This document shows, in pieces, positions 1 to 38,084 of a stretch of DNA of 38,084 bases. Under the pieces are notes generated by a model, which had not been told where the DNA came from, did no database searches, and saw only the letters and a program-made list of their open reading frames with translations. Origin of the DNA: a virus. The stretch is from the IMG/VR virus record IMGVR_UViG_3300048913_000099. One strand, written 5' to 3'. Each line of letters begins with the position of its first letter. The first letter of the stretch is position 1. Made by a program: the position numbers and the translations under genes.

Positions 1-258
1 GACCGAATCGCCAAGGGTGCAGGACGTGAAGCAATGGGGCTGATGCCCGGTGGCCGCTATGTTGGCGACCTGCTCGACATCCTGGACAAGAGCAAGAACG
101 ACCAGTTGAAGGAGCGACTGGCCTACCTGCTTGCGAACCCGGAAGAGGCTCGGCGCGTGCTCAATGCACTGCCGCCGGCTGGTGCATCTGCTGTGCGCGG
201 AGCGCTGGAACAGCTTGCGATGACGACCGGCCGATCTGCCCAGCCGGCGACCGATTAG
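1..258 (+). CDS. 3' end of the large ejection/internal virion protein gene that starts at 36263 (wraps the circular junction; about 650 aa in total)
   Basis: The reading frame open at the window end (..QDRIAKGAGREAMGLMPGGRYVGD..) continues in phase through the 127-nt overlap to TAG at 256-258. Confidence 0.8.
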   Translation, partial: DRIAKGAGREAMGLMPGGRYVGDLLDILDKSKNDQLKERLAYLLANPEEARRVLNALPPAGASAVRGALEQLAMTTGRSAQPATD

Positions 259-413
259 AAGTAGCGTTCCTTGGTCAGGATCTCGCGCCATTTCTTGCTG
301 GGCACGAGGAACTTCACCAGCTTGTTGCCGCCCTTGATGGCCAGAAGCCAGTACAGGTAGGCGAACACCGGCACGAAGACAGCCTTCAGGGCAATGGCGT
401 ATAGCCAGTTCAT
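255..413 (-). CDS. Small hydrophobic membrane protein, 52 aa (MNWLYAIALKAVFVPVFAYLYWLLAIKGGNKLVKFLVPSKKWREILTKERYF), antisense to the late operon
   Basis: Hand-translated; it falls below the ORF-track length cutoff. AAGGA lies 7 nt upstream of the ATG at 413. The peptide has one clear TM segment and a basic tail. It is the only plausible coding content in the 258-517 gap. Confidence 0.5.
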   Translation of the reverse strand: MNWLYAIALKAVFVPVFAYLYWLLAIKGGNKLVKFLVPSKKWREILTKERYF

Positions 414-476
414 CGGGGTCGTCCTTGGATGGATCGCCGAATGCTACCACCGCCGGACCACCGCTGCGTTATCCAC

Positions 477-501
477 AGCCCGCCCTGAGCGGGCTTTTTT
501 A
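477..501 (+). terminator. Rho-independent terminator-like hairpin immediately upstream of the first tail fibre gene
   Basis: A 7-bp stem AGCCCGC/GCGGGCT (477-483 / 489-495) with loop CCTGA is followed by TTTTTTATT. Confidence 0.6.
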
Positions 502-516
502 TTGCCTGGAGCACCC

Positions 517-1302
517 ATGAGCGGACGTTTTTACGACCCGAACCCCACGTATTTCGATCTGCTCAGCAACCAGCCGGTGGCGGGCGGGTTCCTGGCGTTC
601 TTCGAACAGGGCACCAGCACGCCCAAAATGACCTGGTCGGATCAGGGCCTGACCATCCCGAACACGAACCCGGTGCCCCTGGATTCGTCCGGGCGCGCCA
701 ACGTGAACATCTGGCTGAGCGGGGCGTATTCGGTCGTCCTGCGTGACTCGCTGGGCGCCGTGATCTGGACCCGAGACGTGAGCGACGGGGCCGCTGGTGG
801 ACTGACCATCCCGACCCCGCTGCCTTCGGGCCAGTTCCTGACCAACGACGGCTCGATCCTGTCGTGGGGCTCGATCCTTCAGATGCCGGACCCGACCGGC
901 TCGGACGGGTACATCCCGGTCGCGAATGGCGGCACCTACATCCTTCAGGCGCCGACGCCAATCCCGACGCCCAACTACAGCTTCGGGGACAACTTCACCA
1001 AGGTCGGGACCAATCTGGACCAGTGGGGCACTGCCTCGATCCCGGCGAGCGCCGCGCAGATCGCCACCGGCAGCATCACGTTCCCCGTCCCGTACCTCAC
1101 GGTCCCGAACCTGCAGGTCACGATCAACAAGGGCTCCGGCGTCGTCTCGGCGGGCTACATCGGCGATATCGGCGTGTCCGCGGTCAGCACGACCGGCGCC
1201 ACCATCGCATGGGACCTGGGCATCGATGACACCCGGTCGCAGTACAACCTGACCAGCCCGATCCCGATCATGTGGCGTGCGGTGGGCAAGGTCGCCGCCT
1301 GA
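517..1302 (+). CDS. Tail fibre / tail-associated protein (261 aa)
   Basis: GGAG lies upstream of the ATG at 517. The N-terminus MSGRFYDPNPTYFDLLSNQPVAGGFLAFFEQGTSTP..LDSSGRANVNIW resembles the conserved N-terminal anchor domain of phage tail fibres and spikes. The annotated start at 394 lies upstream of the terminator and is unlikely. Confidence 0.7.
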   Translation: MSGRFYDPNPTYFDLLSNQPVAGGFLAFFEQGTSTPKMTWSDQGLTIPNTNPVPLDSSGRANVNIWLSGAYSVVLRDSLGAVIWTRDVSDGAAGGLTIPTPLPSGQFLTNDGSILSWGSILQMPDPTGSDGYIPVANGGTYILQAPTPIPTPNYSFGDNFTKVGTNLDQWGTASIPASAAQIATGSITFPVPYLTVPNLQVTINKGSGVVSAGYIGDIGVSAVSTTGATIAWDLGIDDTRSQYNLTSPIPIMWRAVGKVAA

Positions 1303-2240
1303 TGGCATCCCCGGCTGACGTACCGCGCATTGCGGAGCCAATCGCGGGGAATGGCGGCCATGTGACCCGGGCGTGGCTGGACTTCTTCCTCAAGCTGGCC
1401 TCGGCGCAGACACAACAGGATCTGGCCGAGCTTTACGCCCAACTGGCCGCTCGGGTGGCGCAGCTGGAGGATGGCCAGTCGCTGAGTTTCCAGTTGCTGG
1501 GACAGGGCTCAATCGGTGTCCAGGGCATCCCGCAGCCAGGCGGGGCGGTGATCATCACGCTGCAGAACGACAGCAACGCTCCCGGCAACACGATGTACTA
1601 CGGCACAGGGCCGACGGGTGCGAAGGGTTGGTTTGCGATCTCCAGCGCGATCTCTGGGACAACGAACCAGATCACCAAGACAACGGGAACGGATGGGGTC
1701 GTCGTATTGGCCTTGGCTCCCTCCGTCCTCGTCTCACTCGGGCTGGCCGATACGGCTCTGCAGGATGTAATCGCCGGGACCAACGTCACGATAGACAAGA
1801 CCGACCCGCGGCGGCCGATCATTTCTGCGACGGGCGGCAGTGGCGACAACCCGCTATTCCCGCAGCTTACCGACCAGCTTGGCAACCTGCTGACCGACCA
1901 GCTAGGCCAACCTCTGCGGCAGAACACGCCTGCCGTCCCGTGGTCGTGGCTCTACAACGTGCCCGACTACCAGCCGCTGGACTCTGACCTGGCCGCAATC
2001 GCGGCACTGACAGGCGCTGGCGTCCCCCTCAGAGCGACGGCTGGGACTTGGTCCTTGGCCACCATCAACGCCTTGGCGCCGATGACGCTGGCCGCAGCCA
2101 ACGCGCTGACAGGTGTCGCCGACTTCCAGATGGTGGCAATCACGGACCTGGCAGGCGGTCGCGAGCCCTGCTGGTACGACTCGACCGTAGCAAGCGGCAC
2201 GAAATGGCGCCGCTTCTCTGACCGGAGCATCGCGAACTGA
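1302..2240 (+). CDS. Tail fibre protein (312 aa)
   Basis: The start overlaps the upstream stop (ATGA). It has a short coiled-coil (DLAELYAQLAARVAQLEDG), Gly/Thr-rich beta-type sequence and a tandem LTDQLGN/LTDQLGQ repeat. It sits in the tail block. Confidence 0.6.
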   Translation: MASPADVPRIAEPIAGNGGHVTRAWLDFFLKLASAQTQQDLAELYAQLAARVAQLEDGQSLSFQLLGQGSIGVQGIPQPGGAVIITLQNDSNAPGNTMYYGTGPTGAKGWFAISSAISGTTNQITKTTGTDGVVVLALAPSVLVSLGLADTALQDVIAGTNVTIDKTDPRRPIISATGGSGDNPLFPQLTDQLGNLLTDQLGQPLRQNTPAVPWSWLYNVPDYQPLDSDLAAIAALTGAGVPLRATAGTWSLATINALAPMTLAAANALTGVADFQMVAITDLAGGREPCWYDSTVASGTKWRRFSDRSIAN

Positions 2241-2983
2241 TGGCGCTCGATCCCTCTATCTCCATCATCCGCGGCCTGCAAGCTTCGGTAGGCCTCAACG
2301 GGCTGACGGTCAGCGTGTCCCCGGGCATGTGCTACGTGCCGGGGACTGGCCGGGTACTGAGCGACGGCAGCGCCTCGGTGACGCTAAGCAGCCCGACAGC
2401 CAACACGTTCTACCACCTGTACGCCTACGACATGGGCAGCGGCCTGATGGGGCTGGAAGCGTCCACGACCGGCCCTGATGTTCCGTATCTCGGCACCGCG
2501 CGGTGCAAGACAGGCGACCCGACGCGACGCTACCTGATCAGCGGCCGCACCAACGCCAGCTCCGTTCTGCGCCCTGGCAAGCACACCCGGCCGTCCGAGA
2601 TGGGGAACCGGGTGATGCTGGACGCGGCGACTGCGGCCGGTAGTGTGCCGATCATGCTGCTCTCGGGGCTGGTGGCCACCACGCCGCAGACTGTTGACCT
2701 GTCTGCGGTACTGCCGGTGACGGCCAACCGGGCCATCGTCCAGGTGCTCAACCCGACGAACTTCACCCTTTACACCTCGCGGTCGGACGTGGGCGCCCCT
2801 TCGTCCACGAACTTTCAGTACGCCGCGATCCCCGGCTCCTCCCCGGTCCTCGACATCACGCTCGACGCCAACCGGCAGTTCACGGTTCTGTTGAACGCCT
2901 CTCTTCCCCTCATCGGCCCGATCTTGGGCCTACTCACAGGCTCGGTGTCCATCGCGCTGGTGGGTTACGACTTCGACAGGTAA
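2240..2983 (+). CDS. Tail-associated hypothetical protein (247 aa)
   Basis: The start overlaps the upstream stop (TGATG), GC3 is high, and it lies in the tail gene block. I recognise no motif. Confidence 0.6.
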   Translation: MALDPSISIIRGLQASVGLNGLTVSVSPGMCYVPGTGRVLSDGSASVTLSSPTANTFYHLYAYDMGSGLMGLEASTTGPDVPYLGTARCKTGDPTRRYLISGRTNASSVLRPGKHTRPSEMGNRVMLDAATAAGSVPIMLLSGLVATTPQTVDLSAVLPVTANRAIVQVLNPTNFTLYTSRSDVGAPSSTNFQYAAIPGSSPVLDITLDANRQFTVLLNASLPLIGPILGLLTGSVSIALVGYDFDR

Positions 2984-2988
2984 CGATC

Positions 2989-3429
2989 ATGCCCAAGTAC
3001 GCCACCGATTACACCGCAGCAGCTACCGTTTCTGGAGCCGACCTGTGTCAGATCGTCCAGGGCGGCGTCGACAAGAAAGCGACGTTGGCCCAGATCGCGG
3101 CGCTGGCGACCACGGGAAGCGGCGTCACGATCACCACGAAGACCGCCAGTGCAACGCTGGCGCTGGCTGATGGCGACTGGATCGAGATGGACGTGGCAAC
3201 CGCCAACACCCTCACTGTGCCGCCAAACTCGACCGTGGCGTTCCCGATAGGCGCTGTGCGCAACATCAACCAGCGCGGGGCAGGGCAGACGACGGTGGTA
3301 GCGGGTGCAGGCGTGACGATCCGCACCGACGAGACGCTGAAGCTGCGAAAGCAGTGGGCGACCGCGGTTCTGGTCAAGCGCGCCACCGACGAGTGGGTTC
3401 TAGCCGGCAGCCTGGAGGCTGCGCCGTGA
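2989..3429 (+). CDS. Hypothetical virion/tail protein (146 aa)
   Basis: It is tightly packed after the previous gene, has high GC3 and Ala/Thr/Val-rich beta-type composition. Confidence 0.6.
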   Translation: MPKYATDYTAAATVSGADLCQIVQGGVDKKATLAQIAALATTGSGVTITTKTASATLALADGDWIEMDVATANTLTVPPNSTVAFPIGAVRNINQRGAGQTTVVAGAGVTIRTDETLKLRKQWATAVLVKRATDEWVLAGSLEAAP

Positions 3430-5141
3430 TCCCCGGCGTGGTCGCCGGAGCACGGTTCCGGGGAGCACCTGCGAAAAAGCGCGTGCGCATCACCATCCCT
3501 GCGCAGACGGAGGCCATGTCCGGTTTCCCGGTTTACATTGACCTATCCTTACTGCCTCCGGCGGTCTGGACCGGCATGGCCTACAAAGACGGTCGCGATT
3601 TCAGGGCGAAGACTACGGCCGGGGTCGACATCCCGTTCCATCTGGTCCGTGTGGACCCGGCTGCGAAGGCAGGAGCCATGTTTGTTCGGGCGACTCTGAG
3701 TGCCTCGTCCATCACAGAATTTGACCTTCATTACGGAGATTCGTCGCTTGCCAAGGTGCCCAACAACGCGGCCAACGGTGCCTATGCGGTATGGGCAGAC
3801 TACCAGCGCGTATTCCTGTTCAATTTGGTCGAGACAGACTGGACCGGTGTTGGTTCTGCCGCGGCGCAGTCAAACCGCATCAAGTTGTTCGAACTGGTCA
3901 GCGACAAAACAGGGCTGACTGAGCATCAGGGCGTGTGTTGGGATGGCACTCACTACTACCTGACTGACACGAACGCCATCAACAAATACGACGCTTCGTG
4001 GAACCTGGTTGCGACAAATGCCAACCCGGTTGGCGATGTGGGTAACGGGACGAACCACTGCGGAGACCCCGACGTTCACAACGGCGTGCTTTACGTGCCA
4101 GTCGAGTCCTACACCAGCGTCACGGTGTTCTCGAACCAGCGCATCGCTCGGTTCAACGCGGCGACCCTGGCCTTCATCGACTCGGTCGACGTTTCGGCGC
4201 AGGCCGACGAGATATCGACCATCGCCATCAACGCTGAGCAGAACGCGCTGTGGACAACTAGATATAGCGATAGCGCCACCTTTAAGCTGAATCGATACAA
4301 CCTGAGTACCCTCGCATATGAGAGCTCCAGCAGCGGTAACCCGGGGCCCATGCGTGTTCAGGGCCTAGCCCGTTGGCGTGACATGTGGTTTGCCAATGGG
4401 GATACAGCAGATTTCACATTCCGTATGAGTGAGAACCTGGATACGGCTACGCGCGCATGGACGGATATCCCTGATGGTGCCACGTCCCGCGCTGGGAATT
4501 ACGAAGGGCTGGGGTCCACTGATGACAACCTTTTGGTACTGCGCGACGATGGAACGGGCACGGTCCTGCATACCATTCGGCCGCTCAATACTGAGGCTGG
4601 CGGCGGGTTCGAATCGGTGGTCGTCGGCAGCAACACCGGCTACATGCTCGGCCAGGGGCTTACCAACCAGGCCACCTTCACCATGGGCGCGACGATCATC
4701 GCCAACGCCTTTGCCGCGGCCAACCAGGCGATTCTCTCCTACACCGCAAACACGACGGCGAATACCAACCGCGTGACGCTCGGCTATCGAGGTGCGACGG
4801 GCAAGGTAGGATTGTGGGACACGGGCAATACCTGGCTGGAGTCGACCACGACGCCGGCGGCAGGGGCGAAAACGCGCGTCCACGCAAGGTACGTGGGCAC
4901 GACCTCCAGATCGCTGTTCTACAACGGCGTTCGAGAAGCCCACGCCGCGCCTATCACGACCGCGCCGACCGGCAAGGTCTCCCTGCATATGGGTGTCGAA
5001 GACCAGAGCCTGGCCGAGATGTTCGCGGGACGGATGGGCTTCGTCTACCTGCGAGCCAGCGCCCTATCGGATGCCTGGATCGCGGCCGAGTGCGCCAACC
5101 TGTCCGCTCCCGGCAGCTTCTACGCCGTGAGCACGCCTTGA
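3426..5141 (+). CDS. Putative receptor-binding tail protein: DUF2341-like N-terminus plus a LamG/concanavalin-A-like C-terminal domain (about 571 aa)
   Basis: GTG at 3426 overlaps the upstream stop; ATG at 3516 is an alternative start. The N-terminus (RITIPAQTEAMSGFPVYIDLSLLP) resembles DUF2341. The C-terminus (..TFTMGATIIAN...RVTLGYRG..LFYNGV..MGFVYLRASALSDAWI) resembles LamG/Laminin_G_3. GC looks lower than in the flanking genes. Confidence 0.6.
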   Translation: MIPGVVAGARFRGAPAKKRVRITIPAQTEAMSGFPVYIDLSLLPPAVWTGMAYKDGRDFRAKTTAGVDIPFHLVRVDPAAKAGAMFVRATLSASSITEFDLHYGDSSLAKVPNNAANGAYAVWADYQRVFLFNLVETDWTGVGSAAAQSNRIKLFELVSDKTGLTEHQGVCWDGTHYYLTDTNAINKYDASWNLVATNANPVGDVGNGTNHCGDPDVHNGVLYVPVESYTSVTVFSNQRIARFNAATLAFIDSVDVSAQADEISTIAINAEQNALWTTRYSDSATFKLNRYNLSTLAYESSSSGNPGPMRVQGLARWRDMWFANGDTADFTFRMSENLDTATRAWTDIPDGATSRAGNYEGLGSTDDNLLVLRDDGTGTVLHTIRPLNTEAGGGFESVVVGSNTGYMLGQGLTNQATFTMGATIIANAFAAANQAILSYTANTTANTNRVTLGYRGATGKVGLWDTGNTWLESTTTPAAGAKTRVHARYVGTTSRSLFYNGVREAHAAPITTAPTGKVSLHMGVEDQSLAEMFAGRMGFVYLRASALSDAWIAAECANLSAPGSFYAVSTP

Positions 5142-6092
5142 TCGAGCGAAGCGTTCTACTGTGAAGTAGGACAGGGCCGCGCCAAGGATGGCGCCGCCAC
5201 CGCCGATAGCCAGGCACTCGAATCCGGTCACGTCATGCCCGCGCAGCCAGAGCATGATCGGGTAGTGCCACAGGTAGATGCCGTAGGACAGCTTCCCGAT
5301 CCACACCAGTGGCGCCCACGCGAGCAGGCGGACCTGGTGGGCACCCAGCACCAGCAGCAGCGAACCGACCTCAGCCACGGCCATCCACACGGTCAGGGCG
5401 GTATCGACCTTCGTGTATGCCTGCGACATGGCCAGCAGCAGCAACGCACCGCCGAGAGGGGCGGCCAGCCGCGGGACCTGCGGCTTCCAGAGGCCGGCAG
5501 CAGCGCCGAGCAGCAGACCGGACAGGCGGGTGTCGAACCGGTAGTAGGGCTGTTGCCACGAGTCCACGTTGAACACGACGTGCCAACGCCACAGGGTGGC
5601 GGCCGCGGCGAGCGACAGGACCACCACGGTCCAGTACCTGCGGGGCAGCCTCAGAACCAACAGCAGGGCAACCGGCCAGGCCAGGTAGAAGTGCTCTTCC
5701 ACCGACAGGCTCCAGGTGTGCTGGACCACCCACGGAATCTTCCAGAAGGCGAAGCCGTAATCGGAAAGGTAGGTGGCGGCAACCAGCGCGTCGCGCGCGT
5801 GACCCTGCCGGTTCGGGAAGGCCAATGGCCCGGCGATCAGGTAGACGCCCAGGAACAGCAGCAGTGCCGGATAGAGCCGGCGCAGGCGGCGCAGGTAGAA
5901 GGCGGGGACGTTGATGGTTGCAGTGGCGCTGTGCTGGTCGGCCAGCAGGCGCGTAATCAGGTAGCCCGACAGGACGAAGAAGACGTCGACCCCGAAGAAC
6001 CCGCCGTGGAACCCCTCAATCCGGGCGTGGAACGCCAAGACCAGCAGCACGGCCAAGGCTCTCAGTCCATCGAGTGCAGGGTTGTACCGCAT
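5064..6092 (-). CDS. Acyltransferase family 3 membrane protein (OafA/Oac-like O-antigen or polysaccharide O-acetyltransferase), 342 aa
   Basis: MRYNPALDGLRALAVLLVLAFHARIEGFHGGFFGVDVFFVLSGYLITRLL is the canonical Acyl_transf_3 N-terminus, and the protein is multi-TM. GAGGGGA precedes the ATG at 6092. The 87-aa upstream extension in the ORF track is not supported by GC3. Confidence 0.85.
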   Translation of the reverse strand: MRYNPALDGLRALAVLLVLAFHARIEGFHGGFFGVDVFFVLSGYLITRLLADQHSATATINVPAFYLRRLRRLYPALLLFLGVYLIAGPLAFPNRQGHARDALVAATYLSDYGFAFWKIPWVVQHTWSLSVEEHFYLAWPVALLLVLRLPRRYWTVVVLSLAAAATLWRWHVVFNVDSWQQPYYRFDTRLSGLLLGAAAGLWKPQVPRLAAPLGGALLLLAMSQAYTKVDTALTVWMAVAEVGSLLLVLGAHQVRLLAWAPLVWIGKLSYGIYLWHYPIMLWLRGHDVTGFECLAIGGGGAILGAALSYFTVERFARSRRAHGVEAAGSGQVGALGRDPGIR

Positions 6093-6167
6093 GGCTTCCC
6101 CTCGTTTTCCCCGGCTGGATTGTGCCACGGTCGCAACCCCTGAGACGGTCGGGCGTATCCTGCGGCC

Positions 6168-6350
6168 ATGGACACCCCTGACAAGCCCGAACCGCCAGAC
6201 CGCCCGGACCCCACCAAGCTGAGGCCGGACCACAGCCACCTGCTGGTGCGCGACACCCGGACCCCGGAGGAGCAGCAGGCCGCCTCGCTGAAAGAGTCGG
6301 CGAGGCGCAAGGGTAGGGGGCGGTCGAAGTGGTGGGAGAAGGGGAGCTAG
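6168..6350 (+). CDS. Hypothetical charged, Pro-rich 60-aa protein (uncertain)
   Basis: GC3 is about 90% in this frame and clearly lower in the overlapping minus frames. There is no visible SD and no recognised motif. Confidence 0.3.
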   Translation: MDTPDKPEPPDRPDPTKLRPDHSHLLVRDTRTPEEQQAASLKESARRKGRGRSKWWEKGS

Positions 6351-6383
6351 CAAGTTGCTGTAAAAGCGGCTGACCCTTTACAG

Positions 6384-6418
6384 ATTGGCCTGAAATTTCG
6401 GTGCAGTTTTTGTGCAGT
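6384..6418 (+). repeat. attP left arm: ATTGGCCTG plus GTGCAGTTTTTGTGCAGT (putative integrase arm-type sites)
   Basis: The 18-mer GTGCAGTTTTTGTGCAGT (6401-6418) and the 9-mer ATTGGCCTG (6384-6392) both recur in direct orientation at 6581-6606 on the other side of the tRNA-derived core. Confidence 0.6.
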
Positions 6419-6489
6419 CGCTGCGTCAGAAGTGGTGGTTTTGGTCTACATGCGGCCCATAAGAATTAATAAGTTGCGCCTCTACATGT

Positions 6490-6546
6490 GACTTAAAATC
6501 CGCCGGGGGCAACCCCATGCCGGTTCGATTCCGGCCCCGGGCACCA
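6490..6546 (+). other. attP core: 3' portion of a tRNA-Leu(UAA) gene (anticodon loop, long variable arm, T-arm, 3' acceptor strand, CCA)
   Basis: The segment reads CTTAAAA loop (anticodon TAA at 6494-6496), variable-arm hairpin GGGG-CAA-CCCC, T-arm GCCGG-TTCGATT-CCGGC, acceptor CCCGGGC, A, CCA (6544-6546). No matching 5' acceptor or D-arm lies upstream, so this is a fragment, as expected for a phage att site in a tRNA gene. Confidence 0.75.
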
Positions 6547-6580
6547 AGGGTTTCAGCCTGTTATCCACAGCTGCACAAGA

Positions 6581-6606
6581 ATTGGCCTGTGCAGTTTTTG
6601 TGCAGT
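6581..6606 (+). repeat. attP right arm: second copy of ATTGGCCTG/GTGCAGTTTTTGTGCAGT
   Basis: It is an exact direct repeat of the left-arm motifs. A partial inverted copy, CTGCACAA, lies at 6571-6578. The integrase stop is at 6613. Confidence 0.6.
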
Positions 6607-6612
6607 GAATGC

Positions 6613-7542
6613 TCAGGCCAGCTTCTTGATCGCATCGGCCAAATGGCCCGGCGCGAGGTGAGCATACCGCCTCGTCATCGCCAGCGAACTGTGCCCAAGC
6701 ACCTCCGAAACCGTGTGCAGCGATACCCCGGCCTGCACCAGCCAGGACGCGCAGGTGTGGCGCAGATCATGCCACCGCACGTCCTGCAGCCCGCACGCCT
6801 CGCGCGCCGCCGCCCATGACGACCTGACCTGATCCTCTGAGATCGGCAGGGGCAGCCGCTGAGCGATCCCCAGCACCTTCGGGTGCAGCGGGACAAGCTG
6901 CAGGGAACTCGTCTTGCTCGTCCGGTCCAGCCGGATGAAGCCCTCCTTGACCTCGTGATGGGTCAGGCGCAGCAGGTGCCCACGGCGAATGCCCGTATAG
7001 GCTGCCAAACGCACGTAGTCGCCCGCCAATGGATTCGGGCAAGCCCTCGCCAGTGCCTCGACCTGCTCGGTCGTCAGGAACGTCTCGCGCGGCTTCTCAG
7101 GCAACAGCGCAATCGCCGCTGGCCTTTCCAACCAACCCCATTCCCGCCACGCCATCCGCGTGATCTGCCTCAGAATCCGGCCCTTGTGGTTCACCGTGGC
7201 CGGTGCCTTGCCGATCTCCGCAGCCTTGATCTCGGCCCACACCTTCGCCGTGTCCGTCAGCTTCCTGCCGCGGATATAAGGCATCAGCGCCTTCACGTGC
7301 GAATTGGTCTTTGCCTCCGACCGCAGCCGGGGCAGATGCTCCACCTGGAACTTGTCGATGGCATCCGCTATTGATCGCTCGGGTTGACGACCAGCCGAAG
7401 CTGCGTTGAACGACGCGAGCCACTTCTTTTCGAAGGCTTTGGCCTCAGCGTATGACCAGCTGCGAGACGTCTTTCGATACGTTCTTCCGCCGTGTCCAAC
7501 TGTAACTTGATAGCTTCCGTTGGGGCGCTTGGTGATTGGCAT
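6613..7542 (-). CDS. int: Tyrosine integrase (309 aa from the MPITKRPNGSYQV start)
   Basis: The C-terminal catalytic region WHDLRHTCASWLVQAGVSLHTVSEVLGHSSLAMTRRYAHL gives the R..HxxR..Y signature. The N-terminus KRPNGSYQVTV..YRKT is arm-binding type. The gene is adjacent to attP. ATG at 7566 is an alternative start. Confidence 0.9.
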   Translation of the reverse strand: MPITKRPNGSYQVTVGHGGRTYRKTSRSWSYAEAKAFEKKWLASFNAASAGRQPERSIADAIDKFQVEHLPRLRSEAKTNSHVKALMPYIRGRKLTDTAKVWAEIKAAEIGKAPATVNHKGRILRQITRMAWREWGWLERPAAIALLPEKPRETFLTTEQVEALARACPNPLAGDYVRLAAYTGIRRGHLLRLTHHEVKEGFIRLDRTSKTSSLQLVPLHPKVLGIAQRLPLPISEDQVRSSWAAAREACGLQDVRWHDLRHTCASWLVQAGVSLHTVSEVLGHSSLAMTRRYAHLAPGHLADAIKKLA

Positions 7543-7730
7543 GCCTGCAACCTGCATTTGGCCCACCAGACGGACAGGTCTGCGGGGTGGATTCGATCTG
7601 ACTTCGCGCCCTGACCAAGGCGGCAGGCAGCAAGGCTACCCGCATCAATGGCCCGGCGGAGGGTCTTGGTGGAACAGGCGCACCTTTCAGCCGCCTGCGC
7701 CAGGGTCATTAGCTGCTCAGCCGCCGACAT
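7368..7730 (-). CDS. xis: Excisionase-family DNA-binding protein (120 aa; the C-terminal tail overlaps int)
   Basis: GAGGAGG lies upstream of the ATG at 7730. LMTLAQAAERCACSTKTLRRAIDAGSLAACRLGQGAKSDRIHPADLSVWW matches the excisionase/MerR-like HTH pattern. No stop occurs until 7368, so the ORF overlaps int by about 175-200 nt. Confidence 0.65.
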   Translation of the reverse strand: MSAAEQLMTLAQAAERCACSTKTLRRAIDAGSLAACRLGQGAKSDRIHPADLSVWWAKCRLQACQSPSAPTEAIKLQLDTAEERIERRLAAGHTLRPKPSKRSGSRRSTQLRLVVNPSDQ

Positions 7731-7938
7731 CGGGGGCCTCCTCTCGTTCGCGCTCCGACAACAAAGAGCCAGCCAGCTCGTGCAGGACCTCAATGATGAA
7801 ACGCTGGTCCTCTGCAACCTCCCTGTAAACCTTGACCTTCCATTCAAGCCTCCGGATCGTCTCGTTCCGCTCCCGGATCGTCCTCGCGTTTCGGCGGCGC
7901 TGGTGCTTGTACCTGCGGATCAGCTCGTTGCTATTCAC
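7717..7938 (-). CDS. Hypothetical basic coiled-coil protein (73 aa, GTG start)
   Basis: It has a GTGA overlap with the upstream small ORF. The sequence is NSNELIRRYKHQRRRNARTIRERNETIRRLEWKVKVYREV. The start is uncertain. Confidence 0.4.
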   Translation of the reverse strand: MNSNELIRRYKHQRRRNARTIRERNETIRRLEWKVKVYREVAEDQRFIIEVLHELAGSLLSEREREEAPDVGG

Positions 7939-8096
7939 AGAATCACCGCCTTCACCCAAAGTCCGATGAGCGGCGGAGACATCCAGAAACCTACCCATAC
8001 CGCAGCCGCCCACGTCAGTCGCTTGCTGTTCGCGGAGATGGCCCAAGAGACAAGCCCCAGACCGCCGAACAGAGCCACCATGAAGCATGTAAACAT
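7935..8096 (-). CDS. Small two-TM membrane protein (53 aa)
   Basis: MFTCFMVALFGGLGLVSWAISANSKRLTWAAAVWVGFWMSPPLIGLWVKAVIL. The ATG lies 14 nt after the stop of the Lar-like gene. The 75-aa version in the track would overlap the Lar-like gene. Confidence 0.45.
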   Translation of the reverse strand: MFTCFMVALFGGLGLVSWAISANSKRLTWAAAVWVGFWMSPPLIGLWVKAVIL

Positions 8097-8110
8097 CGCA
8101 TCAGCCTGGT

Positions 8111-8500
8111 TCACGGCGTCACCTCCGGGCGAGCAGCGAGCATGGCGGGCCATTCGACGCATGGGTTGATGTTGGCAGGCGATTTCACCCGCTCCCGAAT
8201 GCCCGCCTCTTTCATTTCCTCAGTCGGCACCACCGGCACCAGCACGTAGCCCTCGGGCGGAGTGAGGGCGGCGCGGGTGTTCCATGCCTGCACGGTGTCC
8301 GGCTCATACCCCGGGCAACTGGATATCCCCTCGCACTCGCATTCGGTGCAGTGCACCTTCTGCCATTCAACGATGGCGTGGCTCCACAGATCCTCATCCT
8401 GCCAACTCCTGATGGCTGCATCACCACCACAGAACGGGCATGCCAACAACTCCCGCGCCCTCTTCTCGATGTCGCTCACTGGTCTGCCCCCATATCCCAA
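8111..8500 (-). CDS. Lar-family (restriction-alleviation-type) zinc-ribbon protein
   Basis: CPFCGG...HCTECECEG...AWNTRA is the Lar-family signature (CPFCG plus a second Cys pair plus AWNxRA). GTG at 8479 is an alternative start. Confidence 0.65.
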   Translation of the reverse strand: MGYGGRPVSDIEKRARELLACPFCGGDAAIRSWQDEDLWSHAIVEWQKVHCTECECEGISSCPGYEPDTVQAWNTRAALTPPEGYVLVPVVPTEEMKEAGIRERVKSPANINPCVEWPAMLAARPEVTP

Positions 8501-8622
8501 AGAAGGTGCATGAATCCGGCCTTGTGGGGCGGAAGGCCGGACATTTCATTGAGTAGGGCGATGAATCCTGCGGTGAAGGGACCGCAACCCATGCGGCGGA
8601 AGAATCGATAGCGACGCTTCAT
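8476..8622 (-). CDS. Hypothetical 48-aa protein (uncertain)
   Basis: Hand-translated as MKRRYRFFRRMGCGPFTAGFIALLNEMSGLPPHKAGFMHLLWDMGADQ. It has a TGATG overlap with the upstream stop and fills the 8500-8622 gap. Confidence 0.3.
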   Translation of the reverse strand: MKRRYRFFRRMGCGPFTAGFIALLNEMSGLPPHKAGFMHLLWDMGADQ

Positions 8623-8876
8623 CACTCACTCTCCTTCGGCGGCGGGGGTAGGGGGAGCCAGTGGGTTGGCTGCCACGGTTCGGTTGTTTCAATAAATGCG
8701 CGCCAATGCGATTCCTCCGCGAATGTCTCCGCCTCCACGTACTCGAAGGAGCCTCCTTCCCGCCAATCAGTCGTCCACCGTGCTACTGCAGGAATCCATC
8801 CCTTAACTGATGCAAGAATCCAAGTCCCATCCCTCGGCGCGCTATCAATCGGCATCCACTCGGCGTGGCTGGTCAT
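8622..8876 (-). CDS. DUF551-like phage protein (84 aa)
   Basis: WMPIDSAPRDGTWILA...PTHWLPLPPPP matches the DUF551 pattern (W.pi...P.....vl ... THWmPlP.pP). Confidence 0.7.
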   Translation of the reverse strand: MTSHAEWMPIDSAPRDGTWILASVKGWIPAVARWTTDWREGGSFEYVEAETFAEESHWRAFIETTEPWQPTHWLPLPPPPKESE

Positions 8877-9106
8877 ACGTCCTCCCGCAGCTTGGTGCGC
8901 AGGTCACGCGGCGGCTTGACGGTGGAGAGGGTGGTGGGGATGGCAGCGCAGAGGCCGAGCCGCAGAAGCTGGGCAATCGCCTGCAGCTCGCCTTCGTAGC
9001 CCTTCAGGTCCTCCCCGGCACGCACGTTCTCGGCCTCGCAGGGGAAGCCCCTCTCGCCGAGGCAGAGCGCCAGCAGCTCGCGGGCCTGCTGTTCGATATC
9101 AGCCAT
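8873..9106 (-). CDS. Hypothetical protein (77 aa)
   Basis: MADIEQQARELLALCLGERGFPCEAENV... The start is embedded in AATGGCTGA, overlapping the upstream stop. The reading frame checks out. Confidence 0.5.
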   Translation of the reverse strand: MADIEQQARELLALCLGERGFPCEAENVRAGEDLKGYEGELQAIAQLLRLGLCAAIPTTLSTVKPPRDLRTKLREDV

Positions 9107-9302
9107 TGGTCGGCTCCTTGGGGACTTCGAGGTTTGCCATCTCGGCATGCCGCTTGAATATGCGCATTTGCAGTGCGATGCATTCAGCGGCCATCTCAAG
9201 AGATTCCACGCCGATGTGTTCCGGAACGTGCAGCACGACCTCTCCACCTTCCGGGATAGAGCAGCGCATGGTTCGGTAGATCACTCGGATACGGTCAGCC
9301 AT
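9099..9302 (-). CDS. Hypothetical protein (67 aa)
   Basis: It is an ORF-track entry whose start overlaps the upstream gene end by 8 nt, and it sits in the early-left operon. Confidence 0.5.
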   Translation of the reverse strand: MADRIRVIYRTMRCSIPEGGEVVLHVPEHIGVESLEMAAECIALQMRIFKRHAEMANLEVPKEPTNG

Positions 9303-9510
9303 TGGCCTTCTCCATCGGGAAACCGAACAGGTCAGTAGCTGGCAGCGGCGGTGCCAGAATGTCCGCGCAGTCGTGGCTGGCTTCCGCTGCCATCTTCAGT
9401 TCCAGAGCTTCAACCATCGGTGCGTGCTGGTTGAGCACCTCCCGGCAGTCCAGACAGAACACCGTGACGGAGCGCTGGTTTCTGCACACAGCCCAGGTCA
9501 CGCAGCTCAT
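9295..9510 (-). CDS. Hypothetical Cys-rich protein (71 aa)
   Basis: It has an ATGA overlap with the stop of the 361-aa gene. Four Cys residues lie in the first 22 residues (MSCVTWAVCRNQRSVTVFCLDC). Confidence 0.5.
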   Translation of the reverse strand: MSCVTWAVCRNQRSVTVFCLDCREVLNQHAPMVEALELKMAAEASHDCADILAPPLPATDLFGFPMEKANG

Positions 9511-10592
9511 TGGCCCACCCCCGGCGCTGCATCGCGGTGGCCGGCGCGCAGCTGGCGAGCAACGTACACGGCGACCTGCTCCCGCTTCTTCTGGCTCATG
9601 GCCGCGACGTGGACACTCAGGGCGACGTGCACCGCTTCCTTGATCGGCTCCCACAACTGCCCCAGGTCGATGCCCTGCGCGGGCGGGGCGGCGTAGAGCT
9701 TGGTCCCCGGCGGCAGTCCGCGACCAGCCGGAAGACGCATGATGTTAGCGCCGGTCAAGCACTCGGCCACCGGCTCCTGCGCCCCCGGCTGGCGGGCGGC
9801 GAGGGCTTCGATTACGCAAGCAAGCAGCTCGCTACGCCCGCCAATGTCGTACTCGTGATGGCACAGGTGATCGGTGATGTGGTCAGCCAGGGACAGCGCA
9901 TCCCCCTGCACCTCGCCAACCTGCCGAAGGCCAGTTACAGCGCACGCTTTCTCCCACCCCAGCGCCGCGCGCGGGTCGATATCGCCAACCTGCTTCCTGC
10001 CAGTTGCAGCGAGGGCGGCGCGTGCGTAGTCCTGCATCTGCTCTACCGAGAAGAGAATTTGACCAATCGGCGCATTCGGACTGTACGGCCTGTACCACGC
10101 TTCCGGCAGCGGCGGCAGTTCCACCCCCTGCTGCTCGGCCAGCTCTGCGGGCTGCGGATGGATTCGTTCCATGGTGCGGTGGTGCGTATCGAGGCATAGT
10201 GCAGACATGGGGTCGTTGGGGCGACGACCGCATGTGCGGCACCAGTTCGGTGCAGCCTCAATGATCTTGATGTCAGACATTCCCTTCTCCATTGCGGCGT
10301 CGATTTTCTGTTCCCAATGCTTTGCAAGCATTGCGGCGTCGTGCCAATCAGAGGACTTAGAGGTCTCGCACGCCTTGTAGTAGGCATCAAGAAATAGTGT
10401 GTACAAACTGCCAGAACAGGCCGCTTGCAACCCCTCAAACTCGGCGCGACTCGCGGCGAGTGCGGCTTGCAACTCCCCCACCGCCCGCTCGTGGTCGGTG
10501 AAGAGGACGTAGTCGCCACTCTCCGACGATTCAAGATCGATTTCAGATCCTCCGAATGTCCACCGCGCCACAGCCTTGGTATCAGTAGTCAT
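9507..10592 (-). CDS. Hypothetical early protein (361 aa), the largest gene of the leftward operon
   Basis: It is a long ORF with high GC3. I recognise no domain. It contains NWCRTCGRRPNDPMSALCLDTHH. Confidence 0.7.
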   Translation of the reverse strand: MTTDTKAVARWTFGGSEIDLESSESGDYVLFTDHERAVGELQAALAASRAEFEGLQAACSGSLYTLFLDAYYKACETSKSSDWHDAAMLAKHWEQKIDAAMEKGMSDIKIIEAAPNWCRTCGRRPNDPMSALCLDTHHRTMERIHPQPAELAEQQGVELPPLPEAWYRPYSPNAPIGQILFSVEQMQDYARAALAATGRKQVGDIDPRAALGWEKACAVTGLRQVGEVQGDALSLADHITDHLCHHEYDIGGRSELLACVIEALAARQPGAQEPVAECLTGANIMRLPAGRGLPPGTKLYAAPPAQGIDLGQLWEPIKEAVHVALSVHVAAMSQKKREQVAVYVARQLRAGHRDAAPGVGQ

Positions 10593-10601
10593 GGCCGGTC
10601 C

Positions 10602-10886
10602 TCAGAAGGGGATATCATCGTCGTTGAACTCGCTGGCCGGAGCCTGCTGGGTCTGCTCTTGCGGGGCGCGTCCGGTGCCTCGCGTGGCGTCATTGGACTG
10701 CGCGTCCTTGGGCTTGACCGACATGCTGAAGAACTTTCCCTTGTTACCTTCCTTGATCCAGGCCGAAAGCCAGAACTCTTTGCCGTCCACGTTGATCGAC
10801 CCGTTGTAGTCCGGATGCTTGTCCTTCTCTTTGCGGTCGTTCTTGAACAGCACGCCACGGTTGGTGTTGTCGTAGTTCTGGCTCAT
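10602..10886 (-). CDS. Small SSB-like protein with the canonical SSB C-terminal tip (94 aa, ends ..EFNDDDIPF)
   Basis: A compact N-domain ([52 protein letters not shown]) is followed by a Q/P/G-rich linker and then the acidic DDDIPF tip. It is adjacent to the exonuclease gene. Confidence 0.6.
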
Positions 10887-11515
10887 TACGTTGCACTCCG
10901 TTCATGAATTTGATTGACCTTGGCCTGCACCAGCTCAAGGAATTGGCTGCGACGTTCGGCGAGTTGCGACAGCTCTTCCTGCACGTCGTCGCGGTAGGTC
11001 CGGTAGACGACCAACTGGCTCCACTCGGGGTAGTCCGAGCAATAGCTGACGAAATCGACCCAGTCCCGCCCTGAGCAATCCAGGTGGCCGACGATCTGCC
11101 ACTTGTAGGCCGGATCGGCTGAGCCGCGCTTGATCGTGGCCTCATGGGTACTGGCGATGACTGATTTGACCTCGATCACGCCGTCATCCTCGACCAGCCC
11201 ATCCGGTGAGTCGCCGTAGTCGCCGCAGTCGAAAAACCCGCCGTTGGCGATGTCTACAAACCGCTGTTCCTCATAAAGCATCCGCGCCATCGGCTCCTGT
11301 TCGTGGCCGCGCTCCATGTCGTCGTTCTTGAAGCTGTACTCAGCTTTCCGGCCGGTCACGATCTCCAGAGCGATCTGCAGCGCGTACCGTTGCGCCGGTT
11401 CGCCGAACGCCTTGCCGTAGTTCGCCATGAACTTGCTGAAGCTGGAGGCGGTCGCCTTGCCGATCCGCAGCTCTTCCCACTCCGGGCTGTTCTGCTGGAC
11501 GTCAATCCACTTCAT
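10886..11515 (-). CDS. YqaJ-like / lambda-Exo-type recombination exonuclease (209 aa)
   Basis: [51 protein letters not shown] matches the YqaJ PD-(D/E)xK pattern. AGGAGG lies upstream of the ATG at 11515. Confidence 0.8.
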
Positions 11516-12026
11516 TCGTGGCCTCCTGCTTCGGCGCGCATTCGGCCTTAAGCTGAGCAATGTGTTCGTCGGTCATGTCGAACCGGGCCAGCACTTTGTC
11601 GAGGTTGCCGTCACGCTGGTAAGCGCTCTTGGCGTTGGCCCACGTGGATGCGTTTTCCGGCGTAAGGGGGCGGCGTTCTGCTGCTGCACGCAGGCGCAGA
11701 CCCTCCACCGTGTCCCGGCCGAACTTGACATTCGCGTCTACGTAGACCGTCACTCGCTTCCCGGCCCAATCCTCAATGAACGGAGTGCCGGTCAGGCGAT
11801 CCATCATCTTGGAATTGGTCGCGTTGAGGATCATCGGCTTCAGCTTCTCGCCGGGCCGAATCTCACGCTCTTGGAAATAGGCCGTGTTGAACACGTCCTT
11901 GGTCTTCTTGGTCTTGTCCGTCTCCTGCGTGACGCGGGCAATGGTCAGGACCACGGGGTCCACAATGTCGGCCGCACTCAGGTAGGGCGAGTCAAAGACT
12001 TTGCGGTAGTGGGTCATGTCAGTCAT
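11502..12026 (-). CDS. Hypothetical protein in the bet/erf position upstream of the exonuclease (174 aa)
   Basis: It is an ORF-track entry and overlaps the exonuclease start by 14 nt. It shows no RecT/Erf/Redbeta motif that I can recognise. Confidence 0.65.
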   Translation of the reverse strand: MTDMTHYRKVFDSPYLSAADIVDPVVLTIARVTQETDKTKKTKDVFNTAYFQEREIRPGEKLKPMILNATNSKMMDRLTGTPFIEDWAGKRVTVYVDANVKFGRDTVEGLRLRAAAERRPLTPENASTWANAKSAYQRDGNLDKVLARFDMTDEHIAQLKAECAPKQEATNEVD

Positions 12027-12100
12027 GACTGCGGAATCTCCTGCCGGGGATCATCCCGGCGTGTTGAATGGGGTGGAGGGGCCGGTGGTGTGGGCCCGGC

Positions 12101-12170
12101 TTTGGCGGATGGAGTCGAACCATCGACGCGGGCATGGGTGGCCCCGCTCTACCTACTGAGCTACAACCTC
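12101..12170 (-). pseudogene. tRNA-like relic (consensus D-arm and T-arm, non-pairing acceptor and poor anticodon stem)
   Basis: The minus strand reads GAGGTTG-TA-GCTCAGTAGGTAGAGC-...CCCAT...-GATGGTTCGACTCCATC-CGCCAAA. The D-arm and T-arm are near consensus. The 5' GAGGTTG does not pair with the 3' CGCCAAA, and the loop lacks U33. Confidence 0.4.
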
Positions 12171-12349
12171 ATCAGTGATTTACCGGGCCTAGGAACCCCG
12201 TTACTCACTGACTTAGCGGATCACCACTCCGCATTCCCTCCGTAGATCAGCCCTTCTCAGTGGTAAAGGGCGGTTGTTTCATTGCCTTGCGCGAGCGGTA
12301 CTGGCGCAGGGCGTGGGTGATCTCGTCGCGTCCTTTGCGTTGTCCTTGT

Positions 12350-12712
12350 TCACTGATCTTCTCCCGTGGCTTTGGCGATGACGGCGCTGGTATCGAAGTC
12401 AGCGCAGGCGTTGCCGATCAGGCGCATGTCCTCGCTCATCTGATCGGCTTCGTTGTGGGCACCTTCGGGATACCAGTCGGCAACCCGGCGATGGTGCAGT
12501 TCCTGGCGGACGCTGTCGATGAACTCCTGCGCACGCTGCAGCTCGGCCAGAAGCTCCGGCGCGGCCGCACGCAGACGCTCATGGGCCTCAACGGCGTCGT
12601 TCGCGAAGGCGCGGCTCACGCCACTCTGCGCATCGCCGTGCTTGAACCAACCGTGGCGCTCGTTGAGCACCTGCACCTGGTCGTCCGACAACCACCTCTG
12701 CTTACTGCTCAT
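12350..12712 (-). CDS. Hypothetical protein (120 aa)
   Basis: It is an ORF-track entry with high GC3 and overlaps the upstream gene end by 11 nt. Confidence 0.6.
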   Translation of the reverse strand: MSSKQRWLSDDQVQVLNERHGWFKHGDAQSGVSRAFANDAVEAHERLRAAAPELLAELQRAQEFIDSVRQELHHRRVADWYPEGAHNEADQMSEDMRLIGNACADFDTSAVIAKATGEDQ

Positions 12713-13148
12713 CGCTATCTCCTTGTGCGCAGACCCCGTTCACTGCTTCGTCGGCGTCTACCGGGTCGATGCCGCCATGAGCAGCAATCAGCGCATCCAC
12801 CAGTTCAATCGGCACATACCCGTAGACCGTTTTGGTTGGATTTTCCGAGTCCTCGGCGAAAGTCATGATTTCGTCGGTGGGGCGCTGCGTCGGGTAGCCA
12901 AGCTCAACCTCCCAGTACGGGCCTTCATCGTCCCTGGGCTGGCAGTAGTGGGCTTGGCTCGCCTGAATGCTCACCGCAAAGCCGTCAGAGCATTGGGCTT
13001 TTCTACGAACCGGGATTGCCCTTCCGGTTCGCGCATCATCCAGCCATTTTTGAGTTGCGCCTGTTGCGTCCTTCATTTCTGCAATCTCCAATGCATCGGG
13101 CCTCGGGATGTCGGCGAAGAGGCGGGCCAGTTCGGATTCAATGTTCAT
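12702..13148 (-). CDS. Hypothetical protein (148 aa)
   Basis: It is an ORF-track entry with an ATGA-type overlap with the upstream gene. Confidence 0.6.
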   Translation of the reverse strand: MNIESELARLFADIPRPDALEIAEMKDATGATQKWLDDARTGRAIPVRRKAQCSDGFAVSIQASQAHYCQPRDDEGPYWEVELGYPTQRPTDEIMTFAEDSENPTKTVYGYVPIELVDALIAAHGGIDPVDADEAVNGVCAQGDSDEQ

Positions 13149-13492
13149 TGGATTCGGTCGCTCCTCCCGTCGTAGCGGCGGACCTCGCCGTTTTCGCCAA
13201 TGGAGACGTGGGAATCGCGATGCTGGCGAAGCGCAACCTTTACGGCGGTTTCGGCGTTTTCGCGATACTTATCGAACTCTTTCACCAGCGCCTTGTATTT
13301 GGCTTCCCACTCGCGCTCAATTTGCGCAAAGCGGTCCGATGCCGGTGGCGAATAGAAGGCCATGCCGTAGTGCTCATGGCCGGATTCTGCGCTTCCAGCC
13401 AAGTATTCAAGTTGCTCGGTAGTGAGTGTCAGATCGCACTCTTCCGCGCCAATTGCGATGCACTCCTGCCAGTAGTCTTTCTGCGCGCTCAC
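13145..13492 (-). CDS. Hypothetical protein (115 aa, GTG start)
   Basis: AAGGAG lies 7 nt upstream of the GTG at 13492. The longer 177-aa version has no coding-like N-terminus. Confidence 0.5.
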   Translation of the reverse strand: MSAQKDYWQECIAIGAEECDLTLTTEQLEYLAGSAESGHEHYGMAFYSPPASDRFAQIEREWEAKYKALVKEFDKYRENAETAVKVALRQHRDSHVSIGENGEVRRYDGRSDRIQ

Positions 13493-13602
13493 AACACAAC
13501 TCCTTGCACCAAGAGGGAAGCCACTGCGCCGAGCGCCATGAAGGTCAGGCCGAACGCGCAGAACAGAGACAGGTCGATCAGGGCTTCGCGGCGGGGGTTC
13601 AT
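13489..13602 (-). CDS. Possible 37-aa TM peptide (uncertain)
   Basis: Hand-translated as MNPRREALIDLSLFCAFGLTFMALGAVASLLVQGVVL. It has an ATGA overlap with the upstream stop and its own stop overlaps the next GTG start. Confidence 0.3.
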   Translation of the reverse strand: MNPRREALIDLSLFCAFGLTFMALGAVASLLVQGVVL

Positions 13603-13793
13603 GCAGCCCCCAGCGGTTCGTCACGGAACTGCCGACGCAGCTTCTGTGCCGCAGCCACAACGGCCAGACCGCGATCACCCTGGCGCTGTGCGGCGATCAA
13701 CTGCCGGAACAGCGGTGCCGGATTCAGGCCAGTAGCCCGCACGTTGTCGCGGACCGTCTGGAACTCGCGGATGTCGTAGATCACTGCGTTCAT
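13599..13793 (-). CDS. Hypothetical protein (64 aa)
   Basis: MNAVIYDIREFQTVRDNV... It has an ATGA overlap with the upstream gene. Confidence 0.5.
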   Translation of the reverse strand: MNAVIYDIREFQTVRDNVRATGLNPAPLFRQLIAAQRQGDRGLAVVAAAQKLRRQFRDEPLGAA

Positions 13794-13978
13794 GGCTGGG
13801 CGTTCCATTTGCGGCTCTGGGGCCAGTTGTTGGCTGCAAAGTTGCGGGCCATCCGTTCCTCGGTCGCCTTGACGGCGGCAATAATGGCGTCGTACTTGCT
13901 CATCTCGCTGTAGTCGGCGTTGACCACATTCATCCACTGGGTGTCCCACAAGCGGATTTCTCGGGTGTCAGCGCTCAT
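13790..13978 (-). CDS. Hypothetical protein (62 aa)
   Basis: MSADTREIRLWDTQWMNVVNADYSEMSKYD... It has an ATGA overlap with the upstream gene. Confidence 0.5.
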   Translation of the reverse strand: MSADTREIRLWDTQWMNVVNADYSEMSKYDAIIAAVKATEERMARNFAANNWPQSRKWNAQP

Positions 13979-14262
13979 GCGGCACCGCCTTTGACGCGTA
14001 CCGTGGTCCGGCCCAGCTCCTGCGCGCGCAGTTCGATGGCCTCGAGTGCCGACCGTTCCATCGCCTTCCAGGCAACGTGCGAGTCCTGGGCCTTCAGCAC
14101 CTGCAGACGCAGAGCCGATTTCGAACCGATCGGGGCCTCGCGCAGCTGTCGGCGAAGCGCGGCAAGCTGCTGGTGCGCCTTCTTCTTTCCCTCGCGGGCT
14201 GCGAGCAGCGAACCAACTACCGGAGAGTCCACGCGCGTCGGGGAGATGTAGGGGGCGCTCAT
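13975..14262 (-). CDS. Hypothetical protein (95 aa)
   Basis: It is an ORF-track entry, basic and helical, and overlaps the upstream stop. Confidence 0.55.
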   Translation of the reverse strand: MSAPYISPTRVDSPVVGSLLAAREGKKKAHQQLAALRRQLREAPIGSKSALRLQVLKAQDSHVAWKAMERSALEAIELRAQELGRTTVRVKGGAA

Positions 14263-14627
14263 GCCGCGCTCCTCTGCTCGAACTTCTCCACGTCGGCGGC
14301 GATCTCCATCCGGTTCCGCTCTTCGGTCGCGGCGTCCTCGGCGTATTCGCGCAGGATCGGGGCGATCTGCTGCTTGATCTGGTCGTGCAGCCAGTAGGCG
14401 GCGCCAACCGAGTGATCCGATGTGCGCACGAAGAAGGTGGTCAGATTCGTAACCAGCGACCCCTCATCAGCAAGGAAGAAGTCGGCCATAGCCTCCTCAA
14501 CCTTCTTCACGTCGGCCGCGTACTCAACCTCAAGCTCAGCAGCCCGCTCGGCGATCCACTCGGCGCGCTCTTCGTCGGCCAGGTCAGCTGCTTCGTCGTT
14601 GCGGGCGATAAGGTAGTCGGCGACCAT
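14259..14627 (-). CDS. Hypothetical acidic protein (122 aa)
   Basis: It is an ORF-track entry tightly packed in the PL operon. Confidence 0.6.
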   Translation of the reverse strand: MVADYLIARNDEAADLADEERAEWIAERAAELEVEYAADVKKVEEAMADFFLADEGSLVTNLTTFFVRTSDHSVGAAYWLHDQIKQQIAPILREYAEDAATEERNRMEIAADVEKFEQRSAA

Positions 14628-14630
14628 GGG

Positions 14631-14825
14631 TCAGGCCTCCTCACGCACGTGGCGGGCAGCGTCGTAGCTGGCTGCCATTTCGGTGGCAAGGAAGGCGGTC
14701 TCGCGTTCGGACTGGCCCGCGCAGAGGTCTTTCACACTCTTGGCGCGGCTGAAGAAGATGGCCAGGCCGCCGACTACGGCCACGCTGGAACCGGTGACTA
14801 CGATGACTGCGAGCAGGTAATCCAT
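14631..14825 (-). CDS. Small membrane protein (64 aa, N-terminal TM)
   Basis: MDYLLAVIVVTGSSVAVVGGLAIFF... GAGGAGG lies upstream of the ATG at 14825. Confidence 0.6.
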   Translation of the reverse strand: MDYLLAVIVVTGSSVAVVGGLAIFFSRAKSVKDLCAGQSERETAFLATEMAASYDAARHVREEA

Positions 14826-14828
14826 GGC

Positions 14829-14993
14829 TCAGCCCTCCTCGCCGTCTGCGTCGAAGCAGGGGCCGGAGATCGCCTCGACAACGCCCTGAAGCTCGGCAGG
14901 CAGGCCATAGGCGTACTGCTGAATCTGGTCGCGGCAGTAGTTGATCAGGACTGCCAGCTGTTCCGGGGTAGCGGTGAGTGCCTGGACGTTCAT
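14829..14993 (-). CDS. First gene of the leftward early operon, acidic 54-aa protein
   Basis: Hand-translated as MNVQALTATPEQLAVLINYCRDQIQQYAYGLPAELQGVVEAISGPCFDADGEEG. GGAGAA lies upstream of the ATG, about 45 nt downstream of the predicted PL. Confidence 0.5.
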   Translation of the reverse strand: MNVQALTATPEQLAVLINYCRDQIQQYAYGLPAELQGVVEAISGPCFDADGEEG

Positions 14994-15045
14994 CTCGTTC
15001 TCCAGCCCCGCCTCGTTGTGAGGGTGTCTTGGGGCGACGTGGCCT

Positions 15046-15093
15046 AGTCTAGCGAACTAGACCATGCAGTCAAGAGAACTAGACGCTCTAGAC
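15046..15093 (-). promoter_or_regulatory. PL promoter with OL operators
   Basis: On the minus strand, TTGACT (15073-15068) is followed by 16 nt and then TAGACT (15051-15046). The palindromic operator GTCTAG-N4-CTAGAC at 15047-15062 overlaps the -10. A second related site lies at 15078-15093. Confidence 0.65.
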
Positions 15094-15104
15094 CAAATAA
15101 TTTT

Positions 15105-15129
15105 CTGAACGTTATGCGGTTTCGTTCAG
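15105..15129 (-). terminator. Hairpin immediately after the stop of the cI-linked ORF (weak terminator candidate)
   Basis: The 7-bp stem CTGAACG/CGTTCAG has an 11-nt loop. On the minus strand it is followed by AAAATTATTT, which is an imperfect U tract. Confidence 0.3.
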
Positions 15130-15762
15130 TTATCGAAAGATTAGGACAGCCACGCCAAAAACTACCGCGCCAAGTAGATAGTGGGCGACGGTCGAAATTG
15201 AGGCTAGGGTCTTGCTAAGTGTAGCGATGTCATTGCGCGTGGGCGGCAAGAGCGAACTATCTTCGAATGGGTCGCCGATGACCTCGGCAGCAGGCTCATC
15301 AACAATTCCAATCCGAGCAGATGCCACTTTGCGAGAGGCTGTCGATGTATCCCAAACCTTTCCGCTCCCATCCGGCTCCCAGTTGTACTCAACGTCCTGC
15401 ACATCCAGCGTGATGTAGTCGAAGCGCTTCCCCGACATCCAGGCCATATAGAGGGCATCAAGCTCCGTCTGTGCCATTCCTACGTGGCCGAAGAAATACT
15501 CGTCACTGTCGTCATCGGCGTCAATTCTGGCAGAAAAGCCGCACATGCCTGCTACAGATGCCTCTTTGGCGACCTTTGCAATCCTGTCCATGCGCACGAT
15601 CTGAATAGACCAAGCGGCCTTGCTGAGGTCTTTCCCTGATTTGTCCTGAATGCTGGAGCGCCAGTGCAGCTTTCCCTGTAAGACAATGGTGCAGTCGCTC
15701 AGGCCGTCAGCAGATGCCGACTCTGCAGAAACCTTGTCGATTTTGATGTTGAAGAGAGCCAT
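15130..15762 (-). CDS. Unknown tail-anchored membrane protein (210 aa), translationally coupled to cI
   Basis: The ATG at 15762 shares one nt with the cI stop (TGATG), and GGGAGGA lies in the last cI codons. The C-terminal TM is VAHYLLGAVVFGVAVLIF. GC and GC3 look clearly lower than the genome average. I recognise no motif. Confidence 0.75.
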   Translation of the reverse strand: MALFNIKIDKVSAESASADGLSDCTIVLQGKLHWRSSIQDKSGKDLSKAAWSIQIVRMDRIAKVAKEASVAGMCGFSARIDADDDSDEYFFGHVGMAQTELDALYMAWMSGKRFDYITLDVQDVEYNWEPDGSGKVWDTSTASRKVASARIGIVDEPAAEVIGDPFEDSSLLPPTRNDIATLSKTLASISTVAHYLLGAVVFGVAVLIFR

Positions 15763-16442
15763 CAATCCTCCCAGCTTCCTATCCATCGCACACGACCAAT
15801 GATCTGTATCGGAAAGCGCTTATCGTCCATGCGGCGCGCCTTTTTCCAATTATGGTCGCCATTGGGGTTATCCGCCTTGAAGTACACAAGGTCGTCAAGA
15901 ATTTCGCAGCGCTTTACCTGGTACTCATTGTTATGTGCTCCAGGGACAAGGATCACGAACAGCGCTCCGTCCTTGGGTCTAGTGTCGGATGTGTCAAACA
16001 GGATCGCGTCCCCACTGAGAACCCGAGGTTCCATTGAATCGCCGCGGCCGTACATGACCGCTAGGGCAGGGGCGCGAAGTCGCTTCCTTGCCAGTGACGA
16101 AGCCTTGAACTTCAGCTTGTGAGTCTCTGCGTACTCTGCAGCCTCGGGACCCCCGCCCAGACCCATCGCCTGAGCGTAGCCCTTCACATCATCCCATTCG
16201 CCTTCCTGCGAAATGCTCGTTCCTTCCATTGGGCCTCGTCCGTACTGGAGCCAATCGGGACTGACTTGAAGGGCGGCCGATAGTTTGGCCACGGTCGATG
16301 CTCGGATTTTCTCCGCCTTGGTGGTCCCGTCGAGGATGAAATAGATGCCCGCCTTGCTGAGAACCTTTCTGGCAATCAGATCAGGGGCCGTCATCCCGCG
16401 CAGGGCCATCGCCTTCTTAACGCGTTCAGCCATCGTTTCCAT
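15762..16442 (-). CDS. cI: CI-type repressor: N-terminal HTH plus C-terminal S24/LexA-like autopeptidase (226 aa)
   Basis: The HTH region is GMTAPDLIARKVLSKAGIYFILDG. The S24 motif is YGRGDSMEP...VKRCE. The gene is divergent from cro. No SD precedes the ATG at 16442, so the mRNA may be leaderless; ATG at 16433 is an alternative start. Confidence 0.85.
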   Translation of the reverse strand: METMAERVKKAMALRGMTAPDLIARKVLSKAGIYFILDGTTKAEKIRASTVAKLSAALQVSPDWLQYGRGPMEGTSISQEGEWDDVKGYAQAMGLGGGPEAAEYAETHKLKFKASSLARKRLRAPALAVMYGRGDSMEPRVLSGDAILFDTSDTRPKDGALFVILVPGAHNNEYQVKRCEILDDLVYFKADNPNGDHNWKKARRMDDKRFPIQIIGRVRWIGSWED

Positions 16443-16444
16443 AT

Positions 16445-16508
16445 GGCTAGAAAAGTAGACTGAATGGGCGCTAGAGCGCTTGACTTCGAAGTCTAGAGCG
16501 CTAGACTG
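16445..16508. promoter_or_regulatory. OR operator cluster (three related 16-mers) with PR, and presumably PRM
   Basis: The three sites are GTCTAGAGCGCTAGAC (16491-16506), CGCTAGAGCGCTTGAC (16469-16484) and GGCTAGAAAAGTAGAC (16445-16460), with centres 22 and 24 bp apart. PR is TTGACT (16480-16485), 16 nt, then TAGACT (16502-16507). Confidence 0.65.
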
Positions 16509-16515
16509 CACTTCT

Positions 16516-16704
16516 ATGGACATGTCAAAGACCAGCGTCAAAAGGCTGCTCGGCTTCGATTCCGATGCCGAACTTGCACGGTTCTTCGGCGTTAGCCGCG
16601 GGGCCGTCTTCCACTGGCCCGACGACGAGCCGATTCCTGACTCCCGGCAATGGGAGCTCAAAGCACGCCGTCCTGAACTCTTCCGCCGCAAGAAGGCCGC
16701 CTGA
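16516..16704 (+). CDS. cro: Cro-like HTH regulator (about 62 aa)
   Basis: LLGFDSDAELARFFGVSRGAVFHWPDDEPIPDSRQWELKA matches the Cro/YdaS-type HTH pattern. It is the first gene downstream of PR. ATG at 16522 is an alternative start. Confidence 0.75.
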   Translation: MDMSKTSVKRLLGFDSDAELARFFGVSRGAVFHWPDDEPIPDSRQWELKARRPELFRRKKAA

Positions 16705-16783
16705 CATGGCCGCCACGTCCCTGATCTGAATTTCCAACTGGCTGCTTTCCGTTTCGGTGAGCGGCCATTTTCCGGCCCATCCA

Positions 16784-16821
16784 GGGGAATCGTGGGGAAC
16801 ACGTACTCCCCGGCATTCCCC
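16784..16821 (+). other. Extended GC-rich RNA hairpin between cro and the next gene
   Basis: GGGGAA..GGGGA-(8-nt loop)-TCCCC..TTCCCC forms a two-tier stem (6 + 5 bp with an internal loop). No U tract follows. Confidence 0.4.
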
Positions 16822-16840
16822 AGAACCCAAGAGAGTCCCT

Positions 16841-17206
16841 ATGCGACACCTCAGCATCACCTATCAAGGCGGCCTTTCCCAGCGTTCCCGCAGCCTTCGG
16901 GAGCATGTGTTGGTGCAGGTCCACCAGCGCGGCGTGGTCGCGGTGGCGGGTCAGATGGACCTGTCTCCGTCGAAGCTTTCGGAGAAGCTGGCAGGCCAGG
17001 ACAGCGGCGGCAAACCCCGCGGCATGACGATTGATGAGCTGGAGACCTACATCACCACTCAGGGTGACGTGAGCCCCATCCACTACCTGATCGAGAAGTT
17101 CCTGACCTCCCCCGAAGCGGCCCACGGTGAGGCCATTGCGGAGATTACCAAGCTGCTCGGCACGTTGCCCGCGCTGCTGGAGCGGGCAGGGGTCAAATGG
17201 CCGTGA
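16841..17206 (+). CDS. Hypothetical regulator in the cII position (121 aa)
   Basis: MRHLSITYQGGLSQRSRSLREHVLVQVHQRGVVAVAGQMDLSPSKLSEKLAG contains a likely HTH. The cII-like role is inferred from position only. Confidence 0.55.
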   Translation: MRHLSITYQGGLSQRSRSLREHVLVQVHQRGVVAVAGQMDLSPSKLSEKLAGQDSGGKPRGMTIDELETYITTQGDVSPIHYLIEKFLTSPEAAHGEAIAEITKLLGTLPALLERAGVKWP

Positions 17207-17325
17207 GCGCCCCCAAGAAGAGCCATCCGTGGCGCGCGTTTAACCCTGGCAGCCTGAAGCGTGGTGCTGAGAAGGCTCGGGCAGATCGCGTGATCCCGCT
17301 TCACGCACGCCCGATCAAGGGCTGA
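17197..17325 (+). CDS. Possible small basic protein (42 aa, uncertain)
   Basis: Hand-translated as MAVSAPKKSHPWRAFNPGSLKRGAEKARADRVIPLHARPIKG. It overlaps the upstream stop and fills the 17206-17333 gap. Confidence 0.25.
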   Translation: MAVSAPKKSHPWRAFNPGSLKRGAEKARADRVIPLHARPIKG

Positions 17326-17332
17326 GACACCC

Positions 17333-18118
17333 ATGTCCAACCTCGTCGCCAACGCCTGTGCCCCGCTCAAGATGCCGCCGACTGCTAAGGCGGTGCTCAT
17401 GTGCATGGCTGGGTATGCCAACGACCATGGCGAGTGCTTCCCGTCGATCCCCAAGATCAGCGAGTACACCTGCTTCGGGAAGACGGCTGTCATCGCGGCG
17501 ATCAAGTGGCTTGAAGACTCCAAGGCGGTCACTGCTAACCGTGACAACGGGCGCCACACGACCTACACGGTCACCCCCCAATCGTTCCAAAACCCGTCCG
17601 CCTCGCAAACCCGTCCGTCTGGCGAACCGGTCCGCATGCCGATCCATACCCGTCCGGCAGGCGAACCGGACCCGTCCGCCTCCCGAACCGGGCCCGTCCG
17701 CGAGGCGGACTCTAACCATCAAGAACCATCAAGAACCATAAGAGCAACCACCAATAAGCGCGCGACTGCGTCGGCGCTCCCCGATTGGTTGGAACCGGCG
17801 GCCTGGGCCGATTGGTCCGATTACCGCCGCAAGGGCAAGACCCCGATGACCGAGAAGGCCGTCGAGCTGTCGATACGCGAGCTGGACAAGCTGCGCGGCC
17901 AGGGCTTCGACCCGAAGGACGTGATCGAGAACGCAATCCTCCGTGGCTGGCGAGGGCTGTACGCGCCACCGGGAGGGCCGCCGAGAACCGCGTCCGTGAT
18001 CCCGATCCGCCCATCCGCATCCGCCGACTTCCGAGGAAAGACCTATGCAGGCACAGCAATCGATGACCTCCCGCCCGACCTCCGAGACGCAGCCCGAGCA
18101 GCCGCTGCCGACGGTTGA
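17333..18118 (+). CDS. Replication initiator (lambda O-like role): N-terminal winged-HTH plus a linker carrying iterons (261 aa)
   Basis: PPTAKAVLMCMAGYANDHGECFPSIPKISEYTCFGKTAVIAAIKWLEDSKAV matches the HTH_36-type replication-protein N-terminus. Iterons lie inside the gene, and a DnaC-like gene follows. Confidence 0.75.
   Translation: MSNLVANACAPLKMPPTAKAVLMCMAGYANDHGECFPSIPKISEYTCFGKTAVIAAIKWLEDSKAVTANRDNGRHTTYTVTPQSFQNPSASQTRPSGEPVRMPIHTRPAGEPDPSASRTGPVREADSNHQEPSRTIRATTNKRATASALPDWLEPAAWADWSDYRRKGKTPMTEKAVELSIRELDKLRGQGFDPKDVIENAILRGWRGLYAPPGGPPRTASVIPIRPSASADFRGKTYAGTAIDDLPPDLRDAARAAAADG
17593..17743 (+). repeat. Putative origin: six CCCGTCCG-type iterons plus three tandem AACCATCAAG-type repeats
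   Basis: CCCGTCCG occurs at 17593, 17610, 17649, 17671 and 17693, with the variant CCGGTCCG at 17627 (spacings 17,17,22,22,22). These are followed by AACCATCAAG AACCATCAAG AACCATAAG at about 17714-17743. Confidence 0.65.
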
Positions 18119-18860
18119 CGCGGTCTGCGGTGAGCACGGGCCGTACAAGGCCAAGGTGGTGGACATGACGCAGTTCGGCGGCCGGCCGCTGGTGATGAGC
18201 TGCCCGACCTGTTCGGCCGAGACGAGAGCCAAGGAGGAAGCCCGCAAGGCTGAGGCAGCGGCACGCGAGCGGCAGAGCCGGGTTGCGGGGCTGTTCAACC
18301 GTTCCGGTATCCCGGCGCGCTTTTCCGACCGTACCTTCGACGGATACCGCGCCACCCAGCAGGGCCAGAAGATCGCGCTGGCGGTCTGCCGGACCTACGC
18401 CGAGAAGTGGCCGGAGAAGCTGCCAGGGGGCGCCTCGCTGGTCATGACGGGCGCGCCTGGAACCGGCAAAACCCATCTGGCCTGCGCCATCGGATCGGCC
18501 GTCATGGCGTCCTCGCTGTCGTCCTGCCTGTTCATGACCGTCTCGGCCATGCTGCGGTCCATCAAAGAGACCTACCGCAAGGGCAGTGAGCGTTCCGAGC
18601 AGTCCGCCATTGACGCCTTCGCCGCTCCCGACCTTCTGATCCTTGATGAGGTGGGCGTCCAGGTCGGCAGCGACCACGAGAAGCTGCTGATGTTCGAAGT
18701 GCTCAACGAGCGCTACCAGCAGATGCAGCCCACGATCCTGATCTCGAACCTGACCGTAGAGGACCTGGAGCAGTTCTTGGGCCAGCGCGTCATGGATCGC
18801 TACCGCGAGTGCGGCTCCGTCCTCGCCTTCGACTGGCAGAGCCACCGGGGTGCGAAATGA
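18045..18860 (+). CDS. DnaC/IstB-like AAA+ helicase loader (271 aa)
   Basis: Walker A is GAPGTGKTHLA and Walker B is LLILDEVG. GAGGAAAG lies upstream of the ATG. The start overlaps the O-like gene end. Confidence 0.85.
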   Translation: MQAQQSMTSRPTSETQPEQPLPTVDAVCGEHGPYKAKVVDMTQFGGRPLVMSCPTCSAETRAKEEARKAEAAARERQSRVAGLFNRSGIPARFSDRTFDGYRATQQGQKIALAVCRTYAEKWPEKLPGGASLVMTGAPGTGKTHLACAIGSAVMASSLSSCLFMTVSAMLRSIKETYRKGSERSEQSAIDAFAAPDLLILDEVGVQVGSDHEKLLMFEVLNERYQQMQPTILISNLTVEDLEQFLGQRVMDRYRECGSVLAFDWQSHRGAK

Positions 18861-19015
18861 CCAAGGCATCCGCAATCCGGCTATTGCACGCCGAGCGCTG
18901 CAGCGTGGACGAGATCGCCGCAGCAGTGCACATGGCCCGGCGCAACGTTGCGTGGTTCATCCGAACGTGGATCGGGGACGAACGAGACAGCGAGATCAAG
19001 AGGGAGAGGGCATGA
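18857..19015 (+). CDS. Hypothetical small protein (52 aa)
   Basis: It has an ATGA overlap with the stop of the DnaC-like gene. The sequence is MTKASAIRLLHAERCSVDEIAAAVHMARRNVAWFIRTW. Confidence 0.5.
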   Translation: MTKASAIRLLHAERCSVDEIAAAVHMARRNVAWFIRTWIGDERDSEIKRERA

Positions 19016-19326
19016 AACTCGAACAGATCGACACCAGTACGACGGCGGGGAAGGCTGAGGTCATGCGGCTGGCGGCTGAGGGGCGGGCGGTGGCTTACTA
19101 CGACAGGAACTATGACGAGTTCCGTCCAGTGAGGGGTATGCCTTCATGGGACTGGTCAGGGGCGAGCTACGCCATCATCGCCGAGCCAGTTGGGCCGGAC
19201 GAAGTCTTTGCGATTGCGGCGAGCAACGGTGTGCTTGTGGCTTTTTCGGGTGATCAGGCTGGGTTTGGGAAGCTGGCTGAAGCGGAAGGCGCAACCCTAG
19301 TCCGCTACGTGAGGGCCGACCAATGA
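19012..19326 (+). CDS. Hypothetical protein (104 aa)
   Basis: It has an ATGA overlap with the upstream gene, and AGGGAGAGGG lies upstream. Confidence 0.55.
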   Translation: MKLEQIDTSTTAGKAEVMRLAAEGRAVAYYDRNYDEFRPVRGMPSWDWSGASYAIIAEPVGPDEVFAIAASNGVLVAFSGDQAGFGKLAEAEGATLVRYVRADQ

Positions 19327-19799
19327 CCGACAAGCGCCTATTCGCCGCCCGCCTCGGCAACCCCCGCTTGCCGCTGGTGATCGACGGAGCAGTGGCCGAG
19401 ATTCGCCGCCGCGTGCTGGACGGTGAGGACTTCGATGTCGAGGTCCGGGAGCCGAAGCGCACGCTCGACTCGAACGCCTGCATGTGGGCGACCCTCGCCG
19501 ACATTGCCCGGCAGGTCGAGTGGCCGCACACCAAGGGCGGCGAGTGGAAGATCGGCCTGATGGACAGCGACAGCTGGAAGGCAGTTCTGACCGCGGCGTT
19601 CGAGCAGGAGACGAAGCAGGCCCAGGGCATCGGCGGCGGCACGGTAATGCTCGGCGCCCGGACCAGCCAGTACAGCCGCCGGAAGATGGGCGAGCTGCTG
19701 GAGTTCGTGCACGCCTTCGGCGCCGAGAAGGGCGTGAAGTGGTCCGCCCGTGCGCAGGACGAGATGGCCGACTTCGGGCCGGTGCGGAGGGCTGCGTGA
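19323..19799 (+). CDS. ninB: NinB (Orf-family recombination mediator) homologue
   Basis: RTLDSNACMWATLADIARQVEW, DSWKAVLTAAF and ARTSQYSRRKMGELLEFVHAFGAEKGVKWS align closely with my recollection of lambda NinB. Confidence 0.85.
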   Translation: MTDKRLFAARLGNPRLPLVIDGAVAEIRRRVLDGEDFDVEVREPKRTLDSNACMWATLADIARQVEWPHTKGGEWKIGLMDSDSWKAVLTAAFEQETKQAQGIGGGTVMLGARTSQYSRRKMGELLEFVHAFGAEKGVKWSARAQDEMADFGPVRRAA

Positions 19800-20107
19800 T
19801 GCACAACAACTACCGCGACCGCAGCCTGCTGGACCTCGCGTACCAGCTCGACTGCACCCTCCAGATCGATGGAATCTGCGAGGGTGGCCCGGGCGAGCCC
19901 GCGCACAGCAACCAGAGCCGCCACGGGAAAGGCGGGGCGCTCAAGGCCCATGACTGCTTCTTCGCATCAGGGTGCCGCAGTTGCCACCGTGAGCTCGACC
20001 AAGGCCGCCGCTTCACCCGCGAAGAAAAGGCCGACATCTGGCAGCGCGCCCACGAGCGCACGATGCTGCAGCTCTGGCAGCTGGGGCTGATCAGGGTGGC
20101 GGCATGA
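19799..20107 (+). CDS. DUF1364-family nin-region protein (102 aa)
   Basis: C..C...AHSN.SRHGKGGALKAHD...GCRSCHRELD matches the DUF1364 pattern. The start overlaps the ninB stop. Confidence 0.65.
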   Translation: MHNNYRDRSLLDLAYQLDCTLQIDGICEGGPGEPAHSNQSRHGKGGALKAHDCFFASGCRSCHRELDQGRRFTREEKADIWQRAHERTMLQLWQLGLIRVAA

Positions 20108-20448
20108 GCCTGCTCATCCTCCCTTGGCCGCCCTCGGTCAACACCTACTGGCGAACCTTCCGGGGGCGGATGCTGATCTCTGCCCATGGCCGCGACTACC
20201 GGGTGCGGGCCGTCGCCGCGGCGGTTGCTGCCGAGCGGTTCGGCCACGCTCAGGTGGCCGTCCGCATCGAGGCGTGGGTGCCGGACAACCGCCGCCGGGA
20301 CGTGGACAACCTGCTGAAGGCCCCCCTTGACGCGCTGGCCCACGCAGGCGTCTACGAGGACGACAGCCAGATCGTGGAGCTGAGCATCCGCCGCGCTGGG
20401 TTGGACCGGGCCAATCCGCGCCTGGAAATAACGCTGGAGGCCGCATGA
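20104..20448 (+). CDS. rusA: RusA Holliday-junction resolvase
   Basis: LPWPPSVNTYW...RRDVDNLLKAPLDALAHAGVYEDDSQI matches the RusA pattern. Confidence 0.85.
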   Translation: MSLLILPWPPSVNTYWRTFRGRMLISAHGRDYRVRAVAAAVAAERFGHAQVAVRIEAWVPDNRRRDVDNLLKAPLDALAHAGVYEDDSQIVELSIRRAGLDRANPRLEITLEAA

Positions 20449-20690
20449 CCCGCGCCGCACAGATCAGGCAGTGGCTGGCAGAAAACCCGGGCTGGCACTT
20501 CATGGGCGACGTGTGCGCTGGTCTTGGCGCCACCGGCCAGCTCCGCAACGCCATCACCCGCGATGTCGACCAGATGGCCCGGCGGCATCAGCTGCTGGTG
20601 GTCGGCAAGCACGGCACCAAGCGCTACTCATTCGGCAGGGACGCCCGGCGGTATAAGACAAACCAACAGGGGGTTTCTCATGCAGGCTGA
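20445..20690 (+). CDS. Hypothetical protein (81 aa)
   Basis: It is an ORF-track entry that overlaps the rusA stop. Confidence 0.55.
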   Translation: MTRAAQIRQWLAENPGWHFMGDVCAGLGATGQLRNAITRDVDQMARRHQLLVVGKHGTKRYSFGRDARRYKTNQQGVSHAG

Positions 20691-21108
20691 CACCTTTGGC
20701 GCCTACGCACGCGCCGAGCTCGAGCACTGGGGGCGGGAGTTCGCCCTGCACCGAGACTGCGACTACCTCGGCCACCAGTCCAAGAACCTGCTGGCGGTCC
20801 TGATCGAGCACCAAGGCGAGATGCCCGGGCGGGTCCAGGGCTTCAAGCCGCTCGAGACGGACCTTCGGGCGCAGCGGGTCGAGGACATCGTGAGCAGCAT
20901 CGGCCGGGATCAGGTCGGGCTGGCCTGCATCCTCCGGGCCTACTACTGCGGGATGGGCCGCCGGAAGGTGGAGCGTTGGGAGACGGCCAACCTGCTGCTG
21001 GTGCATGTGGGTGAGAAGCCCGTCAGCCAGCGGCACTACCTGACTCTGCATGACATCGCGTTCGCCGAGGTCAAAGGCTCGATGCGCGGGCTTGCCATGG
21101 CGGCATGA
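20680..21108 (+). CDS. Putative late-gene antiterminator (Q-like, 142 aa)
   Basis: It is the last early-right gene, directly upstream of a promoter-plus-terminator unit and the lysis and late genes. ELEHWGREFAL...LRAYYCGMGRR is reminiscent of Q-family proteins. The function is largely positional. Confidence 0.5.
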   Translation: MQADTFGAYARAELEHWGREFALHRDCDYLGHQSKNLLAVLIEHQGEMPGRVQGFKPLETDLRAQRVEDIVSSIGRDQVGLACILRAYYCGMGRRKVERWETANLLLVHVGEKPVSQRHYLTLHDIAFAEVKGSMRGLAMAA

Positions 21109-21134
21109 ATTGAAGTGTTTTTATCGAGGATGGA

Positions 21135-21164
21135 TTGCTGAGGTGCGCACCTCTAGCGTACATT
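21135..21164 (+). promoter_or_regulatory. Putative late promoter (PR'-like)
   Basis: TTGCTG (21135-21140) is followed by 18 nt and then TACATT (21159-21164). Confidence 0.45.
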
Positions 21165-21183
21165 TTCAGGCACTGTGACATAG

Positions 21184-21214
21184 AAGCCTCCGGACATCCG
21201 GGGGCTTTTCTTTT
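21184..21214 (+). terminator. tR'-like intrinsic terminator between the late promoter and the first late gene
   Basis: The hairpin AAGCC(T)CCGG-ACAT-CCGGGGCTT is followed by TTTCTTTT. Confidence 0.65.
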
Positions 21215-21224
21215 GGAGCGCCTC

Positions 21225-21449
21225 ATGGCCGCAATCGCCGCTGCATCTGTTGTGGCTGCCGGTGCCGCATATGCTGCGAACGGTCAGCAACGCGGGATTT
21301 CCGAGAAGCAAACAGCCCGGGCTGAAACCAGACTGCAGACCGGCGCGATGAACATACGTTCCAGCGCCAAATGCCCCGGCTGCGGTTCTCACGAGTACCG
21401 ATCCACCTTGGTTGGTCGCGTCTGCTCCTACTGCCGCATCCCGAAGTAA
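21225..21449 (+). CDS. First late gene: 74-aa protein with an Ala-rich hydrophobic N-terminus and a C-terminal zinc ribbon
   Basis: GGAG lies 7 nt upstream. The sequence is MAAIAAASVVAAGAAYAANGQQRG...CPGCGSHEYRSTLVGRVCSYC. Confidence 0.6.
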   Translation: MAAIAAASVVAAGAAYAANGQQRGISEKQTARAETRLQTGAMNIRSSAKCPGCGSHEYRSTLVGRVCSYCRIPK

Positions 21450-21530
21450 CCCTTTTCTTTGCCCGCTTCCCCGACCAGATCAACTCTCGCGCCTAGCTGG
21501 CAGCGGGGCGGGCGCCTATTGGAGAATCCC

Positions 21531-21968
21531 GTGTCAGCCCTTGCCTACGCCGTCTCACTCATCAAGAAGTGGGAAGGCTGCAAGTTGGCGGCCTATCCCG
21601 ACCCTAGCACCGGGGGCGACCCCTGGACAATCGGCTATGGCGCGACCGGGCCGGGGATCAACAAGGGCGTCACATGGACGCAGGCGCAGGCGGATGACCG
21701 TTTGGCGCTGGATGTGGACCGATTCCTGAAGGGCGTTCGCTCGGTGCTCAAGAGGCCCGCGACGGACCCGCAGCTCGGCGCCATGACCAGCTTGGCCTAC
21801 AACATCGGCGTCAAGGCCTTCACGAATTCCACACTGCTGCGGAAATTCAACGCTGGCGATAAGGCTGGCGCCGCGGCTGAGTTCGCTCGATGGAACCGGG
21901 CTGGCGGCAAGGTCATGCGTGGCCTGAGCAACCGCCGGGCCGACGAACGGCAGGTATTCCAATCATGA
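21531..21968 (+). CDS. Endolysin, GH24 (T4/lambda-type lysozyme), 145 aa from GTG
   Basis: IKKWEGCKLAAYPDPSTGGDPWTIGYG carries the E-D-T catalytic pattern. GGAGA lies upstream of the GTG at 21531. Confidence 0.85.
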   Translation: MSALAYAVSLIKKWEGCKLAAYPDPSTGGDPWTIGYGATGPGINKGVTWTQAQADDRLALDVDRFLKGVRSVLKRPATDPQLGAMTSLAYNIGVKAFTNSTLLRKFNAGDKAGAAAEFARWNRAGGKVMRGLSNRRADERQVFQS

Positions 21969-22213
21969 ACTGGCAGGTAGCCATCAACGTGGCCGTAGGC
22001 GTCCTGATGCCGCTGGTGATCTTCGCCCTGGGCTACATCGTGAGCCTGTCCAAGCGGATCACGGACCTTCGGGTCTTGGTCTCGGACGAGTTCGTCAAGA
22101 AACCCGAGATCACGCGGATCGAGCAGACCATGGCGACGATCAGCGCTACCTGCACAGAGCTGCTGAAGGCAGTGGCCGAGATCAAGGGCGAGATCCGAGG
22201 GTCTGGGCGGTGA
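21965..22213 (+). CDS. Lysis-cassette membrane protein (82 aa, N-terminal TM plus coiled coil)
   Basis: It has an ATGA overlap with the endolysin stop. The TM segment is VAINVAVGVLMPLVIFALGYIV. Confidence 0.6.
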   Translation: MNWQVAINVAVGVLMPLVIFALGYIVSLSKRITDLRVLVSDEFVKKPEITRIEQTMATISATCTELLKAVAEIKGEIRGSGR

Positions 22214-22533
22214 CTGATCGTCTTACGGACCCGCTTGACCGTCTGGAGGCCAGCATCAGCGACCTCGCCGTCATGCTCCGGCCCGCCGGTAGCAGCAACT
22301 CGAACACCCTCCGAATTGAAGGCGCCGGTTCCATCTGGAACGGGATCGCCATTGGCGTGTCCATGGCTGGTGTCATCGCTGGCGCGGTCTGGATCGCCCA
22401 CGTCGCTACCAGCGTGGATGTCTCCGCACGGCAGGCCGAGGCCTACCACAAGGCGGTCTACATGCTGGCGCCGCGCTTCGCCGAAGAAATCGACAAAGAG
22501 CTTGAGCGCCAGAAGGAGCGCGAACCCAAATGA
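22210..22533 (+). CDS. Lysis-cassette membrane protein (107 aa, central TM)
   Basis: It overlaps the upstream stop. The TM segment is IWNGIAIGVSMAGVIAGAVWIA. Confidence 0.6.
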   Translation: MTDRLTDPLDRLEASISDLAVMLRPAGSSNSNTLRIEGAGSIWNGIAIGVSMAGVIAGAVWIAHVATSVDVSARQAEAYHKAVYMLAPRFAEEIDKELERQKEREPK

Positions 22534-22808
22534 GCAGCCCGACCCCGATCATTACCCCGCCGACCCGCCCGAAGCGCGTCAGCCTGCTGCCGCAGGGCCT
22601 TGCCCCCGTCGGCGCGACCCTGAAGCACTGGACCACCTGGCTGTGGGGCGTGCTGCTCGCCAGCCCGGACGGCCTGTATGCCGGAGCTGCCGCGCTGGGG
22701 ATGCTCGCCGACGAGGCCATGCCTGGCGCAATCACGACCTTCATCCGTGTGTTCGCGGGTGTGGGACTGGTCGCCAAGTTCATCAGCCAGAAGAAGCCGA
22801 ACGCCTGA
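22530..22808 (+). CDS. Putative holin (92 aa, two TM segments)
   Basis: LKHWTTWLWGVLLASP...ITTFIRVFAGVGLVAKFISQKK has a holin-like topology with a basic C-terminus. It lies directly upstream of the spanins. Confidence 0.55.
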   Translation: MSSPTPIITPPTRPKRVSLLPQGLAPVGATLKHWTTWLWGVLLASPDGLYAGAAALGMLADEAMPGAITTFIRVFAGVGLVAKFISQKKPNA

Positions 22809-22809
22809 A

Positions 22810-23277
22810 ATGAGCATTCTGTCCCGCGCCCTCATCGCGGTCGTTCTGGCCCTGAGCCTGCTCGCCATCTGGCAGCGTGGCTCGGTGGCCAACGCCAAGA
22901 GGGAGCGGGACAACGCGGTGGTGCTTCAGCAGACGGCCGAGATCGAACGAGACAACGCCAAGGCCATCACGGCCATTGAGCGCCAGAGGGTGGCACGGGC
23001 CGAACAGGTCGCCACCCAATTCGAACAGGAGAGTCAAGATGCGGAGCGCAAAGGGTCTGCTGTGGCCGCTGGGCTGCGCAATGGCAATCTCCAGCTGCAG
23101 CAGCGTTGGCAAGGTTGCGAGGCCGCCCGAGTGTCCGATCTTGGCGCCGGTATCGCCCAGCCTGATGGTGGAGCCGACGACCGAAGCGAAAGTGCGGGCC
23201 GAATTGTTCGCGCCGCCGCCCAGTGCGACGCCCAAGTCCGCGGCCTCCAGGCTCAAGTGAGGGCTGATCGTGAGTGA
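22810..23277 (+). CDS. i-spanin (Rz-like, 155 aa)
   Basis: It has the N-terminal TM ILSRALIAVVLALSLLAIW followed by a charged coiled coil, and it contains an embedded lipoprotein ORF. Confidence 0.75.
   Translation: MSILSRALIAVVLALSLLAIWQRGSVANAKRERDNAVVLQQTAEIERDNAKAITAIERQRVARAEQVATQFEQESQDAERKGSAVAAGLRNGNLQLQQRWQGCEAARVSDLGAGIAQPDGGADDRSESAGRIVRAAAQCDAQVRGLQAQVRADRE
23039..23260 (+). CDS. o-spanin (Rz1-like lipoprotein, 73 aa) embedded in the +1 frame of the i-spanin gene
   Basis: MRSAKGLLWPLGCAMAISS|C has the lipobox ISSC. The mature part is Pro-rich. GGAG lies upstream of the ATG at 23039. Confidence 0.7.
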   Translation: MRSAKGLLWPLGCAMAISSCSSVGKVARPPECPILAPVSPSLMVEPTTEAKVRAELFAPPPSATPKSAASRLK

Positions 23278-23656
23278 CATGGGGCGGGTGACCAAGTGCA
23301 TCGTATCGGCCTACAGCCGCGACCGCGTGCATTACGGGGCCATCTACGCGCCTGAGACTCGCCAGCTGCTGACTGACTTCAACGGCGCTCTGCCGGTCGG
23401 GGTGACGATCACCCGCGCCACGTGGAACACCCAGGACAACTACAACGCCCGCATGTCCACGCCAGTCGTGGATGGTCGCAAGGCCTCGATCATGCTGGCC
23501 GCCCAATACGACGGGTACTGCTGCATCCGCCTCGATGTGGAACTGAGCAATGGCGAGCGCTACTGCGTGTGGCACGTCATCCGTATCCAGCCAGCCCGTT
23601 ACGTGGTGAACGACAACTTCACCAATGGCCCACAACAACTGACCGCGGTTCCCTGA
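23270..23656 (+). CDS. Hypothetical protein (128 aa)
   Basis: It is an ORF-track entry with a GTG start preceded by GAGGG. It lies between the lysis and packaging genes. Confidence 0.55.
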   Translation: MSDMGRVTKCIVSAYSRDRVHYGAIYAPETRQLLTDFNGALPVGVTITRATWNTQDNYNARMSTPVVDGRKASIMLAAQYDGYCCIRLDVELSNGERYCVWHVIRIQPARYVVNDNFTNGPQQLTAVP

Positions 23657-23657
23657 T

Positions 23658-24056
23658 ATGGCACGTCCGACCGACTACAAGCCTGAATACTGCGAGCTGG
23701 TGATTGAGCTGGGCAAGCAGGGAAAGTCAGTCATCCAGATGGCCTGTGCCATCGACGTTGTGCGCCAAACGATGCATGACTGGTGCAAGGTCCACCCTGA
23801 GTTTCTGGATGCCTTTACGCGAGCCAAGCAGCTGAGCCAGGACTGGTGGGAGACTCAGGCCCAATGCGGGCTGACCGCCGACAAGTTCAACGCGCAGCTT
23901 TGGTCCCGGTCGATGGCCGCCCGCTTCCCTGACGACTATCAGGAGCGAAAGGGCGTCGAGTTGAGTGGGCCGGGCGGCGCGGACATCAAGACGACCACCC
24001 GCATTGAGTTGGTGGCGGCCACTGGGCATGTGTCGGATGACGACCGTCCAGATTGA
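23658..24056 (+). CDS. terS: Terminase small subunit
   Basis: MARPTDYKPEYCELVIELGKQGKSVIQMACAIDVVRQTMHDWCKVHPEFLDAFTRAK is the typical terS N-terminal HTH pattern. It lies directly upstream of terL. Confidence 0.8.
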   Translation: MARPTDYKPEYCELVIELGKQGKSVIQMACAIDVVRQTMHDWCKVHPEFLDAFTRAKQLSQDWWETQAQCGLTADKFNAQLWSRSMAARFPDDYQERKGVELSGPGGADIKTTTRIELVAATGHVSDDDRPD

Positions 24057-25335
24057 GCTACCGCCGAAGCTGATCCCGGTTTTCACGGGAGAGGCTGATT
24101 ACCGCGGAGCTTATGGTGGTCGTGGTTCAGCAAAGACCCGAAGCTTCGCATTGATGGTGGCTGTTCGAGCGCACATGTGGGCCCAAGAGGGCCGGTCTGG
24201 CGTGGTGGTAGGCGGCCGAGAGTTCATGAACTCGCTGGCTGACTCATCCATGGCCGAGATCAAAGGGGCGATCCTTTCGCAGCCTTGGCTGGCGCCTCAC
24301 TTCGATATCGGCGAGGAATACATCCGCACTGTGGACCGAAGGGTTGAGTTCGCCTTCATCGGCCTGCGCCGGAACCTGGACAGCATCAAGTCCAAGGCCC
24401 GCATCCTGCTGCTCTGGGTCGATGAGGCCGAGAACGTCAGCGAGACAGCCTGGGAGAAGGCCATCCCCACGGTGCGTGAGGAAGGCTCTGAGATTTGGGT
24501 GACGTGGAATCCCGAGCGGAAGGCCAGCGCCACCCACAAGCGATTCCGCGAGTCGGCTCCGGCAGGCAGCAAGATCGTTGAGCTCAACTGGCGTGACAAC
24601 CCGTTCTTCCCTGACTCCCTCAACCGCAAGCGGCTGGAGGACGAGGAGAAGCGCCCGGACAGCTATGAGCACATCTGGGAAGGCGGTTTCAAGACGGCGA
24701 TCAGCGGTGCGTACTACGCCAAGGCCTTGGCAGACGCCAAGCGGGCAGGACGCATCGGTGATCTGAGCATCGACCCGCTGATGACTGTGCGGGCCTATTG
24801 GGATATCGGCGGGACCGGCGCCAAGGCTGACGCCTGCGCTATCTGGATCGTGCAGTTCGTCGGCCAGGTAGTGCGGGTGTTGGACTACTACGAGGCAATC
24901 GGCCAAGAGCTGGCCGTTCACGTGAACTGGCTGAGGTCCTCGGGATACGAGCGTGCCCAGTGCGTTCTACCGCATGACGGCGCCAACCACGACAAGGTGT
25001 TCAAGGTCAGCTACGAGTCGGCCCTGAAGGCTGCTGGGTTCGACGTGCGGGTGATCCCGAATATGGGCGCAGGCGCTGCGATGAACCGCATCGAGGCCGC
25101 CCGTCGGTTGTTCCCGGCCATCTGGTTCAACGAGAAGCCCACCGAGCCTGGGCGCGATGCGCTGGGCTGGTATCACGAGAAGCGCGACGACCAACGGAAC
25201 ATTGGCTTCGGCCCGAACCACGACTGGGCCAGCCATGCCGCGGACGCCTTCGGGCTGATGGCGGTGGACCACGTTTCAGACAAGCACACGCCGGGTAAGC
25301 CGGTCCGCCTCAACTTCGCATCGGAATTCGCCTAA
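24037..25335 (+). CDS. terL: Terminase large subunit (about 432 aa)
   Basis: The Walker A region is YGGRGSAKTRSFA and the Walker B-like region is LLLWVDEAE. The start overlaps the terS end; ATG at 24028 is also possible. Confidence 0.9.
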   Translation: MTTVQIELPPKLIPVFTGEADYRGAYGGRGSAKTRSFALMVAVRAHMWAQEGRSGVVVGGREFMNSLADSSMAEIKGAILSQPWLAPHFDIGEEYIRTVDRRVEFAFIGLRRNLDSIKSKARILLLWVDEAENVSETAWEKAIPTVREEGSEIWVTWNPERKASATHKRFRESAPAGSKIVELNWRDNPFFPDSLNRKRLEDEEKRPDSYEHIWEGGFKTAISGAYYAKALADAKRAGRIGDLSIDPLMTVRAYWDIGGTGAKADACAIWIVQFVGQVVRVLDYYEAIGQELAVHVNWLRSSGYERAQCVLPHDGANHDKVFKVSYESALKAAGFDVRVIPNMGAGAAMNRIEAARRLFPAIWFNEKPTEPGRDALGWYHEKRDDQRNIGFGPNHDWASHAADAFGLMAVDHVSDKHTPGKPVRLNFASEFA

Positions 25336-27365
25336 TGGCTGAGTACAAGAACACGCCAGACGATCCGAACTACGCGACTGAGCGTTCGGGCGTGGACAAG
25401 GAAAAGCTCCACCAGGAGATGCTGGCTCGCCACCAGACGGCGCGCGATTACTGGCGGGTCGAGTACCAGAAGGCCGAGTGCGACATGGAGTTCGCCTTCC
25501 TCCCCGAGTCGCAGTGGGATGACTGGATGGCCACCACCCGTAAGGGTCGGCCGATGTACACGGTCAACAAGCTGCGCCAGGCCATGAAGCAGATTACCAA
25601 CGATCAGCGGCAGAACCGGCCTCAGGCCAAGGTTCGCGCGGTCGAGGACAGCGATGCAGACCTGGCTGAGATTCGTCAAGGCCTGATCCGCAACATTGAC
25701 CAGACCAGCGAAGCCGACCGAGCGCGCGATACCGCGTTCCAGTTCGCAGTCGGTGGGGGCTTCGGCGTGTGGCGCGTGAACTACGGCTACGAGGACGACG
25801 GCGGGTTCGACATGGTGATCAAGAAGGAGGAGATCGCCAATCCGTACTCGGTCGTATTCGATCCTGCAGCCAAGGCCAAGGACCGCCGCGATGCGCGCTA
25901 TGCCTTCGTGGACAGCAGCTGGGCGCGATCAGCGTTCCGCGCCCAGTGGCCGGAAGCCAAGTTGGTATCGGTCAGCGATTGTGATGAGTCGATGCGGGGC
26001 TGGTTCCAAGAAGAGGAGATCACCGTCTCCGAGTATTGGTACAAGACCAAAGAGACCTACACCCTCGTGCTGATGTCGGATGGCGCCTCTTATGACGAGG
26101 CCGAGATCGCCGACGTCATTGACGAAATGGCTGCTGCCGGTGTCACGATCCAGCGCCGCCGCAGGGCAGAGCGCGAGAAGGTATGGCAGTGCGTCGTGTC
26201 GGGGGCTGAAATCCTCGATGGTCCGAACGAGTGGGCGGGTCGTTTCATCCCGCTCATCCCGGTCTGGGGCGAAATCCTGGACTTGAAGGGTAAAGAGATG
26301 TTCTTCGGCGCGGTCCGCTTCGGCAAGGACGCCCAGCGGATGTACAACTACGAGCGGTCAACCTTCATCGAGGTGCTGGCCGACCAGCCCTACAGCCCGT
26401 TCATGGCCCCAGCAGAATCTATCGCCGGGTACGAGGCGCAGTGGAATGGCCTCAAGACCAATCGACCGCCTGTCCTGCTGTACAAGGCCGATCCTTCGCT
26501 GCCGAACTCAGGTAAGCCCTCCCGCGAGCCAACCGCGCAGTTCCCCGCGGCGCTTGCTCAGGCAGCTGCGATCTCCAGCGACGACATCAAGGCCGCAACC
26601 GGCATCTATGACGCCAGCCTTGGCCAGCGGTCCAACGAAACCAGCGGCCGGGCCATCCTGGCTCGCCAGCGAGAGGGCGATGTAGCCAACTTCGATTACA
26701 TCGACAACCTGTCGTACGCGATGAAGTACGACTTTGAGGTCACCAACGACCTGATCTCGAAGATTTACGACACCGAGCGTCAGATTCGCATCATTGGCGA
26801 GGATGGAGCCGAGAAGGTCATCCGAGTCAACCAGGTCATCCTCGATCAGCAGACGGGCCAAGAGGTCACGCTGAACGATCTCTCCCGCGGCCGCTTCGAT
26901 ATCGCTGTGACAGTGGGGCCGAGCTACACCACGCAGCGGATGGAGGCGGCCGAGGCAATGATGCAGCTGGCCAACGATCCATCTCCCATCGGCATGGTGG
27001 CCAAGTACGGCTTCATCAAGTCTCTGGACGCGCCCGGCCTGGAAGAGGTCCGCAAGGCAGCTCGCAAGATTCTTGTACAGGGCGGCCTGCTGGAGCCGGA
27101 AGAGGGCGAACAGCCTCCGCAGCAGCAGCCGGACCCGGCGCAGATCGCGCAGGCGGAGAAGAACTCTGCGGATGCTGAAAAGGCAAAGGCTCAGTCGGTC
27201 AGCTACATGGCATCCGCTCAGAAGGATTCGGCCCAGGCCGACTCGATACAGCTGGACAACCTGACCAAGGAGCAGCAGCTCCGAATACAGCAGATGACCG
27301 AAACATTCCTGACCGAGAACATCGGCAGACAAGGGGCCCCACTGGGGCCCTTTTCTTTTCAGTGA
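25335..27365 (+). CDS. Portal protein (P22-like, 676 aa)
   Basis: Its size and its position after terL fit a portal. The N-terminal motif is ..SQWDDWMATTRKGRPMYTVNKLRQAMKQITNDQRQNRPQAKVRAV.. and the C-terminus is a Q/E-rich helical barrel. Confidence 0.85.
   Translation: MAEYKNTPDDPNYATERSGVDKEKLHQEMLARHQTARDYWRVEYQKAECDMEFAFLPESQWDDWMATTRKGRPMYTVNKLRQAMKQITNDQRQNRPQAKVRAVEDSDADLAEIRQGLIRNIDQTSEADRARDTAFQFAVGGGFGVWRVNYGYEDDGGFDMVIKKEEIANPYSVVFDPAAKAKDRRDARYAFVDSSWARSAFRAQWPEAKLVSVSDCDESMRGWFQEEEITVSEYWYKTKETYTLVLMSDGASYDEAEIADVIDEMAAAGVTIQRRRRAEREKVWQCVVSGAEILDGPNEWAGRFIPLIPVWGEILDLKGKEMFFGAVRFGKDAQRMYNYERSTFIEVLADQPYSPFMAPAESIAGYEAQWNGLKTNRPPVLLYKADPSLPNSGKPSREPTAQFPAALAQAAAISSDDIKAATGIYDASLGQRSNETSGRAILARQREGDVANFDYIDNLSYAMKYDFEVTNDLISKIYDTERQIRIIGEDGAEKVIRVNQVILDQQTGQEVTLNDLSRGRFDIAVTVGPSYTTQRMEAAEAMMQLANDPSPIGMVAKYGFIKSLDAPGLEEVRKAARKILVQGGLLEPEEGEQPPQQQPDPAQIAQAEKNSADAEKAKAQSVSYMASAQKDSAQADSIQLDNLTKEQQLRIQQMTETFLTENIGRQGAPLGPFSFQ
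27334..27359 (+). terminator. Intrinsic-terminator-like hairpin embedded in the last codons of the portal gene
   Basis: GGGCCCC-ACT-GGGGCCC forms a 7-bp all-GC stem (27334-27350), followed by TTTTCTTTT. The stop codon is at 27363-27365. Confidence 0.5.
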
Positions 27366-27414
27366 TTCACCTTACCGGTGAGGTTCACCGGGCCAATACC
27401 GCCTAGGGGCGCAC

Positions 27415-28299
27415 ATGAACGATGAAGTGACCAAGCCGCAGCCGGTGGACAACAGCCACCTGGATGCGGGCATTGCCGCGCGAAACGTCAAGGCTGAATC
27501 GGACAAGCCGGTGGAGAAGGAGACCACCACCAGTGTTGCCGATGAAGTCGAAGACGAGGAGCAGAACGAAACCGAAGGTTCGGCAGCTTCGGAAGCGGAA
27601 GATGCGGCCGCCCAAAAGCCCAAGAACAAGGGCGTGGGAAAGCGCATCGATGAACTGACGCGTGAGAAGTACGACGCGCAGCGTGAGCGGGACTACTGGC
27701 GGGAACAGGCGCAGCGGAATCTGCCTGAGCCGCCTAAGGAAGCCCAGAAGCAGGCTGCACCCAGTGATGAGCCGAAGTTGGAAGATTTCGGCTACGACAT
27801 CCCTGAGTACAACCGGGCTTGGTACGCCTGGCAGAAAGGCCAGGAAACGAAGGCTCAGGAAGAGAGCAAGAAGGTCGAGGCTCAGCGTGAGCGTCAGCGC
27901 AAGTTCCAGGAAAGCGCCGCCGCCTTTGCTGAGGCAACGCCGGACTTCCACGAGGTCGTCACCAATCCCAGCCTGCCCATGACCGACCAGATGGTCGAGG
28001 TGATCAGCGAGTCGGACAACCCGGCTGAAGTTGCCTATTACCTGGGCAAGAACCCGCAGGAAGCCGAGAAGATCGCAGGGATGTCCCCGGCCGGTATCGG
28101 TCGGGCCATCGGGCGTATCGAGGCCACGCTGACGGCGGAACCGCCGCGTCAGATCACCCCCAAAACCGTGACCAAAGCCCCGCCCCCGGTGACAACCGTG
28201 TCCGGGTCGCCCGCGGCCGTCAAATCCTACGATGACATGTCGATGGAAGAGTACGACGCAGCGCGACGCAAAGAACGTCGGTCCCAGGGGCTTCGATAA
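27415..28299 (+). CDS. Scaffolding protein (294 aa)
   Basis: It lies between the portal and coat genes and has acidic, E/K/Q-rich helical composition. Confidence 0.75.
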   Translation: MNDEVTKPQPVDNSHLDAGIAARNVKAESDKPVEKETTTSVADEVEDEEQNETEGSAASEAEDAAAQKPKNKGVGKRIDELTREKYDAQRERDYWREQAQRNLPEPPKEAQKQAAPSDEPKLEDFGYDIPEYNRAWYAWQKGQETKAQEESKKVEAQRERQRKFQESAAAFAEATPDFHEVVTNPSLPMTDQMVEVISESDNPAEVAYYLGKNPQEAEKIAGMSPAGIGRAIGRIEATLTAEPPRQITPKTVTKAPPPVTTVSGSPAAVKSYDDMSMEEYDAARRKERRSQGLR

Positions 28300-28311
28300 G
28301 GAGACCCTCCC

Positions 28312-29502
28312 GTGGCAAATCAGTTCCTCAATACCCAGAAGATCACTCGCGAGATCCTGTCGGTCCTGCGCCAGAAGCTCACCTTCCTGCGCAAGATCAA
28401 CATGGAGTACAAGAGCGAGTTCGCCGTCACCGGTGCCAAGATCGGTGACACCGTCAACATCCGCGTTCCCACCCACGCCAAAATCCGCACCGGCCGCATC
28501 ATGGATGCGTCGAACATGGTCGATAAGACCGTGCCGCTGACCATCTCGGACCAGACCGGCGTCGATCTGGTGTGGAACTCGTCGGACATGGCCCTGAAGA
28601 TCGATGACTTCAGCGCCCGATACCTCGACCAGCCCATCGCTGATCTGGCCTCGCGCATCGAGCAGATGGTCCTGCAGCGTGCTCTTCCGTACGCGGCCAA
28701 CTTCGTGCCCAACGCTGACGGCAAGCTGGACTTCGTTGAAGCCCTGCGCGCCAACAAGGTCCTGACCGACAACCTGGCCCCGACGCGCCGTTTCATGGTC
28801 ACCAACACCAGCGGTACGGTGCAGGTGGTCGATCAGCTGAAGGGCTTCTTCAACGCCCAGGATCGACTGGCCGAGCAGTACGAAGATGGCCTGATGGCCC
28901 GCGCGGCTGGCTTCGACTGGTTCGAAACCACCAACATGCCCGCTCAGTCCTACGGCACCTCCGCGATCCCGGGTGCGTACCTGATCAACGGTGCCAACCA
29001 GACCGGCAGCTCCATCGCTGTGGATGGCGGCACGGGCACCCTGGTGGCAGGCCAGCACGTCACCTTCGCAGGTGTCTTCGCGGTCAACCCGGCTACCAAG
29101 GTGTCCACGGGCGTCCTGCAGACCTTCGTTGTCACTGCCAACTACGCAGGCGGCAACGGCAATATCCAGGTCGCCCCGGCCATCGTCACCAGCGGTCCGG
29201 AGCAGAACGTCACCACTTCGCCGGCCGACAACGCGGTGATCGTGGTCCTGGGTGCCACCGGCCAGACGGGCGTCAACCTGGGCTTCGCGCGCGACTTCCT
29301 CACCTTCGCCACGGTCGATCTGCCGTTGCCGGAGAACAAGGAAGCCAGCCGGATGCAGTTCGATGGGCTGTCCCTGCGCATGATCCGCGACTACGACACC
29401 GTCAACGATCAGTTCCTGAACCGCGTGGACATCCTGTGGGGTTCGGCGGTCCTGCGCCCCGAGTTCGGCGTGGTCATCCCGAACGATCCCACCAACTTCT
29501 AA
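28312..29502 (+). CDS. Major capsid protein (P22 coat-like, 396 aa, GTG start)
   Basis: AAGGAG lies upstream. MANQFLNTQKITREILSVLRQKLTFLRKINMEYKSEFAVTGAKIGDTVNIRVP matches the pattern of P22-coat-family proteins in high-GC phages. Its position fits. Confidence 0.85.
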   Translation: MANQFLNTQKITREILSVLRQKLTFLRKINMEYKSEFAVTGAKIGDTVNIRVPTHAKIRTGRIMDASNMVDKTVPLTISDQTGVDLVWNSSDMALKIDDFSARYLDQPIADLASRIEQMVLQRALPYAANFVPNADGKLDFVEALRANKVLTDNLAPTRRFMVTNTSGTVQVVDQLKGFFNAQDRLAEQYEDGLMARAAGFDWFETTNMPAQSYGTSAIPGAYLINGANQTGSSIAVDGGTGTLVAGQHVTFAGVFAVNPATKVSTGVLQTFVVTANYAGGNGNIQVAPAIVTSGPEQNVTTSPADNAVIVVLGATGQTGVNLGFARDFLTFATVDLPLPENKEASRMQFDGLSLRMIRDYDTVNDQFLNRVDILWGSAVLRPEFGVVIPNDPTNF

Positions 29503-29514
29503 GGAGAACGATTC

Positions 29515-29718
29515 ATGGCACTTCCGTCCGATACCGTCGCTGCGGCGGCTACCGAAACCCCGGATGGCACCTTGGTCGGCCGCAATGCCGACTCCAAGGT
29601 GGGCTTCTACGGCGCTACGCCGACTGCCCAGCCTGCCGCACTGAGTCTGGCGACGGTCACCGCCGCCCAGCTCGCAACCGCTCTGGCCGCCGTTGGCCTG
29701 ATCAAGACCACCGCCTGA
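29515..29718 (+). CDS. Small head-associated hypothetical protein (67 aa)
   Basis: AAGGAGA lies upstream. The gene is immediately after the coat gene and the protein is Ala/Thr-rich. Confidence 0.6.
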   Translation: MALPSDTVAAAATETPDGTLVGRNADSKVGFYGATPTAQPAALSLATVTAAQLATALAAVGLIKTTA

Positions 29719-29728
29719 GGAGGCTGAC

Positions 29729-30004
29729 ATGGCCGATTACAAGCACGCCAAGTACCTGCACAAGGACGGCGAGGTGAAGTTGTTCCCGGGCGACGAGGTC
29801 GAGGATGCGCTGGCCTCCGGCTGGGAGTATCCGAAATTCCCGCGCTCCAACGGCGAAGAGTGGAACCCGGAGGTTCCGGAGGATGAGGTCTCTGCCGCTG
29901 ATGCGGCGGCCGAAGTCCTGAAGGCCAACCGCGCTCGCCAGGAGAAGCTGGACGCCAAGGAAGCCAAGGCCGAGCAGGCCAAGGCCGAGAAGCCGAAGAA
30001 GTAA
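29729..30004 (+). CDS. Hypothetical protein (91 aa, acidic then K/A/E-rich tail)
   Basis: GAGGAGG lies upstream, and the gene is followed by a strong terminator. Confidence 0.6.
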   Translation: MADYKHAKYLHKDGEVKLFPGDEVEDALASGWEYPKFPRSNGEEWNPEVPEDEVSAADAAAEVLKANRARQEKLDAKEAKAEQAKAEKPKK

Positions 30005-30026
30005 CAGCAACAGCTCGTCAGTGATC

Positions 30027-30057
30027 AGGGGCGGCCTTCGGGTCGCCCCTTCTTTTT
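30027..30057 (+). terminator. Rho-independent terminator after the head gene block
   Basis: AGGGGCGGCC-TTCG-GGTCGCCCCT forms a 10-bp stem followed by TCTTTTT. Confidence 0.75.
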
Positions 30058-30068
30058 GAGGGAAGGGC

Positions 30069-30476
30069 ATGACAAAGGTCGCAGAAATCGTAGTCGGCGC
30101 CCTTGGGCTGCTACGCGTTGTCAGTGCCACCGAGGCTCCGGAGGCCGAAGACGCGAAGACGGCGATTGATTCCCTCAACCGCATGATGGCGCGCTGGGAG
30201 GCCAACGGTTACTCGGTCGGCTGGTCGCCTGTGGACAACCCTGACGATGACATGCCGACGCCGGTCGAGACCGACGAGGCGATCATGTACAACCTGGCTG
30301 TTCGTCTGCGCCCTTTCTACGGCGTGACGCTCGATCCAGACGTATTCAATGAAGCACGGCGGTTGAAGTCCGACGTGCTGGCTGACGTGTTCTCGTCCAG
30401 CCCGATGAGCATGGAGCCGGGTCTGCCCGGGTTCCGTTGCCGTTACAACATTCGCAGCGACGGGTACGACCGCTAA
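30069..30476 (+). CDS. P22 gp4-like head-to-tail adaptor (135 aa)
   Basis: IVVGALGLLRVVSATEAPEAEDAKTAIDSLNRMMARWEANG parallels my recollection of the P22 gp4 N-terminus (..ALRKLGV...DLEAMMAEW..). It lies upstream of the gp10 homologue. Confidence 0.65.
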   Translation: MTKVAEIVVGALGLLRVVSATEAPEAEDAKTAIDSLNRMMARWEANGYSVGWSPVDNPDDDMPTPVETDEAIMYNLAVRLRPFYGVTLDPDVFNEARRLKSDVLADVFSSSPMSMEPGLPGFRCRYNIRSDGYDR

Positions 30477-32872
30477 TGCGCGCCAGTCCTGTGGACCTGA
30501 TCGGCGGCTTCTACGCCGACGACACGCTGCCGTGGTCGTGCCAGGACACCGTGAACTGGCTGCCGGTGATGGCGGAGGTTGGCGGGACGCGCACGCCGAG
30601 CAAGCTGGCGACGCCGCCGGGCCTGAAGCCCTACCAGCGCGTGGGCACTGGCCCGATCCGCGGTATGCACGATCTTGAGGGCGCCCAGTTCGTTGTTTCC
30701 GGTCGGTATCTGTACCAGATCGGGAACAGCGGGGTGGCTATTCCGATTGGCGTGATCCCTGGCGTTGGCCGGGTGAGCATGACCCACAACCAGTTCAAAA
30801 CCGGCTATCAGCTGCTCGTGGAGAACGGGCAGGGCGGTGGCGGGTACATCTACGACTCCAACACCAAGGCGTTTTCCCGCATCACGGACGAGGGCTATCC
30901 GGGCTCTATCTCGTCCGACTATCTCGATTCCTACCTACTTGGCGTGGAGCCGCAGGGCCGGTACTGGTTCCACAGCAATCTGGCCGACGCCACCGACTAC
31001 AACACCCTGGACCGGTACGAATCCGAGGCATCCCCGGACAAGATCGTCGGCCTGGCCGTGAGCCAGCTCGAAGTGGTGGTGTTCAACCAGCGCACCATTG
31101 AATTCTTCTACAACGCTGGCGGGGCGACTGGCACGTTCCAGAACCGCCGACAGTCGATCACCCGCGGGTGCGCATCACGCCACACCATCGCAAAGCTGGA
31201 CAACACCTTGTTCTGGCTGGGCGACGACGGGATTGTGTATCGCCTAGAAGGCTACTCAGCCCGTCCGATCTCCACCGGCCCGATGCACCGCGCATTCGCT
31301 GGCAAGAACTGGAGCGAGGCGTTCGCCCAGGTCTGGGAAGATCGTGGCTTCAAGGTCTACTACCTGACCTTCCCGGACGGCATGACCTTCGGCTACGACG
31401 TGGTGTCCGGTCTCTGGACCCGCCGTGAGTCGTTCGGCCTGAACCGTTGGCGTCTGAGCCACATCGTCAGGTGGGGTGCCAAGTGGTATGGCGGCGACTA
31501 CCAGGACGGCCGGAACTGGGAGCTGGACTGGGACTACTTCCTTGAGGGGAGTGACCCAATGGTCAGCGAGCGGGTTTCGCCGGTCCTGAGCGACAACCAG
31601 AGCATGTTGCTGATTCCGAGCGCAGAGCTGATTTTCGACACTGGCCAAGGCCCGGAGACGATCCCCACCGAGTTCCCGCCGCAGCCGTCTTCGCCGACTC
31701 TGAGCGGTGATGCTCCGGATACGTTGCGCGGGATCGTCTACACCGACTTCACCTACACCATCGCTGGCGGGGAATCTCCCTATACGGTGGTCGTATCCAG
31801 TGGGAGCCTCCCTCCTGGCCTGTCTATCAGCAGCTCTGGCGTGATTTCTGGGACGGCTACTGCCTCGGGCATGTTCAAGTACACCTTGCGCGTGACTGAT
31901 GCAAAGGGGCTGTGGACCGAACTGGCAGATTCGATTGGCGTGTCAACGCAGGTCCTGGCGCTTGGCGCTACGGCAGGAAATACAAAGATTGTCACGCGTC
32001 GCAATCTGAGCGGCACCTGGTCGAACGTGAACGCCGGTACGGCCGCAGGCTCTACGAATCTCGAAGGTCTCGCCAGTGGCAGATTCATTGCATGGATCGC
32101 CGGAGCGGCCTTCTACAGCGACGACAGCGGATCAAATTGGACGCAATCGGCCAGCACAATCGACTCTTCCGGTGGGTCTAGGAACGGAGATTCGCTTGGG
32201 GCTGTAGTGGTACTCGGTGGTGGTCTCGGAGCGTTCTATGTAAGCACGAACAGCGGCACGACCTACGCCACCCGTACGGCTACCACTACCTTCTTGGGCA
32301 ACCCGCTCATCGTGAAGGCGGGGCCGAACACGGGAAGAATTCTTCTGGTCAATTCGCTGCCCACCTCCGCAAATTCCTACAGCGACGACCAAGGGGTGAC
32401 CTTCGGTTCTGTCCCTGCACATGGCGTGACGCGTTCCTCCGGTGGGTCCACTCATTCGTCTGGCGAGTACCAGTACATCGGCGGCAACGTTGCCGCTGGG
32501 GGTAAGCCCCGAGTGGCAGTGATGCAGGGCGGCTCAACCTTGCTTCGAACACTGACCCTTGCAGCGGCAACCAACGGCACGGTGAGCGCAATTCTGCGTT
32601 ACCCGATGGGTTCAGGTCAGCGCTTGCTGATGGGGACCTCTACGGGCGAGTTGTGGGCCTCGGATGACAACGCAGTGACGGCAATTCGCATCCCTCTTGC
32701 ATCCGGCGGGGCTATATCCGGCCTGGCCTTTGATGGCGCCCGCCTACTTCTGTCCTCCAGTAGCGGATCGATGCCAGTTCGGGTCAGTGCCGACAATGGA
32801 GTTACCTGGGTGACTGAGAGCAATCCCAGTACTGGCGGAATTACTTCGCTCGCAGGACTTCCCAATGGCTGA
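30476..32872 (+). CDS. P22 gp10-like tail hub (packaged-DNA stabilisation protein) with a C-terminal Ig-like plus BNR/Asp-box extension (798 aa)
   Basis: The N-terminal roughly 400 aa carry gp10-type motifs (GRVSMTHNQ, YESEASPDKIVGLAV, IEFFYNAGGATG). A He_PIG-type Ig motif (SGSLPPGLSISSSGVISGTATASG) follows. After that come SxDxGxxW-type repeats (YSDDSGSNWT, STNSGTTYA, SDDQGVTFG, SADNGVTWV). Confidence 0.75.
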   Translation: MRASPVDLIGGFYADDTLPWSCQDTVNWLPVMAEVGGTRTPSKLATPPGLKPYQRVGTGPIRGMHDLEGAQFVVSGRYLYQIGNSGVAIPIGVIPGVGRVSMTHNQFKTGYQLLVENGQGGGGYIYDSNTKAFSRITDEGYPGSISSDYLDSYLLGVEPQGRYWFHSNLADATDYNTLDRYESEASPDKIVGLAVSQLEVVVFNQRTIEFFYNAGGATGTFQNRRQSITRGCASRHTIAKLDNTLFWLGDDGIVYRLEGYSARPISTGPMHRAFAGKNWSEAFAQVWEDRGFKVYYLTFPDGMTFGYDVVSGLWTRRESFGLNRWRLSHIVRWGAKWYGGDYQDGRNWELDWDYFLEGSDPMVSERVSPVLSDNQSMLLIPSAELIFDTGQGPETIPTEFPPQPSSPTLSGDAPDTLRGIVYTDFTYTIAGGESPYTVVVSSGSLPPGLSISSSGVISGTATASGMFKYTLRVTDAKGLWTELADSIGVSTQVLALGATAGNTKIVTRRNLSGTWSNVNAGTAAGSTNLEGLASGRFIAWIAGAAFYSDDSGSNWTQSASTIDSSGGSRNGDSLGAVVVLGGGLGAFYVSTNSGTTYATRTATTTFLGNPLIVKAGPNTGRILLVNSLPTSANSYSDDQGVTFGSVPAHGVTRSSGGSTHSSGEYQYIGGNVAAGGKPRVAVMQGGSTLLRTLTLAAATNGTVSAILRYPMGSGQRLLMGTSTGELWASDDNAVTAIRIPLASGGAISGLAFDGARLLLSSSSGSMPVRVSADNGVTWVTESNPSTGGITSLAGLPNG

Positions 32873-33092
32873 TACCGATCATTTTGTTGACGTGTCCTAC
32901 AGCAAGGACGGTGGCCGCAACTGGAGCAACCGCAGGCGGTATTCGATAGGCAAAATTGGGCAGTACGATCAGAGGATCAGGCTTCTGCGTCTGGGCCGAG
33001 CTCGGCAGTGGGTGTTCCGGATCACAGTGTCCTCCGCACGAAAGCGCGATCTCCTTGGCGCCGTCGTGTCTGTCGAGGGAACGGACGACTGA
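32865..33092 (+). CDS. Separate 75-aa ORF equivalent to the conserved C-terminus of gp10-family proteins
   Basis: VSYSKDGGRNWSNRRRYSIGKIGQYDQRIRLLRLGRARQWVFRITVSS parallels the gp10 C-terminal segment as I recall it (..TTDGINYG...YDKRVLWKRVGRIRRLIGFKLRV..). It overlaps the upstream stop by 8 nt. Confidence 0.6.
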   Translation: MADTDHFVDVSYSKDGGRNWSNRRRYSIGKIGQYDQRIRLLRLGRARQWVFRITVSSARKRDLLGAVVSVEGTDD

Positions 33093-33637
33093 TGCTCATC
33101 ATTGACGGTGCAAACCTGGACGCGCAGGCGCTCCGGGCAGCGGGCCTGTGCGCGCCGTATGTGGATTGGCCCGGCTATGACGGAGAGGTCTACAAGCGCG
33201 TGTGTCTGACCGAGATCCCGGGCCTGCAGGATGCAATCGAGGCCCAGATGGGTCCGGTCGAGATGCTGGGCATGGGCTACCGGCTCAACTTCAACCGCGA
33301 GCTGCCCAATGCGGCGATCCACTCGGACATGGGCTGGGGCACGCACGCCGCGGTGCTGTATCTGAGCGAAGGGGAGGGTGGCACGGCCTTCTGGCGGCAC
33401 AAGGCTACCCGCGCAGCCCGCATCGATCCCGGCGACATGGCCCTGTTTGAACAGGTCCGCCACGACTGGGACGACGCCAGCAAGTGGGACCAGGTCGGCC
33501 TGGCTGAAATGAAGCTCGGTCGCCTGCTGATCTACGAATCCGCACTGTTCCACAGCCGCTGGCCGTTCGAGGCCTTCGGCACCGATTACGACTCTGGCCG
33601 CCTTGTCGCGGTCGCCTTCTTTACCCCGAGGGGCTGA
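33092..33637 (+). CDS. 2OG-Fe(II)-oxygenase-like (cupin/DSBH) protein, 181 aa
   Basis: The HxD (IHSD), GTHAAVLYLSEGEGGTAFWRH, the distal His (ALFHS) and a downstream Arg (GRLVAVAFF) fit the facial triad plus the 2OG-binding Arg. It has an ATGA overlap with the upstream gene. Confidence 0.55.
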   Translation: MLIIDGANLDAQALRAAGLCAPYVDWPGYDGEVYKRVCLTEIPGLQDAIEAQMGPVEMLGMGYRLNFNRELPNAAIHSDMGWGTHAAVLYLSEGEGGTAFWRHKATRAARIDPGDMALFEQVRHDWDDASKWDQVGLAEMKLGRLLIYESALFHSRWPFEAFGTDYDSGRLVAVAFFTPRG

Positions 33638-34086
33638 TGACCATCATCCGCAAAGGAACTCTGGCCGACGTGCCGGAGATCGTCCGCATGTCCGCAGCTT
33701 TCTACCCGACCACGCATTACGCCCAGTGGTGCGACATGGACGAGGAGACGGTGGCTGATCTGGCCTCCGGCCTGATCGAGAGCCACATCTTCTACGTGGC
33801 TGAGGACGGCGGACGACTGGTCGGCATGGTCGGCCTCTTCATCATCCCCTTCATGTTCAACCGGCACGCCACGTCCGCTGGCGAGGTCGTGTGGTGGGTT
33901 GACCCCGAGGCCCGCGGCTCTCGCGTTGCCGTCTCGCTGCTTCAGGCAGTTGAGGGCGCTTGCCGCGATGCAGGTGCCGACCGAATCCAGATGGTCCACA
34001 TGCCCAACAGCCCTCCGCAGGCCGCAGCCCTCTACGAAAAGTTGGGCTACTCCCGATCCGAAATCAGCTATACCAAGGACATCTGA
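33637..34086 (+). CDS. GNAT-family N-acetyltransferase (149 aa)
   Basis: The motif A region is VVWWVDPEARGSRVAVSLLQAVEGACRDAG, and the C-terminus is LYEKLGYS. The start overlaps the upstream stop. Confidence 0.7.
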   Translation: MTIIRKGTLADVPEIVRMSAAFYPTTHYAQWCDMDEETVADLASGLIESHIFYVAEDGGRLVGMVGLFIIPFMFNRHATSAGEVVWWVDPEARGSRVAVSLLQAVEGACRDAGADRIQMVHMPNSPPQAAALYEKLGYSRSEISYTKDI

Positions 34087-34088
34087 CC

Positions 34089-34808
34089 ATGGCCGCAATC
34101 ACCGCAGCAGCAGTCGTTGCCGCAGGCAGCGCATACGCCGCCAACCGCCAGGGCGCGGCCCAGAAGAAGGCTGGCCGGGCGCAGGCCAGTGCAGCTCAGC
34201 AGACGCTTGACCAGCAACAGGCGCTGTACAACAACGCCGTGGAGGGCGCGCAGCCCTACGCGCAGGCTGGCACCAACGCGCTCGGCCAGCTGGAGGCGGT
34301 CAATCGCGGCGACTACTCAGGTTTCGAGAACGCCCCTGATTACCTGTTCGCGCGAGATCAGGGCATCCAGGGCCTTGACCGTGGCGCAGCAGCTCGGGGC
34401 GGCTTGTACTCGGGCGGCGCTGACGCCGACCGGATGGCCTTCGCCTCGGGCTTGGCAAGCCAGAACCTCGGCCAGTACACCAACCGCCTGATGGGCCTGA
34501 CGCAGCTCGGCTCGAACACCCAGCAGTACCTCGGGCAGTTGGGCCAGAACTACGGCAACCAGTTCGCCAACGCTATGGGCATCAAGGGGCAGGCGAACGG
34601 CATGGTGGCGAGCGCTGGCGCAGCAGCGCAGGCGGGCTATGGCAACGCGCTGGCATCCGGTGCTGGTGCATACCTGGGGGCAGGCGGCGGTGGGGGTGGC
34701 GGGAACGCTCTCGGCAGTCTGCAGGGATTCGGCAACAACATGGACGGCCTGATGGGCCAAGCCGGCGCTGGCCGCCGATCCAGTTTCGACTTCAAGGGGT
34801 GGGTCTAA
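34089..34808 (+). CDS. Ejection/internal virion protein (gp7 position, 239 aa)
   Basis: It has a hydrophobic Ala-rich N-terminus, low-complexity Gly/Gln/Ala-rich sequence and a GGGGGGG tract. It lies in the ejection-protein block. Confidence 0.6.
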   Translation: MAAITAAAVVAAGSAYAANRQGAAQKKAGRAQASAAQQTLDQQQALYNNAVEGAQPYAQAGTNALGQLEAVNRGDYSGFENAPDYLFARDQGIQGLDRGAAARGGLYSGGADADRMAFASGLASQNLGQYTNRLMGLTQLGSNTQQYLGQLGQNYGNQFANAMGIKGQANGMVASAGAAAQAGYGNALASGAGAYLGAGGGGGGGNALGSLQGFGNNMDGLMGQAGAGRRSSFDFKGWV

Positions 34809-34811
34809 GCC

Positions 34812-36263
34812 ATGGCTGATTTCCAGCAGAACTTCATGAACAGCTTGGCTGGCGGATTCCAGTTCGGCCAGCAGGTGCGCGGTGTGCAGGACCGCAACAA
34901 GATCAACCAGCTTGCGTCGATTGCATATCAGGCTCCGGCCGATCAGCGCCAGGAGATTCTGGGTCAGGCCGCCGCGGTGGACGCAGGCCAGGCCTTTGCG
35001 TTGGATCGGCAGCTCGGCAACAATGACGAGCGTCGCAACACGACCATGATCAACATGGCCAAGCTGCTGACCTCAGCACCGGAGCAGGCCCGGCCGGGGC
35101 TGTACCAGCAGTTCGTCCCGACCCTGTCCAAGTTCGGCCTGTCCGATCTCCCCACTGAGTACAACGCCCAGACCGCACCTGTAATCGATCAGGCCGCGCA
35201 GTCGCTGGTGCAGGCTTACAGCGGCGGGGCGGCGGGTTCGGGTGTCCAGTCCACCTATGTGGACAACAACGGGCAGCGTGTGGCCATCATGCGCGACGGC
35301 TCCACCCAAGTTCTTGGCGGAAACGACGTTGGCGCCAACCAGCAGTCTCTGACAATCGATGTCAACGGCACCCCGACGCAGGTTACTTTTGACCGCCGCA
35401 CCGGCCGGTACACGAATGCCGCTCTTGGAGCCCCGGCCCAGCAAGCCCCGCAGCAGCCGCAGGGCGGCTACCAGCAGATCAACGGCCAGCAGACCTACAT
35501 CGATCCGAACCTCCCGCCGCAGGTGCAGCAGCAGATTCGCCAGTCGCTGGCCTCGGGTCAGGAACCTCCGGCACAGATGGCGTTCGCCGGTCAGCCCCTG
35601 GTGGGGCGGCGCGCTGAGGATCAGGCTGCAGCGGTAGAGGCGGCCAAGCTGGCGGCCCAGCAGCAGTTCCTTCCTCAAGAACTGGGTATGCGCACGCAGG
35701 CAGCGATTCAGCAGGCGGGCGGCACCGCGCAGGCGAAGGGGGAGGCAGAGGCCAGGCTTGATGCAGTCCAGAACCTGCCGCGCGTGATGCAGGAGTCCAC
35801 CAATGCGATCCGCCTGATCGACTCGGCGCTCAACCATCCAGGGCTGGCTACGGCGGTGGGTGCATCTGGCCGAATCGACCCGCGTAACTACGTGCCGGGC
35901 ACTGACGCAACCGATTTCCGGGTTTTGCTCGACCAGATCAAGGGTGGCACCTTCCTGCAGGCGTTCCAGAGCTTGAAGGGCGGCGGTGCCATCACCGAGG
36001 TGGAAGGAACCAAGGCGGAGCAGGCAATCGCTCGTCTCAACCGAGACCAAAGCGAGCAGGCATTCCGCCAGTCGCTGCAGGATCTCCGTGAAGTTGCCCA
36101 GTCGGCCATTGCCCGTGCTCAGTCCAAGGCTCAGGCAGCAGGGGGTGGCACCGCAGTGCCGGGGGGCGCAGCACGCCGAATCCAGTCCGCCGAGGACTAC
36201 AACGCGCTCCCGAGCGGTGCGCTGTTCATCGCTCCTGATGGCACCCAGCGGAGGAAGCGCTGA
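34812..36263 (+). CDS. Ejection/internal virion protein (gp20 position, 483 aa)
   Basis: It is a Q/A/G-rich protein in the ejection block, tightly packed with its neighbours. Confidence 0.6.
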   Translation: MADFQQNFMNSLAGGFQFGQQVRGVQDRNKINQLASIAYQAPADQRQEILGQAAAVDAGQAFALDRQLGNNDERRNTTMINMAKLLTSAPEQARPGLYQQFVPTLSKFGLSDLPTEYNAQTAPVIDQAAQSLVQAYSGGAAGSGVQSTYVDNNGQRVAIMRDGSTQVLGGNDVGANQQSLTIDVNGTPTQVTFDRRTGRYTNAALGAPAQQAPQQPQGGYQQINGQQTYIDPNLPPQVQQQIRQSLASGQEPPAQMAFAGQPLVGRRAEDQAAAVEAAKLAAQQQFLPQELGMRTQAAIQQAGGTAQAKGEAEARLDAVQNLPRVMQESTNAIRLIDSALNHPGLATAVGASGRIDPRNYVPGTDATDFRVLLDQIKGGTFLQAFQSLKGGGAITEVEGTKAEQAIARLNRDQSEQAFRQSLQDLREVAQSAIARAQSKAQAAGGGTAVPGGAARRIQSAEDYNALPSGALFIAPDGTQRRKR

Positions 36264-38084
36264 TGGCCAATCCTTGGGATGAGGACGAAATTGTAGCCGC
36301 TGCCCCAGCGACTCAGCCCGTCCCGTCGATGGTCGCGCCTGCTGCCCCTGAGCAGGGATCGAGCGCACCTTGGGACCAGGACCCTATCGTTGATGAAGGC
36401 GGCCAGGAGCCGCTTGAGATCGATATCGTTGGCGGCGTTCGCGAGAGTGACCGAGCGGTGCAGCAGGCCGCCGCGAATCCGACCGATTCTATGAGCGGCC
36501 TTGATCGTTTCAGTGCCGGCGTGGGGAAGTCCCTAGTCGACACGTATCAGGGCCTGAAGCAGTCAGCGGTTGAGGGCCAGCCCACCGGGTGGGCGGCGAT
36601 CAACTCTGGTGTCCTCGGGCTGCTGCAGGGCCGGGGATTCACCGAGAGCGCCCTTGGCGGGTTGTCGGAGCTGGGCCAAGCGCGCCAGCAGATGCGACAG
36701 GAGACTGCCGACCGGCGAGAGCTTGACCGACCGCTGCTGGATACCGGTGCAGGCATGTCCGGCAACGTTCTTGGCACGATCGCTCAGCTTCTCGGGCCGG
36801 GCCTCGCCGCACGTGGGACAGCAGCGGCCCCGGCGCTGCTTCCCACCACCATCCGAGGCAATGCGCTGCAGGGTGCCGTCATCGGTTCAATCCAACCAGC
36901 CGCCAGCACCGAAGAGCGCGGAGTGAATGCACTCGTCGGCCTGGCCGGTGGCGGCGGTGGTGCAGGTTTGGCAAAGCTGGGGGGCGCGACCTACAACGCA
37001 CTGGCTGGCCTTGGCCGCGGCGGACTCTCGACCGCTGATCGTGGCGCCGCGCAGGTCCTGATGCGCGAGGCTTCAGACCCCGCTGCACTGCAGAGGGTTG
37101 CCCCGTCTCAGGTTGACGGCGTACAGCGCACACTTGCCGAGGAAACGCTTGATCCGGGGATCGCGCGCCTCGAACGAACCTCGCGCAGCACCGGCGGGCA
37201 GTTCGACGCGATCGACCGAGCCAACAATGCTGCGCGCGTCCGCGCTCTGGAGACGTTCGCTCAAGACGAAACCGCGCTGGCGGCCGCAACTCGCGCGCGA
37301 AACCAGGACACCAAGGCGCTGCGAGAGCAGGCCATGCAGGACCGAGGCGTTGATGTGGCCGCGGTCCGCAGCGTTCTGGATCGTCAGTTGGAATCCACTG
37401 CGACCCGTCCCTCGGTCCAGTCAGCCCTTCTGGATGTTCAGCGCTCTCTGGATGAGGCGGGCGACGATGTGTTCAGCCTCTACGGCACGCGCAAGTACAT
37501 CGATGACCTCCTGAGCGGGAAGGCGGGCAGCGACAAGTCGTATGCCAAGGCTGCTACGAAGGAGCTGATGCAGATCAAAGGCGCGCTGGACTCCAAGCTC
37601 GCAGATGCCTCCCCCAGCTTCTCGCAGTACCTGGAGAAGTACCGTGAGATGTCCGGCCCGATCAACCGTATGCAGGTCGGCCAAGCGCTGACCGGGCGAG
37701 GCTCCGGCGGTGCGGTTATGGACCCGGTGACGGGCGTGCAGGTCCTGACGCCGGCGCAGTTCAGCAAGGCGTCGCGCTCTCTGGACGACGTTGCTGCCAA
37801 GGCCACAGGCTTCAAGAAGGCCAAGGCTGCGGATATCCTTCGCCCCGGCGATATCGCGATCATTAAGTCGATTCAGGACGATCTCGAGCGGCAGGCATTC
37901 CGAGCCACGGCCGGCAGCGGCGGCAACTCCCAGACCTTCGAGCGTCTTGGCGTGCAAGACCGAATCGCCAAGGGTGCAGGACGTGAAGCAATGGGGCTGA
38001 TGCCCGGTGGCCGCTATGTTGGCGACCTGCTCGACATCCTGGACAAGAGCAAGAACGACCAGTTGAAGGAGCGACTGGCCTACC
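36263..38084 (+). CDS. Ejection/internal virion protein (gp16 position), 5' part; runs off the window and ends at 258 after the circular wrap
   Basis: The ATG at 36263 overlaps the upstream stop (TGATG). My hand translation is open to the window end and in phase with ORF 34..258. Confidence 0.75.
   Translation, partial: MANPWDEDEIVAAAPATQPVPSMVAPAAPEQGSSAPWDQDPIVDEGGQEPLEIDIVGGVRESDRAVQQAAANPTDSMSGLDRFSAGVGKSLVDTYQGLKQSAVEGQPTGWAAINSGVLGLLQGRGFTESALGGLSELGQARQQMRQETADRRELDRPLLDTGAGMSGNVLGTIAQLLGPGLAARGTAAAPALLPTTIRGNALQGAVIGSIQPAASTEERGVNALVGLAGGGGGAGLAKLGGATYNALAGLGRGGLSTADRGAAQVLMREASDPAALQRVAPSQVDGVQRTLAEETLDPGIARLERTSRSTGGQFDAIDRANNAARVRALETFAQDETALAAATRARNQDTKALREQAMQDRGVDVAAVRSVLDRQLESTATRPSVQSALLDVQRSLDEAGDDVFSLYGTRKYIDDLLSGKAGSDKSYAKAATKELMQIKGALDSKLADASPSFSQYLEKYREMSGPINRMQVGQALTGRGSGGAVMDPVTGVQVLTPAQFSKASRSLDDVAAKATGFKKAKAADILRPGDIAIIKSIQDDLERQAFRATAGSGGNSQTFERLGVQDRIAKGAGREAMGLMPGGRYVGDLLDILDKSKNDQLKERLAY
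37958..38084 (+). repeat. 127-nt exact repeat of window positions 1-127 (circular-assembly overlap or terminal redundancy)
   Basis: A direct comparison of both ends shows that they are identical. Confidence 0.9.

What the first reader, a model, noticed from the sequence alone, without database searches (positions are those of the whole stretch)
15130..15762. An unknown tail-anchored 210-aa ORF is translationally coupled to the cI repressor, which makes it a candidate lysogen-expressed exclusion or defence gene
Seen in the sequence: the ATG at 15762 shares a base with the cI stop (TGATG), and a strong SD (GGGAGGA) lies in the last cI codons. The ORF should therefore be made whenever cI is made, that is, in the lysogen. 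It fills the whole space between cI and PL/OL. In other lambdoid phages that slot holds exclusion genes such as lambda rexAB (established knowledge). The protein has an acidic soluble domain of about 185 aa with no motif I recognise, and a single C-terminal TM (VAHYLLGAVVFGVAVLIF) two residues from the stop. By eye its GC is about 50% and its GC3 about 55%, against above 60% and about 80-90% elsewhere, which suggests a horizontally acquired moron. A hairpin follows the stop codon.
Basis: partly seen in the sequence, partly recalled or inferred. Interest (0 to 1): 0.75.

Follow-up and report, generated by a model that had tools for sequence, protein, structure and literature searches.

The report
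New membrane-anchored gene coupled to phage repressor
A prophage makes an unknown membrane-anchored protein together with its repressor, and this protein belongs to a previously undescribed family whose genomic behaviour points to a role in blocking other phages, although that role has not been tested.

Summary
ORF210 (15130..15762, minus strand) starts at an ATG that shares one base with the cI stop (TGATG). It has a GGGAGGA Shine-Dalgarno and a C-terminal membrane helix, and it fills the gap between cI and OL/PL.

It is a real gene from an undescribed family:
- An exhaustive HMMER search found 61 relatives.
- There was no hit in Pfam, PHROGs, PADLOC or NCBIfam, and no PDB sequence match.
- The AlphaFold model is confident (pLDDT 92.8) but matches nothing in PDB or BFVD.
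- 50 of 51 members keep the tail anchor, and all keep a WEPDGSGKxWD-type motif.

In five independent Xanthomonadaceae prophages the homologue overlaps the cI stop by one base. cI is 64-92% identical between these phages, but the ORF is only 33-45% identical. Against the closest relative, DNA homology stops 5 nt into the ORF and resumes 7 nt before its stop codon. The ORF is therefore a highly divergent cassette between conserved flanks.

Distant homologues are stand-alone, low-GC3 genes in mobile elements or islets. Several sit beside TIR-TM, GajB-like, Schlafen/AlbA_2 or PDC-M66-like genes.

The lysogen-expressed exclusion or defence reading is supported by context but not proven. The claim that low GC marks the ORF as a separately acquired moron fails, because cI and cro share the low GC.

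The parts
15130..15762 (-). ORF210, a 210-aa tail-anchored protein and founding member of an undescribed family
   Evidence: for the sequence. One search found 61 relatives. One search gave an AF2 model with pLDDT 92.8. Searches found no known family.
15762..16442 (-). cI-type repressor (226 aa, HTH plus Peptidase_S24). Its stop codon overlaps the ORF210 start.
   Evidence: PF00717 at 2e-9, HTH_26. (phrog_4 at 8e-28); 91.6% identical to the cI of the S. maltophilia ATCC 19867 prophage.
15760..15764 (-). TGATG stop/start overlap, the translational-coupling junction
   Evidence: Searches show it conserved as TGATG or TAATG in 5 of 5 prophage alleles.
15766..15772 (-). Shine-Dalgarno GGGAGGA inside the last cI codons (W-E-D)
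   Evidence: It is present in 3 of 5 alleles and degenerate (GGGCTGA, GGGCAGA) in the other two.
15349..15381 (-). Codons for the family signature W-E-P-D-G-S-G-K-V-W-D (residues 128-138)
   Evidence: P130, G132 and W137 are invariant, and D131 and D138 are at least 90% conserved across 51 sequences. In one search this is the only stretch of the ORF interior still detectable by blastn against the S. maltophilia allele.
15238..15300 (-). Acidic, low-confidence linker (residues 155-175)
   Evidence: pLDDT is 60-82 here and above 92 elsewhere; pI 4.05, five acidic residues and no basic ones.
15136..15189 (-). C-terminal transmembrane helix (residues 192-209), one residue from the stop
   Evidence: Kyte-Doolittle 2.37 over 18 residues. 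50 of 51 family members have such a segment within 12 residues of the C-terminus, usually followed by R or K.
15105..15129 (-). Inverted repeat CTGAACG-N11-CGTTCAG followed by AAAATTATTT. Probably the terminator of the cI-ORF210 transcript (analogue of lambda t-imm).
   Evidence: the TGAAC/GTTCA core is invariant in 5 prophages with a variable loop and no covariation.: -8 kcal/mol, z -0.65. The function is inferred.
15046..15097 (-). OL-like operators (GTCTAG-N4-CTAGAC type) and PL (-35 TTGACT at 15073..15068, -10 TAGACT at 15051..15046)
   Evidence: promoter scan. (repeat families D1, D2, I1, I3, shared with OR). Searches show conservation in the related prophages.
16447..16510 (.). OR-like operators and PR (-35 at 16480, -10 ending at 16507). 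The PRM-equivalent promoter for cI-ORF210 must lie here.
   Evidence: PRM itself is inferred and was not located.
16516..16704 (+). cro-like gene, divergent from cI
   Evidence: P22_Cro at 1.7e-4, below the Pfam cut-off. (phrog_409 at 2e-7). The start codon is inferred, because the TTG at 16480 coincides with the PR -35.

Best explanation
ORF210 is an accessory gene of the prophage immunity cassette. It belongs to a previously undescribed family of tail-anchored inner-membrane proteins.

Proposed expression in the lysogen:
- The repressor transcript runs cI then ORF210 and ends at the conserved hairpin just before OL/PL.
- Ribosomes that finish cI restart at the overlapping AUG (UGAUG), so the protein is made in a fixed, low ratio to cI.

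Proposed protein layout:
- The protein inserts through its C-terminal helix.
- A roughly 155-residue acidic, beta-rich domain stays in the cytoplasm, held at the inner face of the membrane by a flexible acidic linker.

Proposed function:
- The variable cytoplasmic domain recognises a component of a superinfecting phage, or a membrane-proximal host complex that such a phage needs.
- The outcome is protection of the lysogen. My estimates are about 0.3 for Rex-like abortive infection through clustering of the membrane helices and membrane damage, and about 0.2 for non-lethal exclusion at or just after genome entry.

Shown here: the gene, the coupling junction, the family, the tail anchor, the divergent-cassette pattern, and defence-type neighbours of some distant members.

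Inferred: co-transcription with cI, termination at the hairpin, membrane topology, and the anti-phage function and mechanism.
For: 1. Slot and coupling. The layout cro / OR / cI / ORF / hairpin / OL-PL mirrors lambda cro / OR / cI / rexA-rexB / OL. The one-base stop/start overlap is kept in 5 of 5 independent prophage alleles, including two with a degenerate SD. These are the window, S. maltophilia ATCC 19867, an IMG/VR contig, a JGI contig and Xanthomonas citri.

2. Real, folded protein. There are 61 relatives, and the AF2 model has pLDDT 92.8 and pTM 0.74.

3. Conserved tail anchor in 50 of 51 members.

4. Divergent cassette. cI is 64-92% identical across the ten pairs, while the ORF is 33-45% identical, and ORF divergence does not track cI divergence. 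Against the S. maltophilia prophage, about 80% DNA homology runs over 16687..15757, stops 5 nt into the ORF, and resumes at 15139..14999. This pattern is expected of a specificity determinant in an arms race, or of frequent allele exchange.

5. Autonomous function. Distant homologues are never next to cI and share no conserved partner gene. They are low-GC3 single genes in mobile contexts with an integrase, resolvase, transposase or terminase nearby.

6. Defence neighbours. TIR-TM (PADLOC 1.4e-73) plus DUF4062 beside L011. A GajB-like UvrD helicase (2e-41) and an AAA_16 ATPase flanking L007. SLFN_AlbA_2 beside L016. Weak PDC-M66A/B-like HipA_2/DUF3037 genes in L017.
Against: - There is no functional data of any kind, and no RNA evidence of expression in a lysogen.
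- There is no hit to any of 5027 PADLOC models.
- The defence-neighbour evidence is anecdotal: about 4 of roughly 15 informative contexts, with no background statistics. Other members sit between housekeeping genes (L005 between mpl-like and glnE-like genes).
- No invariant catalytic-type residues were found. The invariant positions are P, G, W and D in one hairpin-like motif, so the biochemical activity is open.
- A single C-terminal helix whose sequence is not conserved looks more like an anchor than a channel.
- The basic C-terminal residue does not fit the positive-inside rule for an N-in topology.
- The high divergence could reflect weak constraint plus cassette exchange rather than selection. 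dN/dS cannot be estimated at 33-45% identity.
Confidence: 0.5

Rival explanations
1. Lysogenic conversion aimed at the host rather than at phages. The membrane-tethered domain binds and modulates a host inner-membrane machine such as type IV pilus assembly, secretion, division or transport. This changes host phenotype, and any phage resistance would be a side effect.
For: The cytoplasmic domain is held at the membrane, and the TM sequence itself is not conserved, which suggests an anchor. The same phage carries another conversion-type gene, an Acyl_transf_3 acyltransferase next to the integrase. Some distant homologues lie between housekeeping genes with no defence neighbours.
Against: A protein that targets a conserved host machine would be expected to be conserved. 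Instead it is the most divergent element of the cassette. The family spans Alpha-, Beta- and Gammaproteobacteria with different envelopes. Several members sit beside defence genes.
Confidence: 0.2
2. A prophage-internal regulatory role. The protein is a membrane-located partner of cI that tunes induction or maintenance of lysogeny, for example by sensing envelope state or by sequestering or stabilising the repressor or an antirepressor.
For: Strict one-base coupling to cI in 5 of 5 prophage alleles implies fixed stoichiometry with the repressor. The cI C-terminal codons and the ORF start are physically interlocked.
Against: More distant family members keep the same architecture and motif without any adjacent repressor or conserved partner, so the activity does not need cI. 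cI has its own S24 self-cleavage domain. A partner of a 92%-identical cI would not be expected to be only 41% identical.
Confidence: 0.1
3. A selfish or addiction-type membrane toxin, or a latent lysis-related factor. It would be kept harmless at low repressor-coupled levels, and its function would be retention of the element rather than defence.
For: It is a single small membrane protein that travels alone on mobile elements and low-GC islets. Weak HipA_2-type neighbours in L017 and a weak, sub-threshold match to an uncharacterised family (DUF6364) for the upstream gene in L019 are toxin-antitoxin-like; this reading of them is inferred.
Against: No cognate antitoxin or conserved partner gene was found. 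The large, confidently folded 155-residue domain with a conserved surface motif is unlike small hydrophobic toxins. Expression is coupled to the most stably expressed prophage gene.
Confidence: 0.08
4. It is not a functional gene, only a chance or decaying ORF in the cI-OL spacer.
For: Only the query itself was found by the word-indexed search of 5.8 billion clusters. There were no matches in 50,697 phage genomes or 72,556 plasmids.
Against: There are 61 relatives by exhaustive HMMER, with full-length alignments and invariant residues. The model has pLDDT 92.8 with the family alignment against 52 without it. Length, start and tail anchor are conserved across 33-45%-identical alleles.
Confidence: 0.02

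Closest known systems
Lambda rexA-rexB (Rex abortive-infection system)
   Same: Same slot and orientation: downstream of cI, on the cI strand, before OL/PL (lambda layout checked). By established knowledge, rexAB is transcribed with cI from PRM in the lysogen, ends at a terminator before OL, and combines a cytoplasmic sensor with a membrane effector. ORF210 would combine the two in one chain; this part is inference.
   Different: No sequence relationship (hhalign probability 0.1-0.3%). ORF210 is one protein with one C-terminal helix, whereas Rex is RexA plus the four-helix RexB. The ORF210 start overlaps the cI stop, whereas lambda has a 112-nt gap between cI and rexA. No phenotype is known for ORF210.
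Other accessory genes in or near lambdoid immunity regions: HK022 nun, 933W stk, BTP1 bstA, P22 sieB (recalled from the literature, not tested here)
   Same: They establish that the region next to the repressor is a recurrent home for lysogen-expressed genes that act against other phages.
   Different: These proteins are unrelated to each other. nun, stk and bstA encode soluble proteins. P22 itself has nothing between c2 and OL. ORF210 shows no homology to P22 SieB. Homology to Nun, Stk and BstA was not tested directly, but no Pfam, PHROG or PADLOC hit was found.
P22 SieA (inner-membrane superinfection exclusion protein of a P22-like phage; PMC10883804)
   Same: [quoted passage not shown] The window phage is P22-like by its portal and terminase.
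   Different: No sequence relationship. sieA lies elsewhere in the genome under its own promoter. ORF210 has a large cytoplasmic domain and a single tail anchor.
Single-chain defence proteins that join a sensor or enzyme domain to transmembrane helices (for example TIR-TM in PADLOC, and CBASS or Pycsar TM effectors, the latter from general knowledge)
   Same: A soluble domain plus a membrane segment in a small protein that travels in defence islands. One family member lies directly beside a TIR-TM gene.
   Different: The soluble domain matches no known fold. The helix is at the extreme C-terminus. No signal-producing partner gene is conserved.

Membership tests
Lambda Rex system (RexA/RexB) | Located between cI and OL/PL on the cI strand | tested here: met
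   for the window. for lambda.
Lambda Rex system (RexA/RexB) | Sequence homology to RexA or RexB | tested here: not met
   hhalign of family profile A1 against RexA (probability 0.14%) and RexB (0.28%).
Lambda Rex system (RexA/RexB) | Two components: a soluble sensor plus a polytopic (four-helix) membrane protein | tested here: not met
   A single 210-aa protein with one hydrophobic segment and no second gene before OL.
Lambda Rex system (RexA/RexB) | Abortive-infection phenotype with membrane depolarisation | not testable with these tools
   Needs infection assays.
P22 SieA / SieB superinfection exclusion proteins | Sequence homology | tested here: not met
   hhalign probability 0.2% (SieA) and 0.3% (SieB).
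Known anti-phage defence families (PADLOC-DB v2.0.0) | Match to any of 5027 defence-protein models | tested here: not met
   (window protein, E up to 1). (all 51 members of A1, E up to 0.01).
Curated protein families (Pfam-A, PHROGs v4, NCBIfam 20) | Match to any model | tested here: not met
   for the window protein. for all 51 members, with only one spurious hit at 0.005.
Tail-anchored membrane proteins (topological class) | A single hydrophobic helix within about 30 residues of the C-terminus, and no N-terminal signal or other TM segment | tested here: met
   Kyte-Doolittle 2.37 for residues 192-209, and 50 of 51 members have the same feature; one continuous helix over residues 176-209. Actual membrane insertion is not testable here.
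Moron in the strict sense (autonomous unit with its own promoter and terminator and a deviant composition) | Own promoter | tested here: not met
   There is no intergenic space (one-base overlap with cI). The sigma-70 scan found only PR and PL.
Moron in the strict sense (autonomous unit with its own promoter and terminator and a deviant composition) | Composition different from the neighbouring phage genes | tested here: inconclusive
   GC3 is 0.62 against 0.76-0.92 for most genes, but cI (0.64) and cro (0.69) are equally low. Distant homologues are clearly low-GC3 inserts in their genomes.
Moron in the strict sense (autonomous unit with its own promoter and terminator and a deviant composition) | Terminator after the gene | tested here: inconclusive
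   The inverted repeat is conserved in 5 prophages. It is weak, shows no covariation, and was not called by the terminator scan.

The most novel reading that the evidence does not exclude
The family is a new, widespread single-gene anti-phage system with a previously unseen fold. A hypervariable cytoplasmic recognition domain is tethered to the inner membrane by a tail anchor. It senses an incoming phage at the membrane and either blocks genome entry or collapses the membrane, acting as a one-polypeptide functional equivalent of RexA plus RexB. In Xanthomonadaceae prophages, its alleles are swapped as cassettes behind the repressor to change which competitors are excluded.
Probability: 0.3. 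Interest if true: 0.75.

Novelty: new variant of a known kind. Interest (0 to 1): 0.6.

Why it matters
Genes expressed with the prophage repressor decide which other phages can infect a lysogen. That matters for phage therapy and biocontrol of Stenotrophomonas maltophilia and Xanthomonas, the hosts in which this subfamily is found.

This work turns an orphan ORF into a defined family:
- 61 representatives.
- A signature motif.
- A conserved tail anchor.
- A confident structural model with no known structural neighbour.

It also gives two testable handles. One is a culture-collection strain, S. maltophilia ATCC 19867, that carries an allele. The other is five natural alleles behind near-identical repressors, which are ideal for allele-swap tests of specificity.

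If the protein is a defence protein, it adds a new fold and a very compact architecture to the list of membrane-acting systems. If it is not, it is still an unexplained, rapidly diverging partner of cI.

Tried and rejected
Searches that found nothing:
- Word-indexed homologue search with the single protein found only the query itself. The family appeared only with exhaustive HMMER.
- Single-sequence AF2 was useless (pLDDT 52). The family alignment was needed.
- Foldseek against PDB and BFVD gave no match at E <= 0.001. The best TM-scores were 0.2-0.3, to OB-fold proteins and prohead proteases. I treat these as noise and make no fold claim.
- The profile search against PDB sequences found nothing.
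- tblastn against 50,697 phage genomes and 72,556 plasmids found no match. Megablast of the 9-kb neighbourhood against phages also found nothing.
- The search for related loci with the 51-sequence alignment failed because no stretch was conserved enough. A 10-sequence subset worked.
- Literature searches for tail-anchored prophage exclusion proteins or repressor-downstream defence genes returned nothing on this family.

Ideas tested and dropped:
- Homology to RexA, RexB, SieA or SieB: rejected.
- A conserved partner gene next to distant homologues: none found.
- A Cys-His-Asp catalytic triad, suggested by invariant C74, D81 and H93 in the prophage subfamily: rejected as a family feature, because these positions vary in the wider alignment.
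- Covariation support for the post-stop hairpin: none, because the stem never varies.
- The GC-based claim of separate acquisition: rejected.

Full report
**1. The observation**

The minus strand of 14700..17200 shows a lambdoid immunity region.

- cI runs 16442..15762. It is 226 aa, with Peptidase_S24 at 2e-9 plus an HTH, and phrog_4 'transcriptional repressor' at 8e-28.
- A cro-like gene diverges from cI on the plus strand.
- Repeats of a GTCTAG-N4-CTAGAC-type operator lie at 16447..16510 (OR) and 15046..15097 (OL).
- The operators overlap two mirror-image promoter matches with TTGACT / TAGACT hexamers. PR is at 16480..16507 on the plus strand, and PL is at 15073..15046 on the minus strand.

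For the ORF itself:

- Its ATG (15762..15760) shares its A with the cI stop TGA (15764..15762).
- GGGAGGA lies at 15772..15766.
- The stop TAA is at 15132..15130.
- The repeat CTGAACG-N11-CGTTCAG follows at 15129..15105, and OL starts about ten bases later.

Two numbers need correcting. GC is 53.9% and GC3 is 62%, and cI (56.7% / 64%) and cro (59% / 69%) are low as well, while most other genes have GC3 of 0.76-0.92. The low-GC patch is the whole immunity cassette, so composition does not mark the ORF as a separate acquisition.

**2. Is it a real gene, and what family is it?**

- The window protein gave no hit in Pfam, PHROGs, PADLOC or NCBIfam.
- The word-indexed search of 5.8 billion clusters found only the protein itself.
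- tblastn against 50,697 phage genomes and 72,556 plasmids found nothing.
- The exhaustive HMMER search of 1.84 billion representatives found 61 proteins at E <= 0.001. Four of these, the query among them, reach E <= 1e-30. Nearly all are 190-240 aa and align end to end.

The 51-sequence alignment A1 shows:

- Invariant P130, G132 and W137.
- At least 90% conservation of G72, G111, D131 and D138.
- The signature G-x-E-Y-G-W-E-P-D-G-S-G-K-x-W-D.

In 50 of 51 members the most hydrophobic 18-residue window lies within 12 residues of the C-terminus, usually followed by R or K.

None of the 51 members hits Pfam, PADLOC or PHROGs. A profile search of PDB sequences is empty.

With the family alignment, AlphaFold2 gives pLDDT 92.8 and pTM 0.74, against 52.4 without it. 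The model has three parts:

- A beta-rich domain with two short helices (residues 1-154).
- A lower-confidence acidic linker (residues 155-175).
- One long helix (residues 176-209) whose second half is the membrane segment.

Foldseek finds nothing at E <= 0.001 in PDB or BFVD, and the best TM-scores are 0.2-0.3. This is a genuine, folded and so far undescribed family.

**3. The prophage subfamily**

Five independent alleles were recovered with flanking DNA:

- The window.
- S. maltophilia ATCC 19867 (L004 = L010).
- An IMG/VR and metagenome contig (L009 = L018).
- A JGI contig (L032).
- A Xanthomonas citri assembly (L034; named).

In all five the gene follows a 226-228-aa S24 repressor and overlaps its stop by one base: TGATG three times and TAATG twice. 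The SD is strong in three alleles and degenerate in two (GGGCTGA, GGGCAGA). Keeping the overlap without the SD is what termination-reinitiation coupling predicts.

All five also keep TGAAC-N12/13-GTTCA right after the stop, then an A/T-rich run, then OL/PL. The stem never varies, so there is no covariation, and it is weak (-8 kcal/mol, z -0.65). I read it as the terminator that keeps the repressor transcript out of the PL operon, the analogue of lambda t-imm. A protein-binding palindrome is not excluded.

**4. A divergent cassette**

Across the ten pairs, cI is 64-92% identical while the ORF is only 33-45% identical, and the two do not track each other. The window ORF is closest (45%) to the allele behind a 66%-identical cI. 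It is only 41% identical to the allele behind a 92%-identical cI.

At the DNA level, homology to the S. maltophilia prophage (about 80%) runs from cro through cI to 15757, which is 5 nt into the ORF. It resumes at 15139, which is 7 nt before the stop codon, and continues through the hairpin and OL/PL. Only the 36 nt encoding the signature motif are detectable in between.

Either the ORF evolves much faster than its flanks, or old alleles are exchanged by recombination in the conserved flanks. Both are typical of specificity determinants under conflict. Neither is proof. dN/dS is not estimable at this divergence.

**5. Distant members**

Homologues at 20-30% identity are never next to a repressor and share no conserved neighbour. 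They are single genes with GC3 well below their surroundings, for example 0.52 against 0.80-0.85 in Pseudoxanthomonas and 0.41 against 0.84-0.89 in a Burkholderiales MAG.

The informative contexts are:

- L011: an integrase-bounded islet beside TIR-TM (PADLOC 1.4e-73) and DUF4062.
- L007: between an AAA_16 ATPase and a GajB-like UvrD helicase (2e-41).
- L016: beside SLFN_AlbA_2.
- L017: near weak PDC-M66A/B-like HipA_2/DUF3037 genes and a resolvase.
- P0070: near Fic and an integrase.
- P0069: near transposases and HerA_C.
- L015: in a phage with a terminase.
- L041: in an element with RepB_primase and HNH genes.
- L027: two tandem paralogues with a resolvase and SRAP.

The activity is therefore autonomous and mobile, and it often keeps company with defence genes. 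This is a small sample without background statistics.

**6. Mechanism**

The best-supported reading (confidence 0.5) is a lysogen-expressed, repressor-coupled, tail-anchored inner-membrane protein that protects the lysogen against other phages. The slot and orientation are those of lambda rexAB.

The architecture places a variable recognition domain at the cytoplasmic face of the membrane. My estimates are about 0.3 for a Rex-like abortive outcome through clustering of the helices, and about 0.2 for non-lethal exclusion at entry.

Points against:

- There are no functional data.
- There is no PADLOC match.
- No catalytic-type invariant residues were found.
- The TM sequence looks like a mere anchor.
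- The terminal basic residue fits the positive-inside rule poorly.

Rivals:

- Host-directed lysogenic conversion (0.2).
- An induction or maintenance partner of cI (0.1). This is weakened by the cI-free distant members and by the 41% against 92% identity contrast.
- An addiction-type membrane toxin (0.08).
- A non-gene (0.02), effectively refuted.

**7. Comparison with known systems**

It works like the immunity-region accessory genes in position and probable expression. It is not a member of any of their families:

- hhalign probabilities to RexA, RexB, SieA and SieB are 0.1-0.3%.
- It is one protein with one helix, not a RexA/RexB pair.
- P22 itself has no gene in this slot.
- It is not a strict moron, because it has no promoter of its own.

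**8. Verdict**

The kind of thing, a repressor-linked accessory gene, is known. The protein family, its predicted fold and the hard-wired one-base coupling with a highly divergent cassette are new. I rate it a new variant of a known kind, with interest 0.6.

Noticed in passing
window 5064..6353 (-): An Acyl_transf_3 protein (Pfam 1.8e-30) sits between tail-fibre/tailspike-like genes (394..5141, +) and the integrase (6613..7566, -). By position and family it looks like an O-antigen-acetylase-type lysogenic-conversion gene, which would make it a second candidate exclusion function in the same phage.
   Followed up: partly
window 15105..15129 and the same site in L004, L009, L032, L034: The repeat TGAAC-N12/13-GTTCA after the ORF stop is invariant in sequence in five prophages, while its loop varies. 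It shows no covariation and only weak folding energy. It could be a terminator or a protein-binding palindrome; this is undecided.
   Followed up: partly
L017 2054..3079, L027 6374..7012, L042 3..707: SRAP (SOS response associated peptidase, PF02586) genes lie next to distant family members in three unrelated loci. This is either a recurrent neighbour or shared mobile-element cargo.
   Followed up: no
L027 4545..5270 and 5564..6226: Two tandem paralogues of the family, each with a C-terminal hydrophobic tail. The second lacks the WEPDGSGK signature and has GDGWGGGRQWE instead.
   Followed up: no
window 16442..16522: The cI ATG (16442) lies 5 nt from the nearest operator-like site (16447..16462). 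The listed cro start (TTG at 16480) coincides with the PR -35, so cro probably starts at ATG 16516 or 16522, only about 9-15 nt after the -10. Both immunity genes may therefore be leaderless or nearly so. This is inference.
   Followed up: no
window 14631..14825 (-): A 64-aa ORF, second in the PL operon, has an N-terminal hydrophobic helix (MDYLLAVIVVTGSSVAVVGGLAIFF) and matches no family. It is a small membrane protein of unknown role.
   Followed up: no
alignment A5 (prophage subfamily), residues 74, 81, 93 of ORF210: C74, D81 and H93 are invariant in the six cI-linked alleles but not across the wider family. This is a subfamily-specific feature of unknown meaning.
   Followed up: partly
whole window; L001: The phage is P22-like (P22_portal, Terminase_3, GP3_package, NinB, RusA). 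It has no near relative among 50,697 deposited phage genomes. Its cro-cI DNA is about 80% identical to a prophage of S. maltophilia ATCC 19867, so the host is probably a Stenotrophomonas or a close relative.
   Followed up: partly

Follow-up and report, generated by a model that had tools for sequence, protein, structure and literature searches.

The window analysed here, the whole of a 38,084-nucleotide stretch of viral DNA, encodes a tail hub that by its sequence is a split variant of the P22 gp10-type family, in which a long ORF (ORF1) carries the hub body followed by an Ig-like domain and a predicted beta-propeller, while a second, overlapping ORF of 75 codons (ORF2) corresponds to the C-terminus of the hub. 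We consider it likely that this arrangement results from a natural fission of the hub gene, that ORF2 pairs with ORF1 in trans, and that the Ig-propeller arms bind the host surface.

ORF1 lies on the plus strand (30437/30476-32872; 798 aa counted from the ATG at 30476), directly downstream of a gene for a P22 gp4-like head-to-tail adaptor (30069-30476, plus strand; Pfam P22_Tail-4, E 4e-8; PHROG 637 'head-tail adaptor Ad3', E 1e-27), the stop codon of which overlaps the ORF1 start as TGATG. ORF2 (32865-33092, plus strand) begins before ORF1 ends, its ATG overlapping the ORF1 TGA by 8 nt at the junction ATGGCTGA (32865-32872, plus strand), and is joined, again as TGATG, to a DUF6445 / 2OG-Fe(II) oxygenase-like gene (33092-33637, plus strand; Pfam DUF6445, E 1e-9; PHROG 1644). 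Ejection-protein-like genes follow at 33960-38084. The order adaptor (gp4), hub, ejection is that expected of P22 gp10-type hubs, and the gene position is shared with P22 gp10 and Sf6 gp8, which stand after a gp4-like adaptor and before gp7/gp20/gp16-like ejection genes. The window genome is circular and is that of a temperate, Xfas53-like podophage of Stenotrophomonas type.

The hub body (ORF1 residues 1 to ~395; 30476-31660, plus strand) is delimited by matches to PHROG 578, to the PDB and in Foldseek. Residues 1-421 align to positions 1-417 of the 486 of PHROG 578 ('head closure Hc3', P22 gp10 family; E 2e-104), and ORF1 also matches the hub chains 9vyg_M, 7eeq_1, Sf6 gp8 and P22 gp10 in the PDB (E 7e-19 to 4e-5). 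The Pfam family PF11134 (Phage_stabilise) gives a partial match just under its gathering score (22.3 vs 25 bits). The AlphaFold2 model of the body, which is of moderate confidence (pLDDT 50-85), retrieves P22 gp10 (8eap_D, 8u10_1) and Sf6 gp8 (7sg7_S) in Foldseek with probability 1.00, over ~350 columns, at an rmsd of 5.2-6.4 Å and a target TM of 0.47-0.49. The body is thus predicted to adopt the interrupted six-bladed beta-propeller fold of P22 gp10-type hubs, and comprises an N-terminal extension (residues 1-45), the interrupted beta-propeller, and an 'FDTGQGPET' strand that precedes the insertion hot spot.

The remainder of ORF1 forms a variable cassette that starts with a Pro-rich linker and a He_PIG Ig-like domain (residues ~396-487; 31661-31936, plus strand). 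Pfam places He_PIG at residues 420-479 (nt ~31733-31912; E 3e-9, score 37.7 vs a cut-off of 24), and AlphaFold2 models this domain with pLDDT >90. The hypervariable end of the cassette is an Asp-box (BNR-type) beta-propeller (residues 488-798 plus the stop; 31937-32872, plus strand), as indicated by model, motifs and profiles. Residues 400-798 are modelled as all beta and mostly with pLDDT >90; the distal part alone contains 28 strands (DSSP), with pLDDT >90 over most of its length, and is confidently predicted to be a single closed Asp-box propeller of ~7 four-stranded blades. Scanning for the pattern S-x-[DN]-x-G-x-x-[WFY] located Asp-boxes at ORF1 residues 548, 590, 636 and 771 (nt 32117, 32243, 32381 and 32786), spaced by ~42-46 residues, except that 636 and 771 lie further apart. 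The sequence-only reading had described a gp10-type hub with an Ig-like domain and Asp-box repeats grafted behind its conserved body; the matches to PHROG 578, He_PIG and GH74 propellers, together with the confidently modelled arm (pLDDT >90), bear this out for ~380 extra residues, and the coordinates it had given are off by no more than a few codons. We also considered whether the insert could stem from an intein or a mobile element and rejected this, as the Pfam and PHROG matches listed for ORF1 comprise only hub, Ig and propeller families, with no nuclease or Hint-type domain among them.

This cassette is exchanged among close relatives. In related loci the hub body is 71-92% identical to that of the window and ORF2 53-82%, and for the DUF6445 gene, detected in 15 related loci, some of them with a wholly different cassette, identity is 63-86%; ORF2 and the DUF6445 gene form the conserved 3' flank of the variable cassette. 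In loci with hub bodies within this range, identity falls to 34-63% over the Ig domain, and in all but a few of them no similarity to the distal module of the window was detectable. We found at least 15 clusters of distal modules in homologues, including WD40-like propellers, Laminin_G_3 lectin-like domains and DUF7483. When the distal propeller of the window was used alone as homologue query, it returned one match, low-complexity Gly/Ser/Thr words having probably swamped the candidate step. In having a constant 5' portion, a hypervariable 3' portion and an abrupt drop in identity between them, the locus resembles the modular receptor-binding proteins of tailed phages, in which lectin-like and propeller modules are typical. 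However, in those proteins the anchor is the N-terminus of a fibre or spike, whereas here it is the hub itself; moreover, we expect six copies of a monomeric arm in the window phage, and the cassette is followed by the rest of the anchor gene. The hub is probably a carrier for exchangeable host-binding modules.

Concerning the function of the arm, its nearest sequence relatives are glycoside hydrolases: a profile of the distal 311 residues retrieves from the PDB the GH74 chain 2cn3_A (E 1e-18), then sialidases, Ycf48 and DAIP, and SorCS2 as well. A hydrolase role, which had been raised from the sequence alone, is nevertheless unsupported because GH74 enzymes need a cleft between two propeller domains for catalysis and the arm has one. 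Sialidases, for their part, rely on an Arg triad with a FRIP motif, and the 'RIP' tripeptide found at ORF1 residues ~739-741 is not conserved among homologues; none of the curated Pfam hydrolase families reaches threshold against ORF1. From these sequence features, enzymatic activity of the arm looks unlikely, and a glycan-binding role would be the more economical reading; a receptor-binding role is suggested by analogy and by the hypervariability of the module. The arm need not be the primary receptor-binding protein, because the genome carries separate tail-fibre-like genes (394-5141; a weak Gp53-like_C match and tail-fibre PHROG matches). Ig-like domains on virions often give only weak, non-specific adherence, and this, together with the other tail-fibre-like genes and the kinship with hydrolases, would fit an arm that serves as structural decoration or as an enzyme (depolymerase or glycosidase) rather than in receptor binding. 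We regard this as rather unlikely, since close relatives have the whole module replaced by unrelated lectin-like or propeller ones, as would be expected of a host-range determinant but not of a fixed enzyme or scaffold, and no catalytic architecture is apparent; it would in any case leave the split hub unaffected. The window genome also encodes an integrase and an O-antigen acetylase moron, which are consistent with a surface-polysaccharide receptor.

The C-terminus of the hub family, absent from ORF1, is found in ORF2, as the sequence-only reading had proposed. ORF2 residues 10-72 align to positions 409-471 of the 486 of PHROG 578 (E 2e-12), and ORF2 also matches positions 525-593 of the 595 of PHROG 19101 (E 3e-23). 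Its profile retrieves from the PDB residues 367-420 of the 442 of 7eeq_1 (E 3e-6) and residues 372-413 of the 446 of 9vyg_M (E 2e-4). One hub profile accommodates ORF1 and ORF2 in colinear order, as do single hub chains of known structure, and an end-to-end alignment with single-chain hubs puts the break just after a conserved 'ETGVG' strand, ORF2 representing the last ~70 residues. Standalone homologues of ORF2 of 73-75 aa form 26 clusters with a Met start at the same position; ORF2 evolves with a median dN/dS of 0.26 and without indels, and its ATG and length are kept.

The solved P22 gp10 and Sf6 gp8 hubs are single chains of ~472 residues whose extensions form one apical domain (PMC9728967), and in both Sf6 gp8 and Pa223 gp59 the N- and C-terminal extensions together make up an apical insertion domain (PMC9728967; bioRxiv 10.1101/2025.06.11.659172). 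Pa223 gp59 consists of a six-bladed interrupted propeller plus this apical insertion domain (residues 2-46 and 403-512), which binds the adaptor rings (bioRxiv 10.1101/2025.06.11.659172). P22 gp10-type hubs sit in the virion as hexamers attached to a dodecameric adaptor. By homology to Sf6 gp8 and Pa223 gp59, ORF2 would complete the apical, adaptor-binding domain of the hub, of which it would supply the C-terminal half. The window shares with P22 gp10 and Sf6 gp8 the profile (over both ORFs), the fold of the body and the C-terminal motif including an Asp-box, in addition to gene position; however, those hubs are single-chain, whereas in the window the C-terminal extension is separate (75 aa) and the body runs into an Ig-propeller arm of ~400 aa.

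The Asp-box in question, at ORF2 residue 13 (SKDGGRNW), is a good one that matches sialidase Asp-boxes and adds one to the four in ORF1. This agrees with the repeats reported by the sequence-only reading, which had further hinted that the ORF2 product could complete the fold in trans. On such a reading, ORF2 would supply the last blade or a 'velcro' strand of the grafted Asp-box propeller instead of completing the hub. This reading did not hold, and we find it very unlikely. The ORF2-equivalent Asp-box RWSDDGGHTWSN, with the whole 70-residue segment around it, occupies the same position in canonical hubs (450-480 aa) that have no inserted propeller, and ORF2 is kept beside ORF1s with non-propeller distal modules (Laminin_G_3, DUF7483, or the ~140-aa domain of Xfas53); because of this, the motif is not a missing blade of the grafted propeller, and its sequence distribution points to an ancestral feature of the hub. 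Moreover, ORF1 modelled alone already yields a closed propeller, with pLDDT >90 in the arm and <50 at residues 1-45 and 363-392. When ORF1 and ORF2 were concatenated, the last distal blade (residues 765-800) lost confidence and ORF2 gained moderate confidence, which might reflect competition for the site of that blade. A confident apical domain did not form in this model, in which pLDDT remained <50 at residues 1-54 and 351-400 and which was probably hurt by its unpaired rows and by having fewer sequences than that of ORF1 only.

P22 gp10-type hubs are made as one polypeptide, whereas here two ORFs with their own stop and start codons encode the hub in all 46 loci (window included) whose hub body is at least 45% identical to that of the window, although many related loci are metagenomic and phylogenetically non-independent, so that locus counts overstate independent events. 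The split loci include phage Xfas53 (gp36/gp37), Stenotrophomonas, Pseudoxanthomonas and Luteimonas genomes, and one complete S. maltophilia chromosome. ORF2 is in the +1 frame relative to ORF1 in the window, but offsets of 0, +1 and +2 all occur among the 46 loci, and the junction sequences are not conserved. What does recur is proximity: the distance from stop to start is -8, -4, -1, +1, +2 or +3 in 41 of the 46, the window having -8. An SD-like 4-mer lies upstream of ORF2 in 16 of 27 loci, against a background of 19%, and in the window AGGA stands 7 nt upstream of the ATG. With a start within a few nucleotides of the upstream stop across relatives, the sequences point to ORF1 and ORF2 being a translationally coupled pair, in line with the preference for coupling over programmed frameshifting already expressed in the sequence-only reading.

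Programmed frameshifting or stop readthrough would instead yield one fused hub chain, with or without the separate products. The +1 overlap in the window is compatible with the former, and readthrough is formally possible at an in-frame TGA in one locus (L093) and could be entertained in two others, where ORF2 lies in frame 3 nt and 24 nt past the stop (L014 and L017). However, no slippery heptamer was found at the ORF1/ORF2 junction of the window, the frame relation changes between close relatives, and ORF2 always keeps its own ATG with the SD-like motif enriched upstream; a fused chain would in addition have to find its way to the apical domain after leaving the distal propeller at its far end. 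This makes fusion still less probable than a role for ORF2 in the grafted propeller. A sequencing or assembly indel at 32860-32875 in a hub that is really one ORF with an internal insertion can be dismissed as highly improbable, for although one base gained or lost near the junction would fuse the frames, and long in-frame insertions at this very site do occur in single-chain hubs (L048, 437 aa; L066, 261 aa; BFVD A0A6J5R6I7, 879 aa), the split recurs with differing junctions and frames in 46 loci from independent sources, among them a complete chromosome and an isolated phage, and is matched by the 26 clusters of standalone proteins sharing a Met start.

The natural fission of the hub gene that we favour can be set against the wider family. 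Distant relatives of the hub consist of one chain, into which some have extra sequence inserted in frame at the site of the break. In L048, L066, A0A6J5R6I7 (annotated 'Lactonase, 7-bladed beta propeller') and PHROG 19101 (~595 aa), the insertion lies where the cassette of the window does, between the 'ETGVG' strand and the C-terminal segment, but the chain returns to the hub, making these true loop insertions, whereas in the lineage of the window the gene breaks off once the module has ended. Of the top 150 clusters from an exhaustive profile search, 140 were hub-related, and among these were 37 standalone proteins of no more than 100 aa; fused proteins of >505 aa accounted for ~21 of the 150 representatives. 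The 'ETGVG' strand is part of some of the standalone representatives, which therefore have a different break point; one of these (P0258) lies on a 578-nt contig. In Luteimonas loci, the C-terminal piece ends a 281-aa protein, and in L093 the hub is split without any cassette. This variation in break point, the Luteimonas protein and the cassette-free split suggest that the hub break has arisen more than once.

The closest cultured counterpart is Xylella phage Xfas53 (GQ421471), which has the same split: gp36 (642 aa) comprises hub body, Ig-like domain and a distal domain, and is followed with an ATGA overlap by gp37 (72 aa), annotated in the record only as 'conserved phage protein'. Identity to the window is 50% for the hub body and 39% for the C-terminal piece. 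However, the distal domain is a different module of ~140 aa without an Asp-box propeller, and gp37 is in the -1 frame, against +1 in the window. In Pa223, a Fiber Attachment Loop (residues 354-387) located immediately ahead of the C-terminal part points outward and carries the fibres (bioRxiv 10.1101/2025.06.11.659172). The cassette of the window starts (~residue 396) at what would be the positional equivalent of this loop, the equivalence being drawn from the residue numbering of the preprint. However, Pa223 binds separate trimeric fibres non-covalently on a short loop of a single-chain hub, whereas the arm of the window would be monomeric and covalently continuous with the hub body, the chain being broken after the arm.

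We propose that a P22-type hub gene underwent fission at a site facing outward, where the last propeller blade gives way to the C-terminal part of the apical domain. ORF1 would then run from the hub body through the Pro-rich linker and the Ig domain to a single Asp-box propeller with a free C-terminus, and the 75-residue hub C-terminus would be made separately from ORF2, through tight translational coupling to the ORF1 stop. This short chain may associate with two parts of ORF1, its N-terminal extension (residues 1-45) and a strand near residue 390, the paired chains completing a beta-sandwich apical domain through which the hub, a hexamer, would dock onto the ring of gp4-like adaptors. From the periphery of the hub, six monomeric Ig-propeller arms would project and bind the host surface, probably a glycan or LPS. 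The free C-terminus of the cassette would allow any type of domain to fit, and the hub body on the 5' side, with ORF2 and the next gene on the 3' side, may act as recombination anchors; such conserved flanks would explain the wholesale replacement of cassettes among close relatives.

A limited literature search returned no description of a split gp10-type hub, and one with a swappable arm apparently has not been described so far. The tail hub of P22-like phages has been treated as a structural core that does not vary and is built from one chain. If here it works as two polypeptides, with a hypervariable arm where the chain breaks, it would offer structural biologists a natural split, trans-complemented virion protein with a defined, exploitable site that tolerates foreign domains. 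Annotation would also gain, as the records give the 75-aa ORFs as hypothetical and the long ones as 'putative Ig domain-containing protein'. If our reading is true, the part played by the arm in setting host range would have been overlooked in prophages that occur commonly in Stenotrophomonas maltophilia and Xylella fastidiosa, which are targets for phage therapy and biocontrol. A broader and more tentative possibility is that hub fission at the outward-facing fibre-attachment site is a recurrent device that turns the hub, the tail protein most conserved among P22-like podophages, into a universal scaffold for freely exchangeable, monomeric receptor-binding modules, while a 'keystone' micro-protein of 70 residues is added in trans to make the adaptor-binding domain whole. 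Were this so, the hub arm, and not the tailspike, may set host range in a large group of Xanthomonadales prophages.

By sequence, fold and synteny, the tail hub of this virus is a member of the P22 gp10-type family, of which we regard it as a split variant bearing a modular arm. The solved hubs of this type are all single chains, whereas here two are encoded on the plus strand, a long ORF (ORF1, 30437/30476-32872) and a 75-aa ORF (ORF2, 32865-33092). We take the ATG at 30476 as the start of ORF1, giving 798 aa, because the consensus N-terminus of its homologues is MRAxPVDLIGG. Residues 1-421 of ORF1 align with positions 1-417 of the 486 of PHROG 578 ('head closure Hc3', the P22 gp10 family; E 2e-104), and residues 10-72 of ORF2 with positions 409-471 of the same profile (E 2e-12), which bears out the sequence-only reading that the gp10-family C-terminus lies in the second ORF. 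Among PDB sequences, the solved hub chains 9vyg_M and 7eeq_1 align through their residues 40-327 with ORF1 residues 45-344, Sf6 gp8 and P22 gp10 also match ORF1, and a profile of ORF2 homologues matches downstream of that part in the same chains (7eeq_1 residues 367-420 of 442, E 3e-6; 9vyg_M residues 372-413 of 446, E 2e-4). By tblastn, ORF2 has matches in 33 phage records, at the C-terminal ends of 'stabilization protein / Hc3' genes. Foldseek places the ORF1 body with P22 gp10 (8eap_D, 8u10_1) and Sf6 gp8 (7sg7_S), and in a viral library with numerous models named 'P22 Gp10', one of them 879 aa long and labelled a 7-bladed propeller protein. The Pfam match of ORF1 to Phage_stabilise is sub-threshold and those to Sortilin/BNR are weak. 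Alignment with single-chain relatives locates the break: '...AELIFDTGQGPET' in the window corresponds to their '...LQLDxETGVGL', and 'DTDHFVDVSYSKDGGRNWSN...' of ORF2 to their 'xDPQVMLRWSDDGGHTWSN...', which lies there 3-78 residues further along the same chain.

Comparison across loci shows that the split is real. We located both hub parts in each of 90 related loci taken from viral and genome collections. Wherever the hub body shares at least 45% identity with that of the window, the hub is split (46 of 46 loci, among them the window itself, phage Xfas53 and genomes of Stenotrophomonas, Pseudoxanthomonas and Luteimonas). Distant relatives, with hub bodies 30-37% identical, are single-chain in 37 of 37 cases. 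Standalone ORF2 homologues of 73-75 aa form 26 clusters with 59-95% identity, many from contigs of 30-42 kb; ORF2 is free of indels in 25 sequences, with a median pairwise dN/dS of 0.26. In the cultured phage Xfas53 the long protein, gp36 with 642 aa, is annotated as 'similar to P22 gp10' and the short one, gp37 with 72 aa, as 'conserved phage protein'; their genes overlap as ATGA, and the architecture has stood in that record since 2010, unremarked there. Records of homologues call the product 'putative Ig domain-containing protein' or 'hypothetical protein'. A literature search, which did not reach the Xfas53 paper itself, found no paper describing a split gp10-type hub, and the split hub with a modular arm is apparently undescribed.

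The hub genes are joined to their neighbours by overlaps. Upstream, the gp4-like adaptor gene ends in a stop that overlaps the ATG of ORF1 as TGATG, the TGA of ORF1 and the ATG of ORF2, which is in the +1 frame, overlap by 8 nt (ATGGCTGA), and the stop of ORF2 overlaps the ATG of the next gene as TGATG at 33090-33094; adaptor, hub body, hub C-terminal piece and next gene therefore form one unbroken coupled string. Programmed frameshifting, already disfavoured from the sequence alone, finds no support here: the window junction has no slippery heptamer and junction sequences are not conserved among split loci, which together exclude a conserved recoding signal, and ORF2 is found in frame 0, +1 or +2 relative to ORF1. 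The distance from ORF1 stop to ORF2 start is -8 nt in 7 loci, -4 nt in 6 (Xfas53 included by its annotated ATG start), -1 nt in 10, +1 nt in 11, +2 nt in 6, and +3 nt and +24 nt in one each; this tally leaves aside four split loci, three of Luteimonas type and one with a disrupted hub body. A Shine-Dalgarno-like 4-mer lies 4-18 nt upstream of the ORF2 ATG in 16 of 27 loci, which are not independent, against a background of 19%. Ordinary translational coupling fits as the mode of ORF2 expression.

Between the hub and the ejection-protein genes lie a DUF6445 / 2OG-Fe(II) oxygenase-like gene (33092-33637), whose product is labelled 'minor coat protein' in PHROG, and a GNAT-type acetyltransferase gene (33637-34086), translationally coupled as TGATG; both enzyme-like genes stand within the virion-structure operon. 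Two small ORFs between the major capsid and adaptor genes, 29515-29718 (67 aa) and 29729-30004 (91 aa), have no match in PHROG, and the second has GC3 clearly of coding type.

Beyond the hub body (residues 1 to about 395), ORF1 carries the arm (residues about 396-798), encoded as a cassette at about nt 31660-32872, and the Ig domain plus Asp-box propeller proposed there from motifs proved correct. Residues 420-479 match Pfam He_PIG above threshold (E 3e-9). In an AlphaFold2 model of ORF1 built with 120 homologues (mean pLDDT 77), residues 400-798 are all beta with pLDDT mostly >90; an Ig sandwich comes first, and the 28 strands after it fit about seven blades of four strands each. With the whole ORF1 chain, Foldseek retrieves the tandem-propeller proteins PorZ, DDB1, GH74 and BT4673, and a profile of ten distal modules best matches the C-terminal propeller of the GH74 xyloglucanase 2cn3_A (E 1e-18), followed by sialidases, Ycf48, DAIP and SorCS2. 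Asp-box motifs occur at residues 548, 590, 636 and 771.

The arm varies far more than what surrounds it. In related loci, each compared to the window, identity is 71-92% for the hub body, 53-82% for ORF2 and 63-86% for the downstream gene (33092-33637), which is detected in 15 loci, and 34-63% for the Ig domain; the distal module is detectable at full length only in two loci (L022, L032; ~61%), plus three partial weak matches. In the related locus L004, for instance, hub body, ORF2 and downstream gene are 91%, 82% and 85% identical to those of the window; the Ig domain is 42% identical and no similarity is detected in the distal module. The distal modules of the 120 best ORF1 homologues form at least 15 unrelated clusters, among them WD40/THOC3-like propellers, the Asp-box type of the window, Laminin_G_3 lectin-like domains and DUF7483. 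A replaced cassette between conserved flanks is the pattern expected of a host-range determinant swapped by recombination, and comparative evidence for both the split and the cassette is strong.

In the hub of phage Pa223, residues 354-387, just ahead of the C-terminal part, form an outward-projecting Fiber Attachment Loop (bioRxiv 10.1101/2025.06.11.659172). By residue numbering, the cassette sits in the window's hub where the Pa223 hub attaches its fibres, and each virion would therefore bear six projecting monomeric arms, for which we infer a receptor-binding role. Tail-fibre-like genes also occur in the phage, at 394-5141, and the arm may therefore serve as an accessory adhesin and not as the main one. 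A glycosidase-type activity, suggested from the propeller, is unlikely, because GH74 activity, as far as is known, requires two propellers and no curated hydrolase family in Pfam reaches threshold with ORF1. The 394-5141 run (+) consists of five ORFs in a row (302, 322, 247, 146 and 595 aa) after the ejection genes; the C-terminal part of a Gp53-like tail fibre is matched weakly, and the 146-aa ORF matches tail-fibre PHROGs. These ORFs resemble Xfas53 gp44 and gp45 (Gp53-like_C; Laminin_G_3 plus a depolymerase C-terminal sandwich), and we recognised neither a tailspike nor a needle gene of P22 type.

The first 127 nt (1-127) are repeated exactly at 37958-38084, which makes the window a circularly closed assembly of 37,957 bp; its last ORF, from 36263 in a gp16-like position, runs on across the junction and stops about 110 nt past the beginning of the window. 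An O-antigen acetylase-like moron (5064-6353, -) adjoins a tyrosine integrase (6613-7566, -), which suggests that the phage is temperate and modifies host LPS. Acetylase and integrase fit a surface-polysaccharide receptor, and hint at LPS as a receptor.

As to ORF2, homology suggests that it forms the C-terminal half of the hub apical domain. In Sf6 gp8 the N- and C-terminal extensions together make up this domain (PMC9728967). In Pa223 residues 2-46 and 403-512 form it, and it 'binds the HT-adaptor rings' (bioRxiv 10.1101/2025.06.11.659172). The partner of ORF2 would be ORF1 residues 1-45 and a strand near residue 390, exactly the segments left unstructured in the model of ORF1 alone, where hub-body pLDDT is moderate (50-85) and residues 1-45 and 363-392 fall <50. 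That the Asp-box of ORF2 completes the grafted propeller in trans, as had been suggested, is contradicted by canonical hubs of 450-480 aa, which carry the same motif; it is an ancestral hub feature, independent of the propeller. In an AlphaFold2 concatenation of ORF1 and ORF2, assessed by confidence values and not by coordinates, ORF2 reaches moderate values (block means 52-84) and the apical segments stay <50. With ORF2 appended, pLDDT of the last distal-propeller blade (residues 765-800, window about 32768-32872) falls from about 90 to about 40-57, which could be a concatenation artefact or competition by the ORF2 Asp-box hairpin.

An exhaustive ORF2 profile search returned 3,916 representative proteins at E <= 1e-3. 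The best 150 comprise 37 standalone proteins of 63-98 aa (35 with a Met start), 43 of 101-340 aa with the piece at the C-terminus, some possibly contig-truncated fragments, 39 of canonical length (400-505 aa), about 21 fused proteins >505 aa, and 10 unrelated multi-Asp-box proteins. Five standalone representatives of 87-98 aa (P0197, P0233, P0258, the latter on a 578-nt contig, P0272 and P0289) include the preceding 'ETGVG' strand, and their break point therefore lies one strand earlier than that of the window; such differences hint at independent fissions. Three Luteimonas-type loci (L041, 4989-8447; L042; L087) have a 536-aa hub-body ORF with a tail of about 20-residue repeats, then a 343-aa ORF, then a 281-aa ORF with the hub C-terminal piece as its last 70 residues; the extra material is thus shared among three ORFs and partly joined to the C-terminal piece. 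In one locus without a cassette (L093, 3756-5216), a 413-aa hub ORF stops at an in-frame TGA and a 71-aa C-terminal piece begins two codons later, which may reflect true gene fission, a nonsense mutation or readthrough of the stop. In another (L033, 5001-7563), the hub-body frame is interrupted after about 272 residues with cassette and ORF2 intact, perhaps as a pseudogene or through misassembly of the contig.

Single-chain hubs with a large in-frame insertion at the same site (437 aa in L048, 261 aa in L066) indicate that the site tolerates insertions. A loop insertion would require the ends of the inserted domain to meet; a gene break after the module would lift this constraint and free its C-terminus, and this could account for the range of modules that the split lineage carries.

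Follow-up and report, generated by a model that had tools for sequence, protein, structure and literature searches.

Results

ORF1 (33092..33637, plus strand, as are all genes of this region; 181 aa) and ORF2 (33637..34086; 149 aa) lie behind the tail-hub gene (gp10) and ahead of the homologues of the P22 ejection-protein genes gp7, gp20 and gp16. ORF1 encodes a putative minimal Fe(II)/2-oxoglutarate (2OG)-dependent oxygenase and ORF2 a predicted GNAT acyl-CoA N-acyltransferase. The window, i.e. the whole stretch of 38,084 nucleotides that was analysed, represents the complete circular genome of a temperate P22-like podophage of ~38 kb. An exact terminal repeat of 127 bp occurs at the window ends, and the C-terminal piece of the last ORF is found at 1..258. 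An O-antigen acetylase gene of the conversion type is present at 5064..6353, adjoining the integrase gene. The P22-like gene order that had been read from the sequence was borne out by profile matches for the coat protein (P22_CoatProtein), gp4 (P22_Tail-4), gp10 (Phage_stabilise/phrog_578), and the gp7-type (phrog_598) and gp20-type (phrog_2534) proteins. The gene of the gp4-like head-to-tail adaptor (30069..30476; Pfam P22_Tail-4, E 3.8e-8) is followed by a gene (30437..32872) for the N-terminal ~413 residues of the gp10 tail hub (phrog_578 positions 1-417, E 2.3e-104), an Ig-like domain (He_PIG, E 2.9e-9) and an extension with Asp-box-like motifs, as seen by comparison with the unsplit gp10 of loci L010 and L016. 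The C-terminal end of gp10 is a polypeptide of its own, encoded by a 75-aa ORF (32865..33092; phrog_578 positions 409-471, phrog_19101 positions 525-593). Downstream of ORF2 are the genes of the gp7-type (34089..34808; phrog_598 DNA ejection, E 5e-33) and gp20-type (34812..36263; phrog_2534, E 1.6e-21) ejection proteins and, in the gp16 position, of a third, large ejection protein, whose frame is open to the window end (36263..38084) and, given the terminal repeat, resumes at 128..258 across the circular contig end.

The stop codon of the 75-aa ORF (TGA, 33090-33092) and the ATG of ORF1 (33092-33094) form a TGATG overlap, as do the stop of ORF1 (TGA, 33635-33637) and the ATG of ORF2 (33637-33639); the stop of ORF2 (34084-34086) is separated from the gp7-like ATG at 34089 by a spacer of 2 nt, without overlap. 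The coordinates and the overlap coupling into the late virion operon given in the initial annotation thus hold, with TGATG at the start of both genes. A sequence scan found neither a promoter-like site nor a strong terminator between the gp4 and the ejection genes; the sole terminator-like match, inside ORF1 at 33595, is weak, and such sites are fewer than in shuffled sequence. As judged from the sequence, ORF1 and ORF2 are late genes, translationally coupled with the genes for tail hub and ejection proteins. It is very improbable that they are lysogenic-conversion or accessory ‘moron’ genes unlinked to the virion, which would serve, for example, in the modification of a host envelope component by the prophage. 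Although this temperate phage does carry a conversion-type gene, the O-antigen acetylase, ORF1 and ORF2 have no promoter or terminator of their own, both starts are coupled, their position in the structural operon is fixed over ~90 loci and the cofactors that they would require are cytoplasmic.

No gp26-like needle gene had been recognised behind gp10, and none was found anywhere else in the complete genome. Searches by phmmer with P22 gp26 and the needle of phage Pan3 gave nothing among all ORFs of the window and of ~90 loci, and Pfam and PHROG scans of the remaining tail-region ORFs of the complete genome retrieved no needle family. A fibre-like protein (1302..2240) was rejected as a relocated needle, its similarity to the post-gp10 genes of loci L020 and L022 being not significant. 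ORF1 was likewise dismissed as a needle homologue, since it is similar neither to the annotated Pan3 needle nor to P22 gp26 and its model is globular. ORF1 abuts gp10, i.e. occupies the gene 26 slot, in 50 loci, while in L020, L022, L095 and L096 gp10 is separated from the pair by further genes; in most of these phages the oxygenase fills the slot of the P22 needle gene. The 75-aa end of gp10 is in the gp10 frame in L010 and L016, and forms an ORF of its own, read in a different frame, in the window as well as in 32 loci.

Profile searches, proposed initially as a check of the folds, placed both proteins above the respective Pfam cut-off: ORF1 in DUF6445 (PF20043; 38.3 bits, E 1.8e-9, gathering threshold 24 bits) and ORF2 in Acetyltransf_1 (56.3 bits, E 4.8e-15, cut-off 20.7 bits). 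PF20043 is carried by all close ORF1 homologues listed, and ORF1 shows a weak extra match to 2OG-FeII_Oxy_5. The ORF1 family comprises 1401 clusters at E<=1e-3; for DUF6445 no paper was found in the searchable literature. A sequence search of solved structures with ORF1 gave no match, and NCBIfam and PADLOC yielded neither a specific family nor a link to defence, apart from one weak 2OG match to defence-related models. The AF2 model of ORF1 (pLDDT 94.4, pTM 0.89) is a compact globular DSBH with eight core strands and three short helices, free of coiled coil. The best 50 Foldseek matches in the PDB are all Fe/2OG oxygenases (probability 1.0; TMq, the TM-score after normalisation to the query, 0.37-0.60), among them FtmOx1, ColD, EvdMO1, AviO1, GriE, EctD and SyrB2.

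The motifs quoted for both ORFs in the initial annotation are present in the translations, those of ORF1 being IHSD (76-79), GGTAFWRH (96-103), ALFHS (151-155) and GRLVAVAFF (169-177). H77-S-D79 and H154 are invariant among 23 close relatives. H77, D79, H154 and R170 are conserved in 146-148 of 150 cluster representatives, the remainder having only gaps, and R170 is kept in all 147 representatives with a residue at that column. In an alignment of 41 ORF1 sequences with a mean identity of 30%, these four residues form the sole invariant columns. In the model, H154 is located on the seventh strand and R170 is the first residue of the last (eighth) strand, E170-179, both in the placement canonical for this fold. 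We propose that H77-x-D79...H154 constitutes the facial triad and that R170, to judge from its position, binds the C5-carboxylate of 2OG. A DSBH with HxD...H triad and 2OG-binding Arg, as it had been claimed for ORF1, is thereby supported by model, Foldseek and residue conservation, and catalytic activity of ORF1 as an Fe(II)/2-oxoglutarate oxygenase is probable.

A different function has to be considered for a protein that takes precisely the slot of gene 26 in a complete genome without needle homologue and that abuts gp10 in 50 loci, namely that ORF1 is a structural tail plug, a beta-sandwich which replaced the needle and has lost catalysis. We regard this as extremely improbable, since the only invariant residues of the family are the metal and 2OG ligands, the modelled DSBH is compact and globular without a coiled coil, and similarity to either needle is lacking. 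Moreover, other genes separate gp10 from the pair in the four loci named above, and ORF1 is fused to a GNAT in nine representatives.

The GNAT identity claimed for ORF2 follows from the Acetyltransf_1 match, and ORF2 also exceeds the Pfam cut-off for Acetyltransf_7, _9, _10 and _3 and matches phrog_1249 (E 6e-28). Its profile matches 52 solved GNATs at E<=0.01, with no preference for polyamine acetyltransferases among them. The GNAT block VVWWVDPEARGSRVAVSLLQAVEGACRDAG includes motif A as RGSRVA, with Arg where [QR]-x-x-G-x-[GA] has its fourth-position Gly. Motif A is thus non-canonical in the subclade of the window, while the canonical [QR]xxGx[GA] occurs in 47 of 97 partner GNATs (e.g. QGAGAG). 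E83 is kept in 95 and Y133 in 84 of the 97 partner sequences, and both are candidate catalytic acid/base residues. By its sequence features, ORF2 is assigned as a GNAT acyl-CoA transferase.

Comparative genomics had been suggested to find out if the two genes are kept together as one unit, and the outcome was strongly positive. A GNAT of the same family adjoins the oxygenase in 18 of 18 genome loci and in 79 of the 82 loci with room to score it, many of which stem from related phages, so that these events are not independent. Of the three loci that lack a GNAT, two have an oxygenase match split into two pieces. The gene order of the pair is reversed in L096, L097 and L100, and both domains are fused into a single chain in nine of 150 cluster representatives (eight oxygenase-GNAT, one GNAT-oxygenase); P0211 is an example of a natural fusion. 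The module is also carried by a lysogen, Stenotrophomonas sp. BIGb0135 (contig NZ_JANUDX010000003.1, 18336-38878), whose two proteins are 86% and 83% identical. Placement within the structural operon is constant across ~90 loci, most commonly in the order gp4-gp10-ORF1-GNAT-gp7-gp20-gp16-fibre. The pair keeps to the ejection genes even where an upstream gp10 was not detected (e.g. L007, L011) and also in L095, which has another capsid family (Phage_capsid_4). A giant downstream protein in L099, considered as a candidate for an N4-type virion RNA polymerase, had no match in PHROG. GNATs of the ORF2 family occur without the oxygenase in 10 of 26 new loci, and more distant DUF6445-like genes of the cultured phages S-SSM7, GP100 and Gundel_1 are found in other contexts, with no annotated acetyltransferase adjacent. 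That ORF1 and ORF2 are a coupled pair of active enzymes is, in our view, highly probable. The searchable literature gave no description of an oxygenase-acetyltransferase module at ejection genes, in line with the earlier statement that no role had been described for such a pair at this position.

P22 gene 14 (8911-9366) is located between genes 26 and 7, the latter starting at 9369, and its product, which belongs to DUF2824, has 151 aa compared to 149 aa for ORF2. A gp14 model, built on P0121 (96% identical to P22 gp14; pLDDT 88.9), displays the strand-helix order of a GNAT and gave 400 structure matches at E<=1e-3, SpeG, PseH and other GNATs being matched at a TM of 0.65-0.80 and an E of about 1e-8. 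At the sequence level, no relationship was detected: ORF2 does not match DUF2824 in Pfam, BLASTP of ORF2 against gp14 gave a non-significant E of 3.9, and hhalign of the two families yielded a probability of 1.2% with 18/19-sequence profiles and of 0.4-0.6% with 97/≈60-sequence profiles in local and global mode. The lone local profile alignment covers the motif-A region, where PE-x-RG is common to both, and a sequence search of solved structures with gp14 returned nothing meaningful. By position, size and predicted fold, ORF2 corresponds to P22 gene 14, with no sequence homology found; alternatively, two unrelated GNATs may have been placed here convergently. The initial annotation had described a GNAT and an oxygenase standing in place of genes 26 and 14. 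As far as the GNAT is concerned this does not stand, as the gp14 model is itself of GNAT fold in the same slot, while the oxygenase is indeed an extra element. Since a GNAT also follows the needle gene in Pan3 and gp14 has the predicted GNAT fold, the oxygenase alone appears as the added element.

Discussion

Our analysis points to a coupled oxygenase/GNAT module with late action in the cytoplasm and a link to the maturation of ejection proteins or virion, a statement which, taken as a whole, we consider evenly poised. Both enzymes would be made late, alongside tail-hub and ejection proteins. Since the cofactors Fe2+, 2OG, O2 and acetyl-CoA are cytoplasmic, action is expected in the cytoplasm, that is, of the infected cell. 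For the same reason, and because no export signal was seen on reading the sequences, modification of a host envelope component is the least compatible of the three roles proposed initially, the others being modification of virion or ejection proteins and injection as effectors. The GNAT would correspond to the gene 14 product, i.e. a GNAT-fold morphogenesis factor encoded ahead of the ejection genes, and the oxygenase would be a partner recruited within the present phage lineage. The two enzymes may act in sequence on one substrate, with oxidation or hydroxylation plus acylation at virion maturation, the likeliest substrate being an ejection protein or another co-loaded component. The tie of the pair's function to ejection-protein or virion maturation is somewhat doubtful when judged separately, and it is possible, though on the unlikely side, that the ejection proteins themselves are the substrate. 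Against a protein substrate, the enzymes with the closest solved structures to ORF1 have, for the most part, small molecules and free amino acids as substrates. Collagen-like Gly-X-Y repeats, considered as a possible hydroxylase substrate, were not found in the window.

Alternatively, the pair might have no protein target and instead hydroxylate and acetylate a low-molecular-weight compound of the cytoplasm that matters for the packaging of DNA or the stability of the virion, such as a polyamine or a derivative of an amino acid. EctD, GriE, proline hydroxylase and FtmOx1, the nearest structures to ORF1, hydroxylate small molecules or free amino acids, and pairs of a GNAT and an Fe/2OG oxygenase are known from small-molecule pathways, an example being EctA and EctD of hydroxyectoine synthesis. 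The top matches of the gp14 model are spermidine/spermine N-acetyltransferases (SpeG, TM up to 0.80), and gene 14 is labelled ‘virion stability factor’ in GenBank records. However, SpeG structures are present in great excess in the PDB and the scores of other GNATs against gp14 are nearly equal, polyamine acetyltransferases are not favoured among the matches of the ORF2 profile, and the close tracking of the ejection-protein genes would be left unexplained. We thus hold modification of a small molecule to be improbable.

The embedding of the genes in the ejection cluster across several phage architectures would also be expected if one or both enzymes entered the capsid together with the ejection proteins, to modify a target of the next host for take-over or anti-defence before phage expression starts. 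The cofactors are on hand in the recipient cytoplasm, and there is precedent for enzymes that are packaged, for example T4 Alt and the virion RNA polymerase of N4. Yet no region recognisable as capsid-targeting or as similar to ejection proteins is present in either protein, defence-related models were not matched beyond the weak 2OG match, and P22 gp14 is not known to be a virion component, so that packaging as injected effectors appears quite improbable.

The ejection proteins of short-tailed phages have to be kept in the capsid, to cross the tail in an unfolded state and then to form a channel anew through the cell envelope, and their preparation for these steps is poorly understood. We know of no biochemical function for P22 gene 14, which has been known since about 1980. 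Since gp14 is a predicted GNAT, a canonical GNAT is present in the same slot in many phages, and pairing or fusion with an oxygenase is found in many, the vague ‘head assembly factor’ can be replaced by the concrete hypothesis of an enzyme acting on or near the ejection proteins. In its boldest form, which we consider an unlikely conjecture, the pair would serve specifically to mature the ejection proteins of podophages after translation, by hydroxylating and acylating them or a co-packaged component before loading into the procapsid, P22 gene 14 representing a reduced, GNAT-only version. If this is true, the DNA-ejection apparatus of phages would have its first described pathway of enzymatic modification, and gene 14 a biochemical function. 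In addition, DUF6445 with its ~1400 sequence clusters gains a functional context, and a set of P22-like phages with split tail hub and no recognisable needle is brought to attention.

The oxygenase/GNAT module can be set against several known systems. ORF1 shares the DSBH, the HxD...H motif and the C-terminal Arg with PhyH-like oxygenases (EctD, GriE, FtmOx1, AviO1/EvdMO1, SyrB2), with an identity of only 12-17% and a TMq up to 0.60; with 181 aa compared to 220-410 aa it represents a minimal core, from which substrate-binding lids are absent. The 2OG-Fe(II) oxygenases of cyanophages and marine phages (phrog_1644) belong to the same PHROG and Pfam family as ORF1 and are structural neighbours of it (25-29% identity, TMq up to 0.85), but they are found in other genomic contexts, where the adjacent genes include no annotated acetyltransferase or ejection genes. 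The label of phrog_1644, ‘minor coat protein’, is erroneous. The best viral structural neighbour of ORF1 is a Satyrvirus DSBH domain fused to a GT2 glycosyltransferase (TMq 0.80), where an oxygenase is joined to a group-transferring enzyme as in our pair, the partner being a glycosyltransferase and not a GNAT. Bifunctional hydroxylase-transferases are known from giant viruses, e.g. the collagen lysyl hydroxylase/glycosyltransferase of mimivirus; the likeness to the pair, in a window that lacks collagen-like repeats, lies in this logic.

For ORF2, the podophage GNATs of phrog_1249 (Pan3_09, those of the Pseudomonas phages Alpheus, Njord and uligo, and that of Lentibacter phage ICBM2) are 24-32% identical but, unlike in the window, lack an oxygenase partner. 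Of these phages, the records of Pan3 and Alpheus were inspected, and in both the GNAT gene is inside or at the edge of the virion-gene block. Cyanophage Pan3 has the order gp10-needle-GNAT-ejection proteins, with an annotated needle and a GNAT 32% identical to ORF2, whereas in the T7-like Alpheus the GNAT is found ahead of the portal (head-tail adaptor) gene and not of the ejection genes. P22 gp14, annotated as ‘head assembly / head morphogenesis / virion stability factor’, resembles ORF2 in size, in its slot directly upstream of the gp7-gp20-gp16 genes and in its predicted GNAT fold, but matches only DUF2824, while ORF2 matches Acetyltransf_1 like a canonical member. In P22, a needle gene precedes gene 14, which has no oxygenase partner, whereas in the window the oxygenase is present and no needle was found.

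Results

Because an exact 127-bp direct repeat stands at both ends of the window (1..127 and 37958..38084), the window is a circular assembly and a complete phage genome of ~37,957 bp. The phage is a temperate P22-like podophage. Its virion genes run from terminase (23965..25335) and portal (25335..27365) through a scaffold gene to a P22-type coat protein (28312..29502), followed by two small ORFs of 67 and 91 aa (29515..29718 and 29729..30004) that match no family and lie where P22 has orf69. The 91-aa product has a Lys/Ala/Glu-rich tail. Then come the gp4 adaptor (30069..30476), the tail hub gp10 (30437..32872 plus 32865..33092), the oxygenase gene ORF1 (33092..33637), the GNAT gene ORF2 (33637..34086) and the gp7-, gp20- and gp16-type ejection proteins from 34089 to the contig end and on through 128..258, the gp16-type gene crossing the circular junction (36263..38084, then 128..258). 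Tail fibres occupy 394..5141. On the minus strand, an O-antigen acetylase-like acyltransferase gene (5064..6353; phrog_6705, 9e-60) adjoins the integrase (6613..7566) and is likely a lysogenic-conversion gene, as in phage Sf6.

The coordinates, gene context and overlap coupling into the late operon that the initial annotation had described all held. TGATG stop/start overlaps couple ORF1, and likewise ORF2, to the gene before, the gp7-like gene starts 2 nt past the ORF2 end, and a sequence scan found neither a promoter-like site nor a convincing terminator between the two genes and the structural genes. Expression of ORF1 and ORF2 is late and translationally coupled. The scan gave a single strong hairpin (30027..30050), a GC-rich stem with a T run behind it, just before gp4 and past the small post-coat ORFs. 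P22 has an annotated stem-loop directly behind its coat gene. The hairpin of the window may hold the tail, enzyme and ejection genes at a lower expression level than the coat gene.

ORF1 passes the Pfam threshold for DUF6445 and has a weak match to 2OG-FeII_Oxy_5. A sequence search against solved structures gave no match. All 50 best PDB matches of its AlphaFold model (built on 23 homologues; pLDDT 94.4, pTM 0.89) are PhyH-like Fe/2OG oxygenases (probability 1.0, query-normalised TM-score, TMq, up to 0.60), including FtmOx1, ColD, EvdMO1, AviO1, GriE, EctD, SyrB2 and proline hydroxylases. An exhaustive profile search put the family at 1401 clusters (50% identity) with E<=1e-3, of which 428 reach E<=1e-10. 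H77, D79, H154 and R170 are kept in the best 150 representatives wherever the column holds a residue, and are the only invariant columns of a 41-sequence alignment with a mean identity of 30%. The model places H154 on core strand seven and starts strand eight with R170, the canonical geometry of a putative HxD...H triad and 2OG-binding arginine. This conservation and geometry indicate a working enzyme and rule out a structural beta-sandwich; they also make it extremely improbable that ORF1 is a structural plug. The label "minor coat protein" of phrog_1644, to which ORF1 belongs, carries no evidence; it matches the RefSeq label of a cyanophage S-SSM7 homologue that the original GenBank record calls hypothetical. 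Among 50,697 cultured-phage records we found no close ORF1 homologue (best 26-29% identity).

ORF2 matches Acetyltransf_1 (4.8e-15), four more GNAT models above cut-off and phrog_1249, and its family profile matches 52 solved GNATs with no substrate class preferred. E83 and Y133, conserved in 95 and 84 of 97 partner GNAT sequences, are the usual acid/base candidates; active-site residues appear intact in both enzymes. Profile searches, and for ORF1 the model and alignments, supported the initial reading of both proteins, namely a DSBH fold with HxD...H triad and 2OG-binding Arg in ORF1 and a GNAT in ORF2. A caveat attaches to the "clear GNAT motif A" of that reading: the loop, RGSRVA in the window's subclade, departs from the canonical [QR]xxGx[GA], which roughly half of the 97 partners carry.

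The expectation that the two genes are conserved as a unit was also confirmed. With ORF1 as bait we collected 86 loci, comprising 18 genome loci (hosts among them Stenotrophomonas, Pseudoxanthomonas, Luteimonas, Coralloluteibacterium, Cellvibrionaceae, Rhodanobacteraceae) and 68 IMG/VR viral contigs. A GNAT gene lies directly 3' of the ORF1 homologue in 18/18 genome loci, and is adjacent or fused in 79 of the 82 loci that extend far enough, a near-constant pairing from the oxygenase side. In two of the three GNAT-less loci the oxygenase match is in two pieces (L089, 1551..2015; L090, 1506..1973), which suggests that the oxygenase decays after partner loss. Nine of the best 150 cluster representatives are single-chain fusions, eight oxygenase-GNAT and one GNAT-oxygenase. 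Gene order is inverted in the more distant members L096, L097 and L100, and the pair persists in L095, a phage with a different capsid family. Taken together, fusions in both orientations, order swap and persistence make functional coupling on a single substrate or pathway a better account than mere shared ancestry. With the GNAT as bait, 10 of 26 new loci have an ORF2-family GNAT without oxygenase; in both loci inspected (L119 and L123) its neighbours are tail-fibre genes.

The linkage to the ejection-gene block is persistent. The common order is gp4-gp10-ORF1-GNAT-gp7-gp20-gp16-fibre, with gp10 upstream of ORF1 in 62 of the 86 ORF1-baited loci (abutting in 50) and a gp7-like gene downstream in 56. 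Among the others are four loci cut by the contig end and some without a detectable homologue. Even with no gp10 detected upstream the pair still directly precedes the ejection genes, as in L007 and L011, where other genes lie upstream, and in L009 it lies just behind them. Distant members and fusions (L095, L096, L100) again have it after a Phage_stabilise (gp10) gene and before three large genes of unknown family that resemble ejection proteins in position and size range. The 73-kb metagenomic contig L099 has a DUF6445 oxygenase gene (8001..8651) ahead of genes whose products measure 347 aa, 487 aa and at least 2864 aa, the last without PHROG match. These could form an ejection block that includes a giant internal protein. 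The neighbouring products have no Pfam match on record, so a GNAT partner is not evident at this locus. An accessory moron is a very unlikely description of the pair.

ORF1 occupies the gene 26 slot. It was rejected as a needle itself, having the fold and residues of an oxygenase and no similarity to the Pan3 needle or P22 gp26. The initial annotation saw no gp26-like gene at this position, and indeed the complete genome holds no homologue of P22/Sf6 gp26 or the annotated Pan3 needle anywhere. In P22 the needle N-terminus plugs the channel and is required to retain DNA (PMC3741392). In this genome a fibre-like protein with a short coiled-coil-like stretch (1302..2240) is a possible candidate for the tail plug. 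L020, L022, L095 and L096 carry further small genes after gp10 and before the pair, so that the oxygenase and a post-hub gene can occur together.

The hub gene is split: an 811-aa ORF (30437..32872) carries hub residues ~1-413 and, behind them, an Ig-like domain (He_PIG) plus an extension, and the last ~65 hub residues have their own 75-aa ORF in a different frame (32865..33092; ATGGCTGA overlap). Since 32 related loci share the split and 30 others have an unsplit gp10 of ~465 aa, the comparison points to real gene architecture and rules out a sequencing error. The distal extension, in which Asp-box-like motifs were seen on reading, varies from locus to locus in the manner expected of a receptor-binding domain.

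Discussion

The initial annotation took the GNAT to stand instead of gene 14, a view our structural comparison does not sustain. P22 gp14 (151 aa, Pfam DUF2824; 8911..9366 in the P22 locus L004) is encoded between needle gene 26 and gene 7, and sequence and profile comparisons find no similarity between it and ORF2 or the ORF2 family. However, a model built on a homologue 96% identical to P22 gp14 (pLDDT 88.9) has the strand/helix order of a GNAT and matches SpeG, PseH and other GNATs (TM 0.65-0.80, E about 1e-8); its top 50 matches are all GNATs, with 400 matches at E<=1e-3. We thus predict, with good confidence, that the gene 14 product folds as a GNAT. We take DUF2824 to be placed in the Pfam acetyltransferase clan. 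No paper in the literature searched states that gp14 is a GNAT. Because the gp14 model has this fold at the same place, ORF2 is the counterpart of gene 14 in position, size (149 aa) and fold and not its replacement. In cyanophage Pan3, too, a GNAT (32% identical to ORF2) precedes the ejection proteins, behind gp10 and then an annotated needle.

Both enzymes would act in the cytoplasm, since they need Fe2+, 2OG, O2 and acyl-CoA and inspection of the ORF1 and ORF2 sequences by eye showed no export signals. We propose that the two act in succession on a single substrate as the virion matures. An ejection protein or co-packaged component is tentatively considered the most likely substrate. The SpeG-like matches of the gp14 model and the small-molecule hydroxylases among the ORF1 matches favour a small-molecule or counter-ion role, which we regard as rather unlikely, and that the enzymes are themselves packaged effectors is more doubtful still.

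Both superfamilies are well known, and a literature search found no paper mentioning DUF6445. The novelty lies in the module: the fusions, the link to the ejection genes and the way it relates to gene 14. The pair is a solid, experimentally tractable lead on the old unexplained gene 14. Among viral structural neighbours, the one closest to ORF1 is a giant-virus DSBH domain fused to a GT2 glycosyltransferase (TMq 0.80), which recalls, if only as a lead, the hydroxylase-plus-transferase logic of protein-modifying enzymes.
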